DNA from: Ostreococcus lucimarinus
Taxonomy: Eukaryota
Direction: 5' to 3' (one strand)
Assembly: GCA_000092065.1 (NCBI GenBank)
Contig: CP000590.1
DNA length: 64,000 bases
The notes under the pieces: generated by a model
What the model saw: the letters and a program-made list of their open reading frames with translations, nothing else
Told to the model about the DNA's origin: nothing
Database searches by the model: none
Shown here: positions 1-64,000 of the stretch, piece after piece
Layout of the letters: each line of letters starts with the position of its first letter
How positions within the stretch are numbered: the first letter of the stretch is position 1
Position numbers and translations under genes: made by a program

Positions 1-157
1 TTCGCTCGGATGGCGCTTGAGTGCGAGCGAAATCGAAGAGCTCGATCGCGCGGCGGTCAAGGTTGGTAAGTCGACGTCGCAAAACATATTTCAAACGTCT
101 TAGTTTTAGCACACTGTAATCAATACAAACAATGCGTGCGCGCATGATTCGATTTCA

Positions 158-1069
158 TCATTCGATTTCGTCGAGACCCGTGCGCTTGAAAGCGTTCTCG
201 ACGGGATCGGTCTCGCCGGCGACTTTGCACCTGAACGGCACAAAGGTGCCGGGTCCTTCCACGTTCTCGTTTGCGAATCGAGATTTGTTGGCCTCCCCGC
301 TTTGAACGTCTTCGAAGCGTTGAACCAGCATCGATTCAAATTCCGCTTCTTCCTCCTTCTTGATTTCGTCGTACGATGAACCACCGGCGGCGAAATCCTG
401 ATTCACCGCGTGCTCGGGGTCACGAAGTGGATCCGTTTTCGCTGGATCGAAACCGTAGAATTCTCCTTCGTCGTTCACTTCAGGATGGATTCCTAGCTTC
501 TCCGTCAGGTATCGCGCGTGCGCGCTCCACAACACGCCGACGTTTTGTCGATATGATTTTCCTTTCGTGCTCTCATCATCGCCCCCGGTAATCCTGCAAA
601 AATGCACTAGTCTTGCGGCCTTGCGACGCGCTGCGACGACGTACGGATTCCTGGGCGGGTACTCTTTTCTCAGGGAACCATCGGGCCAGCGGAACATTTG
701 CTCGAGCGGATTGAAACCAGCCACGCGAGGCGCATCCGGGACTTTGATGGTACCGTCATTATTGAAACCGGTTTCGGCTTCGGTCAAGCGTGGCATGTGC
801 ACGTGGTTGCTCGACTTGCGCTCCCATTTTGGTTCTTCGTCTTCATCGGTCGTGTACAGTCTGTGGAAATTCTTCTCGCGTGTTCGGGTCGGTGTGGGTG
901 AATCTACGGGTGCGGCGACTGGTGTCGTCGCATCGTTCTTTAGCGCCGACGTCGTCGACGTGGACAAGCGAGGCATCGCGTCGAGAAGTGGCGCAAAAAT
1001 CGAGGCGCGACGACGGGACATGCTCGTCGCGACGGCGATGGAAACAACAACACCTTTGGTCGCTAACAT
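158..1069 (-). CDS. hypothetical protein, probably organelle-targeted (N-terminal Ser/Arg-rich presequence)
   Basis: 303-aa ORF with a real ATG at 1067-1069 (minus). Amino-acid composition is diverse (K/E/D/F/Y/W present), unlike the GC-bias artefact ORFs. No family recognised. Confidence 0.4.
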   Translation of the reverse strand: MLATKGVVVSIAVATSMSRRRASIFAPLLDAMPRLSTSTTSALKNDATTPVAAPVDSPTPTRTREKNFHRLYTTDEDEEPKWERKSSNHVHMPRLTEAETGFNNDGTIKVPDAPRVAGFNPLEQMFRWPDGSLRKEYPPRNPYVVAARRKAARLVHFCRITGGDDESTKGKSYRQNVGVLWSAHARYLTEKLGIHPEVNDEGEFYGFDPAKTDPLRDPEHAVNQDFAAGGSSYDEIKKEEEAEFESMLVQRFEDVQSGEANKSRFANENVEGPGTFVPFRCKVAGETDPVENAFKRTGLDEIE

Positions 1070-1109
1070 GACTACGCTGTTGCTGGCTAGGTTACTAATT
1101 TCTGAACAT

Positions 1110-1820
1110 CTAACTCATCGGTCTTTTCCTCGGTGATTGCGTCTCCCACTTTGAGATCCCGGTGTACTTGCCAATCTTTATCGGTTTCGGCGCGTCGAGC
1201 CGGCGCAAGCACCCGTGCGTCACTAGAAACGCCATCGTGAGCAACATCGTCGTCGACATCGCCGCCGACGCCTTGGTGTACATCATCACAAACCAAGAAA
1301 TGATCGTCCCGATCATCTTCAACGCCTGCATTTCGCTCGTCGCCGCGATGTTTCGATCCATCCACGCGTACAACTTTGCGCTCGCGTACGCGCCGACGAC
1401 AGCCGTCGGATTCCTATACAACATCACCCCCCCGAACACCAGCGCCATGCGCGCGTAATTCCCCACGTACTCGAACGCATTCCCGTCTAATCGTATCTTG
1501 CACTCCAGCATCGTCTTCGGCACGGAATACGACCGTCGAAGGTGATCCGTGCACAGAAACTCGCGCCACGGCTTGGGCGGCTTTTTCAGATCATCCACCG
1601 TCATGTACGGCGTCTTGAACCGCACGCTCGCGCGCCCTCCCGAATCGCTCCCGCGCCGATCGGGGACGTCGGCGCGTCGGTCGCGGTCGCGCGAGCTCGT
1701 CGCGGGCGCGCTATCGCCGTTTTTTCGGTGCTTGACCCACTGAGTGAAATCATCTCGACCGAGGGACAGGGAGAGTGGATTACCGCTGAACACGCCGTTC
1801 GCGGCGCCGTTCGAGGCCAT
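1110..1820 (-). CDS. PRA1 (prenylated Rab acceptor / Yip3) family membrane protein
   Basis: 236 aa with ATG at 1818-1820 (minus). PRA1-like motif KPPKPWREF and multiple hydrophobic segments in the C-terminal half. Confidence 0.65.
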   Translation of the reverse strand: MASNGAANGVFSGNPLSLSLGRDDFTQWVKHRKNGDSAPATSSRDRDRRADVPDRRGSDSGGRASVRFKTPYMTVDDLKKPPKPWREFLCTDHLRRSYSVPKTMLECKIRLDGNAFEYVGNYARMALVFGGVMLYRNPTAVVGAYASAKLYAWMDRNIAATSEMQALKMIGTIISWFVMMYTKASAAMSTTMLLTMAFLVTHGCLRRLDAPKPIKIGKYTGISKWETQSPRKRPMS

Positions 1821-2040
1821 GACGGACGCGCGCGACGTCGCTCGCGCCGCGCGTCGATTCGGCGATGGCGCGCGCGGAAGAATGACGAGTGGTCAGCGGT
1901 CGCGACGGCGGTTCGCGCTCGAGTCGGCGGCGAGCGCGAAACGGGACGGTCGCGCGCGCGTGAGCGATTCGTGCAAGCTATGGCACTCGTGATGATACAT
2001 GATTCACGGCGAACGCACCGCGATGGGGTGATTGAGGCTA

Positions 2041-2910
2041 CTATAACGGACGCTTCTTCGCCATGCCCGCGCGACGCGGATACTTGTCCGGCGTCGGCGA
2101 TAATTTCTCGCACACCACCGCCGTGCGCTTGTTTCCGTCGGGTCCGATGGAATCCACGCTCTCCGCGCACATCGCACCACCGCCCAAAATCGTCACCGCG
2201 TTCACGGCGTCCCGAATCTCATCCGCCACCGCCGCGTTTTTCGGAGAAATCCAATACCCACCGACGCGCGCCAGCGGAACGCAAAACTCCGCCAAGACCC
2301 TCAACTCCGCCACCGCGCGCGCCGTGACGACGTCAAAACTCTCTCTCCACTTCTCATCTCGTCCTAAATCCTCCGCCCGTCCCCAGACGACGTCCACGTT
2401 CGTCAATCCGATTTCCCGCGTCGTCGCCTCCAGAAAATTCGTCCGCTTTCGCAGCGTGTCCAACAGCGTGAACCGCCATCCCGGTCGCGCGATCGCGAGC
2501 GGGATCCCCGGCAGTCCCGCGCCGCTGCCGACGTCCAACACGCGCGTCGCATCGCTTCCGATCGTCTCGCTCGCGTCGTCGAAGACTTTCAGCAGCGCCA
2601 ACGCGTCGCTCGCGTGCGACTCGAGCACCTCCTCCGCGCTCGTCGCGCCCGTGAGCATCCCGTGCTCGCCCTTGTTCTCGCGAATCAGCGCGCGCGCGTA
2701 GGCGAGCATCTGTTCGCGCTGTTTCGCGTCGAGCGTCGCGGCGAGCGCGTCGTAGGGCGACGCCGCGCTTCGCGCCGTCGCGAGCGGTCGCGCGTGGAAA
2801 TCGACGCACCGTCGCGCGAGCGGACGACGCGCGGCGCGCGGGCGCGCGGGCGCGACGCGCGCGATGCGCGCGACGACGCGGATCGCGCGCGCGGTGCGCG
2901 CGGGCGTCAT
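2041..2910 (-). CDS. rsmG: 16S rRNA (guanine-N7)-methyltransferase RsmG/GidB, organellar
   Basis: C-terminal 220 aa carry GidB hallmarks: HASDALALLKVF, VLDVGSGAGLPGIPLAI, SAdoMet-binding fold. The ORF extends to 3102 but the upstream part is Arg-rich junk. First plausible ATG is at 2910, followed by a transit-peptide-like stretch. Confidence 0.75.
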   Translation of the reverse strand: MTPARTARAIRVVARIARVAPARPRAARRPLARRCVDFHARPLATARSAASPYDALAATLDAKQREQMLAYARALIRENKGEHGMLTGATSAEEVLESHASDALALLKVFDDASETIGSDATRVLDVGSGAGLPGIPLAIARPGWRFTLLDTLRKRTNFLEATTREIGLTNVDVVWGRAEDLGRDEKWRESFDVVTARAVAELRVLAEFCVPLARVGGYWISPKNAAVADEIRDAVNAVTILGGGAMCAESVDSIGPDGNKRTAVVCEKLSPTPDKYPRRAGMAKKRPL

Positions 2911-3107
2911 CGCGCGCGCGCGCGGGTGTGTGCGGTCGCGTCGTGCGCGTCGATGTCGACACGCACCGCGGCAGAAGCGCGCGCGCGCGGCGCGCGATGC
3001 GCGTTCGCGACGCGAGAGTCGACGCCGACGGCGCCGACGCACCGCCTGGGGCGGTGTACGCGCCGCGCAGACGCGCGAGGACGGCGGAAACGTCGAAGTC
3101 AACGCGG

Positions 3108-4577
3108 ATGGAGATTTTGAAAGATTTCAAAGCGTCGACTTTAACGCGACATTTACGCGTCGTCGAGGGCGACGGCGCGGACGACGCGCGCGCGTGGGAC
3201 GATAAATCGTCGTACTTTTCATCGGCGCGCGAACGAGGGAAGGAGAACGATCGCGTGGCGCGCGGGGGCGGTGATGTTGCGAAAGTAGTTGGGACGGTTG
3301 ACGCGCCGGCGCCGGCGCCGGCGCGAACGCCGCGAAGGAAAAGTTCGGCGCGGTTGGCGCTGGTGGCGATCGAACAGTGGCGATGGGTGGTGCGTCACGG
3401 GAAAGGGGCGCGTTCGACACGCGCGCGCGAGCACAGGGAGGTGCGGTTGATGAAGACGGCGTTCACGGCGATGCGCGCGCGGAGGCGAGAGGGCTCGCAT
3501 CGAGCGCTGCGGGCGAAGATTTATTGGCGTCTCGGGGCGACGCAGCGCGCGTTCGCGAGTTGGCGCGGAGAGGTTGAGCGCGCGCGTGATAGTGTAATGC
3601 AGGCGCGCGTACGGCGTTGCGTGCGGAAGTGGCGGGAGACGACCGAGGCGAGAGCGGAGGCGCGCTCTGCGCGCGCGCGAACGTCGGAGCAAATCGCGTG
3701 GTATCACGATTGCGTGACCTCGATGCGTCGAGCGTTCGGGACGTGGCGACGCGCGTGCGAACCCGAGGCGCGCGGCGCGCGCGCCCGGATGGAGTTCTAC
3801 GATCGATACGCGAGGAAGACGCTGTTGAAACGCGCCATCGACGGATGGAGGGACGCCGCGCGCAGGCAAATGGACGAGCGAACGAATGCGCTCATCGCAA
3901 CGTCTTTCGACGAAGTGAAGACGCTTTCGCGAGCGATGCGAGCGTGGAAAAGCGCACACGCCGATTCATCAAACAGCGACGCTGACGACGATAAGGTGGA
4001 GACGTTTCGCGCGTTTCAAGCGGTAAACGCTCTGTCGAGCGTGTTTTCGGCGTGGGTTGACCAAGCGCGCGAAACAAGCGAACGAGCGCGCGCGTCACAG
4101 GCGACGCCGGCAAAAACGCGCGCGGGCCGTACGAAGCACGCGTTATACGCGTGGCTCTTCGACCGCTCGAAAGCGAACGATTATGAAGAGGAGGTGCTGG
4201 ATTTTTTAGAGACGCGCGAGGCTGCCGCCGCGATGGAACAGGATAAATTAGACTTAGAAGATTTCGAACAAGCCGTGGACGAATACGAGGAGCTACGCGA
4301 AGAGGCAAAGCGATTGATCGCGGAGGCGAAAACGTTGAAAAACGCGAGCACGAAAAAGGCGATCGCTCGACGTAGAGTGTTAAAGGCGACTGCGGCGTAT
4401 CTGAGCCAACGCCGCGAAGAACTTTTGCCAGTGATTCGCCGAGCCGCGGGCGCCGAGAAATGGCGCTCGCGCTCGGTGGGCACGAGTTCGTTAGGATTCT
4501 CCATTCTTGATGACGCCGACGCCGCCGACGATGCCGCCGACGATGCCGACGACGCGTTCTTGCGACGCAAATATTGA
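3108..4577 (+). CDS. hypothetical protein with periodic A-[FI]-x-x-W-[RK] repeats (Sfi1-like?) and an acidic D/A-rich C-terminus
   Basis: 549-aa ORF 2928..4577. The ATG at 3108 (MEILKDFK) avoids overlap with the rsmG start. The second half has diverse composition (K/E/L/Y/W). Eight W-centred repeats are spaced about 23-36 aa apart. Confidence 0.4.
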   Translation: MEILKDFKASTLTRHLRVVEGDGADDARAWDDKSSYFSSARERGKENDRVARGGGDVAKVVGTVDAPAPAPARTPRRKSSARLALVAIEQWRWVVRHGKGARSTRAREHREVRLMKTAFTAMRARRREGSHRALRAKIYWRLGATQRAFASWRGEVERARDSVMQARVRRCVRKWRETTEARAEARSARARTSEQIAWYHDCVTSMRRAFGTWRRACEPEARGARARMEFYDRYARKTLLKRAIDGWRDAARRQMDERTNALIATSFDEVKTLSRAMRAWKSAHADSSNSDADDDKVETFRAFQAVNALSSVFSAWVDQARETSERARASQATPAKTRAGRTKHALYAWLFDRSKANDYEEEVLDFLETREAAAAMEQDKLDLEDFEQAVDEYEELREEAKRLIAEAKTLKNASTKKAIARRRVLKATAAYLSQRREELLPVIRRAAGAEKWRSRSVGTSSLGFSILDDADAADDAADDADDAFLRRKY

Positions 4578-4626
4578 ACGCGCACTTAGACGATTATTGT
4601 GACTAAAAACCGTGATACCGCGAATG

Positions 4627-5907
4627 CTAACGTCTCTTCGCAGGCTGTTTCCTACCTCCTCCGGCTCCTCCGCTCGACGACGGTGGAGGTTTCTTCTTCT
4701 TCTTCTTCGCTCTCGCCTCCGCCGCTGATTTTCTTTTCAGACTTCGCTTGAAAACTATGCTCGCGCGAGGCGCGTCGTTACCGTCGCCCTCTGCTGTCAT
4801 CACGCAATGCTCGAAGTCGTCTTGACAATTCGCGAACATCCAAATCGCGTCGCCATCGAGCGTTCGGATCCAATGCGACTCCGCGTCGGTCGAACCTAGA
4901 GGCCTAAAACTAAATCGCCTGGTCTCACCTACGGAGACGATGATGCTATCCGTGGCGTACCCGATGCCCATGAACGGATCGGTATGATACGCGCACGCCG
5001 CCGTTTCGCTCGGGTACAAATTAATCAAGCAGCAATCGAACCTCTCGCCCGTCTTCTCTTCCAATGCATCGCGCACTCTCGCCACCGCCGGGCACATCGG
5101 CACGGGTTGCATAATTTTCCCACTGTACGCGTACGAACCAACGTGTTCTTCGCCCATCCAACACGTCTCGCGGCGCTCGTCCACGCGCCTGCCGTCCCGA
5201 GTCGTCAACTGTTCGCGCTTGAACGGCACTTCGCGTTTCAAAGTCTCCAAATCAATCAATCCCGCCGTTAGATAGGGTTGAAAACGAAACGGAACCCCAC
5301 GCATAGCGATGTCGACTTCGTTCGGCACCGCGCTCCCGCACCGCGCGAGCGCCCACGCGACCACCGTCGCGCAGCGCGGCGGCAGCGTCGCCGCCGCCGC
5401 CGTCGCGTAAAAATTCACTCTCGCCGCTTCCTCCATCTCAAACGGCGCCAAGCTCCCGAGCGCGCGCGCGGTTTCGGTAAACAACACACCAGCCTCCGGG
5501 TCGTTCCTCGTCTCGTCGTCGTCGTCGATCCACAGCGCGCCCGCGACCAACCTCGCGAACTGCGTCGCGCTCGTCGCCTCCCGCCGCGCGTCCTCCCGTC
5601 GCGTCCCGACCAGCATTTTCGCCAGCCTTTGGAGCGCCCGCGAGCACGTCTTTTTGCGTTTCCTTCGGTGGTGCAGCTGGGACTCGTGCGGCGCGAGCGA
5701 CGCGTCCGTCGGCAGCGGCAACGAATCCGCGGCGGTTAAAATATCCAGCGCACTTTTCGCGTCGTTGACGAGCTGCGCGGCGCTCGGCGCGGCGGCGGTT
5801 TCGCGATCGCTCGCGTCGGCGCGACGCGCGACGACGCGTCGTCGTCGCGCGATGCGGTGCGCGCGCGCGGTACATCGCGCGGGATGGTGGCCGCGCGCGG
5901 CGCGCAT
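4627..5907 (-). CDS. AlkB-like 2-oxoglutarate/Fe(II)-dependent dioxygenase
   Basis: 426 aa with ATG at 5905-5907. 2OG-Fe(II) oxygenase core motifs present: CLINLYPSE...HTDP and IVSVGETRRFSFRP...FEHCV. Lys-rich C-terminal tail (KKKKKK). Confidence 0.7.
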   Translation of the reverse strand: MRAARGHHPARCTARAHRIARRRRVVARRADASDRETAAAPSAAQLVNDAKSALDILTAADSLPLPTDASLAPHESQLHHRRKRKKTCSRALQRLAKMLVGTRREDARREATSATQFARLVAGALWIDDDDETRNDPEAGVLFTETARALGSLAPFEMEEAARVNFYATAAAATLPPRCATVVAWALARCGSAVPNEVDIAMRGVPFRFQPYLTAGLIDLETLKREVPFKREQLTTRDGRRVDERRETCWMGEEHVGSYAYSGKIMQPVPMCPAVARVRDALEEKTGERFDCCLINLYPSETAACAYHTDPFMGIGYATDSIIVSVGETRRFSFRPLGSTDAESHWIRTLDGDAIWMFANCQDDFEHCVMTAEGDGNDAPRASIVFKRSLKRKSAAEARAKKKKKKPPPSSSGGAGGGRKQPAKRR

Positions 5908-6007
5908 GGCGCGTTTTGAGGCGACGCGGCGACGGTCGAGGCTTTACCTACTGCTGAGTGTCGGTTCTCACAACGGCTAAGTGATGATGACGCGAGCGCG
6001 ATGATTG

Positions 6008-7045
6008 TTAAATCGACCACTCGGCGGTCTTCTTGAACTGTCCCGCGAAGGCGTCGAGCCAACGCGCGGCGTCGGCTTCGTCGACGACGCGTCTGTCGAC
6101 GCTCACCGTCGCCGTCATCGTCTGTACGGTTGACGGTTGGCCTTCGACCAAGACGACGCGATCCTTCCCGGCACCGATGGCTAAGATGGCACCTTGCGGC
6201 GGGTTCAAGATTGCCGAAAACGCGTCGACGCCGAACATGCCGAGATTCGACACGGAGAAGGAACCGCCCATAAACTCGTGCGGCTTCAACGCGCCCTCGC
6301 GCGCCTTCTTCGCCAATCCCTTCACGTCCGCCCCGATCTCCGTCAGCGTCTTCTCATCCGCTCGCGTGACGATCGGCGTGATGAGCCCATCGTCTGTGGC
6401 CACCGCCACGCACACGTCCACGCTCTCGTACGCCCGCCTTCCGCCCGTCGCATCGTCCCATCCCGCGTTCAACTCCGGCACCTCCCTCAACGCCCGTCCC
6501 ACCGCGTACATCACGCAATCGTTCACGCTCACCTTCACCCCACTCGCGTCCATCACCCGTCTCCTCAGCGCCGCGACCTCGCTCAGATCGACGTCCGCGC
6601 TCGCGTACGCGTGCGGCGTCCTCGTCTTGCTCTCCGTCAACCGACTCGCGATCGTCCGTCGCATCTTCGTCGTCGCCGCGTCCTCCGCGCGCTGTCCTCG
6701 CGCCAGCCCGTACTCGTAGTCCTCCAGCAGCGTTTTCGGCCGCTCGTCCCTCGCGATCGCCGGCGGTCGCAGTCCTAATTTTTCCAGCGTCGCCGCGTCG
6801 ACGGCGCCGACGCGCCGCAGGACGTCCGCCGCGATCAGATGCCCCCCCGGTCCGCTCCCCGGCACCAGCGTCTCCGGGTCCACGCCGTGCTCCTCGCACA
6901 GGCGACGAACGCTGGGCCAGAGCTTCAGCGCCCCGATCGCGCGCGTCGCGTGCGCGCGCCGCGCCGCGCGGTCGAGAGATCTTTCGAGATTTCGCGAAAT
7001 TCTCTTCGTCGCGATTCCGACGACGCGCGCCGTCGCGCGACGCAT
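6008..7045 (-). CDS. 2-oxo-acid dehydrogenase E2-like protein: E3-binding domain plus acyltransferase domain, no lipoyl domain, catalytic His replaced
   Basis: C-terminal 230 aa match the 2-oxoacid dehydrogenase acyltransferase catalytic domain. Upstream is a peripheral-subunit-binding domain (PSVRRLCEEHGVDPETLVPGSGPGGHLIAADV). The active-site motif DHRxxDG reads DRRVVDE. ORF runs to 7570 but is Arg-rich before M at about 7045. No lipoyl motif (ETDKA) found in any frame nearby. Confidence 0.7.
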   Translation of the reverse strand: MRRATARVVGIATKRISRNLERSLDRAARRAHATRAIGALKLWPSVRRLCEEHGVDPETLVPGSGPGGHLIAADVLRRVGAVDAATLEKLGLRPPAIARDERPKTLLEDYEYGLARGQRAEDAATTKMRRTIASRLTESKTRTPHAYASADVDLSEVAALRRRVMDASGVKVSVNDCVMYAVGRALREVPELNAGWDDATGGRRAYESVDVCVAVATDDGLITPIVTRADEKTLTEIGADVKGLAKKAREGALKPHEFMGGSFSVSNLGMFGVDAFSAILNPPQGAILAIGAGKDRVVLVEGQPSTVQTMTATVSVDRRVVDEADAARWLDAFAGQFKKTAEWSI

Positions 7046-7303
7046 CGCGCGCGCGCGACGCGCGTCCGAGCGCGCGTCGCGCCCGCGCTCTCGCGCGCGG
7101 CGCGCTCCGCGGCGCGATCTCTCGCGCGCGGCGCGTTTTGACGTTCGATCGCGATTCCCGGCACCGCATTGATTCGCGCGCGCCGCCCGCGTCTCGCGCG
7201 CGCGACGCCCGCTGACGCGCGCGCGACGTCGGCGCGCGCGCGCGCGACCTCGCGCCGCGCGCGCGTCGCGCGAGACGCCGCGCGGGCGTCGCGCGCGCGC
7301 GAG

Positions 7304-8191
7304 ATGTCGCGCGAACGCGACGGCGCGCCGGAACCTCTGTTCGCGCGTCGCGTCGTCGACCGCGCGCTCGATCGCGCGCGCACGCGCAATCCGAGCGAAC
7401 GCGCGTGCGTGCGCGCGCCGGGGGCGATCGCGCGCGCGCTGGATCGATGCGCGAGGGCGTTCGCGGAGGAGAGCGCGCGGGCGGCGGCGCTGCGAGACGC
7501 GCGAGCGCGCGCGAAGAGAGCGGCGACGGCGCGACCGGACGCGCGCGCGCTGACGGTGCTGCTGGGACAAGCGATCGAGACGACGGATCGACGACGGCGC
7601 GGGACGCTGGCGGCGATCGCGGAGTGCGTGAGGGAGGGAAGGCGAACGGCGGAACGATTGCGGGCGTTCGCGGAGGCGAACGAGTGGACGGCGACGGAGC
7701 TGGAGAGTTCGCGCGCGGAGGAAGCGCGGGCGATCGGCGCGACGAAAAAGGCGCTGGCGAAGTCAGAGCGCGAAGCGTCGGCGGCGCTCGAGACGATCGT
7801 CGGTGGAAAACGCGGAGGGAAGAGGAAAACGGACGCGGCGTCGGCGGACGCGGACGCGGCGCCGCGAACGCCGGGAGGGAAACGGCGCGCGCGAGCGGGA
7901 CCGAGAATCGTCGCGTCGAAACCGGCGGCGAGCGAGGAAACAGCGGATGATTCGGACGAGGAACCGATGATGACCGCGGAAGGGCCGCCCGAGGAGGAAT
8001 CGCCGGCGGCGACCGAGGTGACGCAACCGACGCAGCCGGCGAGCGACGAAGACTCCGACGGCGAACGCGCGTTGGAGACGCTCACGTCGCCGACGACGAA
8101 AAATGTCGTGCAAATTCTCATGGAGATGGATCTGCCGAATCACGGCGTTTCCATCAGCGAGAGCCCGGAGAAGGACGAGGATGAAAATTGA
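7304..8191 (+). CDS. hypothetical coiled-coil protein with acidic Ser/Asp/Glu-rich C-terminus
   Basis: ORF 7169..8191, with ATG at 7304 (MSRERDG). C-terminal part has non-biased composition (TKNVVQILMEMDLPNHGVSISESPEKDEDEN). No family assigned. Confidence 0.35.
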   Translation: MSRERDGAPEPLFARRVVDRALDRARTRNPSERACVRAPGAIARALDRCARAFAEESARAAALRDARARAKRAATARPDARALTVLLGQAIETTDRRRRGTLAAIAECVREGRRTAERLRAFAEANEWTATELESSRAEEARAIGATKKALAKSEREASAALETIVGGKRGGKRKTDAASADADAAPRTPGGKRRARAGPRIVASKPAASEETADDSDEEPMMTAEGPPEEESPAATEVTQPTQPASDEDSDGERALETLTSPTTKNVVQILMEMDLPNHGVSISESPEKDEDEN

Positions 8192-8202
8192 TGCTCGCGT
8201 CG

Positions 8203-8841
8203 TCATTGCAAATTCTTCGCGTTTTCGAGCGCCCAAGCTAGCGTGTACAATCCAGCGAAGACTTTGATCCCTTGCGCGCTGAACTCATCGAGCGTTCGCA
8301 ACAAATCCTTCTTTGGACATCGAATCACCGTGATAAACTCCGAGCCCTCCAATCGCTGCGACGGATTCGCGTTTTCCGCCGCGTCCAAATCGACGTCCAC
8401 GGTCACCAAGACCACCGATTCGTCCGACAACCCGGGCGACAGCACGACCGCCGGCGTCACGTTCGTCACTCGCCCGACGTACCCACACTCCTCGTGTAAT
8501 TCTCTCAGCGCGCTCGTCTCGGCCTTTTCGCCGTCATCGATCAGTCCCGCCGGCAACTCGATCGTCTCCGTCCCGCACGCCGGTCGAAACTGTCTCACTA
8601 AGAGCACCTCATCCTCCTTCGCATCACCGCCTCGTAAGGTCGCGAACACGCACACCGCGTCCGCTTCCGCTTCTTTCGTCGTCGTCGTTCGTCGCACCGC
8701 GTCCCAGGTTCTCGCCGCGCCGGTCGGGTCGACGTAATCTAGCCGCACGAGTTTAATCCACTTCGCCGCGTGCACGTCCGTTTCGCCCGTGACGCGGCTC
8801 GCGCTCGAGCACGGTCTGTCCGAGGACGACACCACCGGCAT
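8203..8841 (-). CDS. Nudix hydrolase (ADP-sugar pyrophosphatase-like)
   Basis: Nudix box present: GLIDDGEKAETSALRELHEECGY (GX5EX7REUXEEXGU). ORF runs to 8916; an internal Met (QMPVV) at about 8841 also possible. Confidence 0.75.
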   Translation of the reverse strand: MPVVSSSDRPCSSASRVTGETDVHAAKWIKLVRLDYVDPTGAARTWDAVRRTTTTKEAEADAVCVFATLRGGDAKEDEVLLVRQFRPACGTETIELPAGLIDDGEKAETSALRELHEECGYVGRVTNVTPAVVLSPGLSDESVVLVTVDVDLDAAENANPSQRLEGSEFITVIRCPKKDLLRTLDEFSAQGIKVFAGLYTLAWALENAKNLQ

Positions 8842-9316
8842 TTGTCCACGAAGATTCGTCGCGCGCGCGCGAGCGCTCGGGAGGAGTCTCGGGAGCGTTC
8901 GCGTCGCCGCGCGCATCGATTTGTGACGCCCTCGCGCGTCGCCGGACTTCGGCGTACGCGCACGCGAGACATTTCCCCGCCTCGCGCGCCTCGCGAAGGG
9001 TCTCCAGGCTCACGCCGTGGCGCGCGGAGAGATTCACGAGCTCGAGAAGGTCGTTCTCTCGAACGAGCAGCGCTCGAACGTCGCGTTCGATCGTCTCCAC
9101 GATGTCCAGAGGTAAGTCTCGCAGGGCGAACAGACGCAGCGAGATGCCGCGTTGGTCGAAAAAGCGCGCTCGAAGGAGCCCGCGCGACGTCTCGGGCGCG
9201 ACGGGCGCGTCGTCGGCGCTGAAAGGGTCTTTCGAAACGTTCATCGAGCGCGGCGTCGCGGAGTGCGCGGCGACGCTGAGACGTCGACATTGGGACGCTC
9301 GGACGCGAAGAGACAT
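8753..9316 (-). CDS. hypothetical ORF (weak)
   Basis: 187-aa ORF with ATG at 9314-9316. N-terminal half has plausible composition (MNVSKDPFSADD..., GKCLACAYAE) but the C-terminal third is Arg-rich and overlaps the Nudix 5' end. It may be a short gene or a 5' exon of the Nudix gene. Confidence 0.2.
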   Translation of the reverse strand: MSLRVRASQCRRLSVAAHSATPRSMNVSKDPFSADDAPVAPETSRGLLRARFFDQRGISLRLFALRDLPLDIVETIERDVRALLVRENDLLELVNLSARHGVSLETLREAREAGKCLACAYAEVRRRARASQIDARGDANAPETPPERSRARDESSWTNAGGVVLGQTVLEREPRHGRNGRARGEVD

Positions 9317-9363
9317 TTCGCGTCGACGCTCTACAACTAATGTTTACGACGGCGATGCGGGCG

Positions 9364-10725
9364 TTAGAGCCTCGATCGCGGCGGTTTTACGGCGCGTTCG
9401 AGCGCACCGACTAATTCATCGATGTCCTCGTCTCGATGCGACGCGCTGAGCGCGACGCGGAGTCGACACGTTCCCGCGGGCACCGTCGGCGGGCGAATCG
9501 CCGGGACGTGGAATCCTTGGCGTAAGAGCTCTGCAGACGCCGCGAGCGCGGCTTCGGGCGCGCCGACGACGATCGACCCGATCGGACTCACCAACGGTTG
9601 CGTCATCGTCGCGAGCGTGGGCGACTTCGCGAGCGCGGCGTTGAGGCGATCGACGTTGCGCCAGAGCTTGACTCGAATCGACGGGTCGTCGGCGAAGACG
9701 CGCAAGCTCTCGAGCGCCGCCGCGATCACGGGCGCGGGGAGCGCCGTGCTAAACATGTGACCACGCGCGCGCGAGACCAAGAAACGCTTCATCTCGCGCG
9801 AGCACGCGACGAATCCACCGTGCGCACCGACGGCTTTGCTCAGCGTTCCGACGTGCACGTCGACGTCGGCGCATCGCCCACGCGCCTGCGCCACGCCCCC
9901 GCCGCGCTCACCGCACACCAAGGTCGCGTGCGCCTCGTCGAGAATCAACAAGAAACCGTACTTGCGCTTCAACGACGCCAAACGCTCGACGTCGGCGTAA
10001 TCACCATCCATGCTGAATAAACTATCGCTCACCACCGCCGTGCGCTTCGCCGAACACGTCTTCAACTCGCGCTCCAACTCGTCGTAATCCCTGTGCGCGA
10101 ACGTCCGCACCGTCGCACCGCCCTGTCGCGCTAATCGACACCCATCCACGATCGACGCGTGATTCAACGCGTCGCTAAATATACAACAATCCTCCGATCC
10201 GCACGCCGCCGGCAGCGTCGTCGCGTTCGCGGCGAACCCGCTCGGGAACAACACGCACTCTTCCGTCTCGCAAATCCTCGCCAGCTCGCGTTCGAGCGCC
10301 CTGTGCATGTCCGTGTATCCACACACGAGCGCGCTGCTCCGCGGTCCGCACCCGTACGCCGCCGCCGCGTTCGCCGCCGCGCGACGCGTCCGCGCGTGCT
10401 CGCCCAATCCCAAATAATCGTTCCCACTGAACACGCGCAGCGCGCGCGACGTCCCCGCGCCGTCGCACGACTCCCCGAGATCATCATCGTTCGTTCGCCA
10501 CCGCTCGAGCGTGCTCTCGCGCGCGTCGCACGTCGCCGCGGCGTCGTTCGCGTCGCTTTGGTCGATTCGCCGCCGGCGCGGTTGAACCGGTCGCAGGGCG
10601 CGCGCGACGCCCTCGCGCGCGAGTTCGGCGTTCGCGACGGTGAGCCATCGCGTCCAAGCGTCGGGCGTGGACGTGGACGGCGCGCGGGACGAAGGGCTCG
10701 GGTCGTCGTCGGGCTCGGCGCGCAT
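9364..10725 (-). CDS. BIOF: 8-amino-7-oxononanoate synthase (biotin biosynthesis, class II PLP aminotransferase)
   Basis: Motifs present: FSGNDYLGLGEH; PLP-lysine region GTLSKAVGAHGGFV; C-terminal IRPPTVPAGTCRLRVALSASH typical of BioF. ATG at 10723-10725. Confidence 0.8.
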   Translation of the reverse strand: MRAEPDDDPSPSSRAPSTSTPDAWTRWLTVANAELAREGVARALRPVQPRRRRIDQSDANDAAATCDARESTLERWRTNDDDLGESCDGAGTSRALRVFSGNDYLGLGEHARTRRAAANAAAAYGCGPRSSALVCGYTDMHRALERELARICETEECVLFPSGFAANATTLPAACGSEDCCIFSDALNHASIVDGCRLARQGGATVRTFAHRDYDELERELKTCSAKRTAVVSDSLFSMDGDYADVERLASLKRKYGFLLILDEAHATLVCGERGGGVAQARGRCADVDVHVGTLSKAVGAHGGFVACSREMKRFLVSRARGHMFSTALPAPVIAAALESLRVFADDPSIRVKLWRNVDRLNAALAKSPTLATMTQPLVSPIGSIVVGAPEAALAASAELLRQGFHVPAIRPPTVPAGTCRLRVALSASHRDEDIDELVGALERAVKPPRSRL

Positions 10726-10795
10726 GGCGAGGCGACGTCTGCGGCGCGAGGCGTCGACGAATGAATGATGATTTGGATTAAGAATTAATGCGCGC

Positions 10796-12331
10796 TCACG
10801 CGCCGCCCATGGCGTACCAAGCGATCTTTCTGCGAACTGGACCCGTGGCGTTCACCGCGGCGAGACCGAGCGAGCGCGCGAGGGCGACGGGGTAGGTGTC
10901 GTTGGCGAAGAGCTTTTGTAAACCGTCGAGCGCCGCCATCATCGGCGCGTTGGCGGCGACGCTCGCGCGAGCGTACGGATTCAAAGCGTTCACGCTGCCG
11001 ATGTCTTGTCCGAGCGCGCGGGCGTCGGCGATCGCGTTCGCTAAGAGCTCGGCGTCGCGTAAGCCGAGGTTTAAGCCCTGACCGCCGAGCGGGTGGACGA
11101 CGTGCGCGGCGTCGCCGATGAGCGCCAGACGAGGCTTGATCAGGCGCGTCGCGTGGTGCGTGGACAGCGGGAAAGATCCACGCTTGGTGCCTTCGCCCGC
11201 GGGCAATACATCGGGCGGGTAACGAAACGGAGGCGCGAAATCGAGCCGCGCCGCTTCGTCCGCGCCCTCAATCGCGGGGACGCCGACGACTTTGCTCATC
11301 GTCGTCCTCGCCGCGCGCGCGAGCGGCTTAAACACCTGATTCGCCACGTCTTCCACGAAACGCAGCGTCGCGAATCGATTGAAATCTTCTTGGTACTGCG
11401 ACTTGTACGCCCCCTGCCCTTGCAACGCGTCGTGCACCGCCTGCGCGAACTCGGCGTCGCTCGCGTCCTCGGCTAAGCGTTTCGCCTCGCTCGGCGTCGT
11501 CGTCCAAACCACGTTCGAGTACGTCCCGTCTCCGATCGGCAGCAGCGCGATCGGTCCCGTCGGCAAGAATCTTTGCCACGCCGTCGAGTGCGCGCGATCG
11601 GTCCTCACCGTCCCCACCACCGCGCGTTGCCCGTACCCCCACCCCCCGACTTTTATCCCCGCCGCCGTCCGCGTCGCGCTCTTCGGCCCATCCGCCGCGA
11701 CGATCAACCGCGCGTCGATCTCCATCGTCCGCTCGCTCGCTTCACCACCTCCCGCCCCCCCCTCGCGCGTCGTCGTCGCCTTCCCGCCCTTCCCCGCGTC
11801 CTCGACGACGACGGTCGCCCGCGCCGGCGTCCCGCTCGCGTCCTCCTCCGGCGTCTTCGTCGCCGTCACCCGCGCCCTCGCGACGCGTTCGACCCCCAGT
11901 CGCTCGCCCGCGCGCTCCAGCGCCCACAGCACGACCCGATTCTCCGCCACCGTCCCCAGGGACGCCGCGCCGAGCTCCCGCGCGTCGTACGTCGCGTGTC
12001 CGCCGCCGACGCCGTCCCACGCCTGCATCGCGTCGAACGCCCTCGCCCGTCCCGCGCGCTCGATCTCGTCCCACGCCCCCCCGCACTCGTGCGCCAGAAA
12101 CGCCCTCGACCGCGGCGTCAGCGCGACGCACCGCGCGTCGATCGCGTCGTCGCGCTTCGGCGCCGGATTCGCGTCCCCACCGTCGACGACGACGACGCGC
12201 AGATCTTTCGTCGCGTCGCGCGCGCGGAGCGCGCACGCGAGCGCGGCGCCGGCGACGCCGCCGCCGACGACGAGGACGTCCGCGACGTCCGCGCGCGCGC
12301 GCGTCGCGACGCCGCGCTGAATCGCGCGCAT
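10796..12331 (-). CDS. COQ6: ubiquinone biosynthesis FAD-dependent monooxygenase COQ6 (UbiH/UbiF family)
   Basis: FAD-binding VLVVGGGVAGAALACAL; ADGPKSATR...GW.YGQ; LIGDAAHVVHPLGGQGLNLGLRDAELLA. ORF extends to 13123 as Arg-rich junk; the real ATG (MRAIQRGV) is at 12329-12331. Confidence 0.85.
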   Translation of the reverse strand: MRAIQRGVATRARADVADVLVVGGGVAGAALACALRARDATKDLRVVVVDGGDANPAPKRDDAIDARCVALTPRSRAFLAHECGGAWDEIERAGRARAFDAMQAWDGVGGGHATYDARELGAASLGTVAENRVVLWALERAGERLGVERVARARVTATKTPEEDASGTPARATVVVEDAGKGGKATTTREGGAGGGEASERTMEIDARLIVAADGPKSATRTAAGIKVGGWGYGQRAVVGTVRTDRAHSTAWQRFLPTGPIALLPIGDGTYSNVVWTTTPSEAKRLAEDASDAEFAQAVHDALQGQGAYKSQYQEDFNRFATLRFVEDVANQVFKPLARAARTTMSKVVGVPAIEGADEAARLDFAPPFRYPPDVLPAGEGTKRGSFPLSTHHATRLIKPRLALIGDAAHVVHPLGGQGLNLGLRDAELLANAIADARALGQDIGSVNALNPYARASVAANAPMMAALDGLQKLFANDTYPVALARSLGLAAVNATGPVRRKIAWYAMGGA

Positions 12332-12403
12332 GATTCGATTCGATTCGATTTCGCGCGCGCGAGTGACGACGCGAATCCGCGACGCGCGCGCGCGACGACC
12401 GCG

Positions 12404-13984
12404 ATGGCGCTCGCGCGCGCGCGCGCGAGCGCGACGCATGATCCGCGCGCGCCGTCGCGGCGGCGCGACCGCGCGACGGCGCGACGACGCGCGACGACGC
12501 GACGACGCGACGGCGCGACGGCGACGGCGACGGCGACGACGAGAGACGCGGCGACGGCGACGGCGACGGCGCGACGACCGTCGGCGCGCGCGCGCGGACG
12601 CGCGACGACGCAACGGACGCGCGCGTCGACGGAGGACGACGGCGACGTCGGGGCGTCGGCGCGCGGCGACGGCGCGCGCGCGGCGACGACGCTCGGGCTG
12701 CCGCGAGACGTCTACGAGCCCCTGCGCACGCTGCTCGCGTCGCAGTTCGTGCTGTTCCTGGGCGTCGGGGCGCTGCTGCCGGCGCTGCCGCTGTACGCGC
12801 AGTCGATCGGGCTGTCGAGCTCGGCGAACGGGGTGGTGATCAGCGCGCCGGCGCTGGCGATGCTGACGCTGAACCTGCCGCTGGGGCGGGCGACGGATCG
12901 ATACGGAAGGAAACCGCTGATGATGGGAGGGATGGTGGTGATGGCGCTCGCGGACGTGGGAACGGCGATGTCGAGGAGCGTCGCGGCGCTGGTGCCGATG
13001 CGGATGCTGCTGGGAGTCGGACGCGCGGGGTGCGAGTGCGGAGACAGGGCGTATCTGGCGGATTTGTGCGCGCGGGTGCCGGAGAAGCGAGGAATCATCG
13101 TCGCGGGACAGAGCACGGTGCACGCGGTTGGGTTGGTGATAGGACCGTTGTTAGGAGGGAGATTGATGGAGGCGTACGGTGCGCCCGCGGCGTTTTATTA
13201 CGTCGCCGCGGCGGCGGTCGGGACGGCGATCGGGTATTCGTTTTTGCCCGAGACGCTCACGGAGGAGACGCGCGAGGCGGCGGAATTAAAGGCGACGATG
13301 GACGAGGAGGACGGAGGAATGTTTGAAGGGCTTAACCCTTTCATGTCGAGCGACGAGCGCGAAGAGTTGCGGGAACGCAAGAGTCAGCGCGAGTCGAGCA
13401 GTTGGTTGACGCTGTTGGCGAATCGCGAGCAGCGCGTGTTGTTGTTGTGTGCGTCGGCGAATTCCCTGGGTTTCGTCGCCAAGCTCACCGTGATTCCGCT
13501 CTACGCCTCCGGGCACCTGGACGCGTCGCCCGCGGAGGTTGGAAACTTGTTCTCCATCACCGCGTTGTTAGGTCTGGCGACCGCCCCGCTGAGCGGTTTG
13601 GCGGCGGATAAATTTGGCAAAAAAGTCGTCGTCGGCGCCGCGCTCGCCGCGTGCGCCACGGGTTTGTTCTTCGGCGCCCAGTCGCAGACGCAATCTGAGT
13701 TGATATTTTTCATCGGCGCGTGGGGCATCGGGACCGCCGCGGCCGGTCCCGCGATCAACGCCCTCGCGCAAGAGCTCGCCCCCAAGGGTGGCGAAGGCGA
13801 AGCCCTGACGCTTCCGAAATCCGCCGCCGATTTCATCTTCCTCATCGGACCTCTCGTCCTCGGCGTATTGGACGATTTCATCGGTACCGACAACGCCGGC
13901 ATGATCTTATGTTCCTCCGCCGCCGCCATCGCCGCCGCGAGTTGTTTCTTTCTCCCCGCCGCCGTCGAGCGCGTCGACCGTTGA
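12404..13984 (+). CDS. major facilitator superfamily transporter
   Basis: 12 predicted TM helices in two 6-TM halves. MFS loop motif GRATDRYGRKPLMMGG. ATG at 12404, divergent from COQ6 (72 bp apart). N-terminal 100 aa are low-complexity R/T/A-rich, encoded by GCGACG-type repeats. Confidence 0.75.
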   Translation: MALARARASATHDPRAPSRRRDRATARRRATTRRRDGATATATATTRDAATATATARRPSARARGRATTQRTRASTEDDGDVGASARGDGARAATTLGLPRDVYEPLRTLLASQFVLFLGVGALLPALPLYAQSIGLSSSANGVVISAPALAMLTLNLPLGRATDRYGRKPLMMGGMVVMALADVGTAMSRSVAALVPMRMLLGVGRAGCECGDRAYLADLCARVPEKRGIIVAGQSTVHAVGLVIGPLLGGRLMEAYGAPAAFYYVAAAAVGTAIGYSFLPETLTEETREAAELKATMDEEDGGMFEGLNPFMSSDEREELRERKSQRESSSWLTLLANREQRVLLLCASANSLGFVAKLTVIPLYASGHLDASPAEVGNLFSITALLGLATAPLSGLAADKFGKKVVVGAALAACATGLFFGAQSQTQSELIFFIGAWGIGTAAAGPAINALAQELAPKGGEGEALTLPKSAADFIFLIGPLVLGVLDDFIGTDNAGMILCSSAAAIAAASCFFLPAAVERVDR

Positions 13985-14372
13985 GCCCGTCTTCGCGTCT
14001 TCGCGTCTTCCCATCCCTCCCCTCGCGCCCCGCGCCCGCGCGCGTCGCGCGCTGCGTATTTTTCCTAGTTTATTCCCGCCTTTTTCCGTCGCGTCATCGC
14101 GTTTCGCGTCGTGTAAAAGATTCGAGACTTTGTTCGTTCGCCTCGCGCGCGCGTCCCGGTCGGCTGGACAGTCTCCGGGTCGCCCGACGCATCGTTCGTT
14201 CGCGCGCCGCACACCACCGCGCGCGGTGGCGCCACCGCGCGCGCACGTTCGCGCGCGAGAGCGATCGTCGATCGTCGCGCGCCCGCGCTCGCGCGCTCGC
14301 GCGCTCGCGACGCCGCGCGCGCCGTAAAAGCGACGCATTCAATCAAAGTCGTTAATTCCAATCGGCGCGGAG

Positions 14373-15422
14373 ATGACGCCCTCGCGCCGCGCCGCGCGCG
14401 TGTTCGCGAACGCCGCGGCGGTGGCGCGCGCGTCGGGAACGCTCGCGGCGCGGGACGGCGCGCCGGGGACGCGCGCGGCGACGCTGACGACGTGGGCGAA
14501 GGTTGGACGCGCGAGCGGGACGCGCGGGACGACGCGGGCGGACGCGACGAGCGCCGCGCGAGCGACGCGAGCGTGGATCGGACGGACGCTGACGTCGGCG
14601 AGCGATGCGACGTGGAAGAGAAACGGCGGTAACGATAATCAGAGAGCCGGGGGAGGCGCGGGTGGGGTCGGGGGCGGGAACGACGGCGCGGCGGCGGCGA
14701 GGAACGGCGCGACCGGGGACGCGGCGCCGGGCGACGGGAAGGATAAGAACATCTTGGATAACTTGTTAAAGTCGCACGATATCGTGCAGATGCTGGAGGC
14801 GCTCGAGGACATGGGGACGACGAAGGATACGATCTCGTTGGGCGAGCTCGAGGCGTTCGTGCGCGATCAAACGTCGCCGCCGCGGTCGGCGGAGGAGACG
14901 GCGATCAAAGTTAAACTGCTCGAAGAGTGCGGCGCGGTGCTCATTCTCGAAGATATGGTATATTTGCACCCACGAGACGTCACGAGCGCGGTATTGCGCG
15001 TGCTGCCGGGCGTTCCCTCGAAAGTATACGGCATCACCGACGCCGATTTGCAAGCCATGACGAACGAGTTTGAGACGATGAAGGAAAATTACAAAGTCGC
15101 TCGACGACGCGCCGAGGCGCGCTCGCGAACGATCATATCGAGCGGATTAATCGTTCTGTGCCTACAGCTCGCCACATTCGTGCGATTGACGTATTATGAA
15201 TTCTCGTGGGACGTCATGGAGCCGTTGTCGTACTTTGTCGGCCTCTGCAACGCGATCCTGGTGTACGTGTACTACTTATGGAACCGCCGAGACTTCTCCT
15301 TCGAGACTTGGCAAAACTCCCTCGCGGGTAAATACGCGGACAGTCATCTCAGACGAAGCGGCTTCGATCTCGACCGTTACGTCGCCCTGAGCAAACGTCT
15401 CCGCCGCTCCGCTCGCAAGTGA
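14373..15422 (+). CDS. MCU: mitochondrial calcium uniporter (MCU) family protein
   Basis: Coiled-coil, two TM helices, and the pore signature YYEFSWDVMEPLSYF (the DIME motif, here DVME). Mitochondrial presequence at the N-terminus. ATG at 14373. Confidence 0.8.
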   Translation: MTPSRRAARVFANAAAVARASGTLAARDGAPGTRAATLTTWAKVGRASGTRGTTRADATSAARATRAWIGRTLTSASDATWKRNGGNDNQRAGGGAGGVGGGNDGAAAARNGATGDAAPGDGKDKNILDNLLKSHDIVQMLEALEDMGTTKDTISLGELEAFVRDQTSPPRSAEETAIKVKLLEECGAVLILEDMVYLHPRDVTSAVLRVLPGVPSKVYGITDADLQAMTNEFETMKENYKVARRRAEARSRTIISSGLIVLCLQLATFVRLTYYEFSWDVMEPLSYFVGLCNAILVYVYYLWNRRDFSFETWQNSLAGKYADSHLRRSGFDLDRYVALSKRLRRSARK

Positions 15423-15716
15423 CGGACGCCCTCGTCGACGCGTCGGGGAATCGACGACCCCGCCTCATCGCCTCGCGCGCGTCTCCGCGCGCTCTCGACC
15501 GCGCTCGACCGTATTTTTTAATACCAACGATATTTCGAGCCGCGCGCACGATTCCCGCGTCGCGCGTCGCGCGCTCGGTCGCGTCGTCTCGCCTCGCCTC
15601 GCCGCCGCGCGCCTCGTCCGGGTTTCCGGGACGATCTGAGCCTCACTTTTCCGCGCGCGCGTCCACGCGCACGCCGCGCCCACGACGCCCGCTCGCGCCG
15701 CGCGCGCGCACGAACC

Positions 15717-16616
15717 ATGCCCCAAGTCCCTCTGGTGTGCCACGGGCACTCTCGACCGATCGTCGCGCTGGAATACTCGCGCGTGACGCCGGACGGGGTG
15801 TTTTTGATTTCCAGCTCCAAGGATGGCCAACCGATGCTGCGCTGCGGCGACAGCGGAGACTGGGTCGGCACGTTCCAGGGACACAAAGGATGCGTGTGGG
15901 ACGCCACGCTGAACGGAGAGGCGACGCACGCGGCGACGGCGAGCGCGGATTTCAGCGCGCGGCTGTGGAACGCGATCACGGGGGACGAGTTGCGAACGTT
16001 TCAACATAAACACATCGTGAAGAGCGTGAATTTTTCGAACGATGGCGGAAGGTTGTTGACCGGGGGAAGCGAAAAGTTACTGCGGATATACGATTTGAAT
16101 AAACCGGAAGCGGAGCCGTACGCGATGGCGGGGAGCGCGTCGCAGATTAAGACGGCGAGTTTCATCGCGAACGACGAGCTGATTTTGAGTTCGTGCGCGG
16201 AGGATAAGGGGATTCGCGTGTGGGACGTGCGCACGAATACGGTGGTGACGACGCTGAGCACGGAATCGCCCGTGATGTCGATCGAGGTGAGCGCGGATGG
16301 GAAGAACATGACGACGGCGGACGGAAAGGACGTGACTTTTTGGGATTTGCAAAACTTTTCCAAGGTGCAAAAGTGGACAATGGAGTACGAGGTCGAGAGC
16401 GCTTCGGTGAGTTTGAAGCACAAAAAGTTTGTCGCGGGAGGTCCGGACATGTGGGTGCACTTGCACGACATGGAGACCGGCGCGGAGGAACAGACAAACA
16501 AGGGGCACCACGGGCCCGTGCACTGCGTGAGGTTCGCCCCCGATCAAAACAGCTACTGCAGCGGGTCCGAGGACGGTACGATTCGTATTTGGCAAACGAT
16601 CGAGCCTAAAGATTGA
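15717..16616 (+). CDS. STRAP: serine-threonine kinase receptor-associated protein (STRAP/UNRIP), WD40 repeat
   Basis: Near-colinear with metazoan STRAP: HSRPIVALEYS, DGQPMLRCGDSGDWVGTFQGHKGCVW, LLRIYDLNKPEAEP, GHHGPVHCVRFAPD, GSEDGTIRIWQ. 299 aa. Confidence 0.9.
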   Translation: MPQVPLVCHGHSRPIVALEYSRVTPDGVFLISSSKDGQPMLRCGDSGDWVGTFQGHKGCVWDATLNGEATHAATASADFSARLWNAITGDELRTFQHKHIVKSVNFSNDGGRLLTGGSEKLLRIYDLNKPEAEPYAMAGSASQIKTASFIANDELILSSCAEDKGIRVWDVRTNTVVTTLSTESPVMSIEVSADGKNMTTADGKDVTFWDLQNFSKVQKWTMEYEVESASVSLKHKKFVAGGPDMWVHLHDMETGAEEQTNKGHHGPVHCVRFAPDQNSYCSGSEDGTIRIWQTIEPKD

Positions 16617-16718
16617 GTCCGGTCGTGTTGTCCTTCTATTAAATTAGTTCTAGTTCTCTAGTGGATTTTGTGAATTGTTGAATCGGAGGTAGACGAACCA
16701 CCCGACGAACCACGCTCG

Positions 16719-17546
16719 TCACGCAAATTTCTTCTTGATGTTTTTCACGATCGTCTCCACCCAATCGAGCGCGGAAAACGCGAACCAACCGATGGCGATG
16801 ATCAGCGCCGAATGTAGCACGCTCAGCATACTCGGCTCAGCCTTGAGAAACGGCTCAACGTACCTCAAGCCGACGAAGAACCACGTGAGCGCGGTGGTTG
16901 ACCCCACGGCGTAACCCACGATGACTTGCGGTGGCGTGTGATACCCCGTACTCACGCGCAAATAACTCAAAAACATCCCCATTATCACTAAAACAAAGCT
17001 CGCCACGAGCTGTCCCGCGTATCCGAGCGCCGGCGCCGCGTCTCGAAAGTACGCCAACGCCGTCGCCGCGTACACGCTCAAATACGACAACGACGTCGCG
17101 TGCGAGCTCGGCATCCCGGGATCAGCCTTGATCGCCCCATCCGGTCGCTCGTGATTCAAGACGCGTTTCAAAATCTTCCCATTGACGCTGTTCACGACGC
17201 TTCCGAGCAGCGCCCAGCACGTCCCCGCGCTCGGGTCGCGCAGCAAGACCCCCAGCGCCGCGCACGAGACGACGAATTTCGTGCTCTCGTTCACGTACGC
17301 CAGGACGGGCGTTTTTTTCGACGAGGGATTTCGCGGCGACGCGCGCGCGTCAGCCGCGTCGTGGGCGCCCGCGCGTGGCGTCGCCGCGCGTCTTCTGGAC
17401 ATCGACATTGGGGACAGTTTAGGAGCGGTCGTCGCGTCGACGACGCGCGAACGGTGGCGAACGAAGGCCGCGCGTGAGCGGAAACGCGTCGTGGATGACG
17501 CCCGTACGAGAACCGCGGATGGCGCGCGGACGCGGGCGATTGACAT
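16719..17546 (-). CDS. PAP2-superfamily lipid phosphate phosphatase
   Basis: PAP2 motifs: KILKRVLNHERP (KX6RP), PSSHA (PSGH), SRVSTGYHTPPQV (SRX5HX3D). Six hydrophobic helices. N-terminal organellar presequence. A later Met (MSMSRRR) is also possible. Confidence 0.7.
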   Translation of the reverse strand: MSIARVRAPSAVLVRASSTTRFRSRAAFVRHRSRVVDATTAPKLSPMSMSRRRAATPRAGAHDAADARASPRNPSSKKTPVLAYVNESTKFVVSCAALGVLLRDPSAGTCWALLGSVVNSVNGKILKRVLNHERPDGAIKADPGMPSSHATSLSYLSVYAATALAYFRDAAPALGYAGQLVASFVLVIMGMFLSYLRVSTGYHTPPQVIVGYAVGSTTALTWFFVGLRYVEPFLKAEPSMLSVLHSALIIAIGWFAFSALDWVETIVKNIKKKFA

Positions 17547-17669
17547 GCACGCGTGGTTATGCCGCGATATCGACGCCGAGGCGCGCTTTATCCGCTTTCG
17601 CGTCGGTTGAATTAAATGGTGTAGTGATCGCTAATGACGTCTCGCCTCGTGTTTCGTGTGTCTTGGATC

Positions 17670-19187
17670 TCAAGCCGCGCGGTCGTAGTATCGATCGAGC
17701 GTCTTGGCGGGAATGCGCTTCAAGAGCTCGCGCGGGAAAATTCTAAGCAGCGACCACGCGAGGTCCAAGGCGTCGTAAATGTTCCGTCCTTCGTTACCCT
17801 GATTGATGAACTTGCGCTCGAATTTGTCCAAGAACTCGAGGTAAAGCAAATCATCGGAGCTCAACGCTTCTTCGCCGACGACGGCTTTCATAGCCAAGGT
17901 GTCTTTGCCGATGGCGTAGTTGGCGTAGAGCTGGTTGGAGACTTCGCCGTGGTCGCGACGCGTCATGCCTTCGCCAATCGCAGACTTCATCAAACGACTG
18001 AGCGATGGCAAAACGTTGATGGGTGGGTAGATTTGTCGGTTATGCAACTGGCGGTCGATGTAAATCTGCCCTTCGGTGATGTATCCCGTCAAATCTGGAA
18101 TCGGGTGCGTGATGTCGTCGTTCGGCATGGTTAAAATCGGCAACTGCGTGATTGAACCTTTTCGTCCTTTGATTCGACCCGCTCGCTCGTAAATCGTAGC
18201 TAAATCGGTGTACATATAACCAGGATAACCTCTTCGCCCCGGGACTTCCTCGCGCGCCGCGCTGACCTCGCGCAAAGCGTCGGCATAGGAAGACATGTCG
18301 GTTAAAATCACCAAGACGTGCTTCCCGCACTCGTACGCCAGGTATTCCGCCGTCGTCAAAGCGATGCGCGGAGTGATGATTCGCTCAATCGTGGGATCAT
18401 TCGCGAGGTTCAGGAACAAAACAACTTTCTCCAAACTTCCAGTCCGTTCGAAATCACGACGGAAAAAGTTTGCCGTCTCCAGGTTGACCCCCATCGCCGC
18501 GAAGACGATGGCGAAGTCGTCTTCGCCCGCCGACGTGCCCGCGTCTCCCCCCTCCACCTCTCGCCCCTCATCGTCCCGCCGTTTCACCAATCCAGCTTGT
18601 CGACAAATCTGCGCCGCAATCTCGTTATGCGGCAAACCCGCCGCACTAAACAATGGAATCTTTTGTCCTCGAGCGATGGAATTCATCACGTCAATGGTCG
18701 ATATTCCCGTCTGTATCATCTCCTCCGGGTACGTCCTTTCGCTCGGATTGATGCTCGCCCCTTGGATATCCAAATATTTCTCCGCCATCACCGGCGGTCC
18801 ACCGTCGATGGGATTCCCAGATCCGTTAAAGATCCGTCCCAACATATCCTCGCTCACCGGCGTCTTCAGCACTTCCCCCGTAAACTCCAACTCGGTCCTT
18901 TTCCCATCGATCCCGCTCGTGCCTTCGAATATCTGCACCACCGCGCGTTCACCATCGACCTCGAGCACTTGTCCGCGCCTGAGCGTGCCGTCGCCGAGCT
19001 TCACGTTGACGATTTCGGCGTACTTTGCGTTCGAAACTTGATCTAAAATCACCAGCGGACCCGCGACGGCGCGCACGGTTCGATACGTCAGCTTCGGGTC
19101 GATCGCATCGATCGCGTCGATCGTCGCCTTCGCGGCGGCGATCTGCGTGCGCGCGAAATCGCTCGCGAGCGCGTCCGCGGGCGACAT
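17670..19187 (-). CDS. VHA-B: V-type proton ATPase subunit B
   Basis: Colinear with V-ATPase B over about 490 aa: [87 protein letters not shown]. Has a lineage-specific acidic insertion ([24 protein letters not shown]). ORF extends to 19313; the real ATG (MSPADAL) is at 19185-19187. Confidence 0.9.
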
Positions 19188-19413
19188 GACGTCGGTTCGC
19201 GCGCGCTTCGCGGTGTGAGGTCGACGTCGCGCGCGCCGCGCTCGACGCGTCCGACCGACGACGCGCCGCGCGCGCCGCGCGCCGCCGAATCGCGTCGACC
19301 GAATCGCGCGCATCTTCTACGTCGATATTATTACAACGATCGCGCGCGATCGTTCCCTCGCGCGTCGCCTCGCCCGCGTCCCGCGTCCCGCGTCCCGCGT
19401 CTCGCGCCCGCCC

Positions 19414-19704
19414 CTAGTTAAAGTACAGCTCCAGATTCATCCCGTCGTGAATCTCGTAATCGTCCAGCGTGATGTGATCCTTATAAATCGTGTACCACTT
19501 CTGTATCCGTATCTTCTCCGGCCGCGTCCCCGTCTGCGCGGCGACGAGTTTCTTTAAATCACCGATGGTGTCGTCCTCGCTGCGCCGTCGAAACAAACCG
19601 CGCGCGCGTCAGTCGCGCGTCGCGCGCCCCGTCGGATCGTCGACGCACTTGCACTTGACGCGTATCTTCTTCCCGAGTCGGTCGTTCAGCGTGATCTCGA
19701 TCAT
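19414..19704 (-). CDS. UBL5: ubiquitin-like protein 5 (UBL5/Hub1), two exons
   Basis: join(19649..19704, 19414..19579) on the minus strand encodes a 73-aa protein, [73 protein letters not shown], colinear with UBL5. The ORF track only caught exon 2. Exon 1 plus the GTGCGT...CAG intron were found by hand. Confidence 0.85.
19580..19648 (-). other. UBL5: intron (69 nt) of UBL5
   Basis: Donor GTGCGT, branch-like ACTGAC 32 nt before the acceptor, polypyrimidine GGTTTGTTTCG, acceptor CAG. Splicing restores a perfect UBL5 reading frame. Confidence 0.8.
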
Positions 19705-19721
19705 CGTCGCGCGCGCGAGTG

Positions 19722-19760
19722 TCGTTCGTTCGTTCGTTCGTTCGTTCGTTCGTTCGTTCG
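19722..19760. repeat. (TCGT)n / (GTTC)n microsatellite, about 9.5 units
   Basis: tcgttcgttcgttcg... in the 106-bp divergent intergenic region between UBL5 (-) and the Nudix gene (+). Confidence 0.9.
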
Positions 19761-19810
19761 GCGTCGCGTCACGTCGCGACGCGGCCGTCGCGCGCGTCGC
19801 GCGTCGCGCG

Positions 19811-20761
19811 ATGTCCGGCGCGTTCCAGGCGTACGAGCGCGTCGTCGCGTGCGCCCGCGGCGGCGGTCTGCGCTGGGACGAGATCGCGTTCGTCGCGCGC
19901 GGGTCGGGCGAGCGCGCGCGCGTCCCGGCGCGCGACGACGTCGAGGCGACGATCGACGCGACGTGGGCGCGCCGCGGCGCGACGGTGTACGACGCGGCGA
20001 AGTTTCGATTCGCGAGCGCGACGACGCGCGACGCCGACGCGACGGACGGCGCGATCGCGCGCGTCGAGTGCGGGCTGACGGATTACAAGACGCTGCAGGG
20101 GACGAATTTGGCGGCGAACTGGGACGCGTTCGCGGCGACGAAGACGAGCGACGACGCGACGACGCGGACGACGTCTGGGTGCGGACGAGCGAGCGCGGCG
20201 ATTGGAACGGCGGCGCGGTTCGCGCACTACGGCATGGCGCTGGGGAATTGCGTGTGCCTGCGGGCGAGCGATGGGAAATTTTTGGCGTTGCGTCGATCGC
20301 GAGACGTCGGCGAGGCGCCGGGGGCGTTGGTGTTTCCGGGAGGACACCCCGAGCCGAAGGACGTCGGCTTCGACGGCGACACCGACGCGATGGATGTGTC
20401 GAGGTACATGTTCGAGAGCGCGCTGTCGGAACTTCGCGAAGAACTCGGGGTGGACGAGGAGCGCGTGCGGCGTCTGCGATGTCTCGGCGTGACGCTTCGC
20501 GTCGTCAACGCGAGGCCGTGCGTCGTGTTTTACGCTCGAACGGCGTTATCGTCGGACGAAATACTGCGGGATTTTTATCCGAACGCAGAGCACGCGTTCG
20601 AGAGCACGCGCGCCGTGGCGCTCGCGATCGATGAGTTTGATCGTTCCGCTATGCCGGGCGACCACGTCGGCGCGCTCGATTTCGTCGCCGTCGCGCTCGC
20701 GCACGACGACGGCGCCGTCGCGCTCGCCGACGACGACCCGCCCTGGCGCCGTAGTTCATAG
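19811..20761 (+). CDS. Nudix hydrolase (NUDT22-like)
   Basis: Nudix-box-like GGHPEPKD...ESALSELREELGV with a long N-terminal domain. ATG at 19811 (MSGAFQAYERV). ORF frame extends upstream to 19490 without an ATG. Confidence 0.6.
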   Translation: MSGAFQAYERVVACARGGGLRWDEIAFVARGSGERARVPARDDVEATIDATWARRGATVYDAAKFRFASATTRDADATDGAIARVECGLTDYKTLQGTNLAANWDAFAATKTSDDATTRTTSGCGRASAAIGTAARFAHYGMALGNCVCLRASDGKFLALRRSRDVGEAPGALVFPGGHPEPKDVGFDGDTDAMDVSRYMFESALSELREELGVDEERVRRLRCLGVTLRVVNARPCVVFYARTALSSDEILRDFYPNAEHAFESTRAVALAIDEFDRSAMPGDHVGALDFVAVALAHDDGAVALADDDPPWRRSS

Positions 20762-20914
20762 AATATATTGTTTGCGTTTCAGTCGTAGTCTCTTTCATCG
20801 CGCGCGCGCCGTTCAGCGCGCGTCGAACCGCTTCCGCGTCGTCGTCGCTCGTCGCGCGCGCGCTCGATCCTCGGGCTTCGCGCCGGACCTCGAGCGCCAT
20901 CGCCGCACTCCTCG

Positions 20915-22954
20915 ATGTCTCCCGGCGCCGGAGCCGCCGCGCCCGCGCGAACGCCGACCAAGCGTTACGCGCAAGACGGTCTGCTACCCCTGAACCACGC
21001 GCGACCGCCGAAGACGCCGCAAAACGCGGAAGATGGCGCGCGATCCAACACCGCCGCGGACGATCAAAATCTAAAGTCGCCCGCGGATGACGCGACGAAC
21101 GAACCGAGCGTGCGCGACATCGTGCGCGCGAACGCGGAAAGAGCGGGGGCGCGGCTGCGCGCGGAAATGCAGGCGAATGCGCGAAGGGAGGCGGCGAGCT
21201 CGAGCCAGACGCTGGAGGAACAGCACGCGCGGGTGACGGCGTTCTTGGCGACGCACCCACACGCGGGACCGTCATTAGACGCGCACAAGCGCATATATCA
21301 ATTGATAGAGGGATTTCCGACCGTGAAAAAGATGATGGATCGCTCGCCAGGGTTGCGCGGGATGCTCGGGAGCGAACGAGGATTGGCGGAACTGACGCGC
21401 GTGTTGTCCAACGGAGGCGAAGGCTTGGCCGAATTGGCGCAAAGTTTCGGGAGCTTGGATGCGAACGAGAACGGGCACGCGAAGAGTGCGGATGATTACA
21501 TCGCGGATTTAAAGATTCTGGAGCAGGCAAAGATTGAGTTGAGGACGTTTCGCGAGCGACAGGAGAATTACATCACCACCGGTATGGCCGCGCCGGTGGT
21601 GGCGCCGAGCGCCGACGACGACGAGCAGTATTTATTAAGTATCGCGAGACGCGGGACGAACGAAGAAACACCGTCTTATATCGACGTGCATCTTCGCGCA
21701 CAAGCGACGAACATGGATACCGCGGTTCCTTTCGTCATCGCGATTGTAGGCTCGACGCTCGCCGCATTGGGCTTAAATCTATTTTATTTCTTGGTGTCTT
21801 TTGTCACGATCACGGCGTTGATACTCGTGGCGCACCGACATGCGAGTTCGCAAGTGACGTACATGTACGGCAAACGAAGGATAGGTACGTCGGCCGCGAT
21901 GACTGTGCATGCCATAGTGCTCGCGTGTGCGTTGCAGTTTTTCTTTGTGTACGTGCCGTTGTTCTTCGGCGTCGCACCGATGACGTGTTTGATCACTACT
22001 TTTGAGTTTGTTTTCACGCCCTGGTTGTTTTACAAAACATATGTTATCGGTCCGGGCTTCGTGCCCACCGGTGTGAGTGATTTTGCGTCGTGGGCGGCGA
22101 CGATGGAACGCGTGAGCGCGACGCAGGGTGGATCCTCGGTCGCGGAGAACGCATCAAAGATGATGATCAACAACCGATATTGCAAGACTTGTCACTGCGC
22201 CAGGCCGCTGCGGTCGAAGCACTGTCCCTTCTGCAATCGTTGCGTGGAAAAGATGGATCACCACTGCCCGATTACGATGACGTGCATTGGTGCGAGGAAT
22301 CAGCGCTGGTTCTTCATGGCAGTACTCTCGATGTTCATCGGTCAGTGTGGATTTCTGCACGTGAGCCACCTGTTTTACAGGATGCTCGTTGATATCGAAG
22401 CTCCGCGCGTCGGTGGCACTGGATTTATGCCCACAGTCGTGACACATTTTTACGTCGTGTTCAACCGCCCGTTCGGCATGATTTTGTACGCGATTGCTTT
22501 CTTGTTCACGATTTACTGCGCCGGCATCCTCGTACGCATGTTCATCGGCGTCTGCGTGAATCTCACAGTGAACGAGATGGAAAACGCGGCAAGATATGAA
22601 TATCTCCAATCGGGCGATCCTGATCGTCCGTATCGCAACGTCTTCGATGCCGGGCCGCGGATCAATTGCATTCAGTTTTGGCGCGACACCGATAAAAAAC
22701 GCGACTGGGACGGATTTTACGTCGCCGCCAAGGAGAAAAAGGCCGACTTACCCGTGGCGCCAAAATTTAGCTATTCTTGGTTTCACAGCACCGCACCAAG
22801 ATTCTTGCGCGCGGTGTTTCAATTTCACTCCGATACCGTGCGATCGCACGGTCACGGTCACTCGCACGGCCACGGTCACTCGCACGGCCACGGCGACGAA
22901 TGTCAACACGACCATCCGCACTCACTGAACCACCCGGGCGACAGCGCGGTGTGA
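20915..22954 (+). CDS. DHHC-type protein S-acyltransferase (palmitoyltransferase) with a His-Gly-Ser repeat tail
   Basis: DHHC-CRD: CKTCHCARPLRSKHCPFCNRCVEKMDHHCPITMTCIGARNQRWFF. At least 4 TM helices. C-terminus HGHGHSHGHGHSHGHGDECQHDHPH, encoded by an 18-nt tandem duplication. N-terminal 280 aa is a soluble extension. Confidence 0.8.
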   Translation: MSPGAGAAAPARTPTKRYAQDGLLPLNHARPPKTPQNAEDGARSNTAADDQNLKSPADDATNEPSVRDIVRANAERAGARLRAEMQANARREAASSSQTLEEQHARVTAFLATHPHAGPSLDAHKRIYQLIEGFPTVKKMMDRSPGLRGMLGSERGLAELTRVLSNGGEGLAELAQSFGSLDANENGHAKSADDYIADLKILEQAKIELRTFRERQENYITTGMAAPVVAPSADDDEQYLLSIARRGTNEETPSYIDVHLRAQATNMDTAVPFVIAIVGSTLAALGLNLFYFLVSFVTITALILVAHRHASSQVTYMYGKRRIGTSAAMTVHAIVLACALQFFFVYVPLFFGVAPMTCLITTFEFVFTPWLFYKTYVIGPGFVPTGVSDFASWAATMERVSATQGGSSVAENASKMMINNRYCKTCHCARPLRSKHCPFCNRCVEKMDHHCPITMTCIGARNQRWFFMAVLSMFIGQCGFLHVSHLFYRMLVDIEAPRVGGTGFMPTVVTHFYVVFNRPFGMILYAIAFLFTIYCAGILVRMFIGVCVNLTVNEMENAARYEYLQSGDPDRPYRNVFDAGPRINCIQFWRDTDKKRDWDGFYVAAKEKKADLPVAPKFSYSWFHSTAPRFLRAVFQFHSDTVRSHGHGHSHGHGHSHGHGDECQHDHPHSLNHPGDSAV

Positions 22955-23112
22955 GTGCGCCAATAGAAACTGATAGCGGGCATAATAAAAAGAGATTGTG
23001 TAATGACGACCTAATACGTCGCGCACGATTCACTCGATTCACTCGATTCGCTCGATTCCCCGCCGCGCTCTGCTTTGCTGTATCCGCTCGTCTCGTACGC
23101 GCGCGGCCGCAC

Positions 23113-25266
23113 ATGTCGGCTTCGAAACGTCCCGGCGCGCGTCCGCGTGCGCACGCGCGCCTCGACGATCGCACCGCCTTCGCTTACGACCTTGAGGCTG
23201 CCAATTACGACGACGACGCGAGTAAGTACGGCAAACGTCGTCGTTCCAGTCGCCATGGATTTGCCAACTGTAATCAGTTTTTGAACACTCTGCGCGCGCT
23301 ATTCGCGCCCACGAGTCGCGTCAACGTCGCACGTTTATGCTGCGCGATCGCAGTGACTGTATTGCTCGCGCAAGTGGCGTCGAAATCGTCGGAGACGGCG
23401 TCGCCGACGCGCGTGGGTACGGAATTAGATTTGGGTTTGCTGCAGGTTGAACCTCCAAAGGGACGCCGAGGCGAAGCCTTGGCGCCGAGCGCGACGAAAC
23501 GATACGCGAAGAGCGCGGATGATTTGCGACGAACGAACGGAGGGTACAGTAGTGGTGCTCCGCGGAACAGGGCGAAGCTGATCCCGCGAATCGTGCATCA
23601 GACGTTCAAGTCGCGCGGGACGCTCACGGAGAAGGACAAGGCGATGATGCAGACGTGGCGAGCGCAGAATCCAGAGTGGGAGATACGGTTCTACGACGAC
23701 GAGGACTGCACGCGGTTCGTGCAGGAGCATTTTCCGGATTATTACGATGCGTATGCGGCGTTGGTGAAGAAGGTAGAACGGAGCGATTTCTTTCGGTATT
23801 TGGTGATTTTGAAGCACGGCGGCGTGTACGCGGACATCGACACTGAGTGTCGAAAGCCTTTGGATGATATGATCGATGCGAAGGACACACTGATCGTCGG
23901 CTGGGAGAACGAGTTCGAATCAGACGCAAAGGCGTACTCGAGACACTTCGTGCGAAGACGACAAGTGTTGAATTGGGCGTTCGCGGGCGCGCCAGGGCAT
24001 CCCGCGCTCCTCGCCGTCGCCGAACACATCAACGCTGGTGCGAAGCGAGTGTTCACCAAGGCTTCGAATCGTAACACGCTAGAGCGTACGGGACCGGGTG
24101 CGTTTACTGATACCATCATGTCGCACTTTGAAGGGCTTCGTACGGGTGGGAAGACGTTTTGGAACGTTCGAGTGTTGCCGAAAGTCGTGCTCGGCACGCA
24201 TCCGCTCGGCGAGGAGGGCGTGAGCCAAAAACACCCAGACGTCGTCATCGCGCACAGATACTCGGGTGGGTGGAAGAAAAAAACTGGCTGGAATGGGAAG
24301 AGGCGCTGGTATGACCACATCGCGATTCTCTGGCACTCGATCATGAGCGATCTTCCGGCGTACCGCGAGAAGCTTGCGGCGCGAGACGAGCACTTTCAAA
24401 TGCCCTTGGTCGATCCGAAGAGGGAGTACCCGGTGACAGCGCTCTGGGAGCCCGCGTTCGATCTCATGACGCCATTGGTTGGCACGATGGAGGAAAACGA
24501 CGCGTCATCAAAAAGCGAGCATCGCAGCGCGGAAGGGTACTGGTTGACACTGTACGGTAGACCGAAAGTGGTGACGCACAGCCCTCTGCGCGCCGGGCAA
24601 AATCCGGCGGAAATCCTTTTTGCCGGTTTGGAGCGACACGCAGGGAAACACATTCCTGAGCGCGCCGTCTTTATTGATATTGGTGCCGGTTTAGGGTATT
24701 ATTCCAACGCAGCCGCATCCCACGGGGACGACGTGTACTCGTACGAGTGGGATGAGACGTTATTAGCAAACTTTAAGACGTCAGTTGAGTACAACAACTT
24801 TGGCGACCATGTGAAAATCAGCGCGGATTTGGGCGAATTGAAGAGCGGCGAGGCGTTTAGGGATATGCTTCTCAAGACGAAAAAGATAGACGCCATGCGT
24901 ATCGCAGGTCGAGGGTATGAGATGGACATTTTAGACGGTTTCAAGATGTTTGTGGCGGCGGGTGATTTTCCTATGGCGTTACTTTTGGAGATGCGCCCGG
25001 CGCTCATTGAGGCGTCAACAAAGCATTCGACCGAGGACATCATCGCCATGTTTCAGTACTTGTGGAGCAATGGCTACACTGATATTGGGCACGTGGGTCC
25101 GGCGTGTGATGGGCGGGGCGTGCGCAAAATCAAGACAAAAGGGCTTAAAAGTCAGTTTGAGAACACGGCGTGGTGCAGAATCGACATTGCGAGCGTCAAA
25201 GGCGTCCTCAGCGCCATGAGCGAGGATGAGTTTGAAACCATCATCATGTTCTCAGATAGACATTGA
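23113..25266 (+). CDS. type II membrane glycosyltransferase (GT32, Och1/DXD sugar-binding type) fused to an FkbM-family methyltransferase domain
   Basis: Signal-anchor VNVARLCCAIAVTVLLAQV. GT32 motifs IPRIVHQTFKS...FFRYLVILKHGGVYADIDTEC. C-terminal FkbM-like FIDIGAGLGYYSNAAASHG...YSYEWDE. The ORF begins at 22777 overlapping the DHHC gene 3' end; ATG at 23113 chosen. Confidence 0.65.
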   Translation: MSASKRPGARPRAHARLDDRTAFAYDLEAANYDDDASKYGKRRRSSRHGFANCNQFLNTLRALFAPTSRVNVARLCCAIAVTVLLAQVASKSSETASPTRVGTELDLGLLQVEPPKGRRGEALAPSATKRYAKSADDLRRTNGGYSSGAPRNRAKLIPRIVHQTFKSRGTLTEKDKAMMQTWRAQNPEWEIRFYDDEDCTRFVQEHFPDYYDAYAALVKKVERSDFFRYLVILKHGGVYADIDTECRKPLDDMIDAKDTLIVGWENEFESDAKAYSRHFVRRRQVLNWAFAGAPGHPALLAVAEHINAGAKRVFTKASNRNTLERTGPGAFTDTIMSHFEGLRTGGKTFWNVRVLPKVVLGTHPLGEEGVSQKHPDVVIAHRYSGGWKKKTGWNGKRRWYDHIAILWHSIMSDLPAYREKLAARDEHFQMPLVDPKREYPVTALWEPAFDLMTPLVGTMEENDASSKSEHRSAEGYWLTLYGRPKVVTHSPLRAGQNPAEILFAGLERHAGKHIPERAVFIDIGAGLGYYSNAAASHGDDVYSYEWDETLLANFKTSVEYNNFGDHVKISADLGELKSGEAFRDMLLKTKKIDAMRIAGRGYEMDILDGFKMFVAAGDFPMALLLEMRPALIEASTKHSTEDIIAMFQYLWSNGYTDIGHVGPACDGRGVRKIKTKGLKSQFENTAWCRIDIASVKGVLSAMSEDEFETIIMFSDRH

Positions 25267-25271
25267 ATCGT

Positions 25272-26063
25272 TTATTTATTTATTCGCGTTGGACTATTGA
25301 GATAAGTCGTGCGCGCCTTCGCCGCGCGTCGTTTGAAACTCACCTCACGGCGTTCGGCGTCCTCCATCGCGCGTCGCCGCCCCTCCTCCGCGCGCGCGTC
25401 CGCTTTAAGTCTGCGCGATCTTGCGAGTTCTATCTCGTTTCGACGCTGCTTTCTGACCTTGTTTTCGACTACCACCTTGTGTGGCGCGATCGGAAGTGCG
25501 ACGATCGCGTCGGACATCTTCTCTGGGGGGCGCAGCGTTCGTGCGGCTTCGCGAAGTTGATCGTCGGCGACCAGGCGCAACGTCTGATACACCTCTTCCT
25601 CCCACGAGCGTCCTCGCCGACGTGCACAATCGAACGTGCGCGCGCACTCTGACTTGACGTGTGCGCACGTCGCATCGCGATCGTCCGAACACTCGCTCTC
25701 AATGCGCGCGAAGACGATGGCTTTGAGCGTCAACGTCGCGAGCCCACTCGCTGGCGCGCAGTCGAGCTCGACGAATCCTCGCAACAAGCGAAACAATCCA
25801 CCGCGAGCGAGGCGCGCGACACTCGGGGCTGGATCGCGACACACGCGCGCGCATACTCTGATGACGTCTCGAACGACAGTTTCGTCGTCACCCGCGACCG
25901 TTGCAGACGCTACGCACGCGCACGCCGCCTCGAGAGCCGCGGTCAACGCCGCGAGGCGAACAGCGATGGGTCCGTCAAGGTAGCGCGTCGCACTTTGCAC
26001 GCGCTCCGCCAACGACGCATCACATTTGTCAATTCCTGTAATCGCTAAGATGGCACCATGCAT
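25272..26063 (-). CDS. hypothetical protein with a basic coiled-coil C-terminus
   Basis: 263 aa with ATG at 26061-26063 (MHGAILAITGIDKCD). Non-biased composition, Cys-rich middle, charged helical tail (ENKVRKQRRNEIELARSRRLKADARAEEGRRRAMED). Confidence 0.4.
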   Translation of the reverse strand: MHGAILAITGIDKCDASLAERVQSATRYLDGPIAVRLAALTAALEAACACVASATVAGDDETVVRDVIRVCARVCRDPAPSVARLARGGLFRLLRGFVELDCAPASGLATLTLKAIVFARIESECSDDRDATCAHVKSECARTFDCARRRGRSWEEEVYQTLRLVADDQLREAARTLRPPEKMSDAIVALPIAPHKVVVENKVRKQRRNEIELARSRRLKADARAEEGRRRAMEDAERREVSFKRRAAKARTTYLNSPTRINK

Positions 26064-26165
26064 ACGAAGACGCGCGGACGCGTCGCGTTGTGCCGCACAA
26101 CTAAATCTTCACACCGCTGCGTTTATTTTTACATGCGTCGTCGTCGTCTCAATCGTCTATCCATG

Positions 26166-26924
26166 TCATTCGTTCCTGATATCGCTCAGGATGTTTTCGA
26201 TATCATCCTTCGTAACGACGCCATCGGCGCCCTTTTGCGCAGCCAAACCGGACAGTCTCTGCATGAGCTTATCCTTGAACCCGGCGAACGCGCTCGCCAT
26301 GTTCATCTGCTGATTCATCGGAAGCGTGGCGAACGCCGCCATCGAGGCGTTTTCCAAACTCTCTCCACTCGCCGCATCGAGCGCACCTTGCGCCTCCAAT
26401 ATCTCCCGCATCGTCGTCGGTACGTCCGCGCCGCACCCATCGCCCTCGCACTCGTCGTCATCGTCATCGTCGTCGCCCTCGCGTCGCCAACGAAACACCC
26501 CGTCCTCGTCGGCGTGCGTCAGCTCGCGCGCCTCTCCGCTCAGAAACGACACCTTCCGCAATTCCGCCTCGAACCCATCCCGCGCGTCGTACAACAACGC
26601 GAACGCCGTCCCCGCCTTCGCCTCCCCCTCCGCGTCCCCTTCGCACACGACGCACGGCCACCACGTCACCGCGACTTCGGTTTCGTCCTCGTCTCGCGCC
26701 TCGCCGTCCTCGCCCCCCTCCCCCCGTCCCGGTTCCACCTCCCACTGCACCTCCAACCGATCGCCCGCGCGCACGCGCCTCCCGAACCGATCCACCGCCA
26801 CCTCGACCGCCGCGCGTCCGTCGCTCGCCGCGTCGTCCGCCCTCGCGCGCTTCACCGCCGCCCCGTCGTCCCTCGTCGCGTCTTCGCCATCCTCGCGTTC
26901 GCGTCGCACCGTCGCGCTCGACAT
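26166..26924 (-). CDS. hypothetical protein (possible Tudor/chromo-barrel-like N-terminal fold, acidic linker)
   Basis: 252 aa with ATG at 26922-26924. Motif GDRLEVQWEVE...VTWWPCVV...GTAFALLYDARDGFEAEL. Poly-Asp linker. Conserved-looking C-terminal helix. Confidence 0.4.
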   Translation of the reverse strand: MSSATVRREREDGEDATRDDGAAVKRARADDAASDGRAAVEVAVDRFGRRVRAGDRLEVQWEVEPGRGEGGEDGEARDEDETEVAVTWWPCVVCEGDAEGEAKAGTAFALLYDARDGFEAELRKVSFLSGEARELTHADEDGVFRWRREGDDDDDDDECEGDGCGADVPTTMREILEAQGALDAASGESLENASMAAFATLPMNQQMNMASAFAGFKDKLMQRLSGLAAQKGADGVVTKDDIENILSDIRNE

Positions 26925-27220
26925 CCTCGCGCGGTCCTATCGCTCGCGCGTCGCGCTTCGGTCGTCGCGTCCGTCCGCGTCGCCGTCGCCGTCGTCGCGC
27001 GTCCGCGTGTCGCGCCGCGCGCGCCGCGCAACCATCCGTCGCGTCGTTCGAATCGCGTTTTGAAATTTGAATTCAAACCGTCGGTGCGAATGCGAAAAAA
27101 ACGCGATACGAACCGTCGCACCCCTATTTTTTTAGGGTCGCGCGAAACGACGCTTCGCGACGCTTTGCCGCTTTGCCGCGCGTCGACCGCGACGCGCGAC
27201 ACACGACGACGACGACGACG

Positions 27221-28192
27221 ATGATGACGACGACGACGACGACGACGACGCTGACGACGCTGACGACGGCGACGCGAGGGACGGCGCGACGCGCGACGCG
27301 AACGGTCGCGCGCGTCGCGCGACCGACTTTCGCGAGGGCGACCGCGGTCGGCGGGGCGTCGCGGACGCGAACGACGCGCGCGCGACGGGGCGGCGCGGTG
27401 GTGACGCGCGCGGACGCGCTGGCGCCGCCGGCGGTGTTCGACGCGGCGTGCGCGGCGAGCGAGAAGAAGAGCGCGCAGGCGCCGACGACGACGCTGACGC
27501 TGGGGTTCGCGGCGGGGGCGTTGATTGGCTTGGGCGCGCTGCTCATGACGTGCGTGGGGGGGGCGTCGCCGGCGTTGGCGGCGAATAATCCCGGGTTGAG
27601 CGCGTTCGTGAAAGGCGCGATCGGGCTCCCGGCGGGGCTGACGATGGTGATTCTGACGGGCGCGGAGCTGTTCACGGGGAACGTCTTCGTGATGCTGAGC
27701 GGGGCGCTGAACGGCGTCGCGAACGAGCGTCAAGTGGCGCGGTCGTGGGCGCTTTCGTACGCTGGGAACTTTGCGGGCTCGGTGTTCATGGCGTACATGG
27801 CGTACACGGCGATGACGGCGGCGTCGCCGGCGGCGAGCGCGGCGGCGGTGGGGATCGCCACGGCGAAGGCGTCGCTGCCGTTTGTCGCGGCGTTCACCAA
27901 GGGCGTGTTGTGCAACTGGCTCGTGTGTCTCGCTGTTTGGGGAACGATGGCGACGACGTCGGTGGCGGGGAAGATTTTGGCGATCTTTTGGCCCATCACC
28001 ATGTTCGTCGCGCTCGGTTTCGAGCACAGCGTGGCGAACATGTTTTTGATTCCGCACGGGATGCTCCTCGGCGCAAACGTTTCGTGGGCGCAGATGATGA
28101 CGGGCAACATCATTCCGGTGACGCTAGGGAACATCGTCGGCGCCGCAGTCTTCGTCGCGGGCGTGCACTGGCTCGCGTACGGTAAGAAGTGA
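27221..28192 (+). CDS. NAR1: formate/nitrite transporter family protein (NAR1-type plastid nitrite transporter)
   Basis: FNT signatures LTGAELFTGN and GFEHSVANMF, six TM helices. N-terminal poly-Thr/Arg transit-peptide-like region encoded by (ACG)n. ORF frame opens at 27173; ATG at 27221. Confidence 0.85.
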   Translation: MMTTTTTTTTLTTLTTATRGTARRATRTVARVARPTFARATAVGGASRTRTTRARRGGAVVTRADALAPPAVFDAACAASEKKSAQAPTTTLTLGFAAGALIGLGALLMTCVGGASPALAANNPGLSAFVKGAIGLPAGLTMVILTGAELFTGNVFVMLSGALNGVANERQVARSWALSYAGNFAGSVFMAYMAYTAMTAASPAASAAAVGIATAKASLPFVAAFTKGVLCNWLVCLAVWGTMATTSVAGKILAIFWPITMFVALGFEHSVANMFLIPHGMLLGANVSWAQMMTGNIIPVTLGNIVGAAVFVAGVHWLAYGKK

Positions 28193-28285
28193 AAGATATT
28201 TTGATCGTTCGATTCGATTCGCAAGTAACCCCTGGTGTAATTAATTTCAACGACGACGATTTCTATGACTGTACGAGGCGCTCTT

Positions 28286-31189
28286 CTAATAGCGGATGAT
28301 GGCGTCTTCGGGATAACCGAGCGCTTTCAGCGCTGGAATGCACGTGTCTTCCTCGAACGCAGGTGGCCCACACATCACGGCGATGTGCGACGAACCGTTG
28401 GACGGGAAGCCGTGTTGTTGGATGATGGGCAAACTTATGCGCCCGTACGTGACGCGATCCGAGCTCCACTCCGGGCCAGTCTTCCTGTCCGCCGCCCACG
28501 TCTCCTTGGAAATCATGTAGTGCACTTTAAACCGCCCCTTATGCTCGCGCTCGAGACGATCGAGGGTATACTTCAATAGCACATCGTCTTCCGTTTTGTT
28601 GGCGTAAATGAAGGAAAGTTCCGTTTCGTCCTTCTCGTCCGCGAGAACGGCGACGATGAGTTGCAACATCGGCGCGACGCCCGTGCCGCCGCCCAAGAGC
28701 GTCATCTTCTTCACCGGCGGCAAGTCTTTTTTGTCGATGCTAAACAATCCCTGACCGAGATACTTGATGTGACCAACTGGGCCTTTGACGTCAATCTTGT
28801 CACCCTCGTTGAGATGGTGAAGGTATTGTGTCAACGCCCCGCCCTCGGGGTACGCTTCGTGGACGTCGGAATAATAAATCTTAATCACCAGTTCCACAGC
28901 CCCAAGGGTGCCGTTGAGCGAGGAAGGCGTGTACGCGCGCATCACCTTCTTGCCATTCCACTCGCCTCGTAAATATACATGATAACCCACGGGCATACCA
29001 CACTGATGCTCGTCGCTTTCGAGCTTCAAACGCAAAAGAATGGAATCGTGCGACAGCGGAATTTTGTTTTCAATCTTGAGCTGTAACCATTTCTTCGGGT
29101 TCAGCCCGAGTGGAGCGTTTTCGGGCACGATATGCTTTGCACCCGCCCACATGCGATCGAAAGCCGCCGCTTCCGCGGCTTCACCGAGTAACATCTGGCC
29201 GAACGCCTCCTTGTGTTCTTCGTAAAACTTGACGAGATGCACCGGGCCACGTTTGGGCATCGCCGGGAACTCACGCCTGGGCTCGGTTTCGACTCGCTCA
29301 ATTTCGACCGACACATCACTTGAAGCCGCCTGATCTTCCGCACTTCCGACGTCGCCGATATAAAAAGGTTCGAGCTGCTTCCAAGCCTTGGCGCTGTGCA
29401 CGGCTTCGAAATCCTCCGTGGTGTCTTCGCCCGCATTCATGGTAATACTCGCATTACCTCCCGGATGCAGACCTTCCTTCAAGTACGCGTTGACGTCATA
29501 CACCTTACCTTTAACGACAATCCAGCAGTCGTCTTCAGTGTTGTGTTTCTCCACCTCCTCCATGGTGATGTATCTGACATTTTTCTTCGGCGCGGCGGCG
29601 ACGACGGGCGCTTCGTCGGCGGCGTCATTCTTCTGCGAAACTTCTACTTTCTCCGTGTTTACGATCGTCACTTGCACTTCTGAGGCACTCGCACCCACAT
29701 GCCGTTCTTCACCCGCTCGCGCGGCTTCGAGCGCTTCGATCACTGGCTTCCATCCGCCGGCTTCGTTACCCATCCAGCCACCCTTGAGCGCGCCCGGCTC
29801 CGTCGGATGTTCGCATCGAATGTACTTTTGTGCTCTATCGCTCAGCGCCGCGACCGACAGCTTCACGCGGAAGTAGCAATTATTGCCCATACCCATGAGA
29901 TTCCACGTAAAATCTCGCGGCTGCGTGTTGTTCGCTTCGTCCCACGCCCGACACATCACCTCCTTGGCGCTCGCGAGTTCGACGGTGGCGACGTCCAAAT
30001 CCCAAAAGATCCAGCACCAGTGCTTGCCGTACATCGTCGGTGCGAATGGACGACGAATGTTGGCCAATCTCCAGGTGTAACCACCGTCAAGGCTCACCTC
30101 AACGCGCGTGATCGCGCGTCCTCCGCCCGTGTACGCGTACCCTTTCACTTCGTACCGCTCGCGGTCGAGCGGCACGCACTCGTCGTGCGCGGGCGACGCG
30201 ATGGCGCTGTTGATGTTGAGCTCGTTGAAAATGTACTCCGGCTTCTCCCACCAGTTTTGCTTATCCGCCATCGCCGCGTCCACGCCTGGAGGCATGATGC
30301 GGTTATCGCGGAAATGATAAAAGTTGTCGCTCGGATGCTCCGTGACGCGAATCGTCGTGAGGTACTTGATCATTCTGCCGCCGATGTAGCCGGGGATGAT
30401 CAAGCGCACGGGAAACCCGTGATCGGGTCGAAGTGCCTCACCGTTTTGCGCGTAACACACCATGACATCTTGCGCCGGGTCGAGCGCCTTGCTCAAGGGA
30501 ATGCTCGTTCCGTACGTTCCATCCTTACCCTTCGGCAGCTCCCCCTTCGGTCCCTCAAAGCACACAAAGCGTCGCTTCGCCGTCACCTCGGTCACCCCGC
30601 ACTCGGCGAGCAAAATCCGCAGCGGCACCCCGGTCCAGAGCGAGTTCGACAATCCAGCCGCGCCCCATCCGAATCCAATCGTCTTTTCATACATATTCTG
30701 CTCCTTTCTCCGATTTCCCGCGCACACGAGCAAGCACGGCATCGTCATCGCCGGCTTGCGCAACAACGCGTCCATCCCGTACGTCCTCCCCTTGCCCGAG
30801 TCGCTCACCTCCACCCTCACCTCGTGCGCGTCCCACGCGATGTTCTGCGCCGCCCCGTGATTCCTGACGAAGTGCAGCTCCGCCGGCGTCACGCTCCCCG
30901 CCTCCATCAGCGCTCGCAGCGGAGGCTCGCAGTTGAACGGGTGCGTCCCCGTCAGGCGCACCAGGCTCGGGTGTCTCGCCACCCAGTGATCGGGCGTGTT
31001 CAGGTCGCGTCCGTCCGCGCGCGCGCCCTCCGCTTTGGCCCTCGTCAGCGCGCCGCGATGTCCATCGCACGCCAGCAGCGCGCGCTGCACGTCGACGTCG
31101 TCCATCGGCAGCGCGCGCGGTCCCGCGCGCGCGCATCGCCCGTCCTCGTTTCCCTTGACGCGCGCGCCGCGCGCGCCGAACGCGCCCAT
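28286..31189 (-). CDS. NIA: assimilatory nitrate reductase [NAD(P)H], full length (Moco + dimerisation + cyt b5 + FAD/NADH domains)
   Basis: 967 aa with ATG at 31187-31189. Moco domain [38 protein letters not shown]. Cyt b5 HPGGNASI...[37 protein letters not shown]. Confidence 0.95.
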   Translation of the reverse strand: [967 protein letters not shown]

Positions 31190-31779
31190 CGCGACTCGCG
31201 CGCGACGCTCGACGCCTCGAAACGCTCGACGCTCGACGCGCGTCCTCGCGCGTCGTCCGTCGTCGTCGCGTCGCGTCGGAATCTGCCGCCGCGCGCGTCG
31301 TCGCGTCGTCGACTCGACGTCGTCGACGTCCCGCCGCGCCGGTTCGACTCCGCCGACGTCGCGACGTCGCGGTCGGCGCGACCCCGACGCGCGCGCGCCG
31401 ACCCGACGGCGCGATCGCGCGAGTCACGATTCGTCGCGCGCGTCGTTTTTTTTTTTCTCGCCGGCGTCGCGTCCCGCCGCGCCGCGCGATCGGTCGACGC
31501 CCCGGCGACGGGTCGCGCGACAAAGCGTCGCGAAGCGTCGCGACCGCCGACGCTTCGCGTCGCTTTGACCTCGTATGGGCAAACAGTCACACGCGTGTGT
31601 CGACCGCGCGTCCGACGCGCGTCGGCGCCGCACACCGCGACGCTCGGTCGCGAGCGCGCGCGCGTCGACCTCCGGACGCGAGCGAACGCGCTCGAGCGCG
31701 CGGCGCGTCGAGCGACGCGAGGGCGCGTCGAGCGACGCGAGGACGCGGCGCGAGGGATCGCGGGACGACGACGACGACG
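31190..31779. promoter_or_regulatory. divergent (bidirectional) intergenic/promoter region between NIA (-) and NII (+)
   Basis: 590 bp between the two start codons. Contains a T13 run (about 31425-31440) and the 16-mer cgtatgggcaaacagt (31573-31588), which recurs in the cyt-b5/NR2 divergent region. Confidence 0.6.
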
Positions 31780-34755
31780 ATGGACGCGGCGCGAGGGACG
31801 GCGACGACGGCGACGACGGTGAGGCGCGCGGTGCGGGCGCGCGGAGGACGCGCGGTGCGCGAGACGCGCGGCGCGCGGGCGCGGGACGCGCGACGAGGGA
31901 CGCCGCGGGCGGTGGTGGAGCCGGAGGGGGCGTCGGCGGGCGACGCGTCGGCGTCGGCGTCGGCGGGCGACGCGTTGAAGTGGCAGGCCGAGGACGCGGC
32001 GAGCCTGAGGGCGCATAACGAGGAAGCGATCGCGAAATATGCAAACTTTCCGGAGTTGGATAAGCCGGACGCGCACGTGGCGCGAGATGCGGATGGGTAC
32101 TACGTCGTGAAGGAGGAGTGGCGAAAACCGACGAATCCCTTTGAAAAGTTGAAGCTCGCGAAGGATCCGATGCGAGAGTTGATCGGGATGAACGGGATCG
32201 AGGAGATGGCCAAGGCGAGCGCGGCGGATTTCAAGGCTTGGGACGAGGCGTTGAATGACCCGGACGAGACCGATCAACGACCGAAGTGGGCGGGTTTGTT
32301 TCATCGACGCAAAGGACACTACGGGCGATACATGATGCGACTCAAGCTTCCGAACGGACTCATTAACTCGACGCAGATGCGATATTTGGCGAGCGTGATT
32401 AAAAAGTACGGCGAAGATGGGTGCTGCGACATCACGACGAGACAAAACATTCAGCTTCGTGGGGTTGAGTTGAAGGATGCGCCCGAAATCTTGCGCAAAC
32501 TCGAAGAGCTCGGTATGTGCTCGTTGCAAAGCGGGTTGGACAACGTGCGCAACGCGACGGGGAACCCGCTCGCGGGTTTTGATCCGCAAGAAATCGTCGA
32601 CACGCGACCTTACACGCTCGCCATTCAAGATTACGTCACCGGTGGTGGGCGCGGGAATCCAGCCATCGCTAACTTGGGGCGTAAGTGGAACGTGTGCGTC
32701 GTCGGCAGCAGCGACTTTTTCGAGCATCCGGACATCAACGACTTGGCCTTCATTCCAGCGATGAAGGATGGCAAGTTCGGATTCAACATGATCGTCGGTG
32801 GCTTCATATCTTCTCAGCGCGCAGCGGAGTCGGTCTCTCTCGATGCGTGGATCCCTGAGAACGAGCTTGTCGCCGCGACGCACGCCGTGTTGACGACGTT
32901 TCGCGATTACGGCCATCGCGGCAACCGCCAAAAGTGCCGCATGATGTGGCTCATCGACGAGATGGGTTTGGAAACGTTTCGCACCGAAGTTGCGTCGCGC
33001 ATGCCAACGGGAGACTTGGCGCGCGGCGCCGAAGTGGATCTCATCGACCGAGAGTCTCCGCGACGCAGTTACATCGGCGTGCACGCGCAAAAGCAAGAGG
33101 GCTTGAGCTGGGTCGCCGCTGCCGTGCCGGGCGGACGTATGCAACCGGAAGATCTCGCGGAGATGGCTGATCTCGCGGACAAGTACGGCGAAGGTGAGAT
33201 TCGACTCACCGTCGAGCAAAACTTTATCATTCCCCACGTGCCGAACGATAAGATTGACGCCATTCTCCAAGAGCGTTTGTTTCAAGAGTACACGCCGTTC
33301 CCGGGCAAACTTGTGTCCAACATGGTGGCGTGCACCGGAAATCAGTTCTGCGGATTCGCGCAAATCGAGACGAAGCGACAAGCGCTCGAAATGGCGGAAC
33401 ACTTGGAAAGTTGCTTAGAACTTTCGAAGGACGTGCGCATGATTTGGACAGGTTGCCCGAACTCTTGCGCTCCGGTGCAAGTGGCGGACATTGGCCTCAT
33501 GGGCGCGCAGGTGAAGAATCCGACGGGCGAGAAGGGCATGGTACCAGGGGTGAACATCTTCATCGGTGGTACCGTCGGGCCGAACGGCCACTTGAAGGAA
33601 GCGCCAGAAATCGCAAAGGTCCCGTGCTCAGAGTTGAAGCCGGTTCTGGAACAGATTATGATTGAGAGGTTTGGCGCGACGCGCAAGGCGACGCCGACGC
33701 CGAATCCGGGGCGAGCGTCGCGCTGGAAAATCAACAAATCTGCGCAGTATACCAAGGGTGTCCCTAAAGCCATGGGTAAGGCGACGCACATTTGCACCGG
33801 ATGTGGTTACATTTATCAAGAGACGAAGAAGTTCGACGAGTTGCCGGATGACTACGTCTGTCCGTCGTGCAGCGCGCCGAAGTCCAAGTTTGAAGCGATG
33901 AAGCAGGAAGAGACGCCCACGAGCGCTCGCCCGGTCGTGGAGTACCCCGAAGGCACGCTCGCGACGCTGAAGAACGGCGAAACCGTTGAATTGAAGCTCG
34001 TTGAGAAGGAACAAGTGACGTCGAACACTGTACGCCTTCGATTTGAACTCCCGTCGCCGGAGCACATCCTCGGACTTCCCGTCGGGCAACACGTGACGGT
34101 GACCATCGACGGCGTGTCTCGTCCGTACACTCCGATCACGCGCGATGCGGACAAGGGTTTCATGGACCTTCTCGTGAAGATTTATGATCAAGGCGCGCTC
34201 ACGCAAAAGCTCAACGCCGTGGCCGTGGGATCTACCGTAGCGTTCGAAGGACCGAATGGGTTGGTGACGTACAGCGCTCGCGGCGAATTTTCTACGCGCA
34301 ATCCGGCGACGGGCTCTGTGGCGAAGAAATCATGCAAGAACATCGCCATGATCGCCGGTGGTACTGGCATCACCCCTATGCTTCAAGTCATTCGCCAAAT
34401 CTTCAACGATGTCGGGGACACGACGCGGGTCAACTTGTTATTCGCCAACGTCTCCTCGGCGGATATTCTCTTGAAGAAGGAGCTCGACGAGCTCGCGAGC
34501 GCGCACAAAAACTTGACGGTGCACTACGCGATCGACAAGGATGAACCAAACTGGAACGGCGAGGTTGGATACGTTTCAGAGGAAATGATCAAGAAGTGCG
34601 ACTTGCTGAAGCGAGGTGGCTTGATGGACAAATTGTTTTCATCCGCCGACGACACCGCGGTCCTCGTGTGCGGCCCGCCGGCGATGGTTGAGAAAGCCGT
34701 TGTGCCCGCGTTGGACGCACTGAATGTCTCTACAGATTCTCGAATTTTCTTTTAA
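31780..34755 (+). CDS. NII: ferredoxin-type nitrite reductase (siroheme/4Fe-4S) fused to a rubredoxin-like domain and a C-terminal cytochrome-b5-reductase-type FAD/NAD(P)H domain
   Basis: NiR/SiR core (nitrite/sulfite reductase 4Fe-4S domain and ferredoxin-like half-domains). Then CTGCGYIY...CPSC (rubredoxin CxxC pairs). Then RPYTPI, GGTGITPM, CGPPAM (FNR/CBR fold). ORF opens at 31597; ATG (MDAARGT..., transit peptide) at 31780. Confidence 0.9.
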   Translation: MDAARGTATTATTVRRAVRARGGRAVRETRGARARDARRGTPRAVVEPEGASAGDASASASAGDALKWQAEDAASLRAHNEEAIAKYANFPELDKPDAHVARDADGYYVVKEEWRKPTNPFEKLKLAKDPMRELIGMNGIEEMAKASAADFKAWDEALNDPDETDQRPKWAGLFHRRKGHYGRYMMRLKLPNGLINSTQMRYLASVIKKYGEDGCCDITTRQNIQLRGVELKDAPEILRKLEELGMCSLQSGLDNVRNATGNPLAGFDPQEIVDTRPYTLAIQDYVTGGGRGNPAIANLGRKWNVCVVGSSDFFEHPDINDLAFIPAMKDGKFGFNMIVGGFISSQRAAESVSLDAWIPENELVAATHAVLTTFRDYGHRGNRQKCRMMWLIDEMGLETFRTEVASRMPTGDLARGAEVDLIDRESPRRSYIGVHAQKQEGLSWVAAAVPGGRMQPEDLAEMADLADKYGEGEIRLTVEQNFIIPHVPNDKIDAILQERLFQEYTPFPGKLVSNMVACTGNQFCGFAQIETKRQALEMAEHLESCLELSKDVRMIWTGCPNSCAPVQVADIGLMGAQVKNPTGEKGMVPGVNIFIGGTVGPNGHLKEAPEIAKVPCSELKPVLEQIMIERFGATRKATPTPNPGRASRWKINKSAQYTKGVPKAMGKATHICTGCGYIYQETKKFDELPDDYVCPSCSAPKSKFEAMKQEETPTSARPVVEYPEGTLATLKNGETVELKLVEKEQVTSNTVRLRFELPSPEHILGLPVGQHVTVTIDGVSRPYTPITRDADKGFMDLLVKIYDQGALTQKLNAVAVGSTVAFEGPNGLVTYSARGEFSTRNPATGSVAKKSCKNIAMIAGGTGITPMLQVIRQIFNDVGDTTRVNLLFANVSSADILLKKELDELASAHKNLTVHYAIDKDEPNWNGEVGYVSEEMIKKCDLLKRGGLMDKLFSSADDTAVLVCGPPAMVEKAVVPALDALNVSTDSRIFF

Positions 34756-35024
34756 GACAAAGCGAACAACTACATAGTTTACTCACAATTCATCAGCTCA
34801 CGTCGTTTGTCATTTAAAATCAGTCGACGTCTAAAACATGTTGCGCGGCGCGCGACTGCTTCCGGCGTTCGTTTGCGCACATGAGACTCGATAAGTTAGG
34901 AAAGAAGAGGAATAAGAAAATTACAAGCAACGTCTCCGTAACAAGGACGCGTGTGCACGGTTCATCTATCTACAATTTGTTTTCCCGATGAAGTTGATCG
35001 CGTCGAAAGTCGCGCGTTGCGCGC

Positions 35025-35877
35025 TTACGCATATTGCGCTGCGGCGGCGTTTTGCTTCTTGTAATCGTACATCGTACCGGCAGTGGCGACGATGATAGAG
35101 AACGCGATGAAGAAGCTCATCGTGCCGACGAGCGCTTGCGGCAAGCGGTCGTAGGTGACGACTTCGAAGGTGCAAGAAGAATCGTCGCCGTATCGCACGT
35201 AGCCGCTGGAGTCCGATTCCAAGACTTGGATAAAGTACTTGGCCGGCGCGATGTTCAACGGGAGCGGGATGTCGACGTTACCAGTCGCCGACCCGCCCGT
35301 GATGCCCGCTTTGAGATAGTCGGCCTCGACCACGGTTTGCTTGCATCGCTTGTTCTTGTTGACGATGTCTTTCTTCTTGCGCCACGGCTTGGAGGCGAGT
35401 TCGGAGTCGTCGTAGCACAACTTCACCATCATCGTGTTCCCCGACGTCGTGGAAGCACCGGTCCACGCCACGTTGATGGAGTTCAAACCACCCTGCGCTT
35501 TCTACGAACGTGAAAAACAAATAATCAAGTCAGTCTTCGAATCACGAACGAAATCGCCAGCGTCGCCGCGCCCGACCCCCAAAGGACACTCGCGCCGGTC
35601 GAACGCTTATCCGCCCTCGCGTCGTCTCCGCCCGCGCGTCGTCCCCACGCCACCCACGCGTCCACTCGCGCGTCGAGCGCGCGCCCGAATGCGTTATTTC
35701 TCGCGCGGTCGCGCGCACACGCACCGAACCAGCCGCGCACGCCCCGCCGTCGATCGTCGTCGTCACGCCGAGCGTGTTCGACGACATCTCGCTGTACTTG
35801 GTGAACGCGTGCGCGCCGTCCGCGAGCATCGCCGTGGCGGCGAGACCACCGATCAAGAGCTTCTTCAATTCAACCAT
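35025..35877 (-). CDS. NAR2: NAR2/NRT3-like nitrate transporter accessory protein, two exons
   Basis: join(35725..35877, 35025..35501) on the minus strand. Exon 1 encodes a signal peptide MVELKKLLIGGLAATAMLADGAHA|FTKY. Exon 2 encodes the conserved extracellular domain and a single C-terminal TM (MSFFIAFSIIVATAG). Adjacent and divergent to NRT2. Confidence 0.6.
35502..35724 (-). other. NAR2: intron (223 nt) of NAR2
   Basis: Donor GTGCGT after codon 51. Branch-like ACTGAC 31 nt upstream of the acceptor. Polypyrimidine TTGTTTTTCACGTTCG, acceptor TAG (phase 0; an alternative CAG is 9 nt downstream). The in-frame TAG upstream of exon 2 forces an upstream start exon. Confidence 0.6.
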
Positions 35878-36524
35878 CGTCGTTCGTGCGTCGTTCGCGC
35901 GTCGTCGTCGTCGTCGCGGGCGCGTCGAGGAGTGTCGACATCGGCGCGACGCGCGGCGTTTCGGGACGCCAAGCGTCGCCAAAGGGCGACCGTTGGTGAC
36001 CCTTCGTTCCAAGCGTCACACGGCTAAACATCGTTTATATACGCGCGTCGACCCGGTTTATTTTATTAACTATTACGCGTACGCGTGTAAGTTGTATTTT
36101 TACCTTGAATACGTAAAAACACGATGAGGGTTTCGTGAATGTTTTATGCGTCGTCGCGACGGGACGCGACGCGGTGCGACGCCGCGCGTCACTCCACAGC
36201 GCGTCAGCGAGCACGCCGCGACCTCGAATCGCGACAGCGCACGCGCGAAATGGCGATCACTAAAGAATTCAATGTCCCCGTGGACAGGTGCGTGTGGTTC
36301 GAGGCGCGCGCGAACGTGGGGGGGGGTTAAAGCGACGACGATGCGTCGCGGTTGTGTCGAAACGACGTGGTCGAATCGAGCGCGTGTGCGGTCGCGCGCG
36401 ATGGCGACGCGGCGCTCGAACGCGTCGATAACGATGAAAGATATATTTGTTTATGCTTTCATGCCCGCGAGACTGACGTGTAACGCGCGGTGCCGTCGTA
36501 CGTGGCCACAGCGAGCACAAGGCG
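35878..36524. promoter_or_regulatory. divergent intergenic/promoter region between NAR2 (-) and NRT2 (+) with an AT-rich island
   Basis: 647 bp. Positions about 36040-36140 are strongly AT-rich in an otherwise roughly 67% GC context (tttatatacgcgcg, ttttattaactattacgcgtacgcgtgtaagttgtatttttacc), a TATA-like core promoter candidate. Confidence 0.5.
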
Positions 36525-37958
36525 ATGAAGCTGAACGTCTTCAGCTTTGATCGCCCGCACCACTTGTCCTTCCACATGTCCTGGTTGGGTTTCTTCATCT
36601 CTTTCGTCTCGACGTTCGCGGCGGCGCCGATGATTCCGGTGATTCGTGAAGACTTGGGTCTCACGAAGCCGCAGCTCGGGAACGCTGGTTTGGCGGCGGT
36701 GACGGGTACTATTATTTGCCGCGTGCTGATGGGTACGGTGTGCGACCTCATCGGCCCGCGACTCGGTTTGTCGGTTATTCTTTTGGCCACCGCGCCCTTC
36801 TGCTTCGCCATGGCCATGGTGCAAGGCTTCGAAGGTTTCCTGATCTGCCGTTTGGGCATCGGTCTGGGTCTCGCCACGTTCGTGGCGTGCCAGTTCTGGA
36901 TGTCTTGCATGTTCAACAGCAAGTGCGTCGGTCTCGCCAACGCGACCGCCGCGGGCTGGGGTAACTTGGGCGGCGGAGTCACGCAATTCTTGATGCCGGG
37001 CATCTACGCCATCTGCTACTCGGCGACCAACAGCCGTGCGTTCACTGCCTGGCGTTGGGCGTACATCTTCCCGGGCATGTGCCACACCGTAGTCGGTTTG
37101 ATGGTCATGTACCTCGGCCAAGATTTGCCGGATGGTAACTACAAGGTGCTCACGACTTCGGGCGCGCTCGAAAAGAAGTCCTCCATGAAGGTCAACTTGA
37201 TCGGCATGAAGAACTACCGCATGTGGTGCATGGTCGCCACCTACGGTTTCTGCTTCGGCGTTGAACTCACGATGAACAACATCGTCGCCGGTTACCTCTT
37301 TGATCAATTCGGCGTCTCCCTCTCTGTCGCAGGCGTGTTGGCGTCTTGCTACGGTATGATGAACTTGTTCGCCCGCTCCGTGGGTGGCATCATCTCTGAC
37401 TGGTCTTCTAACCGCTTCGGTATGCGAGGACGTCTTTGGACTTTGTGGTCCACCCAAACGCTCGAAGGTGTGCTGTGCATCTTCATGGGTCTCTCCAAGG
37501 ACAACTTGGGCGCCACCATCGCGTTCATGGTGTTCTTCTCCATTTGCGTGCAGGCGTCCGAAGGCGCTTCTTACGGTATCGTGCCGTTCATCTCCCGCCG
37601 CGCTCTCGGTGTCGTCTCTGGTTTCATCGGTGCTGGCGGTAACGCTGGTGCCACCATCGCCACCGCCGCCTTCTTCACCAAGGATTCCATTGAGACGTAC
37701 GAAGGTCTCCAGTACCTCGGTTACACCGTCATCGGCGTCACCGCTTTGGTCATCCCGATTCACTTCCCAATGTGGGGCTCCATGTTCTTCCCGGCATCCA
37801 AAACGGCCACGGAAGAGGACTACTACATTCACAACGAGTTCACTCCGGAAGAAATCAAAGCTGGTCTCGCCGCTCCGGTCCAAAAGTTCTGCAACAACTC
37901 TCGCAACGAGCGCCCGGTTTGGAAGCGCGAGCAAGATGCGGTTGAAGCCTCCGCGTAA
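36525..37958 (+). CDS. NRT2: high-affinity nitrate transporter NRT2 (NNP family of MFS)
   Basis: 477 aa with 12 TM helices. NNP signatures FHMSWLGFFISFVSTFAAAPMIPVIREDLGLTK and GNAGLAAVTGTI, and a second NNP motif in the C-terminal half. ATG at 36525. Confidence 0.9.
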   Translation: MKLNVFSFDRPHHLSFHMSWLGFFISFVSTFAAAPMIPVIREDLGLTKPQLGNAGLAAVTGTIICRVLMGTVCDLIGPRLGLSVILLATAPFCFAMAMVQGFEGFLICRLGIGLGLATFVACQFWMSCMFNSKCVGLANATAAGWGNLGGGVTQFLMPGIYAICYSATNSRAFTAWRWAYIFPGMCHTVVGLMVMYLGQDLPDGNYKVLTTSGALEKKSSMKVNLIGMKNYRMWCMVATYGFCFGVELTMNNIVAGYLFDQFGVSLSVAGVLASCYGMMNLFARSVGGIISDWSSNRFGMRGRLWTLWSTQTLEGVLCIFMGLSKDNLGATIAFMVFFSICVQASEGASYGIVPFISRRALGVVSGFIGAGGNAGATIATAAFFTKDSIETYEGLQYLGYTVIGVTALVIPIHFPMWGSMFFPASKTATEEDYYIHNEFTPEEIKAGLAAPVQKFCNNSRNERPVWKREQDAVEASA

Positions 37959-38122
37959 TTCTTTTTTACTCTCGCGTCGCAAGAGTGCATCGTTTATAAA
38001 AAATCACCTCTACGTAGTGTGTAACATAACTCTTATTGCAAACTCTCCACGAACAGCCGACGTCTGGGGCGACGCGCGAAATTGATCAACAAATTGTCTT
38101 CCTACAAATTCAACTCTACGCT

Positions 38123-39550
38123 CTATCGCTGCCCGCCTTCGGCGGACGGTCCCACTTCGAGTCTACGCTGCACCTCCATCAATATGTGCGTCCCGATCCC
38201 CGCGGCGAAACCAATCGCCGTACTCTTAGTCGCGATCGTCACCGCAGCGGTCACCATGACGAGATACTTCTGGTGCTGATGCCATCCGGGTTTCGTCTTC
38301 AAGCCCATGCCAATGAGCTCCAAACTCGACGAAAATAACATGACTCCTAATATAGTCTTCGGAAAGTGCTCCAAGAGCTTCGTTAATGAGCTCCCGAATA
38401 ATAAACCGAGGGCAAGCTTGCACAAGCCGAGGAACACGATCGATCCTCCGCCGCGAGCACCGAAAGCGTACTGAGCCGCTAAACCGCCAGCGCCGTGGCA
38501 CGACGGCATCGCGCCTACCCAACACCCGACGATATTCATCATCCCCACGCTCGTCGCCACTGAGCTCGGCGACGCGGGAAAATCAGGAAACAATTCTTTG
38601 CTCAGTGCACACACGGAGATCACTGAATTTAACGTCGTCAATGGAAGTTGCGGGACGCCGGCGTTTACGATGCCGCGCTTTGCCTCGGACCACGACGCGC
38701 TCAAAATCTTTGGCGTGGCTGGTCCAAACTTCAATCCGCTCAGCGCGCCATCTTTCGTCATGGCCATGGTGATACCGAGCACAACGAGAATAAGCGCCAT
38801 GGGAATGTAGTGACGCATGCGTTTCCGACGTTCGCCATCCGCCTCAAGTTCGCCTCGCTCGTCGCGAATTGCCGGATACTCGGGCGAGCACACATACATG
38901 ACCGCACACATGGCCACGATGGTGACCAGTAGGCCATCCGTGCCAAACATCCCTCGCACCACACTAGCATCGCTCGACGTGTACACCGCGAGTAAAAACC
39001 CTTTCCTGGCGAGCAACAATCCAAGTCCCACTTGCATGCCTTGCACAACCGCGAGCGGCGTCACTTTATTAAACGTGTCCATCAATCTCGTCGTTCCAAG
39101 CACCAACACGATGGAAGACACGAACAAACCGGCGACCATAATTTCGTTGACATTCAACGGCGACTCTCCCAACGCCACCGCCGCGATCGTCTTCATCGGC
39201 TGCACGGGCATGGGTATCTCGTACAGAAACGCCGTGAGCACGTTGTACAATCCCGTGAACACGATTGTCGTCCCCGCGTCCACGCCACACTCGATCGACA
39301 TCCCGACGAGCAGCGGTAAAAAAGTCCCGAGATCTCCAAGCGCGCCGCTCGCCTCTCGCCAACCGAACTCGCGCCAAAACTTTTCCGCGCGCGCGCCGAC
39401 GACCGCCGCCGTCCCGCCGACGCGCCCTCTCGTCGCGCGCAGCTCCGACGCCGTCGTCTCGCCGCGCTTCTCGCGCGCGCCCGCGTCCACGACGCGAGCG
39501 TCATCATCGTCGTCCGCGATGCGAATCTCGTACTCACCCGCGGACGTCAT
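38123..39550 (-). CDS. MOT1: molybdate transporter MOT1 family
   Basis: MOT1 signature motifs PMPVQPMK and FGAMPSCHGAGGLAAQYAFGARGG. Sulfate-permease-like TM core. ATG at 39548-39550. Confidence 0.85.
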   Translation of the reverse strand: MTSAGEYEIRIADDDDDARVVDAGAREKRGETTASELRATRGRVGGTAAVVGARAEKFWREFGWREASGALGDLGTFLPLLVGMSIECGVDAGTTIVFTGLYNVLTAFLYEIPMPVQPMKTIAAVALGESPLNVNEIMVAGLFVSSIVLVLGTTRLMDTFNKVTPLAVVQGMQVGLGLLLARKGFLLAVYTSSDASVVRGMFGTDGLLVTIVAMCAVMYVCSPEYPAIRDERGELEADGERRKRMRHYIPMALILVVLGITMAMTKDGALSGLKFGPATPKILSASWSEAKRGIVNAGVPQLPLTTLNSVISVCALSKELFPDFPASPSSVATSVGMMNIVGCWVGAMPSCHGAGGLAAQYAFGARGGGSIVFLGLCKLALGLLFGSSLTKLLEHFPKTILGVMLFSSSLELIGMGLKTKPGWHQHQKYLVMVTAAVTIATKSTAIGFAAGIGTHILMEVQRRLEVGPSAEGGQR

Positions 39551-39773
39551 CGCGCGAGGGCGTCGTGACCTTTCGCGTCCCGCGAAAAGCGCTTTTTCGC
39601 GTGGATGCTCGACCCGCGCGCGTCGCCGCGCGCGCGGATGCGCGAGGAACGCTCGAGGAGATCGTGTTTAACCCAACCCGTGCGCGTGCGCGTCGCGCGC
39701 GAGGCGTAAGCGTCGCGCGCGCTGACGTGTGTGGACGCGAAATGAGAACGTGGGGACGCGCGCGCGCGCGCGC

Positions 39774-39824
39774 GACGAAGACGAAGACGAAGACGAAGAC
39801 GAAGACGAAGACGAAGAGACGATG
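39774..39824. repeat. (GACGAA)n hexanucleotide microsatellite, about 8 units
   Basis: gacgaagacgaagacgaag... located about 220 bp upstream of the MOT1 start and downstream of the CNX2 stop. Confidence 0.9.
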
Positions 39825-39842
39825 GAAATCTCGCGCAACAGG

Positions 39843-41078
39843 CTAACCCCCTATCTTGATCATCGCGCGATTATCCTGCGCCGCGAGCTCGTGCATGCCC
39901 GCGTGCGCGGCCTTCTTTCGCTTGACCGCAGCGCCGATGACGCGCAAAATGTCGTCGTCCGACGCGCCCGAGCGCATGGCGTCTCGCAAGCTCACCTCTG
40001 AATTGCCGAATAAACAAACCTTCAAATTACCGTCCGCCATGATGCGTAAGCGGTTACATCCGCCGCAGAATGAGTTCGTCATGCTCGTGATGAAGCTCAC
40101 CGAACCTTTGTGACCGGGCAGGGTGAAGTTCTTCGCGACTTCCTCGCGCGGGTCGTCGACGCGCGTCAACGCGCCGTACGCCTCTTCTATTCTCGCGCGC
40201 ATCTCGGCGTACGACACCATCTTCTTCGTGCTCCACTTATTGCCGTCGAACGGCATGTACTCTATAAATCTCACATTAATCGGCTTGTCTTTCGTCAACG
40301 CCACGAAATCAAGCAGCTCGTCGTCGTTTTGCCCGCGCATGACGACGCAGTTCACCTTGACGCTCTGAAATCCGAGTTCGCACGCCTTGTCGACGCTCGC
40401 CAGTACCCGATCGTGCCCTTTCCTCCGCGTCATGAACTCAAACTTCGCCGGCACGAGCGTATCAAGCGACACATTCAAACGCGTCAATCCGTTCGCTCTA
40501 AGCGCGTCTAACCGCTTCGCGAGCGTCACTCCGTTCGTCGTGACGCTCGTCTCGCGCACCCCCGGCGTCCCGCTCACCCGTCGCACCACGTCTTCCAAAT
40601 CTTTTCTCAGCGTCGGCTCACCCCCGGTGAGCCGCACTTTATCCACCCCAGCCGCGGCAAATATTTTAACCACCCTCCCGATCTCATCCGCGGTGAGCAA
40701 CTCATCCTTCGCCGTCAAATCCACGCCGTCCTCGGGCATGCAATACCCGCACCGCAGGTTGCACTTTTCCGTCAAGCTGATGCGCAGGTAATTATGCCCT
40801 CGCCCGAACGCATCCACGAGTTCCGGCGCGACGTTCGCCGTTCGCGACGTCATCGCGCGCGCGGCGACTCGCGGATCGATTCGCGCCCTCGCCCGCGCGC
40901 CCTCGCCCGCGCGCGTCGGTTCCTCCACCGCTCGCCGCGGTGCACTTTTTGTCCCGAGCGCGCTCACCGCGTCCTCGCGCGCGCGTTCGACGCCCTGATC
41001 GCCGCGCGCGATCGCCGCGAGCGTCGCGCTCGCGCGCCGCGCGCCCGGGCGCGTCCACGCGCCGCGCGCGAGCGACAT
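39843..41078 (-). CDS. CNX2: GTP 3',8-cyclase (molybdenum cofactor biosynthesis protein A, CNX2/MoaA), radical SAM
   Basis: [10 protein letters not shown] radical-SAM cysteine cluster, C-terminal 4Fe-4S cysteines (CGGCNRLR), and MoaA twitch domain. ORF runs to 41324; ATG at 41076-41078 (MSLARGAW, presequence) chosen. The internal Met at about 40832 is an alternative. Confidence 0.85.
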
Positions 41079-41154
41079 CCTCTGACGTCGCTTCGCGTCG
41101 TTTCGCCCTGTCGACCGGACCGCACCGCGCGTCACTCCGTCGCGCGCGCTCGCG

Positions 41155-41937
41155 ATGTCGCGCGCGCTCGAGGACGACCACGGCTCGTTCGCCGTGATAG
41201 ATCTCGTCGCGCACCTGTACCGCGGCGGCGCGGAAGATCGAGGCGCGCTCGCGAAGATTTGGTCGCGGTACAGCGATGCGACGGTTTCAGAGCGGAAGAC
41301 GACAGGTTTCGAGATGGTGCGCATGCATCACGCGACGCTGACGAGGATGTTTCGAGACGGTGCGTGCGACACGCTCAATTTTCGCGAGCGCGACGCGCGT
41401 CGGGACCGAGGGCGCGCGGTCGAGGGACGGGACGCAAAACGGCGCGAGACGGGACGACGACGAGGACGGGCGAGCGGGACGCGACGGACCGACTGACGAC
41501 GACGACGCGTTCGAACGCGAAAAGACCCGGATGGGGATTACTTAGATATCGAAGACGTGCGCATGACGTGGGAAGAGTTCGTGGACGCGCTGAGAGACGC
41601 CACGGGGGCGTCGGCGGATGAACCGGCGTCGCCGGAGAACGCGAAGTCGTACGACGCGCTCGAACGACCGGTGATGCAAAGAAATCAATCGTTCTCGAAC
41701 TTGGCGAAGGATTTGGAGGAAGTCATCGCCGCCGCGCGCTCGCCCGGGACGAGCGCGGACAACACGCCCGAAGGTTCGACGCGTGGGATTCAGAGAATTT
41801 CATCCTCTGGGATGCTTTTGGGCATCGGCTGCTCGAGCCGCGAACCGTCGCTTCGAGGCGGCAACGCGTTTCACGCGGGCATGACCGTGCGCTCGGAAGA
41901 TTTGAAGAGTCGCCTCGAGAAGAACGCGACGCAGTGA
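41155..41937 (+). CDS. hypothetical small protein, two exons; unannotated candidate gene inside the nitrate/Moco cluster
   Basis: join(41155..41359, 41546..41937) gives a 199-aa protein: [25 protein letters not shown]...TLTRMFRD|[23 protein letters not shown].... Both ORFs are in the track as separate pieces. Joining them removes an Arg-rich tail and uses a canonical GTGCGT...ACTGAC...TTAG intron. AT-rich putative 3' UTR follows. Confidence 0.45.
41360..41545 (+). other. predicted intron (186 nt)
   Basis: Donor GTGCGT at 41360, ACTGAC at about 41490, acceptor TTAG at 41542-41545. Phase-1 junction gives GAT (Asp) and continues the downstream ORF frame exactly. Confidence 0.45.
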
Positions 41938-42070
41938 TCGTTTCCGCGAAATGCGCCGCATCAATACGCGTAATACGTCAATATAATCTATTGTACCTCG
42001 CTCCCGCGCCGAAAAGCGCAGCCAAAAGTCGCTTCGCCCCACAAGTCGTCGGCGTCGACGCGCGCGCGTC

Positions 42071-43447
42071 ATGCCCGCCGAAACCGAAACCGCGCGCAAG
42101 TACCACATCGTCGGCGACTACGCCACCGCGCTGAACCCTCGAAACGACGCGCGAAGCGTGGAAAAATACGCGCGACACTTGGTGCTGCGTCCCCACGGCG
42201 CGCGCATCCAACGCGCGCTGTGCGCCGCGCGCGTCCTCGTCGTCGGCTGCGGTGGCCTCGGGTGCCCGTGCGCGATATATCTCGCCGCCTCGGGCGTGGG
42301 AACGCTCGGATTGTGCGACGCGGACGCGGTGGAGCTGAGCAACTTGCATCGACAGGTGGGACACTCGACGGCGGCGACCGGGACGTCGAAGGCGAAGTCG
42401 TTGGCGGCGCGGTGCGAGGGATTGAACGATGGCGTTCGAGTCGTGGTGCGAGAAACGTTCGCGACGACGGAAAATGTGATGGAACTTGTGGCGGGGTACG
42501 ACTTGGTGTGCGATTGTAGCGATAATCCGAGGACGAGGTATTTGTTGTCGGACGCGTGCGCGAGCGCGGAGATTCCGCTCGTGAGCGCGGCGTGCGTGGG
42601 ATTTGAAGGGCAGCTCACGGTGCTGTGTGGCACGCGAGCGTGGAATGATGACGATGAATCGTTTGGGGAGTTTGCGCCCGCACCGTGTTATCGATGTTTG
42701 TTTCCGACGCCGCCGGCGTCGGGAGACGCCGGGACGTGCGGGGCGTCTGGCGTGCTCGGACCGCTGCCTGGCATCGTGGGTACTTTTCAAGCGCTCGAGG
42801 CCATGAAAACGCTGGCTGGGGTAGGGGAGTCCATGCGAGGAAAAATGTTAACGTTCGACGCGTTGAGCGCGAGACCGACGATGACGTTGAACATGCGGGA
42901 ACAGCGAGACGCCGCGTGCGCGTGTTGCTCGACGTTGACGTCTCACGACGGACGCTTCGACGTCGCGACGTACGATTACGACGCTTTCTTATCGTCGACG
43001 CCGTGTCCGATGCGCGGAAGAAAAGCGAGACGCGGTGGCGTTGATGTGAACGCGCCGCCGAAGTTTGGGGCGCGAGAAATGCCGGAGCGCGGCGGCGGCG
43101 GCTGGCGACGCGTGGATGCGAAAGCGGCGACGACGTACGTCAAAGATGAGGGCGTCACCGTAGTCGACGTGCGTCCCAAGCACATGTACGACGCAGCGCA
43201 CATACCTGGATCTATTTCGTTACCAATAGAAACGCTCGACGTCGAGACGTGGAACGGCGCCGTGGGCGCGGCGGTTGAAGGATACCGTCTGTGCTTCGTG
43301 TGCGCGGGAGGCAACAACAGCCAAAGAGCGGCGCAATGGTTCGTGGACGCGAAAGTCGCCACCGCTGCCCCGGCGAGCGTCGTCGACGTTTGTGGCGGTC
43401 TCGCCGCGATGCGCGACGCGGGCTACGACGTCCCGAGACTCGATTGA
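42071..43447 (+). CDS. CNX5: adenylyltransferase and sulfurtransferase MOCS3/CNX5 (MoeB/ThiF E1-like domain + rhodanese domain)
   Basis: E1-like nucleotide-binding VLVVGCGGLGCPCAIYLAASGVGTLGLCDADAVELSNLHRQ, CxxC zinc motif, C-terminal rhodanese with active-site CFVCAGGNNSQRA. 458 aa. Confidence 0.9.
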   Translation: MPAETETARKYHIVGDYATALNPRNDARSVEKYARHLVLRPHGARIQRALCAARVLVVGCGGLGCPCAIYLAASGVGTLGLCDADAVELSNLHRQVGHSTAATGTSKAKSLAARCEGLNDGVRVVVRETFATTENVMELVAGYDLVCDCSDNPRTRYLLSDACASAEIPLVSAACVGFEGQLTVLCGTRAWNDDDESFGEFAPAPCYRCLFPTPPASGDAGTCGASGVLGPLPGIVGTFQALEAMKTLAGVGESMRGKMLTFDALSARPTMTLNMREQRDAACACCSTLTSHDGRFDVATYDYDAFLSSTPCPMRGRKARRGGVDVNAPPKFGAREMPERGGGGWRRVDAKAATTYVKDEGVTVVDVRPKHMYDAAHIPGSISLPIETLDVETWNGAVGAAVEGYRLCFVCAGGNNSQRAAQWFVDAKVATAAPASVVDVCGGLAAMRDAGYDVPRLD

Positions 43448-43655
43448 TTAAAATTGTTTCAACGCGCGGCGAGCACTTTATTTCTACAACAACACGCCTA
43501 CGATTCCACGCGCGCTTGCACGATCTCCGGTCGTTCACCCTTGGATTCCGCGGTTTGCATCGTCGCGAGCGCCGCCTCGACGACGCCCTCGGTGAGTTCG
43601 CCGCTCGCGCTCATCGCGTCCACCACCTCCTGCGCCTCTTCGGGCGATTGCGAGT

Positions 43656-44339
43656 TCAGAACTTTGTAGTAATTCGAAAAGTCGCGGCGACGATCGCCCC
43701 ACCCACGATTCGCCGCCACCACCGTCCACGCCGCGGCTTCTCGCCCTTATCCGACGCGGCGTCGCGCGTCGAGAGCGCGACCTCCGCGACGACGTCCTCT
43801 TCCGACCGCCCCTGCGGGCATCCGTTCGCCTCGAGATATCGCAACACGCCCTCGCTCGCGCCGCCCGCGTACTTGACCCAAAAGTCTCTGTCTTTCGCCA
43901 ACCACGCCGGCACCGGCGACGCGCGCGTCGTCGTCTCGCGCTCCGTCTCCGCCTCCGTCTCCGCCTCCGCCTCCGCCTCCGCCTCCGCGTCGCCCTCGCG
44001 CGTCACCACCCCGATCTGAAAATCTCTCAGCTGCGTCCACGCCCGCGCGCTGTGAATCTCCTCGAACTCATCGCTCGCCTCTTTCCCGAGCGCCCGCGCG
44101 ATCGCCAGCGCCGTCGACACCTGCCCCGCGTTGTTGAATCCCGGGTGCGTCGTCGCGAACGCCGTGATGTCGAACACGCGCTCGCGCACCACGATCCATC
44201 CGTCCGCGAGGCGCGCGTGCGCCGCGACGTCCTCGCGCGTGTACTTTCGCCACCTCGCGCGCTCGTCGTCCGTCGGCGCGCGCCGGAGCGCGTCGACGAC
44301 GGCGAGGTCGACGGCGACGTCGCGCCCGGACGCGTGCAT
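43656..44339 (-). CDS. cytochrome b5-domain protein with nitrate-reductase-type heme domain and a short hydrophobic C-terminal tail (possible tail anchor)
   Basis: Heme domain YTREDVAAHARLADGWIVVRERVFDITAFATTHPGF...EIHSARAWTQLRDFQIGVV parallels the NIA cyt b5 domain ([38 protein letters not shown]...[19 protein letters not shown]). (AE)n linker. C-terminal RWWRRIVGGAIVAATFRITTKF. ATG at 44337-44339. The ORF upstream of it overlaps NR2 exon 1 and is discounted. Confidence 0.65.
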   Translation of the reverse strand: MHASGRDVAVDLAVVDALRRAPTDDERARWRKYTREDVAAHARLADGWIVVRERVFDITAFATTHPGFNNAGQVSTALAIARALGKEASDEFEEIHSARAWTQLRDFQIGVVTREGDAEAEAEAEAETEAETERETTTRASPVPAWLAKDRDFWVKYAGGASEGVLRYLEANGCPQGRSEEDVVAEVALSTRDAASDKGEKPRRGRWWRRIVGGAIVAATFRITTKF

Positions 44340-44658
44340 CGTCGCGCCGTTCGAGCGCGGACGACCGGACGCGTCGTCGGCGGCGCGCGGACGCGCGGCC
44401 GCGCGCGCGCGGACGCGTCGCGCGTCGCGCGCGCGCGTCGCGCGTCGCGTCGTGGCGCGACGACGTCGACGGGCGCGAAGCGTCACTTTGGTAAAAAAGG
44501 AAAAAATGCGTATGGGCAAACAGTATGACGCTTCGGCGACGCTTGGAGATTCCGAAACGACTCGGTCGACGGCTGGCGTCGACGCGACGCGACGCGCACA
44601 ACGCGGCCCTCGCGCGGTCGACGCGGCGTCGCGAGACTCGAAGCGTCGTCGTCGAGTC
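44340..44658. promoter_or_regulatory. divergent intergenic/promoter region between the cyt b5 gene (-) and NR2 (+)
   Basis: 319 bp with an A-rich stretch (ggtaaaaaaggaaaaaatg) and the 16-mer cgtatgggcaaacagt (44509-44524), also found in the NIA/NII divergent region. Confidence 0.55.
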
Positions 44659-46324
44659 ATGGCGAACGCCGTCGTCGCGATCGTCGCCGCGGGCGCGGGC
44701 GCGTTCGCGGGCAAGCTGCTCGACGGGAAAAAGCGCGAGACGTCGCGAGGCGCGGACGACGCGGACGACGTCGACTTTAAGACGGACGCGAAGTCCAACG
44801 TCGATCACGCGGCGGCGGCGAAAAAGCATCAGTACCTGGCGCAGAAGTACCCGGAGGTGGACGAGCGAGACTTGAAGACGCCGGATAATTGGGTGAAGAG
44901 GCATCCGTGCGTGCGAGACGCGAGGCGACGCGAACGCGGGACGACGAGGACGCGGCGAACGACGACGGCGCGCGTGACTGACGGTGGTTTGCGTCGATCG
45001 TGGTGATAGGAATTTGATTCGTCTGACCGGGAAACACCCGTTTAACGTCGAGGCGTCGCTTCCGGAGTTGTATGATTACGGATTCATCTCGCCGGTGAAC
45101 TTGCACATCGTGCGGAATCACGGCGCGGTGCCGAAGTGCGATTGGGACACGCACAAGATTAACATTTGTGGCAACGTCCCGAAACCGTTCGAGATCGGTA
45201 TGGACGAGTTGGTGAAAATGCCGAGCGACACGTTCCCGTGCTTGGTGGTGTGCGCGGGGAACCGTCGGAAGGAACAAAACTTGGTCAAGTCGTCGATTGG
45301 GTTCTCGTGGGGGCCGTGCGCCATCGGAAACACGTACTGGACGGGCGTACCGCTGCGAGTGTTGCTCAACAGAGCGGGCATTCATAAGCCCGGTCCGGGT
45401 GCGCGATACGTGTGCTTGGCTGGTCCGCAAAACGAATTGCCGAAGGACTACCCCGATCAAGACGGTGGTCCGGGATCGTACGGCACATCCATCGACATGG
45501 AAACCGCGCTCGATCCGACGTGCGATGTCATTGTGGCGTACGAACAAAACGGTGCCAAGCTTCACCCAGACCATGGATTCCCAGTGCGGGTGATCATTCC
45601 CGGTTACATCGGTGGGCGCATGATAAAGTTTTTGAAGGAGATTAAAGTCACCGACAGAGAGTCAAACAACTTTTATCACTTCAACGATAACCGCGTGTTA
45701 CCGCCGCCAGTTGACGCTGAGCGCGCGACCGAGGAGGGATGGTGGTTCAAGCCCGAGTTCATCATCAACCAACTCAACATTAACGGTGCCATCGCGTACC
45801 CGGCGCCCGAAGAAGTCATTCCCAAGTCGCAAAAGACGTACGCCTTCAAAGGTTACGCCTACTCTGGCGGCGGTCGCAAGGTCATTCGCGCCGAGCTTTC
45901 CTTCGATCAAGGCTTGAGCTGGGAATTGAGTGATATTCACACTCGCGAAGAACCGCGATGGGCCGATTTCAGCTCCGGTGACAAGGCCAGGCACTGGTGC
46001 TGGTGCATGTGGACTCTCGAAGTGCCGATTGAGAAGCTCCTCGACAAAAAGTGCGTCGAAGTGTGCTTCCGCGCCGTCGATCAATCCATGAACAAAATGG
46101 ACGAGCGCCCGACGTGGAACGTCATGGGTATGTTGAACAACCCGTGGTACCGCGTCCGCATCCACCACACGCCCACGGGCGACGTTCGCGTGGAGCATCC
46201 GTGCATCGCCGGTCCGACCCCCGGCGGCTGGATGCAAAAGATGGCGGCTAAGGAACCCACCGGAGAACTTCTCTGGGGCTGGGGCGGCCAAGGCACGCCG
46301 GCCGCGCCCCCGAGAGAAGAATAA
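44659..46324 (+). CDS. nitrate-reductase-like molybdopterin oxidoreductase (Moco + dimerisation domains only), two exons, N-terminal hydrophobic segment
   Basis: join(44659..44906, 45010..46324), 520 aa. Exon 1 MANAVVAIVAAGAGAFAGKLL...KTPDNWVKRHP is spliced to NLIRLTGKHPFN..., which aligns residue-for-residue with the NIA N-terminus ([23 protein letters not shown]). [10 protein letters not shown] and [17 protein letters not shown] conserved. Ends at the position of NR hinge 1; no cyt b5 or FAD domain. An in-frame upstream ATG at 44506 (MRMGKQ...) is an alternative start. Confidence 0.8.
44907..45009 (+). other. intron (103 nt) of the NR-like Moco gene
   Basis: Donor GTGCGT at 44907, GACTGAC at about 44975, acceptor GATAG at 45009. 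The splice joins two track ORFs (44131..45006 and 44984..46324) into a continuous NR-homologous sequence. Confidence 0.8.
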
Positions 46325-46485
46325 ATTATTCGTGATGTTTTTCGATTTATTATGACCTCGTGTAAGATTATCACCATCATTCCTTAAGTCTCTCTCTCTT
46401 CGCCGTCGACGCTCGGCGTCGACGCTCGCGCGCCTCACACGCAGCCTCGCGTCCGACTTCGCTTCATCCCACGACCGCGCGCGCG

Positions 46486-46767
46486 ATGGATCTCATATTC
46501 ATCCTCCGTCAATACATCGGCATCGTCCTCTCCATGGCCGCCTTCGCCGGCTTCGCCTTCTGCACCAAACTCGAGCGACGCTTCGACCTCGACCAAACCA
46601 AAATCATTCACGTCTCCGTCGGTCTCGCCGTCGTCGGCCTGCTGTTCCACGAACTGCGCCCGTACAAGCGACAGGCTGGATTGACGTTTAGCAAAGAGCA
46701 GGCCGAGGAGGAGTGGAAGGCGCGCGAGGAGGAGATCGCCGCGGCGAAGACGAAGAAGAAAAAGTAA
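46486..46767 (+). CDS. small two-TM membrane protein with Lys/Glu-rich C-terminus (hypothetical)
   Basis: 93 aa with ATG at 46486. Two hydrophobic helices (IGIVLSMAAFAGFAF; IIHVSVGLAVVGLLF). Non-biased composition. Followed by a TGTAA-containing 3' region. Confidence 0.45.
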   Translation: MDLIFILRQYIGIVLSMAAFAGFAFCTKLERRFDLDQTKIIHVSVGLAVVGLLFHELRPYKRQAGLTFSKEQAEEEWKAREEEIAAAKTKKKK

Positions 46768-46987
46768 CTTTTCGACGGCGCGCGCGGGACGCGTCGAGTT
46801 CGCCGCTCGAGCGGCGCGGCGCGGCGTCGCGACGCGCGTAGGTTGTAATTCGATTAGCGTCGCGCTCGCGCGCCGCGCGTCCGTCCGCGTCGTCGTCGAC
46901 GGCGTCCGCGAGGCTTCGGGCGCGACGTCGACCCCGCGCCAAGGGACACGAAGAGGCGCGAGGAGACGGCACTCCGCGCCGCGACGC

Positions 46988-48781
46988 ATGGGATGCGCCG
47001 CGTCCTCCGCGAGCGCGTCCGCGCCCGCGAGCGCGCTCGCGCTCGTCGACTTCAACGCGCGATTCGCGGACGAGTACGTCGTGCGGGAGAAAATCGGCGT
47101 CGGACAGCAAGGGACGGTGTACCTGTGCGAGGACGCGGAGACCGGGACGACGCGCGCGATGAAGGAGACGCACATCGGGGTGTTCGGCGCGAACGCGAAG
47201 CGACGAGAGGCGTACTGCGAGATTGAATTGCTGTCGCAGATGCGACATCCGAACGTGGTGAGGATGGTGAAGGCGTACCAGACGAGCGCGGAGGTGCAGG
47301 TGGTCATGGAACACGCCGGGCGAGACACGTTGTTGACGTACCTCGTCGCTCTGGACGACGCCGAGGGGATGACGGAGGAAGAAAAGATGCACATTAAACA
47401 TGAATTGATTCGGCAGTTGGTGGACGCGGTCGCGCACGTGCACTCGAGGGATGTGGTGTTTCGGGATTTGAAGCACGAAAACGTCATGGTCACGAGCGAC
47501 GACGATTTGAGAAACGCGCAGATTAAGCTCGTTGATTTCGGTCGCGCGGCGTCGCTGCGCCGGGAAGATCGACTGAATAATCAGCCACCTCTCGGGACGT
47601 CGTTATTTCAAGCGCCCGAAGTAGAAGAGCGTCGAGAGTATGGACAAGCGGCGGATATGTGGGCCGTCGGCGTCTTCGTTTACTTTTTAGTCACGGGGCA
47701 GATGCCGTTCGAGCACACCGTGGCGGGGCTTTACAAGGTGCTGCGAGGAGAATATGAACCCATGGAAGAGTCAATAAATAAGCACGCGCGCAATTTGGTG
47801 GCTAAGCTTCTCGTGCTCGACCCGGCGAAACGAATCAACGCTGCTCAAGCGAGCACGCATCGATTCTTGCGGCAGAGAAACGCCGCGCACGTGCACGTCG
47901 GCGAGGGCGACGCGCTCAGAGTGCCGAAACACATGGAAAAAGCGGCAAAGAGACAACTCCGAGCGCTCGTGATGCAGGACAGTCTGGAGCTGCACACGGT
48001 GGGATTGCTCGCGGAGAAGCTCACGCCCGAGGATTTGAAGACGCTTCGGCGTTGGTTACGCATGAAGGCGGAAATGTCTGTGCGCGGAGGAGTGGCGAAC
48101 GCGCGCGAAAAAAATGCATCTCATAGTATCTCTCAGCGACAGTCTCCGGATGCTTCAATCCGAGCGGGTCACACGTACACCGACGAACTCCAGGCACACG
48201 TGGCGCTCAACGCGTTGTACAATGAAATGACGAAGGATCAAGGGAGTGAGTCCAACAGTAGAGAAGTGAGCTTCCATGGCGGCGCACTTACGAAAACGCA
48301 GTCGTACCAGAAGCTCACGGAAGCACTGGAAAATTTAGAAGAAATGAGTTCTGGTGACGAAGCCGATGTGCACAGGCCGTCTCCGCCAAAGAAGATTAGC
48401 AAAAGCTCGCTGAGCGACGCCGCGCGGCAAGAGTCCGCACAAAAGACTACTGGCACGAGTGATATCGCTACAAGCCGCAGTTTCGTCGGCTACGCGCATC
48501 AGAGCGGAATGTGTACGGTGGATGAGCTCATCACTGCTTGCATTAGCGCTGGCCTTCAATCCGTGGCGGACGAGTTGCAAACCGTTCGCGACGATTTGAA
48601 AAAAGAACGCTTGGCGAAGCTCGCGGCGACGGGCGCGGATACGCAGACGCAGAACGAGAGCGTCCTTCTCGACATCATGCTCTTCAGATACGAAGACTTA
48701 CTTGCGAAGGTCGAGAACGCGCACTTAGACCAAGTAAAGGACTGGTCAGTTCGAGCGGGAGTGATGGAGAACGGGCTGTAG
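46988..48781 (+). CDS. serine/threonine protein kinase (CAMK-like) with N-terminal MGCAAS myristoylation/palmitoylation motif
   Basis: Kinase subdomains: GVGQQGTVYLCED, AMKE, HRDLKHENVMV, DFG, APE. About 300-aa C-terminal non-catalytic extension. ATG at 46988. Confidence 0.85.
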   Translation: MGCAASSASASAPASALALVDFNARFADEYVVREKIGVGQQGTVYLCEDAETGTTRAMKETHIGVFGANAKRREAYCEIELLSQMRHPNVVRMVKAYQTSAEVQVVMEHAGRDTLLTYLVALDDAEGMTEEEKMHIKHELIRQLVDAVAHVHSRDVVFRDLKHENVMVTSDDDLRNAQIKLVDFGRAASLRREDRLNNQPPLGTSLFQAPEVEERREYGQAADMWAVGVFVYFLVTGQMPFEHTVAGLYKVLRGEYEPMEESINKHARNLVAKLLVLDPAKRINAAQASTHRFLRQRNAAHVHVGEGDALRVPKHMEKAAKRQLRALVMQDSLELHTVGLLAEKLTPEDLKTLRRWLRMKAEMSVRGGVANAREKNASHSISQRQSPDASIRAGHTYTDELQAHVALNALYNEMTKDQGSESNSREVSFHGGALTKTQSYQKLTEALENLEEMSSGDEADVHRPSPPKKISKSSLSDAARQESAQKTTGTSDIATSRSFVGYAHQSGMCTVDELITACISAGLQSVADELQTVRDDLKKERLAKLAATGADTQTQNESVLLDIMLFRYEDLLAKVENAHLDQVKDWSVRAGVMENGL

Positions 48782-48885
48782 TTAATATGTATGATTTCGA
48801 AATGAATCACAACACGACGAAGCTAAGCGCTAACACTCTTTTTTGTTTTTTCGATGTTTTTGCTTTGTAATGTACTCTCACGCTC

Positions 48886-50622
48886 TCACATGTAGCGCGG
48901 CCCGTACGCCGACGGCGAGTTTGGATCCATGCGCGCTCCCCATTGGAACTCCGTCATCAGACAGACGTGGTCACTCGACCACTGCGTATTGGGTAAACCA
49001 CCATACTTGGCGCGAACCTCGCGCTCACCGGGAAGTTCAAGTAAACTCACCGGCGCGAGGGCGTCTTCGGTATAGAAGACGTAATCCAGCGCACCGTTGA
49101 AGTCTTTGGTGCAATTGGTGAACAACGGCTCGCCGATGACGTCCACACGGTCGCGCTGGCGCTCCAGCGCCTCTGAATCCAAACATGGTTTATGCAAGTT
49201 AGTGTACGCCGACACGAGCGGAAGCGGGTGCGATAACTTCGTAGACGGTTGCAAGATTCCAAAAGGATCGATGCCAAGTTCTGGGTGGTCCGCGGGAACG
49301 CGACCGTTCGACAGGAGCGAGTGCGCCGCCGATCCTGGAACCGAGTTGAAATCTCCGCACACCACCATGGGAATTTCCGCAGACGTCGCAATCTTTTCCA
49401 AACCCTTGAGCAACGTGTGAACCTGCCATAACTTAACGTCGTTGTGCTCGGTGTTGGCATGAATGTGCGTATTCGCCACGCATAGCAACTGCCGTTTCCC
49501 TTGCAACAGTTGCTGGTCCACGTCCAACGCCTCGAGGACGACGATGAGAGCGATGTTATCCTTCATCAACCGGTTTAGCGCATCCTTCTTCTGCGTCGCT
49601 CCGCCGAGAGACTCGACCAGACTCAGCGCAGCCTTATTGAATTCTACCTCGTACTTCTTAATCAACGCAAACTTGTCCTTCTTGAAGAAGATGGCGCAGC
49701 CGTCGATGACAAATTTCCCTTCACTGAACACTTGCGCCGTCTTCTTCTTGTAAACTGAAGCGTAACCGTACTTGGCCATTTCACCTTGAAAAAAGTCCTC
49801 GTAGTGGTCGGATTGCACTTCCTGCAAGCAAAGAATATCTGCATTGTAGTTGACAATCTCCTTCAAGATGTTCTGTCGGCGGTACGCCCACGCCAACGCC
49901 CAGTCGGGGACGTACCCGTACATGTCGCTGTTACAGTATAGATCAGCAAGCACGTTGTACGTCGCCACCGTGAAAGTGCGAGGTTCTGGAGTGCTATTGT
50001 GCGAAATCTTCACCAAATTCCTTCTCGGTGGCTCCGGCGCTGGAATCACTCTGCCGGTTATCACATTTTGCGGCTGCGCTTGCTCGTTCCCACTCTTCGC
50101 GTCCACGGGTACGACTTCCAACTTCAACACGTGCCCGACGTCATCCGCGCTCACCGTATAGTTCCTCGTCTGACAAACTTCAATCCAAGGCTCCACTCGT
50201 TTCTTCTCATCGGGTTTGTCCTCTGCCCGCTCCGCCTTTGCCGCCTTCCATCCATCGACGTCATCCTTCGGAGACGCTCGATCCGCCTTGGTCGGGAATG
50301 GCTCCCCATTCGCGATCCGGTTACGATTCCACTCTCGCCACGCGTGCTTGAAGCATTCGGAATCGCAGTGATACGTGCGCGTCGCTATATTCAGAAGCGT
50401 AGCCTGTTCCGCCGGGTGCACCGAGCACACGTTCATTTTCGTCTTCTTCCCCGACCGAAACCATCGATACCGCACGTAACTCCCCTCGTGCGCGTTCTCC
50501 TTACCGATATCCTCCGTCGTCGACGTCCCATCGCTCTTACGCGTCACGATATACGGCGCGAGCTCCACGCCGACGATGGGCGTGTCGGTGTTCAGCGTCG
50601 CCCTCGTCACGGTCAAACTCAT
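48886..50622 (-). CDS. CCR4/nocturnin-family deadenylase (endonuclease-exonuclease-phosphatase fold) with N-terminal zinc-finger-like Cys/His cluster
   Basis: EEP catalytic motifs: TYNVLAD, LCLQEV, CGDFNS, SDHV. N-terminal CSVHPAEQ...YHCDSECFKHAW. 578 aa with ATG at 50620-50622. Confidence 0.8.
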   Translation of the reverse strand: MSLTVTRATLNTDTPIVGVELAPYIVTRKSDGTSTTEDIGKENAHEGSYVRYRWFRSGKKTKMNVCSVHPAEQATLLNIATRTYHCDSECFKHAWREWNRNRIANGEPFPTKADRASPKDDVDGWKAAKAERAEDKPDEKKRVEPWIEVCQTRNYTVSADDVGHVLKLEVVPVDAKSGNEQAQPQNVITGRVIPAPEPPRRNLVKISHNSTPEPRTFTVATYNVLADLYCNSDMYGYVPDWALAWAYRRQNILKEIVNYNADILCLQEVQSDHYEDFFQGEMAKYGYASVYKKKTAQVFSEGKFVIDGCAIFFKKDKFALIKKYEVEFNKAALSLVESLGGATQKKDALNRLMKDNIALIVVLEALDVDQQLLQGKRQLLCVANTHIHANTEHNDVKLWQVHTLLKGLEKIATSAEIPMVVCGDFNSVPGSAAHSLLSNGRVPADHPELGIDPFGILQPSTKLSHPLPLVSAYTNLHKPCLDSEALERQRDRVDVIGEPLFTNCTKDFNGALDYVFYTEDALAPVSLLELPGEREVRAKYGGLPNTQWSSDHVCLMTEFQWGARMDPNSPSAYGPRYM

Positions 50623-51043
50623 GCCGACGACTCCACCCCACGATCCGCACCAGCACCACCCTCGACGCCCTCAATCGATCGTCCAACGCCCTCAGCGCGC
50701 CCTCGACCCCCCCCCGCGTCCGCTCGCGTCCTCTTCCTCGCGCGTTTCGCGTGATTTCCGTTCGAAATGTCGATCTTCCCCGGCGATTACCCGCGCTCGA
50801 TCGCCGTCCCGCGTCGCGCGCGCGCGTTTTCGCGTCGCGCGCGCCGCGTTCCCGACGACGGCTTCGTCGCCCGCGCCGCGACGCGCTTCGCGCGCCCGCG
50901 GGCGTCTCGGCGCGGCGTTCTGCGCGCGTTTCGGCGTCGCGCGGCGGCGTCGATCCCTCGCGCGCGCGAAATCACCCCCGGTCGGCGACATCGACGTCGC
51001 CGACGGGGGGTTTTCTTCGCGAAAACGAAACGACGATTCGCGT

Positions 51044-51074
<31 letters not shown>

Positions 51075-51222
51075 ACCGAACCGCGCGCCGCAGCGCGCGA
51101 CGCGCGACGGCGCGCGGCGCGATCCTCGAGACGGCGAACGCGCGCGCGATCGCGCCCGGCGTCGTCGTCGCGGCGGCGCGACGGCGCGCGACGCCGAGGC
51201 GAACGACCCGAAGGCGCGTCAC

Positions 51223-52440
51223 ATGACGGTGAAACAGCGACCTCGGACGGGAGGGCGCGCGACGGCGCGCGAGGACGGCGCGCGCGAGGCGAACGAGGAA
51301 GCGCGAGCGCGCGCGAGCGGACGCGCGGCGCGAAGCGCGACGATCGGGAGTGGGTTGGCGTTGGCGTTGTGGTGGGCGTCGTCGCCTCGGTGGTGGACGG
51401 CGACGCGGGACGAAGGGAAACCGGCGGTGGACGCGCGCGCGGCGGCGTACGCGTTCGGGACGTCGACGGAGGCGATTTCGGGGTGGTCGCTGCGTGATGT
51501 CGCAGAATTTCTGGCGATGAGCGATGCGCGATGGTTGGGGTCGACGGTGGAGGCGACGGAGGCGGTTTCGCGAGACGACGGGCGAAAGCGCGTCGCGCGT
51601 CGCGCCGACGGGTTCGCGCGATTCGTCGCGACGCATCATAAAACTGGTACGGCGCTGATGCACGACGTGTTTTCGACGATCGCAAATAGATCGTCTCCGC
51701 CGTACACGTTCTTTGACGTGCGAGCGTTCGAAGACGCGGAGCTTGTGGTCAACGAGGTCACGGGGAAGGGACTCGAGCGCGCGGCGCGACGGCGATTCAG
51801 GGAAGCGGATATCGTGTTGGATTACCATTTCGGCAAGTCTTTGCCGGCTTTCATCGAGCAGAACGAAACCACGCGACTGCTACAATCCATGATTTCGGTG
51901 TCGAACGCCCGCGAATACAGAATTGTGCACGTCGTACGCGATCCGCTCGACGTCCTCGTGAGCGGTTTGGCGTATCACGCGCGATCGCCAAACGACGAAC
52001 GGTGGCTCTCTCGCGCGCGAGTCGCCGAGCTTTCGTACGCGGAATTCCTCAAAACTGCGAGCCCAAAAGATGCAATTGCGGCGGAGATGTCGTTTTCGGA
52101 CGACGAAATACGTATGCTCGCGCTGACTTACGTACAGTGCGAGCGAAATCGCGACACGTGCTTGAACTTGAGATTGGAGGCGTTCGAACGTAATTTCGAT
52201 CGCACGCTCGAGCGTGCGCTTCGGTTTCTTCGATTTCCCTCGCAGAACATCACGTCGATGATTCAAATTGCCAGCGTGCACGACGTCAGCAAGTGGTCGG
52301 AGGATGAGTTACGGAAAAACGAACATTACACGAAGCGCATCGATAGGCGGCCGTATTACGAAGCCGCGCGCGAAGACGATGACATATGGCGAACGATCAC
52401 CGCGCTTCGACGCGCGATGGGGTACGACGCGACCTCGTAG
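51223..52440 (+). CDS. sulfotransferase-like protein (PAPS-binding 5'-PSB/3'-PB motifs), type II membrane topology
   Basis: HHKTGTALMHDV (5'-PSB-like) and RIVHVVRDPLDVLVSGLAYH (3'-PB-like). Hydrophobic anchor LALALWWASS. The ORF opens at 50767 as Arg-rich junk; ATG at 51223. Confidence 0.55.
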   Translation: MTVKQRPRTGGRATAREDGAREANEEARARASGRAARSATIGSGLALALWWASSPRWWTATRDEGKPAVDARAAAYAFGTSTEAISGWSLRDVAEFLAMSDARWLGSTVEATEAVSRDDGRKRVARRADGFARFVATHHKTGTALMHDVFSTIANRSSPPYTFFDVRAFEDAELVVNEVTGKGLERAARRRFREADIVLDYHFGKSLPAFIEQNETTRLLQSMISVSNAREYRIVHVVRDPLDVLVSGLAYHARSPNDERWLSRARVAELSYAEFLKTASPKDAIAAEMSFSDDEIRMLALTYVQCERNRDTCLNLRLEAFERNFDRTLERALRFLRFPSQNITSMIQIASVHDVSKWSEDELRKNEHYTKRIDRRPYYEAAREDDDIWRTITALRRAMGYDATS

Positions 52441-52553
52441 ATTTCGTCGTCGCAAGTGGTAAACAAACAAGCGCTGTGTAATAATTACGAAACGGTCCTT
52501 CTTCTATTGACGATCGAATGCGTCGAGGCGACCTCGTAGATTTTGTCGTCGCC
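52424..52553. repeat. direct repeat of about 25 nt (cgacctcgtagattt[c/t]gtcgtcgc) spaced about 97 bp apart
   Basis: Copy 1 (52424-52455) spans the sulfotransferase-like stop codon. Copy 2 (52521-52553) lies in the shared 3' region between that gene and the convergent Aurora kinase gene. Confidence 0.6.
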
Positions 52554-52557
52554 GCGC

Positions 52558-53574
52558 TCAGGGGAGCCCTGCTTCGGGGATAGGAATGCCGTTTGGAGAC
52601 GCGTTCTCCTTGATCCATGGGTGATCTAGCAATCGGCTGAGCGGTATGCGCGACGCTGGCTCCTTGACGAGCAAGCTTCGAATGAGGTCCTTGGCGTTTT
52701 CGCTAATATACGACGGAAATTGTAAGTCCACTCGCAAGATGCGCTTGTACGTCTCGCTGTGCCCTTCGGCTTCAAACGGCGGCGTTCCGACCAAGAACTC
52801 GTACGCCAATACGCCCAGCGACCACACATCGACGGCGTAATCGTGGTCGCGACCTTCCACCATTTCTGGTGGCAAGTAATCCAGCGTACCGCAGAGCGTC
52901 TGTCTTCGACTGTTCGGCGCGTGCACCGACCAACCGAAATCCGCGATTTTCAATTCGCCCTTGATGCCGACGAGCAAGTTTTCCGGCTTGATGTCTCGAT
53001 GGATGACGTGCTTCTTGTGACAATAGATCAGCGCCCGAGCCAAAGAGGCGATATAAGTCGCACTTCGCCGCTCGCTAAACCGTTTTTGACGCTGCAACTC
53101 CTTGTACAACTCTCCCATCGCCGCGTACTCCAAAATCAAAAACACGCGCGTGTTGTCGTAAAAGTATCCGTACAGACGCAAAATATTCGGGTGTCTCAGG
53201 TGCGACTGAATCTCAATCTCCCGTCGCAACTGGTGTTCGACGTGCGACGCGCACAGCTGCGTCTTGTGCAACACCTTCAGCGCGACGATGTACTTACTCT
53301 TCTTCTCCCGCGCCAAGTACACCGAACCAAACTTGCCCTTCCCGAGCGGTTTACCGATGTCAAAATCTTCCAACTTCCACTCCTTCCCCGCCTGCGCCGC
53401 GCCATCCCGCCCGTCCCCTCCGACGTTCCCGATCCGTTCGTTCCCGAGCCCGAGCCCGAGCCCCTCTCCCGGCGTCCCTCTCGCGCCTCTCGGCGTCTTC
53501 CCGCTCGCCGTCGCGTCCCCCCGCGCGCCTCTCCCGCCCGTCCCGACGCCTTCGTTCTCCTTCTCCATCCTCAT
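52558..53574 (-). CDS. AUR: Aurora kinase
   Basis: [87 protein letters not shown] extends to 54072 as Arg-rich junk; ATG (MRMEKE) at 53572-53574. Confidence 0.85.
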
Positions 53575-54083
53575 CGACGCGTCCGATCGCGCGCGCGCGC
53601 GTCCTCGTCCTCGCTCTTCGCGTCCTCGTCCTCGCGCGTCGCTCTTCGCGCTTCGCCTCGCGCCTCCGCGTCGCGTCGGGGGGACGAACGCGTCGAGCCG
53701 TTGGACTTTAAACGACACTCGCGTCGCCCGTTCGGCGCCGCGCGTCGCCGTCCCGCGTCTCCGGTCCGCCGCGCGCTCGTGCCGACGACGCGCGTCTCTT
53801 CCGCGCCGTTCGCCGCGATCCGGCGCGTCGGCGCGTCGCGTCGCGTCGTCGTGTGCCGCGTCGGCGCGTCGGCGCGGACGCCCGCGATGCGATGAAAACA
53901 CGCGCCGGACTGTTTGCGCATACGTATATACGGAAACACACGTCGTACTGTTTGCGCATACGAATACGACGCGAGGCGCGAAAGCCATCCACCGCGCGCG
54001 CGCGCGCGTCGTCACTCGCCGCCGCGCGCTCGGACCGCGCGCGACGCGCGACGCGCGCGCGCGCATGTCCACCGCGTAGCGCC

Positions 54084-56954
54084 ATGCGCGAGATCACCGC
54101 GGACGAGGCCGCGACGGCGACGAAGCGCGGCGCGCCGTTGGTCAAGCTGTGCCGACGCGGGGCGCCGCACGTCGTCTTCGCGCAGGCGCGCGCGGACGCG
54201 CTCACGTGGGTCGGCAGGCGCGAGCGCGAGAAACGGATCGCGTTCGCGCGCGTCGAGCGCGTGCTGCGAGGGAAACACACGGAGAATTTTCGACGGAAGG
54301 GTGGGCGGGCGCGGGACGACGCGCGATGCTTTTCGATCGTGTACGACGAGGGACGAGGAAGCGAGAGAAAGCGGACGTGGGACGCGGAGTGCGAGAGCGA
54401 AAGTCAGAGAGATGCGTGGGCGCTCGCGGTGGAGCTCGCGGCGCGCGCGGCGAGGGAGGAGGAGGATGAGGGAACGCGACGAGGGAACGCGAGCTCGAGC
54501 GGCGGCGGCGCGAGCGCGGAGGGGGAAGAGAGCGCGAGCGGGGGTGGGATCGGGACGGCGGTGACGGTGGCGCGCGCGGTTGGAAAGTTTAAGCAGCGAG
54601 GAATGCGTTCGCCGTCGTTGAGGGAGCGGGAGGAGAGGTTGGTGGACGGCGCGACGGACGCGTTCGGCGAGGCGATTCCGAGCGAGGTGTACGCGTGGGG
54701 ATGGGAAGCGGACGTCACGCGCGAGAGCGCGGCGGCGAGCGCGGCCGGTGGTGGATTCGCGACGAAAACGGCGCGTTGGCGGCGCGTGGACACGCCGCGC
54801 GTGCTCGAGGGAACGGATACTTTGGACGTCGTGGAAATAGCCATCGGCGCGCGGCACGGTTTGGCGCGCACGCGCGCCGGCGCCGTGTATTCCTGGGGTG
54901 AGGGCGCGGGCGGTAAGCTCGGACTTCCGTCCGCTCAAGACGCAGAGATGCCCACGCGCGTTGAGCTCGACGGTCGCGCCGTGACGCTGGCGTGTGGAGT
55001 CGCGCACTCGCTCGCCGTGGTGCGAGACGCGGACGCGTCTTCAGACGGAGACGGCGGCGACGCGTGCGTTTGGGGCGATCCGAACGCGGCACCGGGGCTG
55101 CTCGGGCGCCCGGAAGCGCGCGCCGTGACGTTTTTCCCGGGTAAAATATCTTTCGCGATGGATTCAATTTCCGCGGGGGGTGGCGTGAAGGTGGTACAAG
55201 TGTCTTGCGGACCGTGTCACACGGCGTGCGTGACGGAGACGGGTGCGTGTTTCACGTGGGGAGAGGGTTCGTTCTACGCCCTCGGCCACGGTGATCGAGA
55301 GTGCCAGCGCGCTCCCCGGGAATTAGAGACATTTCGCCGCGATAACCGCGTCGTGCTTCGCGTAGCGTGCGGCGTCTGGCATACGGCTGCAATCGTCGCC
55401 GCCGTGGGAAACACGATTCGCAAAGTGCCCGTCGTCGCGGACGACGACGAATTCGACACCGTGGATGGAGAGTTGTTCACCTGGGGCGACGGAGAAAGCG
55501 GTCAACTCGGTATACGTGGCGTCGAAGAAGCATCCGTGCCCACGGCGACTTCAGACCAGTTAGGAAAGCCAGGTAGCGAAGTCTGCAACGTGAGCTGCGG
55601 ACAGCATCACACCGTCGCGTTGACTTCAAAGGGTGACGTGTGGCTCGCCGGGTGCGTGGGCAAAGTAGATAATTCCCTCCGCGTCAAAGTGTTTACGCGA
55701 TTACCGAATTTCGAAACAGGATCTGTGAGTGCGGTAGAGAGCGGCGATAATCACGTCGTCGCCGCGACACGAGATGGACGAGTCTTCTCGTGGGGCGTCG
55801 GTAAAAACGGAAGGCTCGGTCACGGCAAAAACGACCGTGACAAAGCCGCTCCAGAAGAGATTGAGTCTTTGCGCGGGCGCACCGTTCTGAGAATAGCGTG
55901 CGGCCCGACGTCGAGCGCTTGTGTACTCAAACCAGCTCGCATGACGACCAAGCAAAAAGCGAGCATGGTGCGTTTGTCCACGTTTTCCCTGAAGCAAGCG
56001 ATTTCGTCGTTCAGAGCAGACGACACTTCAACGCGAGCTCTCGAACGAAGAGATGGCGACGGTAGCAACGTAGATACCGGCTCAACGTCCTCGTATAGCA
56101 CGAAACGAGATCAACGAAGTAGTGGTACCAGATCGCGCAACGGTGGCCGCGGTAGTCAAGGCTTGCGAAACGAAAAGCAAGCGCATCGAATCATGAGCGT
56201 GCTGAGCCCGACGTTTGAGAACATAGCGAAAACGTCGAATCGAATCGCCGGCGGCGAAACCACGAAAGCCACACCTCAGTCATCGCATCGTATGACACCC
56301 GCGTCGCCGAACGCAGTCTTGGCGCAAGCAGTGCAACCGATGAAGTTGGAGTTCCGTAACTCGATCCGAGTCGAGGAAGTTGTCCTTCCTGAGACGCCCG
56401 CGTCGCCTGCGATTGAACCGGCGCCGTCCCCGCCGCAGATCGAGAGGGAGCCGCCGCCGACTGAACCGCCGCCAGCACCATCACCAGTAACGTCTAGCGA
56501 CCATATGCGCGACGTTGACGTCGATAAATACTTCATGGACCGCGCGCGCCGCACCGCAAATGAGGCAGAAGCGCAGCTCATACGCCTCGCGGAAGAAGAG
56601 GCCGTGTTGGAGCGCGCGATGCAAGCTGCCATCGCCACCAAGTCAAAGGTGGTCAGAAACGCTCCTCCGCAGTCGCCTTCGAAGGCGACGCGAACGGTGA
56701 TCGCTAATGTTGGTCGGAGTGCCATGCGACGTGCGGATTGCGCGAGCATTCCAATCGGTGAAGCGCGCGAATGGATCGACGAGGTTGAAAACGGCGTATT
56801 CATGACGCTGCGAACGCACGGCGATCGCACGATTCTCAAACGTGTGCGCTTCAGCAAGCGCATATTTAGCAACGAATTAGCCAAACAGTGGTGGGAGGAA
56901 AACAAAGAGCGCGTTATACGCGAAAACGATCTCACCATTCTCGCGCCTGCTTAA
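54084..56954 (+). CDS. PH-like + RCC1-repeat + BRX-domain protein (PRAF-like, no FYVE detected)
   Basis: At least 5 RCC1 blades ([63 protein letters not shown]). C-terminal BRX domain [52 protein letters not shown] at 54084. Confidence 0.75.
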
Positions 56955-57008
56955 AACATTGGAAATGAAATTCGTCTGTATTCTACGATCAACTGCTGTG
57001 CTATTCTC

Positions 57009-57851
57009 CTAGTCGTCCGATTCTCGATCGGGCATCCACGACACTATGACGTACAAAAACGCCAAAAAGTCGTACAACGTGTGCGTAAACATCGCACTCC
57101 CTAACCCGTCGCGCACACTCTCGATCGAAAACAAAACGCTCGCCCACGTGGCCCACACCGCGTACTGCGGCGTGATGGCGTGCAGCGCGCCGAAAACCAG
57201 CGAAGTGCTCGCCAACGACCCCATCGCCGCGACGTCTGCGCCCGCCCCGAGCCCTTCCAACCGCGCGTCAACCCATGGCATGAGAAAGCCACGGAACAGC
57301 GCTTCCTCACCCACACCCGCGCCGCAACTCAGCGCCAAAATCCCGAGCACGCCGAGCGGCGCCACCGCCGGGAGCACGCTCTCCTCAAACATTTTCCTCA
57401 CCTCTCGTAAATACTCGTACTTGTCGCTCTGCGTCACCGCGAACGACAGCGATGCTAACAGAGGTATCATGTACAGCGCCGCCGCGTCGACGTTGAACGC
57501 GGCGACGCCGTCGATGACGTCCGGGTGCACGTCCGCGAACTGCGTCAATACTTGTGAGCCCACCGCCATGCCGGCGTAAAACGCCACCGACGCGCGAAGA
57601 AATCCGCGCGAGTCGATCGCTCCGGTTCGCGCGTTTACCGAACCGTCGCTCAGAGGCCCTTGATCGTCCGTGGACGACCGCGCGGCGACGAAACCATCGC
57701 GCGAGGCGCGAGGGAGGGCGAAACGGATAGACAGGGACGGCGTCGTCGTCGTCGCGCTGCGCGACGCGAGACGCGGCGAGCGGCGCGAACGCGACGTGGA
57801 CGCGCGCTCGACGCCGGCGCGCGCGCGCGCGGGAGCGAGGGCGACGCGCAT
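57009..57851 (-). CDS. CPBP-family (CAAX protease / Abi) intramembrane metalloprotease, organelle-targeted
   Basis: EEALFRGF (EExxxR) and FGALH (FxxxH) motifs, with a third conserved His further downstream; multiple TM helices. ATG at 57849-57851. Confidence 0.7.
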   Translation of the reverse strand: MRVALAPARARAGVERASTSRSRRSPRLASRSATTTTPSLSIRFALPRASRDGFVAARSSTDDQGPLSDGSVNARTGAIDSRGFLRASVAFYAGMAVGSQVLTQFADVHPDVIDGVAAFNVDAAALYMIPLLASLSFAVTQSDKYEYLREVRKMFEESVLPAVAPLGVLGILALSCGAGVGEEALFRGFLMPWVDARLEGLGAGADVAAMGSLASTSLVFGALHAITPQYAVWATWASVLFSIESVRDGLGSAMFTHTLYDFLAFLYVIVSWMPDRESDD

Positions 57852-57911
57852 CGCGCGCTGAAAAGTGTGGTGGCGTCGCGCTCCGTACTACATGGTGCTT
57901 TCGCGCGCGCG

Positions 57912-58973
57912 TCACGTCTTCTTGGGCTTGCCCACGGTCAACAGCTCGGCGCCTAAGAATTTCACCGATTCCGCGACGCCGATGGCATCGCCCGAACCAA
58001 CCTTGATCAAACCACCGCGAAAGTGGTCGTAGCCAGCGTCGGCGCCTAAATCGCGCTCCGCCGCCGCGCGCGTCACGTGACTGTCCACCACCGCGAGCGT
58101 GCACTTTTCGCTTCGAATCGCGTCGAGCGTCGCGGCACACATCGCCTCGCGCGCCGCCGCACCGTCGGCGGCGCTTCCGATCGTCGGCGGAAGCACTAAA
58201 CGCGCGCCCGCCGCGAAGGCGGCCAACGCGCCGAATCCAAAGCCCATCGCGTGCCCGAGCGGCACCGGCACGCACACCGAATCCGTCTCCCTAATCTCCA
58301 ACGCCCGCACCGCGCGCGTCGCCGCGTCCGCGAACGTCATCCCTCCCACCGGCGCGTCCGCGCCACCGAAATAATACATCGCATCGTTCGCCGTCTCCAT
58401 CGCGTCGCTCGCCGTCTCGCCGTTCGCGTACGCCGCGCGCAGCACCTCCCACAAGATTACTTTATCCCGCACCGTCCCACCGCCCACCGCGATCGGTTCG
58501 TGCGCCCCGATCAGCCCTCCCGCCGTCTCCGCGTCTTCGCGTCTCACCATCGTCCCGCGCGTGCGTCCATCGCCGAACGTCTCCCGCAAATCATCCGTCG
58601 CCCTCGCGCCTCGCGCGCTCGTCCCCGCGAGCGCCGTCCCCAGGTACGCCACCACGCTCTCTCGCGCGTTCCCCGTCCCGACGCCCAGCGGTCTCGACGA
58701 CGCGTCGTATCCGAGGTCTTCCAGCGCGCGCGCGAACGTCAGCGCGCGATCGAGCAGTTCGCCGTACGTCCACTCGTCGCGCGCGCGCGTCCCGCTCGCG
58801 CCCGTCGTCGTCACCGCCGCGCGCTCGGCGTCCGCGCGTCGCAGCGCGTCGCGCGCGAAGCGTCCGAGCGTGTCCCGCGTCGCGCCGTTCGCGAGCCGTC
58901 GCGCGCGCATCGTCGACGCGTCGTCGGTCGCGTCTCGAAGTGCGCGCGTCGCCATTCGTCGTCGCGTCGCCAT
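57912..58973 (-). CDS. hypothetical protein with weak resemblance to the N-terminal region of ANL adenylate-forming enzymes (no P-loop)
   Basis: 353-aa ORF; WTYGELLDRALTFARALEDLGY and VCVPVPLGHAMGFGFGALAAFAAGARLVL. Two possible ATGs (58973, 58955) within a 14-nt tandem repeat gtcgccattcgtcg. Confidence 0.3.
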   Translation of the reverse strand: MATRRRMATRALRDATDDASTMRARRLANGATRDTLGRFARDALRRADAERAAVTTTGASGTRARDEWTYGELLDRALTFARALEDLGYDASSRPLGVGTGNARESVVAYLGTALAGTSARGARATDDLRETFGDGRTRGTMVRREDAETAGGLIGAHEPIAVGGGTVRDKVILWEVLRAAYANGETASDAMETANDAMYYFGGADAPVGGMTFADAATRAVRALEIRETDSVCVPVPLGHAMGFGFGALAAFAAGARLVLPPTIGSAADGAAAREAMCAATLDAIRSEKCTLAVVDSHVTRAAAERDLGADAGYDHFRGGLIKVGSGDAIGVAESVKFLGAELLTVGKPKKT

Positions 58974-58984
58974 TCGTCGACGCG

Positions 58985-59704
58985 ATGGCGCCGTCGCACG
59001 CGTACCTCGACCTCGACGTCGACGGACACCGAGAGAAACACGCGCGCGCGCGCGCCTTCGTCGCGGCGACGAACCTGCGGTACGGGTTCGACGGCGACGA
59101 CCTCGACGGATTGGGCGGCGCGCAGCGGAGTCGAATCGTCGAGCTGTACGAGGCGGATCGCGAGTGGGGCGCGCGCGGGGCGATTCGAATCGACGCGCCG
59201 ACGCGCGAGCGCGTGGTGTTTGAACTGTTCGACGCGAAGAGCGCGCGGGCGTGCGAGAATTTTCGAGCGCTGTGCGAGGGAATGGGGACGTCGAGAGCGA
59301 CGGGGCGGCGGCGGACGTACGAGGGGAGTCGAATGCATCGGTGCGTGAGGAATTTTATGATGCAGGGCGGCGATTACACGCACGGGAACGGGGCGGGGGG
59401 GGAATCGATTTGGGGGAAGAAGTTTAAGGACGACGCGGGAGGGTTGAAGCTGAAGCACGATGCGATGGGCGTGCTTTCGATGAGCAACACGGGGAAGAAT
59501 TCGAATTCGAGCCAATTTTTCGTCACGCTCGGAGCGTGTAAGCATTTGGACGGGAAACACGTGGTGTTCGGGAAATGCGTGCGCGGGATGGACGTACTGG
59601 AGAGAATTAACGATGAGTGCGCGGTAGACGCGGGCGGGACGTCGGAGGAACCGAAGGTGCCCGTCGTCGTCGCGGGGTGCGGCGTTCTCGACGCGCTCGA
59701 TTAG
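58985..59704 (+). CDS. cyclophilin-type peptidyl-prolyl cis-trans isomerase with an inserted N-terminal loop
   Basis: CENFRALCEG, HRCVRNFMMQGGDYTHGNGAGGESIWG, LSMSNTGKNSNSSQFFVT, HVVFGKCVRGMDVLERI. ATG at 58985. Confidence 0.8.
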   Translation: MAPSHAYLDLDVDGHREKHARARAFVAATNLRYGFDGDDLDGLGGAQRSRIVELYEADREWGARGAIRIDAPTRERVVFELFDAKSARACENFRALCEGMGTSRATGRRRTYEGSRMHRCVRNFMMQGGDYTHGNGAGGESIWGKKFKDDAGGLKLKHDAMGVLSMSNTGKNSNSSQFFVTLGACKHLDGKHVVFGKCVRGMDVLERINDECAVDAGGTSEEPKVPVVVAGCGVLDALD

Positions 59705-59739
59705 AGAGGAATTCTAGCACATGTACTGTACGTTACAAT

Positions 59740-62700
59740 CTAAGGCGGGGATTCTTCCGTTTCTTTGAGAAGGCCCAGTGCATCGGGCGTTAGCTCCGAG
59801 TCGATCGCGCTCGCTTTACCCCACATCTTGCCCCACAGCGGATCGTCTCTCGGGACGATTTCGCTCGCGCAGAGGACGAGGAGAACATTCTTTATGGCTT
59901 CAGGGATCGCGTCCACGAGTTCCTCCGTCTTGGCGTGCTTGCGCAGTAAAGACGTAGCGTCTAAAATGGCGAGCAGGACGCTCGCAAACGCCGCAGCGTC
60001 TTCGTTTCGCATCTTTGAGCCGTATTGGAGCAACGTCTTTGATACGCAAGAAACCGCGATGCGCGCCGTGTTTTCTGCGGCGCCACCATCTTTGGCGCGC
60101 GTCTTGCGTACGGTTTCCGTCAGCTCCTGGAGCATCGTCAGCAAAACCGCATCAAACGTGGTAAGCCACAAGTCGCCGCCGGCGTCGAGCGATTCAGCGC
60201 CGAGCAACACGCGTTGCAACGTTAAAATCGCGTCATCGCGCACCATGGCGCGCGTATCTTCAAAGCTAATGCGACCGAGTTCGCGGACTAAATCGCCCCA
60301 AGCGCCGGCTATAATTTCAGCTTTTGCCTCATCAGTCACGGATGCGCTCGTTGCCCACGCGCACATCGCCATGTTTGCGTCCGAGAGCAATTGCAACGCG
60401 GCGACGCTTCGTTCGTCACCACCTTGCTCGCTGTCGACAAACGCGCTCGCCGCTTCGAGGCACGATCTCACGTTCGCGGCGTTCACTTTCGCCGCCTCTC
60501 GCATGATTCGCGTGAGTCCTGCAAATCCTGTTTCCGCAGCCTCCGCATGTCTCGCGCTCGCCATGAGAAGCTTGCACACCGTGTCCCAACTCTGTCGCGT
60601 TTTAATCTTGTCCGCGCCGTTGCTGATCAAAGAATCGATTTCGGCAACGATGCGGCCGAAGAACGCGTCTGCGACCGCGGGTTTGAGCGTGAACAAAACG
60701 GGCAGCGCATCTAACAAATCGTCGGCGACGTCCTCGTCGGTAGGAATCAGCTTGGCACACATTCGAATCAAGTCAAAAATGACGATTTCACACGCCGGTG
60801 ACGGGCTCTCTGACGCTTGGAGAACGGCTCTGAGGTAGCTCAATAGTATGGGTAAAACGGCACGAATACGGTCGCAATTGCGCAAAGTCACCATAAACAT
60901 GGCGTCGAGACAAAAGAGCGCGGCGTCTTCGTCATCTGCGGTGGCGGCGACGAGTCCGGGGTCCCCCGCGGCCCAAATTAGTGCTCGCATCAGATGTGTC
61001 AATGACTCGAGCTCCAAGAACTTTGTGTCGGCGAAAAGTTCTTTCACGCGACACGCTGTCGCACACGCCGTGGCAAGTTCCTCTATGCTCTGCTCCGCCT
61101 CGGACGGCGGTGGTAATGGCGAGTCGCGCCCGTCGTCGCCGGAAATCATCGCCGAAAATGACCGCAGCAAAGAAGAACCTTGGTTCCGCTTCGCCGCAGC
61201 GATCTCTCGTACTCGCATCGTCTGCATTTCCGATCGATGCGTGAAGTCGGATCCGCTTACAAATATATCCTCTGGAACCAAACCAACCTTAGTCATGCGC
61301 AGCACTGTGTCCAGAATATTGCACCATCCTTGACGAAGCGTGTCCCCGTACTTGTGTGCGATGCCAAAAATCGTCCGCGTCGCCGCGCAAGCCTTGATAT
61401 CCTCACCGAACACCACGAGCGGTCGCAATCGTTCGCCTGACGGCGACATCGCGTCCTTAGCCAAACTTTCATTGGAAAACTTGCATAGCGTGGCGACGAG
61501 TTGATCGAGAACTTCAGACATGCCGTGCGCAGCCGCAATGTTTGCCACCGACAGGAAACCTCCGAGGCTTGATTGCAACACTTTATCGTCCGCCGTGTGC
61601 TCAAACACGGCCGCAATCGCGGCTGTCGTCGAGCCCCAAACGATGCCGAATAATTCGCCGTCGTACAACGCCGCTTCAGCGAGATTGGGCGTCGGCGGTA
61701 GTTTGCCTTGGCCCGCCCCGACGTCGCGCGACAATTCCGCCCATCGGCTTGGCGTCAAGCTCATCGCCCCACCGTCGTCAAGCTTGATCTCGTCCGTGAC
61801 AATGGAATCGAATATGTTAACCAATACCTCGGCGGGCCAATCATTACCGCCATTTGTTCCGCGATTGTTGCGGATGAACTGTTCGAGCGTCATCTTATTC
61901 TTCACCTGCGCATTGTGTTGATCGGTGTTCAGCATAATTATACTGTACGACAGCACGTACGCCGAGTCCGCATCCGCTACGGAGTCCGGGTTCGCTTCAT
62001 AATAACGCGCAGCAAAACATTCGAGTATGCGAGAAATTTTCTGTGCTTCTCCGGGGAGCTTGAATCCAGACAAAAAGGATCGCAGAGCTCGATCAAGCGT
62101 GACATCTCGAAAGTCAAAGAGCTTGGTGTACTCATCCAAAACCGTGATAATGAACGCCGCGGGCTCGCCGAGGTAGTCGCCGACGACTTCCTTATCTAAA
62201 GCGGGCGCGAATTTCAAGAATCTCGCCACTGCCGCGGGTTCGAGCGGATCTGCCAAAAGTTTAATCTCTTGCATGAACGCCAAACCCTTCTTGTACGAGC
62301 GATTAAAATGTTCCGCCGCGCTCAATAGACGTCGCTTGAAGTATTTAGTCCTTGCACGAGCCTCGAACCGGCTTGGACCAGTGGTATCAGAGCCATCAGA
62401 CAGCGACCATGGGTCCATGACGACGGTGTTCGCGAATTCGAACGTCGGTCGCGTAGTCGCCGCCGGAGAGCGGTTGGACACAGCTTGCACAATGGACAAC
62501 AACCCTTCCAAGCTCAACAAATGCACGGGCGCGAGCGTCGCATCTCCTGGATACGATGCTTGCGCCAAAACACTCGTCACCTCTTCAAACACATTAGGCT
62601 TTGTGAGCTCGCAATCGTAGTACATGTACAAATCCGTCGCGAAATTGTCGTTCTTGCACAAATCCACGAGCGCCTCGAGTGCGACGCGTTGCGTCTCCTC

Positions 62701-63939
62701 TTCCACACCATTACGACTCGAGCACAGCGGCAAGAGAACCATGCGAACAAACACTTCTAAGTGTAACTTGAGTTCTTCTCGGAACTCACTGTAAATGATC
62801 GTTATGAGAGACGTCGACGCCGCCAACACGTGCGGCGAACACGACGTAACCACTCCGCACAACGCGCGCGAAAGATCATCCAAAACCAAATTCAATAGCG
62901 CATGATTCGCTCTGAAGTACTCAGCGTTCGCATCGATCATGATCGTCACGAGTTTTAGCCCAAACAAACTATTCGCATCCTCCGAACCACGACCGTGCGT
63001 GTCTGGGGCAATGAGACTCGTGGCGAACCGGAAAATTTCAATCAAAGCGGGCAACCCGTACGGCCCCTTCGCCACATCCGTGTGCTCGTGCGCGGTGACA
63101 TCCATTCCAGGTCCGGTCGCATGCGGACTATCGACGCCCGCATCGCCTCTCACGACCGCCGGGGGCGTAGCCGGGATCACGATGGCTTGCCTCGGCGACG
63201 TCAGTCGCGGTCCCTTCTCCCCCGTCGTCGCCTTTGCCTTTGCCGCGATCTCCCCCGTGCGCCGACTGACGTGATACACGATTTCGCTCAGCGTCTGCTT
63301 GCTCAATTCTCTCAACAACGGCGTCTCTTTCCCGCTCTGATGTCCAATACGATAGCACGCCTGAAACACGTCGCACAAATCGTCGTCGCTCAGCGCGTAA
63401 CCGCAGTCGCATCGCACGCACGCCGCCAGCACATACATAATCTGGCTCAACACCGCATCGTCATCGTCCACACTCGTCGCTTCAAACCTACACAGCGTCA
63501 CCGCGTCCGCGATGGCGTGCATGATCACCCCTGGGCCACCCGGCGCGTCCCTCGTCGCGACTTCGCTCTTCAAAATCTTCAAGATCGCGCTCAGCGCCTG
63601 CGCCGTGATCATCCCTCCCGTCTCCACGCTCCGTATCACGTCCAGAAACGGTTCGAGATATCGCAACGGAGTCATCGCATCGTCCTCTTCCGCGTCTCTC
63701 TCTTCGCTTTGCTCGCTCGCGTCGCTCGCGCTCGCTCGATCGCGTCCCCGCGCGCGCGTCCCCGCGTCCGCATCTTGCGTCCGTTCCGGCGGTCGCGCCG
63801 TCCGCAGCGCGACGAAGGCGTCCAACAGGGCGTCTTCGACGCCGTCTTCGTCGTACGCGTCGCTCGCGCCGTACAATCCGTACGCGTTGAGCGCGCTCGA
63901 GGCGCTCGAGCGACCGCTCCAGCGTTGATGCGCGCGCAT
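59740..63939 (-). CDS. Sec7-domain ARF guanine-nucleotide exchange factor (GBF1/GNOM/BIG type)
   Basis: Sec7 domain (FNRSYKKGLAFMQE..., YVLSYSIIMLNTDQHN) flanked by DCB/HUS-like N-terminal and HDS-like C-terminal helical regions. 1399 aa with ATG at 63937-63939. Confidence 0.85.
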   Translation of the reverse strand: MRAHQRWSGRSSASSALNAYGLYGASDAYDEDGVEDALLDAFVALRTARPPERTQDADAGTRARGRDRASASDASEQSEERDAEEDDAMTPLRYLEPFLDVIRSVETGGMITAQALSAILKILKSEVATRDAPGGPGVIMHAIADAVTLCRFEATSVDDDDAVLSQIMYVLAACVRCDCGYALSDDDLCDVFQACYRIGHQSGKETPLLRELSKQTLSEIVYHVSRRTGEIAAKAKATTGEKGPRLTSPRQAIVIPATPPAVVRGDAGVDSPHATGPGMDVTAHEHTDVAKGPYGLPALIEIFRFATSLIAPDTHGRGSEDANSLFGLKLVTIMIDANAEYFRANHALLNLVLDDLSRALCGVVTSCSPHVLAASTSLITIIYSEFREELKLHLEVFVRMVLLPLCSSRNGVEEETQRVALEALVDLCKNDNFATDLYMYYDCELTKPNVFEEVTSVLAQASYPGDATLAPVHLLSLEGLLSIVQAVSNRSPAATTRPTFEFANTVVMDPWSLSDGSDTTGPSRFEARARTKYFKRRLLSAAEHFNRSYKKGLAFMQEIKLLADPLEPAAVARFLKFAPALDKEVVGDYLGEPAAFIITVLDEYTKLFDFRDVTLDRALRSFLSGFKLPGEAQKISRILECFAARYYEANPDSVADADSAYVLSYSIIMLNTDQHNAQVKNKMTLEQFIRNNRGTNGGNDWPAEVLVNIFDSIVTDEIKLDDGGAMSLTPSRWAELSRDVGAGQGKLPPTPNLAEAALYDGELFGIVWGSTTAAIAAVFEHTADDKVLQSSLGGFLSVANIAAAHGMSEVLDQLVATLCKFSNESLAKDAMSPSGERLRPLVVFGEDIKACAATRTIFGIAHKYGDTLRQGWCNILDTVLRMTKVGLVPEDIFVSGSDFTHRSEMQTMRVREIAAAKRNQGSSLLRSFSAMISGDDGRDSPLPPPSEAEQSIEELATACATACRVKELFADTKFLELESLTHLMRALIWAAGDPGLVAATADDEDAALFCLDAMFMVTLRNCDRIRAVLPILLSYLRAVLQASESPSPACEIVIFDLIRMCAKLIPTDEDVADDLLDALPVLFTLKPAVADAFFGRIVAEIDSLISNGADKIKTRQSWDTVCKLLMASARHAEAAETGFAGLTRIMREAAKVNAANVRSCLEAASAFVDSEQGGDERSVAALQLLSDANMAMCAWATSASVTDEAKAEIIAGAWGDLVRELGRISFEDTRAMVRDDAILTLQRVLLGAESLDAGGDLWLTTFDAVLLTMLQELTETVRKTRAKDGGAAENTARIAVSCVSKTLLQYGSKMRNEDAAAFASVLLAILDATSLLRKHAKTEELVDAIPEAIKNVLLVLCASEIVPRDDPLWGKMWGKASAIDSELTPDALGLLKETEESPP

Positions 63940-64000
63940 CGAGGCGACGACGGCGCGCGCTTCGTGCTTGACGATCGTCGCGAAGCGCGCGGGATCGAAC

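Follow-up and report, generated by a model that had tools for sequence, protein, structure and literature searches.

A nitrite reductase gene of Ostreococcus lucimarinus that also encodes rubredoxin and cytochrome b5 reductase-type domains

A single gene in the nitrate assimilation cluster

The window that we analyzed is a 64,000-nucleotide stretch of the genome of Ostreococcus lucimarinus. At 31780-34755 on the plus strand it contains a single open reading frame (ORF) of 991 codons, with no internal stops and a product of 991 amino acids, that begins with a nitrite reductase (NiR). The gene lies within the NAR1-NIA1-NII1-NAR2-NRT2 cluster. O. lucimarinus has no other NiR, and Mamiellales genomes likewise encode no NiR besides the fusion. 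As the sole NiR of the Mamiellales, encoded in the nitrate assimilation cluster, the fusion must be the working assimilatory enzyme. The original prediction described the adjoining gene as a canonical nitrate reductase (NR) with its own domain of the NADH-cytochrome b5 reductase (CBR) type, and Pfam confirms this. The two genes are divergently transcribed, and the intergenic region that they share may have a regulatory role. The GC content at 30001-32000 is 69.5%. The features of the locus are:

28286-31189, minus strand: nitrate reductase NIA1, with Mo-co, cytochrome b5, FAD and NAD domains (Pfam)
31190-31779, between the genes: divergent intergenic region between NR (minus strand) and the NiR fusion (plus strand)
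31597-34755, plus strand: open frame of the NiR fusion; first ATG at 31780
31780-32064, plus strand: N-terminal extension, presumed chloroplast transit peptide (amino acids 1-95)
32065-33687, plus strand: assimilatory NiR core with two NIR_SIR_ferr + NIR_SIR repeats (amino acids 96-636; Pfam and PDB matches)
33331-33468, plus strand: putative cysteine ligands of the [4Fe-4S]/siroheme center, C518 and C524 (CTGNQFC) and C559 and C563 (CPNSC)
33688-33783, plus strand: linker 1, basic (net charge +7) and flexible (amino acids 637-668)
33784-33903, plus strand: rubredoxin domain (amino acids 669-708), C672-x2-C675-G-Y ... C694-P-x-C697-S-A-P-K
33904-33984, plus strand: linker 2 (amino acids 709-735)
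33985-34752, plus strand: CBR-type flavoprotein domain (amino acids 736-991)
34534-34536, plus strand: codon for D919, equivalent to D239 of rat CBR (the pyridine-nucleotide discriminator)
34600-34632, plus strand: 11-amino-acid insertion DLLKRGGLMDK (amino acids 941-951) in the loop before CGPPAM
34753-34755, plus strand: stop codon

The modules thus follow the order transit peptide, NiR core, 32-amino-acid linker, rubredoxin, 27-amino-acid linker and CBR-type FAD/NAD domain. That a NiR core, a CxxC...CPxC rubredoxin-like module and an FNR/CBR-fold domain share one ORF had been proposed originally, and this is borne out by the Pfam matches (all of them above the gathering score) and by the positions of the motifs. 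A stop codon or an intron between the NiR core and the tail had been named as a finding that would overturn the proposal. We can rule out both: no stop is present, and strong purifying selection acts on the junction, which implies that it is coding. Relative to another Ostreococcus (an O. mediterraneus-like orthologue), linker 1 is 97% identical at the amino acid level, with pN = 0.028 and pS = 0.80. For linker 1 and the rubredoxin, pN is 0.03 as compared to a pS of 0.66-0.80 at saturated synonymous sites, and the constraint is as strong as in the NiR core. Furthermore, the motif RWKINKSAQYTKGVPKA in linker 1 is kept as far as Bathycoccus.

The alternative is that there are two genes, NII1 and Cytb5R, and that the long ORF is an artefact, arising by read-through in a genome that is compact and rich in GC. 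The RefSeq protein from O. lucimarinus (XP_001419920.1) is a 633-amino-acid "partial" protein that ends exactly where the NiR core ends; a separate Cytb5R, of unknown role, is drawn in the O. tauri cluster, which is given as NAR1-NIA1-NII1-Cytb5R-NAR2... (Sanz-Luque 2015); and spurious long ORFs are frequent in this GC-rich window. However, besides the lack of a stop and the conservation of the junction at saturated synonymous divergence, neither the rubredoxin part nor the CBR part has a methionine at its start. The same continuous architecture is found in at least 14 proteins from at least three clades, including a transcriptome-derived homologue (P0018, from an MMETSP transcript marked "complete") with all three modules, and UniRef entries of 934 amino acids from Ostreococcus contain all three modules as well. 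Also, the Micromonas gene was analyzed as one model with RNA-seq support (Cuvelier 2017, PMC5344333). We consider separate genes to be hardly credible: the region from the NiR through the flavoprotein is a single continuous coding sequence. The RefSeq model of NII1 from O. lucimarinus is too short, and the tail of NII1 most likely accounts for the "Cytb5R gene" of reviews of the O. tauri cluster, whose relation to nitrate metabolism was described as unknown.

The domains and their conserved residues

The N-terminal extension has no counterpart in the NiR chains in the PDB, whose match begins at amino acid 101. It is weakly conserved among homologues (dN/dS = 0.76, versus 0.04 for the core). 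A transit peptide is predicted by TargetP for the orthologue from Micromonas (Cuvelier 2017, PMC5344333), and we predict that the fusion protein is located in the plastid.

The NiR core is under strong constraint (dN/dS = 0.038). Pfam identifies two stretches each of NIR_SIR_ferr and NIR_SIR (E = 1e-42 and 6e-48), and among PDB sequences, the ferredoxin-dependent NiRs (Fd-NiRs) of tobacco and spinach match amino acids 101-636 with E ~1e-200 (2.8e-203 for tobacco Nii3, 3b0g). An AF2 model superimposes on 3b0n with TM(target) = 0.93 at 54% identity. C518, C524, C559 and C563 are invariant across 14 fusion proteins, and we take them to be the ligands of the cluster and the siroheme, like their homologues in the NiRs of spinach and tobacco. 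As to the substrate, matches to plant NiR (E ~1e-200) are far stronger than those to NirA from M. tuberculosis, which is a sulfite reductase (1e-53), or to SiR hemoproteins (1e-18 to 1e-22). These comparisons place the core in the plant-type siroheme/[4Fe-4S] nitrite reductase family (NirA/NII), with sulfite reductases as more distant relatives.

The second module matches the Pfam family Rubredoxin (PF00301) at amino acids 671-704 with 26.9 bits (cutoff 23) and RUBY_RBDX (PF21349) with 27.0 bits (cutoff 26.5). The small size of these margins reflects the absence from the fused domain of an 11-residue loop that the classical rubredoxins have. Rubredoxins in the PDB (including 1bq8 and 1brf) match all of amino acids 669-708 with E ~1e-7. 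The two knuckles are C672-T-G-C675-G and C694-P-S-C697-S, and C672, C675, G676, Y677, C694, P695, C697, A699 and K701 are invariant in the 14 fusions. Fusions of the Mamiellales type, and some of the others, have serine in place of the glycine after the second knuckle, which the rest retain. With a dN/dS of 0.023 as well, we regard this module as a true rubredoxin minus one loop, with a predicted Fe(Cys)4 site.

The linkers on either side of the rubredoxin are predicted to be flexible. In the AF2 model, pLDDT is below 50 at model residues 550-565 (amino acids 645-660, in linker 1) and at model residues 615-620 (in linker 2). The length and sequence of linker 2 vary among homologues (dN/dS = 0.19). 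Overall, AF2 predicts three well-folded modules with low-confidence linkers between them, which fits a tethered mobile carrier. The arrangement of the domains relative to each other in this model is uncertain (pTM = 0.63).

The third module contains FAD_binding_6 (amino acids 738-831, E = 1e-26) and NAD_binding_1 (amino acids 857-973, E = 2e-28). Pig and rat NADH-cytochrome b5 reductases match amino acids 729-981 with E ~4e-59 (3.5e-59 for pig 1ndh), and the predicted fold is similar to that of CYB5R3 (TM(target) ~0.9). The FAD motifs of the CBR family, RxY(T/S)xx(S/T) and GxxS/T, are represented by R781-P-Y-T-P-I-T and G805-A-L-T, its NAD motifs, GxGxxP and CGPPxM, by G860-G-T-G-I-T-P and C964-G-P-P-A-M, and its C-terminal aromatic residue by F991. 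Invariant in the 14 fusions are R781-P-Y-T-P785, G860, G861, G863, T865, P866, D919, C964-G-P966 and F991. All of the motifs that were originally listed are present, namely CTGC at 672, CPSC at 694, RPYTP(I) at 781, GGTGITP(M) at 860 and CGPP(AM) at 964. The cysteine ligands and the GGTG motif are intact, as the cysteines and G860-G861-x-G863 are invariant in the 14 homologues (the motif is GGSG in one clade).

Although the donor was originally given as NAD(P)H, we predict that NADH is preferred over NADPH, because D919 is the equivalent of D239 in rat CBR. D919 aligns with the aspartate of pig CBR ("hyaiDkd" versus "wytvDra") and is present in 14 of 14 fusions; the CBR domain of NIA1 has serine at this position. 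In rat CBR, the substitution D239T changes NAD use to NADP use (review table citing Marohnic 2003). Pfam finds no cytochrome b5 domain in the fusion protein. The tethered partner of this CBR-type domain is the rubredoxin, and its similarity to CBR does not necessarily imply b5 reductase activity.

The window protein shares the lineage-specific 11-amino-acid insertion before CGPPAM with P0002 and P0179; the remaining fusions lack it, as does CBR. The AF2 pLDDT of this region is low. It is not an unspliced intron, as it is 33 nucleotides long, lacks GT..AG, and is kept as protein in related Ostreococcus. We also ruled out that the fused CBR domain is a duplicate of the one in the neighboring NR: it is 32% identical to the NR domain and 42-46% identical to free NADH-cytochrome b5 reductase 3, and in a neighbor-joining (NJ) tree the CBR domain of NR falls outside the group of fused and free CBR.

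Relatives in green algae and bacteria

According to the original prediction, such a fusion had been described for Mamiellales. Indeed, it was published under the name NIRFU for Micromonas, O. tauri and Bathycoccus (Cuvelier 2017, PMC5344333). The fusion itself is thus already known, and the window gene is its O. lucimarinus orthologue (NII1). The NIRFU proteins (Micromonas commoda XP_002507511; O. tauri, B. prasinos, M. pusilla) share its family, domain order and setting in a nitrate cluster. O. lucimarinus is missing from the NIRFU paper (Cuvelier 2017, PMC5344333), probably because its RefSeq model stops at 633 amino acids. The Ostreococcus proteins lack a 9-amino-acid loop in the FAD domain, and the clade of the window protein has the 11-amino-acid insertion. 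What we add is the wider occurrence in green algae, the analogous bacterial fusions and the NADH-type aspartate.

The 14 fusion proteins are 46-86% identical to the window protein, with every metal ligand and every flavin or nucleotide motif invariant, and full-length fusions from Ostreococcus and Bathycoccus are 64-88% identical to it. Outside the Mamiellales, at least two more green-algal clades have the fusion, which is present, for example, in Chlamydomonas sp. UWO241. Some close relatives (P0020, P0025-28, P0045) appeared to be unfused. However, their gene calls are of the prokaryote style and leave the reading frame past the NiR core, linker or rubredoxin, and they do not speak for the existence of unfused forms. 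NJ trees speak only in part for a single origin of the fusion: in a sample without named unfused chlorophyte NiRs such as NII1 of C. reinhardtii, 83 of 100 bootstraps separate all of the fused NiR cores from the other ones, but the CBR domains of the fusions do not form one clade.

The Fd-NiRs of plants and cyanobacteria (NirA; spinach 2akj, tobacco 3b0g) have the same four cysteine ligands and the same repeat structure as the fusion core, which is 54-57% identical to them. However, they end with the core and need free ferredoxin, whereas the fusion runs on for 355 amino acids with a carrier and a flavoprotein. In this respect it resembles eukaryotic NR (NADH→FAD→cyt b5→Moco), which also has an N-terminal catalytic domain with a one-electron carrier and a CBR-type domain hinged to it; the carrier is cytochrome b5 in NR and rubredoxin in the fusion. 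NirB/NiiA, from bacteria, fungi and some algae, catalyzes the overall reaction that is expected of the fusion, the NAD(P)H-driven six-electron reduction of nitrite at siroheme/[4Fe-4S] by a single polypeptide, but its reductase module, which precedes the NIR_SIR core, is unrelated (Pyr_redox_2 FAD/NAD and BFD-like [2Fe-2S], as in P0324 and P0339). Pfam finds neither of these domains in the window protein, which may function in a similar way but is not a member of NirB/NiiA. The NADPH-sulfite reductase of E. coli (SiRFP + SiRHP; PDB 1aop, 9c91) pairs a siroheme/[4Fe-4S] hemoprotein, from the superfamily to which the NiR core also belongs, with a pyridine-nucleotide flavoprotein donor, but these are separate subunits, the reductase is a diflavin (FAD/FMN) protein, there is no rubredoxin, and the substrate is sulfite.

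There are also analogous, uncharacterized bacterial fusions in which NirA is followed by a linker of similar length, a CxxC..CPxC(A/S)A..F element and a pyridine-nucleotide flavoprotein. Two of these (P0385 and P0360) have NirA, CxxC..CPxC, Rieske and FAD_binding_6/NAD_binding_1 domains, and two others (P0354 and P0329) are built in the same way but with Pyr_redox_2/Rubredoxin_C. They have NrfH/NrfA neighbors. They differ from the algal proteins in their low identity (~30%), the extra Rieske domain and a flavoprotein that is not of the CBR type. Their cysteine module is shorter and zinc-ribbon-like, and it could be either homologous to the algal module or convergent with it. Together, the bacterial and algal NirA fusions suggest a recurrent, self-sufficient design.

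Electron supply to the nitrite reductase

The fusion was originally predicted to reduce nitrite independently of ferredoxin. As stated, this is unsupported: the core is closely similar to Fd-dependent NiRs, it belongs to the sole NiR, and the published hypothesis is of dual input from ferredoxin and NAD(P)H (Cuvelier 2017, PMC5344333). We found no enzymology for any fusion member in the searchable literature, and we infer the loading of the cofactors and the direction and path of electron flow. In the reading that we favor, with moderate confidence, a chain built into one plastid-targeted NiR (NADH→FAD→rubredoxin→[4Fe-4S]/siroheme) adds to the input from ferredoxin. NADH, in preference to NADPH, would transfer a hydride to FAD, which would reduce the tethered rubredoxin one electron at a time; the rubredoxin would then swing to the NiR core and reduce the [4Fe-4S]/siroheme center. 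Reduction of nitrite to ammonium takes six electrons and would consume 3 NADH per nitrite. The logic would be that of the neighboring NR, with cytochrome b5 replaced by rubredoxin. The NADH route would probably supplement ferredoxin (such as in the dark or under a shortage of its reduced form) and not replace it.

The potentials of the carriers are a difficulty. Rubredoxin potentials are usually near -80 to +50 mV, and in spinach NiR, the [4Fe-4S] cluster is at about -365 mV and the siroheme at about -290 mV. The alanine after the second CPxC-G/S presumably puts the window rubredoxin in the higher-potential class. Because typical rubredoxin potentials are far above those of the NiR centers, the step from rubredoxin to the cluster would, in the absence of tuning, run ~0.3 V uphill. 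Also, NADH is not the main stromal reductant in the light. Finally, Mamiellales have only Fd-GOGAT (Sanz-Luque 2015), so full assimilation of nitrogen would still depend on ferredoxin, which weakens dark assimilation as a rationale.

Alternatively, the NiR might be strictly ferredoxin-driven and the tail might have another job: a safety or repair chain (for the re-reduction of oxidised or NO-blocked siroheme, or for disposal of O2 or NO), an outlet through which over-reduced ferredoxin or NiR passes electrons to NAD+, or redox-sensing regulation. The core shares its fold as well as its sequence with Fd-dependent plant enzymes, and a high potential would suit a rubredoxin that accepts electrons, or one that donates them to species of high potential; bacterial NADH:rubredoxin reductase and rubredoxin classically serve enzymes that detoxify O2 or NO. 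In Micromonas, the orthologue is expressed more strongly in high light, under which ferredoxin is not in short supply (Cuvelier 2017, PMC5344333). Nevertheless, Pfam finds no additional catalytic domain for O2 or NO chemistry, the tail has been kept with NiR across deep green-algal clades, and bacterial NirA has reductase fusions too, for which the simplest reading is electron supply. To our knowledge, every known CBR-type fusion (NR, Ncb5or) passes electrons forward from NADH. We therefore think it unlikely that the NiR relies on ferredoxin alone. The uphill relay could also be avoided if FAD reduced the [4Fe-4S] cluster directly and the CxxC..CPxC element were mainly a structural adaptor, possibly zinc-binding, by which the flavoprotein docks to the NiR. 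The narrow margin over the Pfam threshold, the missing loop, and the even shorter, zinc-ribbon-like bacterial counterparts would all be consistent with this. But the algal domain keeps G-Y after the first knuckle, an aromatic core, "LPDD(Y/F)xCPxC" and A-P-K..F, it matches rubredoxins of known structure, and two long flexible linkers are more in keeping with a carrier that shuttles than with rigid docking, so an adaptor seems quite improbable to us.

A bolder version of the NADH route is that the NiR, the sole one of the most abundant picoeukaryotic green algae in the sea, is NADH-driven with ferredoxin optional. The fusion would then be no peculiarity of the Mamiellales but an old design of green algae (at least three deep clades, including a member of the Chlamydomonadales) with bacterial counterparts to its NirA and Cys4 modules, and thus part of an overlooked class that spans bacteria and algae. 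This is possible but doubtful, and if it were true, it would require tuning of the rubredoxin potential to an unusually low value. The mismatch in potential is a concrete biochemical question, and UWO241, other green algae and the bacterial NirA fusions form a comparative set from which to pick proteins to assay.

In textbooks, the reduction of nitrite in plastids is ferredoxin chemistry that is linked to light. If the built-in NADH route is real, then nitrite reduction would be partly uncoupled from photosystem I in such major primary producers of the ocean as Ostreococcus, Micromonas and Bathycoccus. This would bear on their use of nitrate in the dark or in low light, on nitrite excretion and on iron economy.

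One reading frame for nitrite reductase, rubredoxin and flavoprotein

The open reading frame at 31597..34755 (+ strand) has its first ATG at 31780, has no internal stops, and encodes 991 amino acids. Pfam identifies these domains:

Pfam domains of the 991-aa protein
N-terminal to all other domains: two NIR_SIR_ferr/NIR_SIR repeats
aa 671-705: Rubredoxin / RUBY_RBDX, slightly over the curated thresholds
aa 738-831: FAD_binding_6
aa 857-973: NAD_binding_1

A search against PDB sequences matched aa 101-636 to the ferredoxin-nitrite reductases of tobacco and spinach (E ~1e-200), aa 669-708 to rubredoxins (E ~1e-7), and aa 729-981 to NADH-cytochrome b5 reductase (CBR) from pig, rat, and human (E ~1e-58). 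The cluster motifs of nitrite reductase (NiR) are CTGNQFC at 518 and CPNSC at 559, and the motifs quoted in the original prediction are all present (CTGC 672, CPSC 694, RPYTPI 781, GGTGITPM 860, and CGPPAM 964). Its claim that a NiR, a rubredoxin, and an FAD/NAD flavoprotein share one ORF is borne out to the base: the finding is real and its outline was correctly read.

The current annotation misses the C-terminal part of this protein. XP_001419920.1 from O. lucimarinus CCE9901 ("predicted protein, partial") is identical to the first 633 residues of the ORF (31780-33678) and ends exactly where the NiR core ends ("...ERFGA"). This RefSeq model is truncated: it lacks the last 358 residues, which are the rubredoxin and CBR parts (33679-34755). 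The surrounding genes agree with the published cluster of O. tauri, which a 2015 review gives as NAR1-NIA1-NII1-Cytb5R-NAR2-NRT2-MOT1-CNX2-CNX5 (PMC4620153).

Genes surrounding the NiR fusion
27173-28192 (+): NAR1
28286-31189 (-): NIA1, nitrate reductase (NR)
31780-34755 (+): NiR fusion
35025-35486 (-): NAR2
36525-37958 (+): NRT2
38123-39550 (-): MOT1
39843-41324 (-): CNX2
42071-43447 (+): CNX5 (ThiF + rhodanese)
43656-44798 (-): ORF with a cytochrome b5 domain
44984-46324 (+): sulfite-oxidase-like Mo enzyme that lacks b5 and FAD domains

Molybdenum-related genes run on past CNX2, starting with CNX5 (42071-46324). In Bathycoccus (locus L004), a second Oxidored_molyb/Mo-co_dimer gene adjoins NR, upstream of the NiR fusion (1-627, -, and 1073-4222, +). 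Many long ORFs rich in Arg and Ala lie across the real genes of the window in different frames or on the opposite strand, at 29699-31822 (+), 31045-33402 (-), 26852-28057 (-), and elsewhere; they result from a GC content of 55-70% and are not genes.

The 2015 review treats the tail as its own gene, Cytb5R, and describes its relationship to nitrate metabolism as unknown (PMC4620153). We rejected the idea of two separate genes (NII1 and Cytb5R) for several reasons. No stop codon separates the NiR from the tail, and the tail does not begin with a Met. Comparison with the O. mediterraneus-like orthologue (locus L003) shows saturation at synonymous sites (pS 0.6-0.8), yet pN is 0.028 over the 32 aa of the junction (aa 637-668, nt 33688-33783), which is coding-like constraint; the rubredoxin (dN/dS = 0.023) and the NiR core (0.038) are equally constrained. 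The junction peptide is kept as far as Bathycoccus. Metagenomes, genomes, and transcriptomes together supply 14 full-length proteins with the continuous architecture, among them an MMETSP transcript that is marked as complete (P0018) and Ostreococcus UniRef entries of 934 aa. Finally, the neighbourhood of NR, NiR fusion, NAR2, and NRT2 is kept in L003 and in Bathycoccus. Most likely, the "Cytb5R" of the cluster diagrams is the tail of NII1.

Conservation, structure and distribution of the fusion

We aligned 14 fusion proteins that are 46-86% identical to the window protein. The four NiR cysteines are invariant, as are the four cysteines of the rubredoxin along with G676, Y677, P695, A699, and K701. 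Invariance extends to R781-P785, G860/G861/G863/T865/P866, and C964-G-P966 in the flavin and nucleotide motifs, to D919, and to F991 at the C terminus. Except for an 11-residue loop deletion, the rubredoxin can be aligned with its classical counterparts. An 11-aa insertion ahead of CGPPAM (DLLKRGGLMDK, 34600-34632) is restricted to some Ostreococcus clades. The flavoprotein domain of Ostreococcus has also lost a 9-aa "xxNPKFPAG" loop, around aa 801-805 (nt ~34180-34194), which is kept by all of the other fusions and free CBRs that we compared.

AlphaFold2 modelled aa 96-991 with a mean pLDDT of 85 and a pTM of 0.63; the low-confidence stretches are the two linkers and the lineage-specific insertion. 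The NiR part superposes on tobacco Nii3 (TM 0.93) and the tail on CYB5R3 (TM ~0.9). A fold search with this model found no solved structure that spans the whole fusion. As modelled, the protein would comprise three folded modules on flexible tethers, whose relative arrangement is not confidently predicted. The architecture, the ligands and their conservation, and the tethering are observed features of this protein.

The genome paper for O. tauri (Derelle 2006) reportedly mentions extra domains as well. The fusion was published under the name "NIRFU" for Micromonas commoda, in a paper without structural or functional data (PMC5344333). When 15 billion proteins were clustered at 50%, the full-length fusion formed two clusters plus fragments. 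We found two further clades: one is metagenomic, with ~51% identity to the window protein (P0016, P0017, and P0019), and the other, at 44-48% identity, contains an MMETSP transcript and a protein from Chlamydomonas sp. UWO 241 (P0024). P0024 is a full NiR-rubredoxin-CBR fusion of 953 aa, encoded by an intron-containing 6.3-kb gene (VFSX01000150.1; L001, 10001-16363). Its host is a psychrophilic alga of the Chlamydomonadales, beyond the Mamiellophyceae range given in the literature. Seemingly unfused close relatives were broken gene calls, and we rejected them. In neighbor-joining (NJ) analyses, the NiR cores of all fused proteins split from streptophyte and other NiRs (83/100 bootstraps), and the CBR parts showed no resolved grouping.

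A Mamiellales-type fused NiR with 63% identity (P0013, MDA9098096.1) occurs in Tara data and on contigs as long as 264 kb. NCBI names it "ferredoxin--nitrite reductase [bacterium]". Probably, a picoeukaryote contig was binned into a bacterial MAG.

Origin and predicted cofactor preference of the tail

The nearest match to the fused flavoprotein domain is free eukaryotic NADH-cytochrome b5 reductase 3 (42-46% identity). Identity with the CBR domain of the neighbouring NR is just 32%, and NR lies outside the group of fused and free CBRs in the NJ tree, so we rejected a local duplication of the NR domain as the source of the fused one.

D919 aligns with D239 of rat CBR, and a review table reports that the D239T mutation switches rat CBR from NAD to NADP. 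The C-terminal CBR domain of NR (28286-29200, -) has a serine at this position ("YMISKE"). Because of these residues, the fused domain is predicted to prefer NADH. The comparison suggests that NR might use NADPH or have dual specificity and that the NiR tail is NADH-type.

Proposed electron input and related systems

The best-supported reading, which we consider somewhat probable, is a built-in NADH input chain: electrons would pass from NADH to FAD, to the Fe(Cys)4 of the rubredoxin, to the [4Fe-4S]/siroheme centre, and to nitrite. We infer the cofactor content, electron path, donor preference, and localisation of the fusion. NR has an analogous built-in chain, in which cytochrome b5 takes the place of the rubredoxin; NirB and NADPH-sulfite reductase are functional analogues.

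Three points weigh against this chain. Typical rubredoxin potentials are ~0.3 V above those of NiR clusters. We found no enzymology of the fusion in the literature that we searched. Mamiellales have Fd-GOGAT only (PMC4620153), so ferredoxin is still needed downstream. For these three reasons, nitrite reduction "independent of ferredoxin", as originally proposed, is not supported; the more cautious claim is that NADH provides an extra input. The tail might instead be protective, an outlet, or regulatory, with catalysis still driven by ferredoxin, which we consider unlikely; that its Cys4 site is a structural adaptor, with electrons going from FAD directly to the cluster, seems more improbable still.

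An exhaustive search found bacterial NirA-type proteins (~30% identical) that carry a short CxxC..CPxC(A/S)A..F module C-terminal to the core. In P0385 and P0360, the module precedes a Rieske domain and then an FAD/NAD domain of FNR-like type; in P0354 and P0329, it precedes Rieske domains and a Pyr_redox_2 domain resembling rubredoxin reductase, in no fixed order. P0374 also belongs with these NirA-type proteins that carry the module, a Rieske domain, and a flavoprotein. One bacterial NirA fusion (locus L002, 8001-10889) adjoins NrfH/NrfA-like cytochrome genes. True NirB-type enzymes (Pyr_redox_2, BFD [2Fe-2S], and NIR_SIR) also turned up in the search and are clearly different. To our knowledge, the bacterial architecture has not been described.

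The fusion itself was already known. Our analysis adds that the gene model of O. lucimarinus is truncated, with "Cytb5R" most likely being the missing tail; that the fusion extends beyond its published taxonomic range; that NADH is the predicted donor and the tail is not derived from NR; that bacteria have analogous fusions; and that the rubredoxin relay step carries an explicit thermodynamic caveat. Because Mamiellales have one NiR gene per genome (review table, PMC4620153), the fusion is their working assimilatory enzyme.

Follow-up and report, generated by a model that had tools for sequence, protein, structure and literature searches.

A predicted two-exon gene between CNX2 and CNX5 of Ostreococcus lucimarinus belongs to a Mamiellophyceae-specific family and is a candidate phosphoprotein regulator or adaptor

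Two open reading frames (ORFs) that lie between CNX2 and CNX5 in a 64,000-nt stretch of the Ostreococcus lucimarinus genome (contig CP000590.1 of assembly GCA_000092065.1; hereafter the window) are, as judged from sequence comparison, parts of one spliced gene, whose exon structure is corrected here (Table 1). The product of 205 aa (about 22.5 kDa, calculated pI about 5.1) has its orthologues in O. tauri (ostta10g00980) and Micromonas pusilla (67708); its family, seen only in Mamiellophyceae, has no known domain. The gene is an additional member of this already known, uncharacterised family. The explanation that we favour, with a probability of roughly 0.7 as a whole, combines the corrected gene model and this family membership with a product acting as a phospho-switched regulator or adaptor and a dawn promoter shared with CNX2. 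According to this explanation the locus would be a genuine nuclear gene with two exons, and the encoded phosphoprotein would be regulatory or an adaptor rather than an enzyme; neither a catalytic family nor a catalytic fold could be recognised.

Table 1. Features of the gene between CNX2 and CNX5 and of its surroundings (positions in the window).
Feature	Position	Strand	Remarks
CNX2 (MoaA-type radical-SAM enzyme)	39843..41078	-	Pfam Radical_SAM and Mob_synth_C
Divergent intergenic region, 76 bp, common to CNX2 and the gene	41079..41154	.	presumed bidirectional promoter
Exon 1	41155..41359	+	ATG 41155; 68 codons and first base of codon 69; ORF list and orthologue alignment
Intron, phase 1, GT..AG, 165 nt	41360..41524	+	in-frame TGA 41494-41496
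Splice donor GTGCGT	41360..41365	+	direct reading
Branch-point-like ACTGAC, branch A 41496	41492..41497	+	direct reading
True acceptor AG (GCGAAAAG/AC)	41523..41524	+	first AG 3' of branch A
Exon 2	41525..41937	+	includes TGA stop 41935-41937
Acceptor TTAG of the first-pass annotation, rejected as main site	41544..41545	+	inside Tyr-Leu-Asp codons
M-Q-R-N-Q-S124-F-S-N-L, residues 119-128	41674..41703	+	SnRK/AMPK/CDPK-type consensus
Multi-phosphosite tail, residues 159-181	41794..41862	+	predicted disordered
CNX5 (ThiF and rhodanese)	42071..43447	+	Pfam; separate gene, 133 nt 3' of the stop codon of the gene

The first-pass annotation had joined ORFs 41155..41496 (plus strand, 113 aa, ATG start) and 41557..41937 (plus strand, 126 aa, GTG start) by removal of a 186-nt intron. 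Both ORFs were found as described and are in one frame, and excision of 41360-41545 does leave 198 aa and a stop codon. The splice signals that it named are likewise all present (GTGCGT at 41360-41365, ACTGAC at 41492-41497 and TTAG at 41542-41545), the Arg-rich tail that it discarded is intron read-through, and GTGCGT is retained as the true donor. The proposed acceptor at 41544-41545, however, is placed 21 nt too far 3': a protein derived from the 186-nt intron (199 codons, 198 aa) has lost seven conserved residues, DPDGDYL, which are encoded in frame just 5' of this acceptor. Since these residues have to be encoded, the AG at 41523-41524, situated 28 nt downstream of the branch A, is the correct acceptor. 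GGTGCGTG occurs 9 times in the window (3.5 expected from shuffles), and two further candidate introns of the type GGTGCGTG...GACTGAC...AG with the same spacing of 28-35 nt were detected there. It is conservation, and not the splice motifs, that places the model far beyond chance.

Exon 1 aligns, start codon included, with the orthologues of Ostreococcus, Micromonas and Bathycoccus. Across the junction homologues read ...MFRD/DPDG(D/E)xLD(I/L)(D/E)D..., and in those of O. tauri, Micromonas, Bathycoccus and Mantoniella the sequence ...RD/DPDG.. is uninterrupted. A GT..AG intron at the identical phase-1 position was found in all Bathycoccus and in at least nine other Ostreococcus lineages, amounting to 78 metagenome loci in addition to the window. 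In these lineages the intron measures 87-336 nt, and its lengths fall into all three classes modulo 3; splicing is therefore required to keep the frame. In Bathycoccus it is AT-rich and 281-336 nt long, and the annotated splice of the 202-aa Bathycoccus prasinos protein joins MFRD/DPDGECL at the same phase-1 position, as in the corrected model. Donors of relatives at this place are GTGCGT, GTACG[CT], GTATGT or GTAAGT, most lineages keep CTGAC at a distance of 20-35 nt upstream of the acceptor, and the AG equivalent to 41523-41524 is kept in every intron-bearing lineage. No intron interrupts the gene at this position in O. tauri and Micromonas. The O. tauri orthologue, unlike the gene in the window, has lost it and reads ...LRD/DPCGEFLDIDD..., with positions 8001-8615 of one locus (L009) translating directly into a 204-aa protein. 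Compared with the closest distinct lineage (L062) exon 1 is free of indels; among relatives they abound in the intron, are few in exon 2 and absent from exon 1. At a dN/dS of 0.08-0.61 the coding sequence is, by this estimate, under purifying selection. The exon structure given in Table 1 is the one that these comparative data show.

Two other readings of the locus were weighed against this model. The 186-nt intron with acceptor 41545 and a 198-aa product might represent the principal isoform or an alternative one of significance, as the acceptor TTAG at 41542-41545 is legal, lies 21 nt downstream of the conserved one and keeps the frame. This is very unlikely: the isoform would be deprived of DPDGDYL, two of whose residues (G72 and L75) never vary and three more (D69, P70 and D71) are at least 90% conserved; its acceptor is the second and not the first AG after the branch point; and the seven residues are encoded in O. 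tauri, where the gene has no intron. Moreover, outside the window this TTAG is shared only by its two closest relatives, and most Ostreococcus lineages are without the AG, using CTC, CTG or TTG as Leu codon. Alternatively, the region might contain no independent coding gene: the two ORFs could be fortuitous, or the region could belong to CNX5, as UTR or 5' exon, or be transcribed antisense to the CNX2 5' region. At 62% GC the window does carry long overlapping ORFs everywhere, in alternative frames as well as on opposite strands, and the minus-strand ORF of CNX2, if extended mechanically, reaches 41324 and covers part of exon 1. The conserved start of CNX2 is at 41078, and the form of this protein in public collections has 411 aa. 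A chance origin is at odds with full-length orthologues and a dN/dS below 1; a part of CNX5 or CNX2 is at odds with the 133 nt between the stop codon and the CNX5 ATG and with a gene that in other genera is separate from, and unlinked to, both. Peptides of the O. tauri protein were found in two proteomes (see below). We regard the non-coding reading as already refuted because of orthologue proteomics and conservation, and its residual probability as close to nil. What was first proposed for the interval between CNX2 and CNX5, a protein-coding gene of its own with two exons, is upheld as genuine.

Searches with the product gave full-length matches (E 1e-50 to 1e-72, 94-99% query cover) to O. 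tauri-type, Bathycoccus and M. pusilla-type proteins. A family alignment and profile, with the Bathycoccus protein P0008 as first row and the exon translations of the window as further rows, showed 44-65% identity and 43 invariant columns in ten members. The family motifs (A)VIDLVAHLY, GFExVR..H..L.R, DPDG..LD..D and (I/V)SS.G.L...G..SR..S.R.G all occur in the 205-aa product. Of 41 matches to this profile among 1.84 billion representative proteins, all identifiable ones belong to Mamiellophyceae apart from a single outlier, P0148, a WD40/STAND protein that was rejected as spurious. The earlier statement that the protein matches no family holds for Pfam, where no match was obtained for the product; extended to ten family members at E up to 5, the Pfam search returned only scattered single matches. 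A profile search of the PDB gave nothing below E 0.16, and a fold search of the PDB gave no fold match.

The O. tauri orthologue ostta10g00980 (CEF99316.1; RCC1115 allele OUS43407.1 / BE221DRAFT_194832), recorded as 'unnamed product' or 'hypothetical protein', is 68% identical to the product in the best tblastn segment and 65% identical in a whole-protein alignment (O. tauri-type P0002). It occupies the same position between CNX2 and CNX5 and has the same motifs, including all phosphorylated serines; O. tauri is without the neighbouring SO-like Mo-enzyme gene that the window has. M. pusilla CCMP1545 MICPUCDRAFT_67708 (XP_003057944.1, UniProt C1MRK5) is a member of the same family with about 51-54% identity, matches over its full length save for an N-terminal extension in the annotated model, and has no intron at the position in question. 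The B. prasinos 'unnamed product' (P0008, GCA_964199575.1) belongs to the family with 55-58% identity.

For O. lucimarinus the description of the gene as unannotated is plausible. The MOT1 protein of the window is residue-identical to XP_001420100.1 of O. lucimarinus CCE9901, and a search of the protein collection for an O. lucimarinus accession of the gene between CNX2 and CNX5 found none, only prokaryote-style half-ORFs. The description does not extend to the family, as the orthologues from O. tauri, M. pusilla and Bathycoccus are already in databases as hypothetical proteins. The exon-2 ORF is identical in 123 of 124 residues to a transcript ORF of O. 'lucimarinus' from MMETSP (P0197), which comprises this 124-aa exon-2 ORF only, and the MMETSP ORF of strain RCC789 (P0111) reads through its intron; both look like products of intron-retaining or 5'-truncated transcripts. 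A complete transcript ORF of the gene was found in Mantoniella. In metagenomes the gene is called as two half-ORFs, and where the intron is stop-free and in frame, read-through proteins of 237-245 aa result (e.g. P0004, P0005 and P0111). The intron thus accounts for repeated mis-calling of the gene elsewhere, and the corrected model repairs a gene apparently absent from the O. lucimarinus annotation.

The protein probably consists of an all-helical N-terminal domain of about 130 residues followed by a conserved Ser/Gly/Arg-rich tail that is probably disordered. Exon 1 encodes the first three predicted helices of this domain, and exon 2 the linker, the helix carrying the phospho-motif, the conserved Ser/Gly/Arg tail and a C-terminal helix. 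In the AF2 model of the Bathycoccus orthologue residues 14-139 are helical, with pLDDT values mostly of about 80-92 and a dip near 101-110, the predicted domain contains no strands, and the tail has values below 50. Only one of the five models was confident (69.5 versus 48 or less), and it represents the Bathycoccus protein and not that of the window.

The motif around S124 combines a hydrophobic residue at -5 (M119), Arg at -3 (R121), the Ser itself and a hydrophobic residue at +4 (L128). This pattern is held in 10 of 10 aligned family members, S124 and F125 are invariant, and so are S161, S173 and S177 of the tail. Proteome, phosphoproteome and diel mRNA data all come from O. tauri and not from O. 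lucimarinus. There, ostta10g00980 was detected with 7 peptides (PMC10540734 supplements) and independently with 8 peptides (PMC7407893). The O. tauri phosphopeptide RNEpSFNQLAR, orthologous to the S124 site of the window, was assigned a MaxQuant site probability of 1.0 and peaks at ZT4 with a trough at ZT20 (PMC10540734 Table S2). A tail peptide was recovered in doubly and triply phosphorylated form with a peak at ZT8, the modified positions being the conserved tail serines, and a third phosphopeptide of 25 residues was also found; the phosphopeptides of ostta10g00980 changed 3.1-5.3 fold over the day (PMC10540734). The existence of the O. tauri protein and the phosphorylation of its conserved serines with a daytime maximum are therefore established. 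A SnRK-like enrichment of hydrophobic residues at -5/+4 is described for ZT4-8 sites (PMC10540734 main text), and the same source puts the share of rhythmic O. tauri phosphoproteins at two-thirds (PMC10540734).

The kinase encoded nearby (46988-48781 of the window) is CAMK-like, with CASK, DAPK and CDPK as best PDB matches. We propose that M-x-R-x-x-S124-x-x-x-L and the RISSS...SREPS tail are probably targets of day-active basophilic kinases of the SnRK/CAMK type, and that phosphorylation of both regions would alter the partners of the protein. In plants, hinge 1 of nitrate reductase is phosphorylated by SnRK1/CDPK and then bound by 14-3-3 proteins. The S124 motif resembles this hinge in its type of kinase recognition (hydrophobic -5, basic -3, Ser, hydrophobic +4), and here too a protein encoded in a nitrate cluster would undergo diel phosphorylation. 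This likeness is a functional analogy only: the two proteins have no sequence homology, and the S124 site is without the Pro at +2 of a classical 14-3-3 mode-1 site.

Two identities with a more specific function were considered and rejected. An acidic D-x-D-G loop between helices is reminiscent of EF-hand motifs, and in the product two predicted helices enclose such a loop, with W-E-E-F coming after it, so that the helix-loop-helix near ...WEEF might be a Ca2+-binding loop and the protein an EF-hand-type calcium sensor. The likeness is superficial. No EF-hand Pfam model matched any of the ten members at E up to 5, the loop deviates from the canonical 1-3-5-6(G)-8-12(E) pattern in every register (at Gly6 and at positions 3 or 5), and no EF-hand fold was among the matches, which makes this identity highly improbable. 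Similarity to a Moco carrier or binding protein was not detected either. The Chlamydomonas MCP and plant MoBP are small soluble proteins tied to Moco handling, of the 'assembly factor' type that had been suggested for the gene from its position; the 205-aa product and its nine homologues, in contrast, are without Pfam family and their predicted domain is all-helical. MCP has been reported only in Volvocales (PMC4620153).

The order CNX2-gene-CNX5 is found in every Ostreococcus lineage sampled. On M. pusilla-type contigs the gene is within 5 kb of NR and adjoins the same kinase, SO-like and cyt-b5 genes, and M. pusilla 67708 lies inside the nitrogen gene island, with the kinase and the SO-like gene and not CNX2 or CNX5 as immediate neighbours. 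In O. tauri the mRNAs of all genes from ostta10g00910 to ostta10g01000, 00980 among them, are assigned a ZT0 peak in long days (PMC12216367 Table S2), the genes sharing this phase being NAR1, NR, NiR, NAR2, NRT2, MOT1, CNX2, CNX5 and cyt-b5. The ZT0 list makes up about one quarter of the text of the long-day sheets, as estimated from sheet sizes; with a set of this size co-phasing has low specificity and, for any one gene, counts as weak evidence. In our proposal the 76-bp divergent promoter common with CNX2 would confer the dawn expression of the cluster. A search for conserved cis-elements in this promoter across nine Ostreococcus lineages gave none, and the TGACGT of the window is not conserved.

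A link to nitrate or Moco metabolism is plausible but unproven, and a target in either pathway, where the favoured explanation is weakest, has, in our estimate, less than an even chance, well short of a probable one. A still bolder proposal, which we consider unlikely, is that the protein is a Mamiellophyceae-specific phospho-switched regulator of nitrate assimilation or molybdoenzyme maturation. Such a regulator would owe its synthesis at dawn to the CNX2 promoter, be phosphorylated during the day at the SnRK/AMPK-type site and the RISSS...SREPS tail, and couple energy and diel status to NR, to the SO-like/cyt-b5 pair or to Moco supply. It would then correspond, within its own lineage, to what SnRK1/14-3-3 control is for nitrate reductase in plants. 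Against it stands an explanation to which we give even odds, namely that the gene is real, that its place in the island reflects inherited synteny and a shared promoter, and that its lineage-specific role in signalling or structure lies outside N/Mo metabolism. Mamiellales genomes are extremely compact and neighbouring genes often share promoters, and the spacer of 76 bp fits this picture. In Bathycoccus the gene is unlinked, and its surroundings consist of unrelated genes, among them RPL14, one BORCS8-like gene and those for pyruvate kinase; in the non-pusilla Micromonas clades it also lies among unrelated genes, away from N/Mo genes, and in both genera it is unlinked from CNX2 and CNX5. Furthermore, the level of the O. 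tauri protein did not change significantly over four conditions (p 0.16-0.47, maximum fold change <=1.56; PMC7407893), among them N, P and N+P deprivation, and was thus unresponsive to N starvation; NAR2, NRT2 and NR decreased in the same experiments (PMC7407893). In M. pusilla 67708 was treated simply as an 'intervening' gene (McDonald et al. 2010, PMC2944026), which is the only mention of it that our literature search found. Two observations speak against inherited position alone: the gene has stayed next to nitrate/Moco genes in two genera despite rearrangement of the rest of their clusters, and its ZT0 phase in O. tauri is common to all nine neighbouring cluster genes.

The Ostreococcus nitrate/Moco cluster is usually listed as NAR1-NIA-NII-(Cytb5R)-NAR2-NRT2-MOT1-CNX2-CNX5. 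With the gene described here this textbook cluster gains a tenth, uncharacterised member, which is now tied to existing proteome and phosphoproteome data of O. tauri. Should its product not be a regulator of nitrate or Mo metabolism, it would be one more conserved orphan. If it is, some of the most abundant picoeukaryotes of the ocean would have in it a control point peculiar to their lineage.

The first-pass annotation had proposed a two-exon gene between CNX2 and CNX5, and its two open reading frames (41155..41496 and 41557..41937) were present exactly as claimed. Removal of its intron, 41360-41545, indeed joins them, into a 198-aa product, but the acceptor was misplaced, with loss of the conserved segment DPDGDYL. 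In all full-length homologues compared, (M/V)(F/L)RD at the junction is followed by DPDG(D/E)xLD(I/L)(D/E), and the codons for DPDGDYL in the window lie, in frame, directly 5' of this acceptor. Its TTAG is made of Tyr-Leu-Asp codons and, apart from the window, occurs in just the two nearest relatives. Use of AG 41523-41524, which lies 28 nt past the ACTGAC branch motif and is the first AG after it, regained DPDGDYL, resulting in a 165 nt intron and a 205-aa protein.

A survey of 78 metagenome loci and additional contigs identified a GT..AG intron at the identical phase-1 position in all Bathycoccus contigs, where it measures 281-336 nt, and in no fewer than nine other Ostreococcus lineages, where its length is 87-194 nt. 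It is missing at this junction in Micromonas and in O. tauri, whose orthologue has no intron and a reading frame continuous across the junction. Intron lengths across lineages fall into all three classes modulo 3; therefore, the exons are often out of frame and splicing is required. Compared to its relatives, the window has no indels in exon 1, a few in exon 2 and about 16 indel blocks in the 165 nt intron, and dN/dS of the gene is 0.08-0.61. Altogether, these data show that the candidate is a real gene, spliced and subject to purifying selection.

In several lineages the intron is stop-free and a multiple of 3 (family sequences P0004, P0005 and P0111, the latter from Ostreococcus sp. RCC789, MMETSP0932; loci L048 and L049), which accounts for 237-245-aa read-through "proteins" in public models and one transcriptome peptide. 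These forms could reflect true intron retention or pre-mRNA in assemblies. In P0147 and in Micromonas loci of the L052 type (candidate-gene ORF 6084-6830), a conserved N-terminal segment seems to lie apart from the KY(S/T)..ERK segment, suggesting that non-pusilla Micromonas, which have no intron at the Bathycoccaceae position, have a different one upstream. Two more candidate introns of the form GGTGCGTG...GACTGAC...AG were identified in the window, the first shortly before the NRT2 ORF on its 5' side and the second within the NAR2 region, both with a GACTGAC-to-AG gap of 28-35 nt, a spacing as in the candidate gene's intron. The O. tauri NAR2 gene spans 782 nt for 193 aa, which implies an intron.

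The gene lies in a compact eukaryotic gene island of the window, which has a G+C content of 62%; neighbours were identified by Pfam.

Features in and around the candidate gene (feature, window position, strand, basis)
NR	28286-31189	-	Pfam
NiR-reductase fusion	31597-34755	+	Pfam
candidate intron	35724-35502	-	
candidate intron	36288-36511	+	
NRT2	36525-37958	+	Pfam
MOT1	38123-39550	-	Pfam
(GACGAA)n microsatellite	39773-39818		
CNX2	39843-41078	-	Pfam
candidate gene	41155-41937	+	
intron of candidate gene	41360-41524	+	
CNX5	42071-43447	+	Pfam
cyt-b5 protein	43656-44798	-	Pfam
sulfite-oxidase-like Mo enzyme	44984-46324	+	Pfam
CAMK-like kinase	46988-48781	+	Pfam

The MOT1 product (38126-39550) is identical in every residue to O. 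lucimarinus CCE9901 XP_001420100.1, so the window comes from that genome or from an almost identical strain. The public CNX2 model XP_001420101.1 (336 aa) may be N-terminally truncated, since the 411-aa ORF from ATG 41078 prevails in most assemblies; the hexanucleotide microsatellite between MOT1 and CNX2 has about 8 units. The NiR ORF carries a C-terminal rubredoxin-like motif and FAD/NAD(P)-binding reductase domains, which represent the "Cytb5R" of published cluster maps fused to NiR. Within the cyt-b5 ORF there is an (Ala-Glu)/(Thr-Glu) repeat, EAEAEAEAETEAETE; its N-terminal region is long and rich in Arg and Ala, and part of it may be non-coding.

Two other explanations of the locus, a 5' exon of CNX5 and an antisense transcript of CNX2, are contradicted by the gene's lack of linkage to either CNX gene in Bathycoccus or Micromonas and by detection of the O. 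tauri product as peptides in two independent proteomes; moreover, its own stop codon precedes the CNX5 ATG by 133 nt. The gene is also apparently unannotated in O. lucimarinus, as had been proposed: the protein collection searched contains neighbouring XP_0014201xx entries but represents this gene only by prokaryote-style half-ORFs, one of 113 aa and one of 124 aa. The MMETSP O. "lucimarinus" transcript ORF P0197 matches the exon-2 ORF at 123 of 124 residues, which shows that the locus is transcribed; this ORF covers exon 2 and does not reach the junction.

A search of 5.8 billion proteins yielded 51 matches, with full-length homologues in O. tauri (OUS43407.1, 204 aa), Micromonas pusilla CCMP1545 (XP_003057944.1) and Bathycoccus prasinos (202 aa); the Mantoniella beaufortii homologue is a complete transcript ORF. 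Consistent with the earlier failure to recognise a family, neither the window protein nor nine homologues matched a Pfam family, with no more than scattered single hits at E up to 5, and the family profile matched no PDB sequence. Among 1.84 billion representatives the profile found only 41 matches, all Mamiellophyceae-like except one spurious WD40 protein. The gene belongs to a Mamiellophyceae family that is catalogued but uncharacterised, of which it is a new and apparently unannotated member. AF2 modelling of the Bathycoccus orthologue (mean pLDDT 69.5; one of five models confident) predicts an all-helical region at residues 14-139, with pLDDT mostly ~80-92 and a dip near residues 101-110, followed by a tail of low confidence and, at the C-terminus, a short helix. 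A canonical EF-hand was rejected for the acidic loop.

Every Ostreococcus lineage sampled has the order NRT2-MOT1-CNX2-X-CNX5-cytb5-(SO-like)-kinase, X being the candidate gene, M. pusilla-type contigs have NRT2-NR-...-kinase(-)/X(+)/SO-like(-)/cytb5(+), and in Bathycoccus and other Micromonas clades X is surrounded by unrelated genes. By these gene orders its steadiest neighbours are the kinase, SO-like and cyt-b5 block, not CNX2 and CNX5. This block (43656-48781), in which the sulfite-oxidase-like Mo enzyme is heme-less and the kinase CAMK-like, is kept beside X in Ostreococcus and M. pusilla-type loci (L002-L004, L010, L048), although the SO-like gene has been lost from O. tauri. With its Mo domain protein and cyt-b5 encoded by separate genes, the pair is reminiscent of a split NR or SO. 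In McDonald et al. 2010 (PMC2944026) the gene of M. pusilla (protein ID 67708) figures simply among three "intervening" genes, and published O. tauri cluster descriptions leave the gene out.

By O. tauri gene numbering (NR 00920, NiR 00930, NAR2 00940, NRT2 00950) the orthologue is ostta10g00980, as confirmed via peptide sequences. It was detected with 7 peptides and rhythmic phosphopeptides (Noordally et al. 2023, PMC10540734): RNEpSFNQLAR (site probability 1.0) peaked at ZT4 (trough ZT20, 3.4-fold), a 20-residue peptide in forms with three and two phosphates at ZT8 (trough ZT20, 3.1- and 3.3-fold, respectively), and a 25-residue phosphopeptide at ZT0 (trough ZT8, 5.3-fold). The sites assigned to positions 2, 14 and 18 of the triply phosphorylated peptide correspond to family-invariant S161, S173 and S177 (window numbering), and the serine of RNxSF to invariant S124, whose context M-x-R-x-x-S-x-x-x-L is a SnRK/AMPK/CDPK pattern, a type enriched among ZT4-8 phosphosites (PMC10540734). 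Under long days the whole run ostta10g00910 to ostta10g01000 (NAR1, NR, NiR, NAR2, NRT2, MOT1, CNX2, the orthologue, CNX5, cyt-b5) belongs to the ZT0-peak set, and the nearby kinase ostta10g01020 peaks at ZT20 (PMC12216367 Table S2). A second study detected the orthologue with 8 peptides; its level showed no significant change under N, P or N+P deprivation, whereas NAR2, NRT2 and NR fell (PMC7407893). These data show that the orthologue is expressed as a protein phosphorylated at several sites, that this phosphorylation occurs in the daytime and that its mRNA is phased to dawn.

We infer a non-enzymatic regulatory or adaptor protein, in which the conserved tail and SnRK-type site would constitute a phospho-switch, and whose expression would follow that of the cluster by way of the 76-bp divergent promoter common to the gene and CNX2. 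Its possible tie to nitrate or Moco metabolism is rather doubtful, being weakened by lost linkage in two lineages, the large ZT0 gene set, the commonness of diel phosphorylation and the unchanged level under N starvation. In practice, the gain is a mended gene model and, within a cluster that has been studied closely, a candidate open to clear tests.
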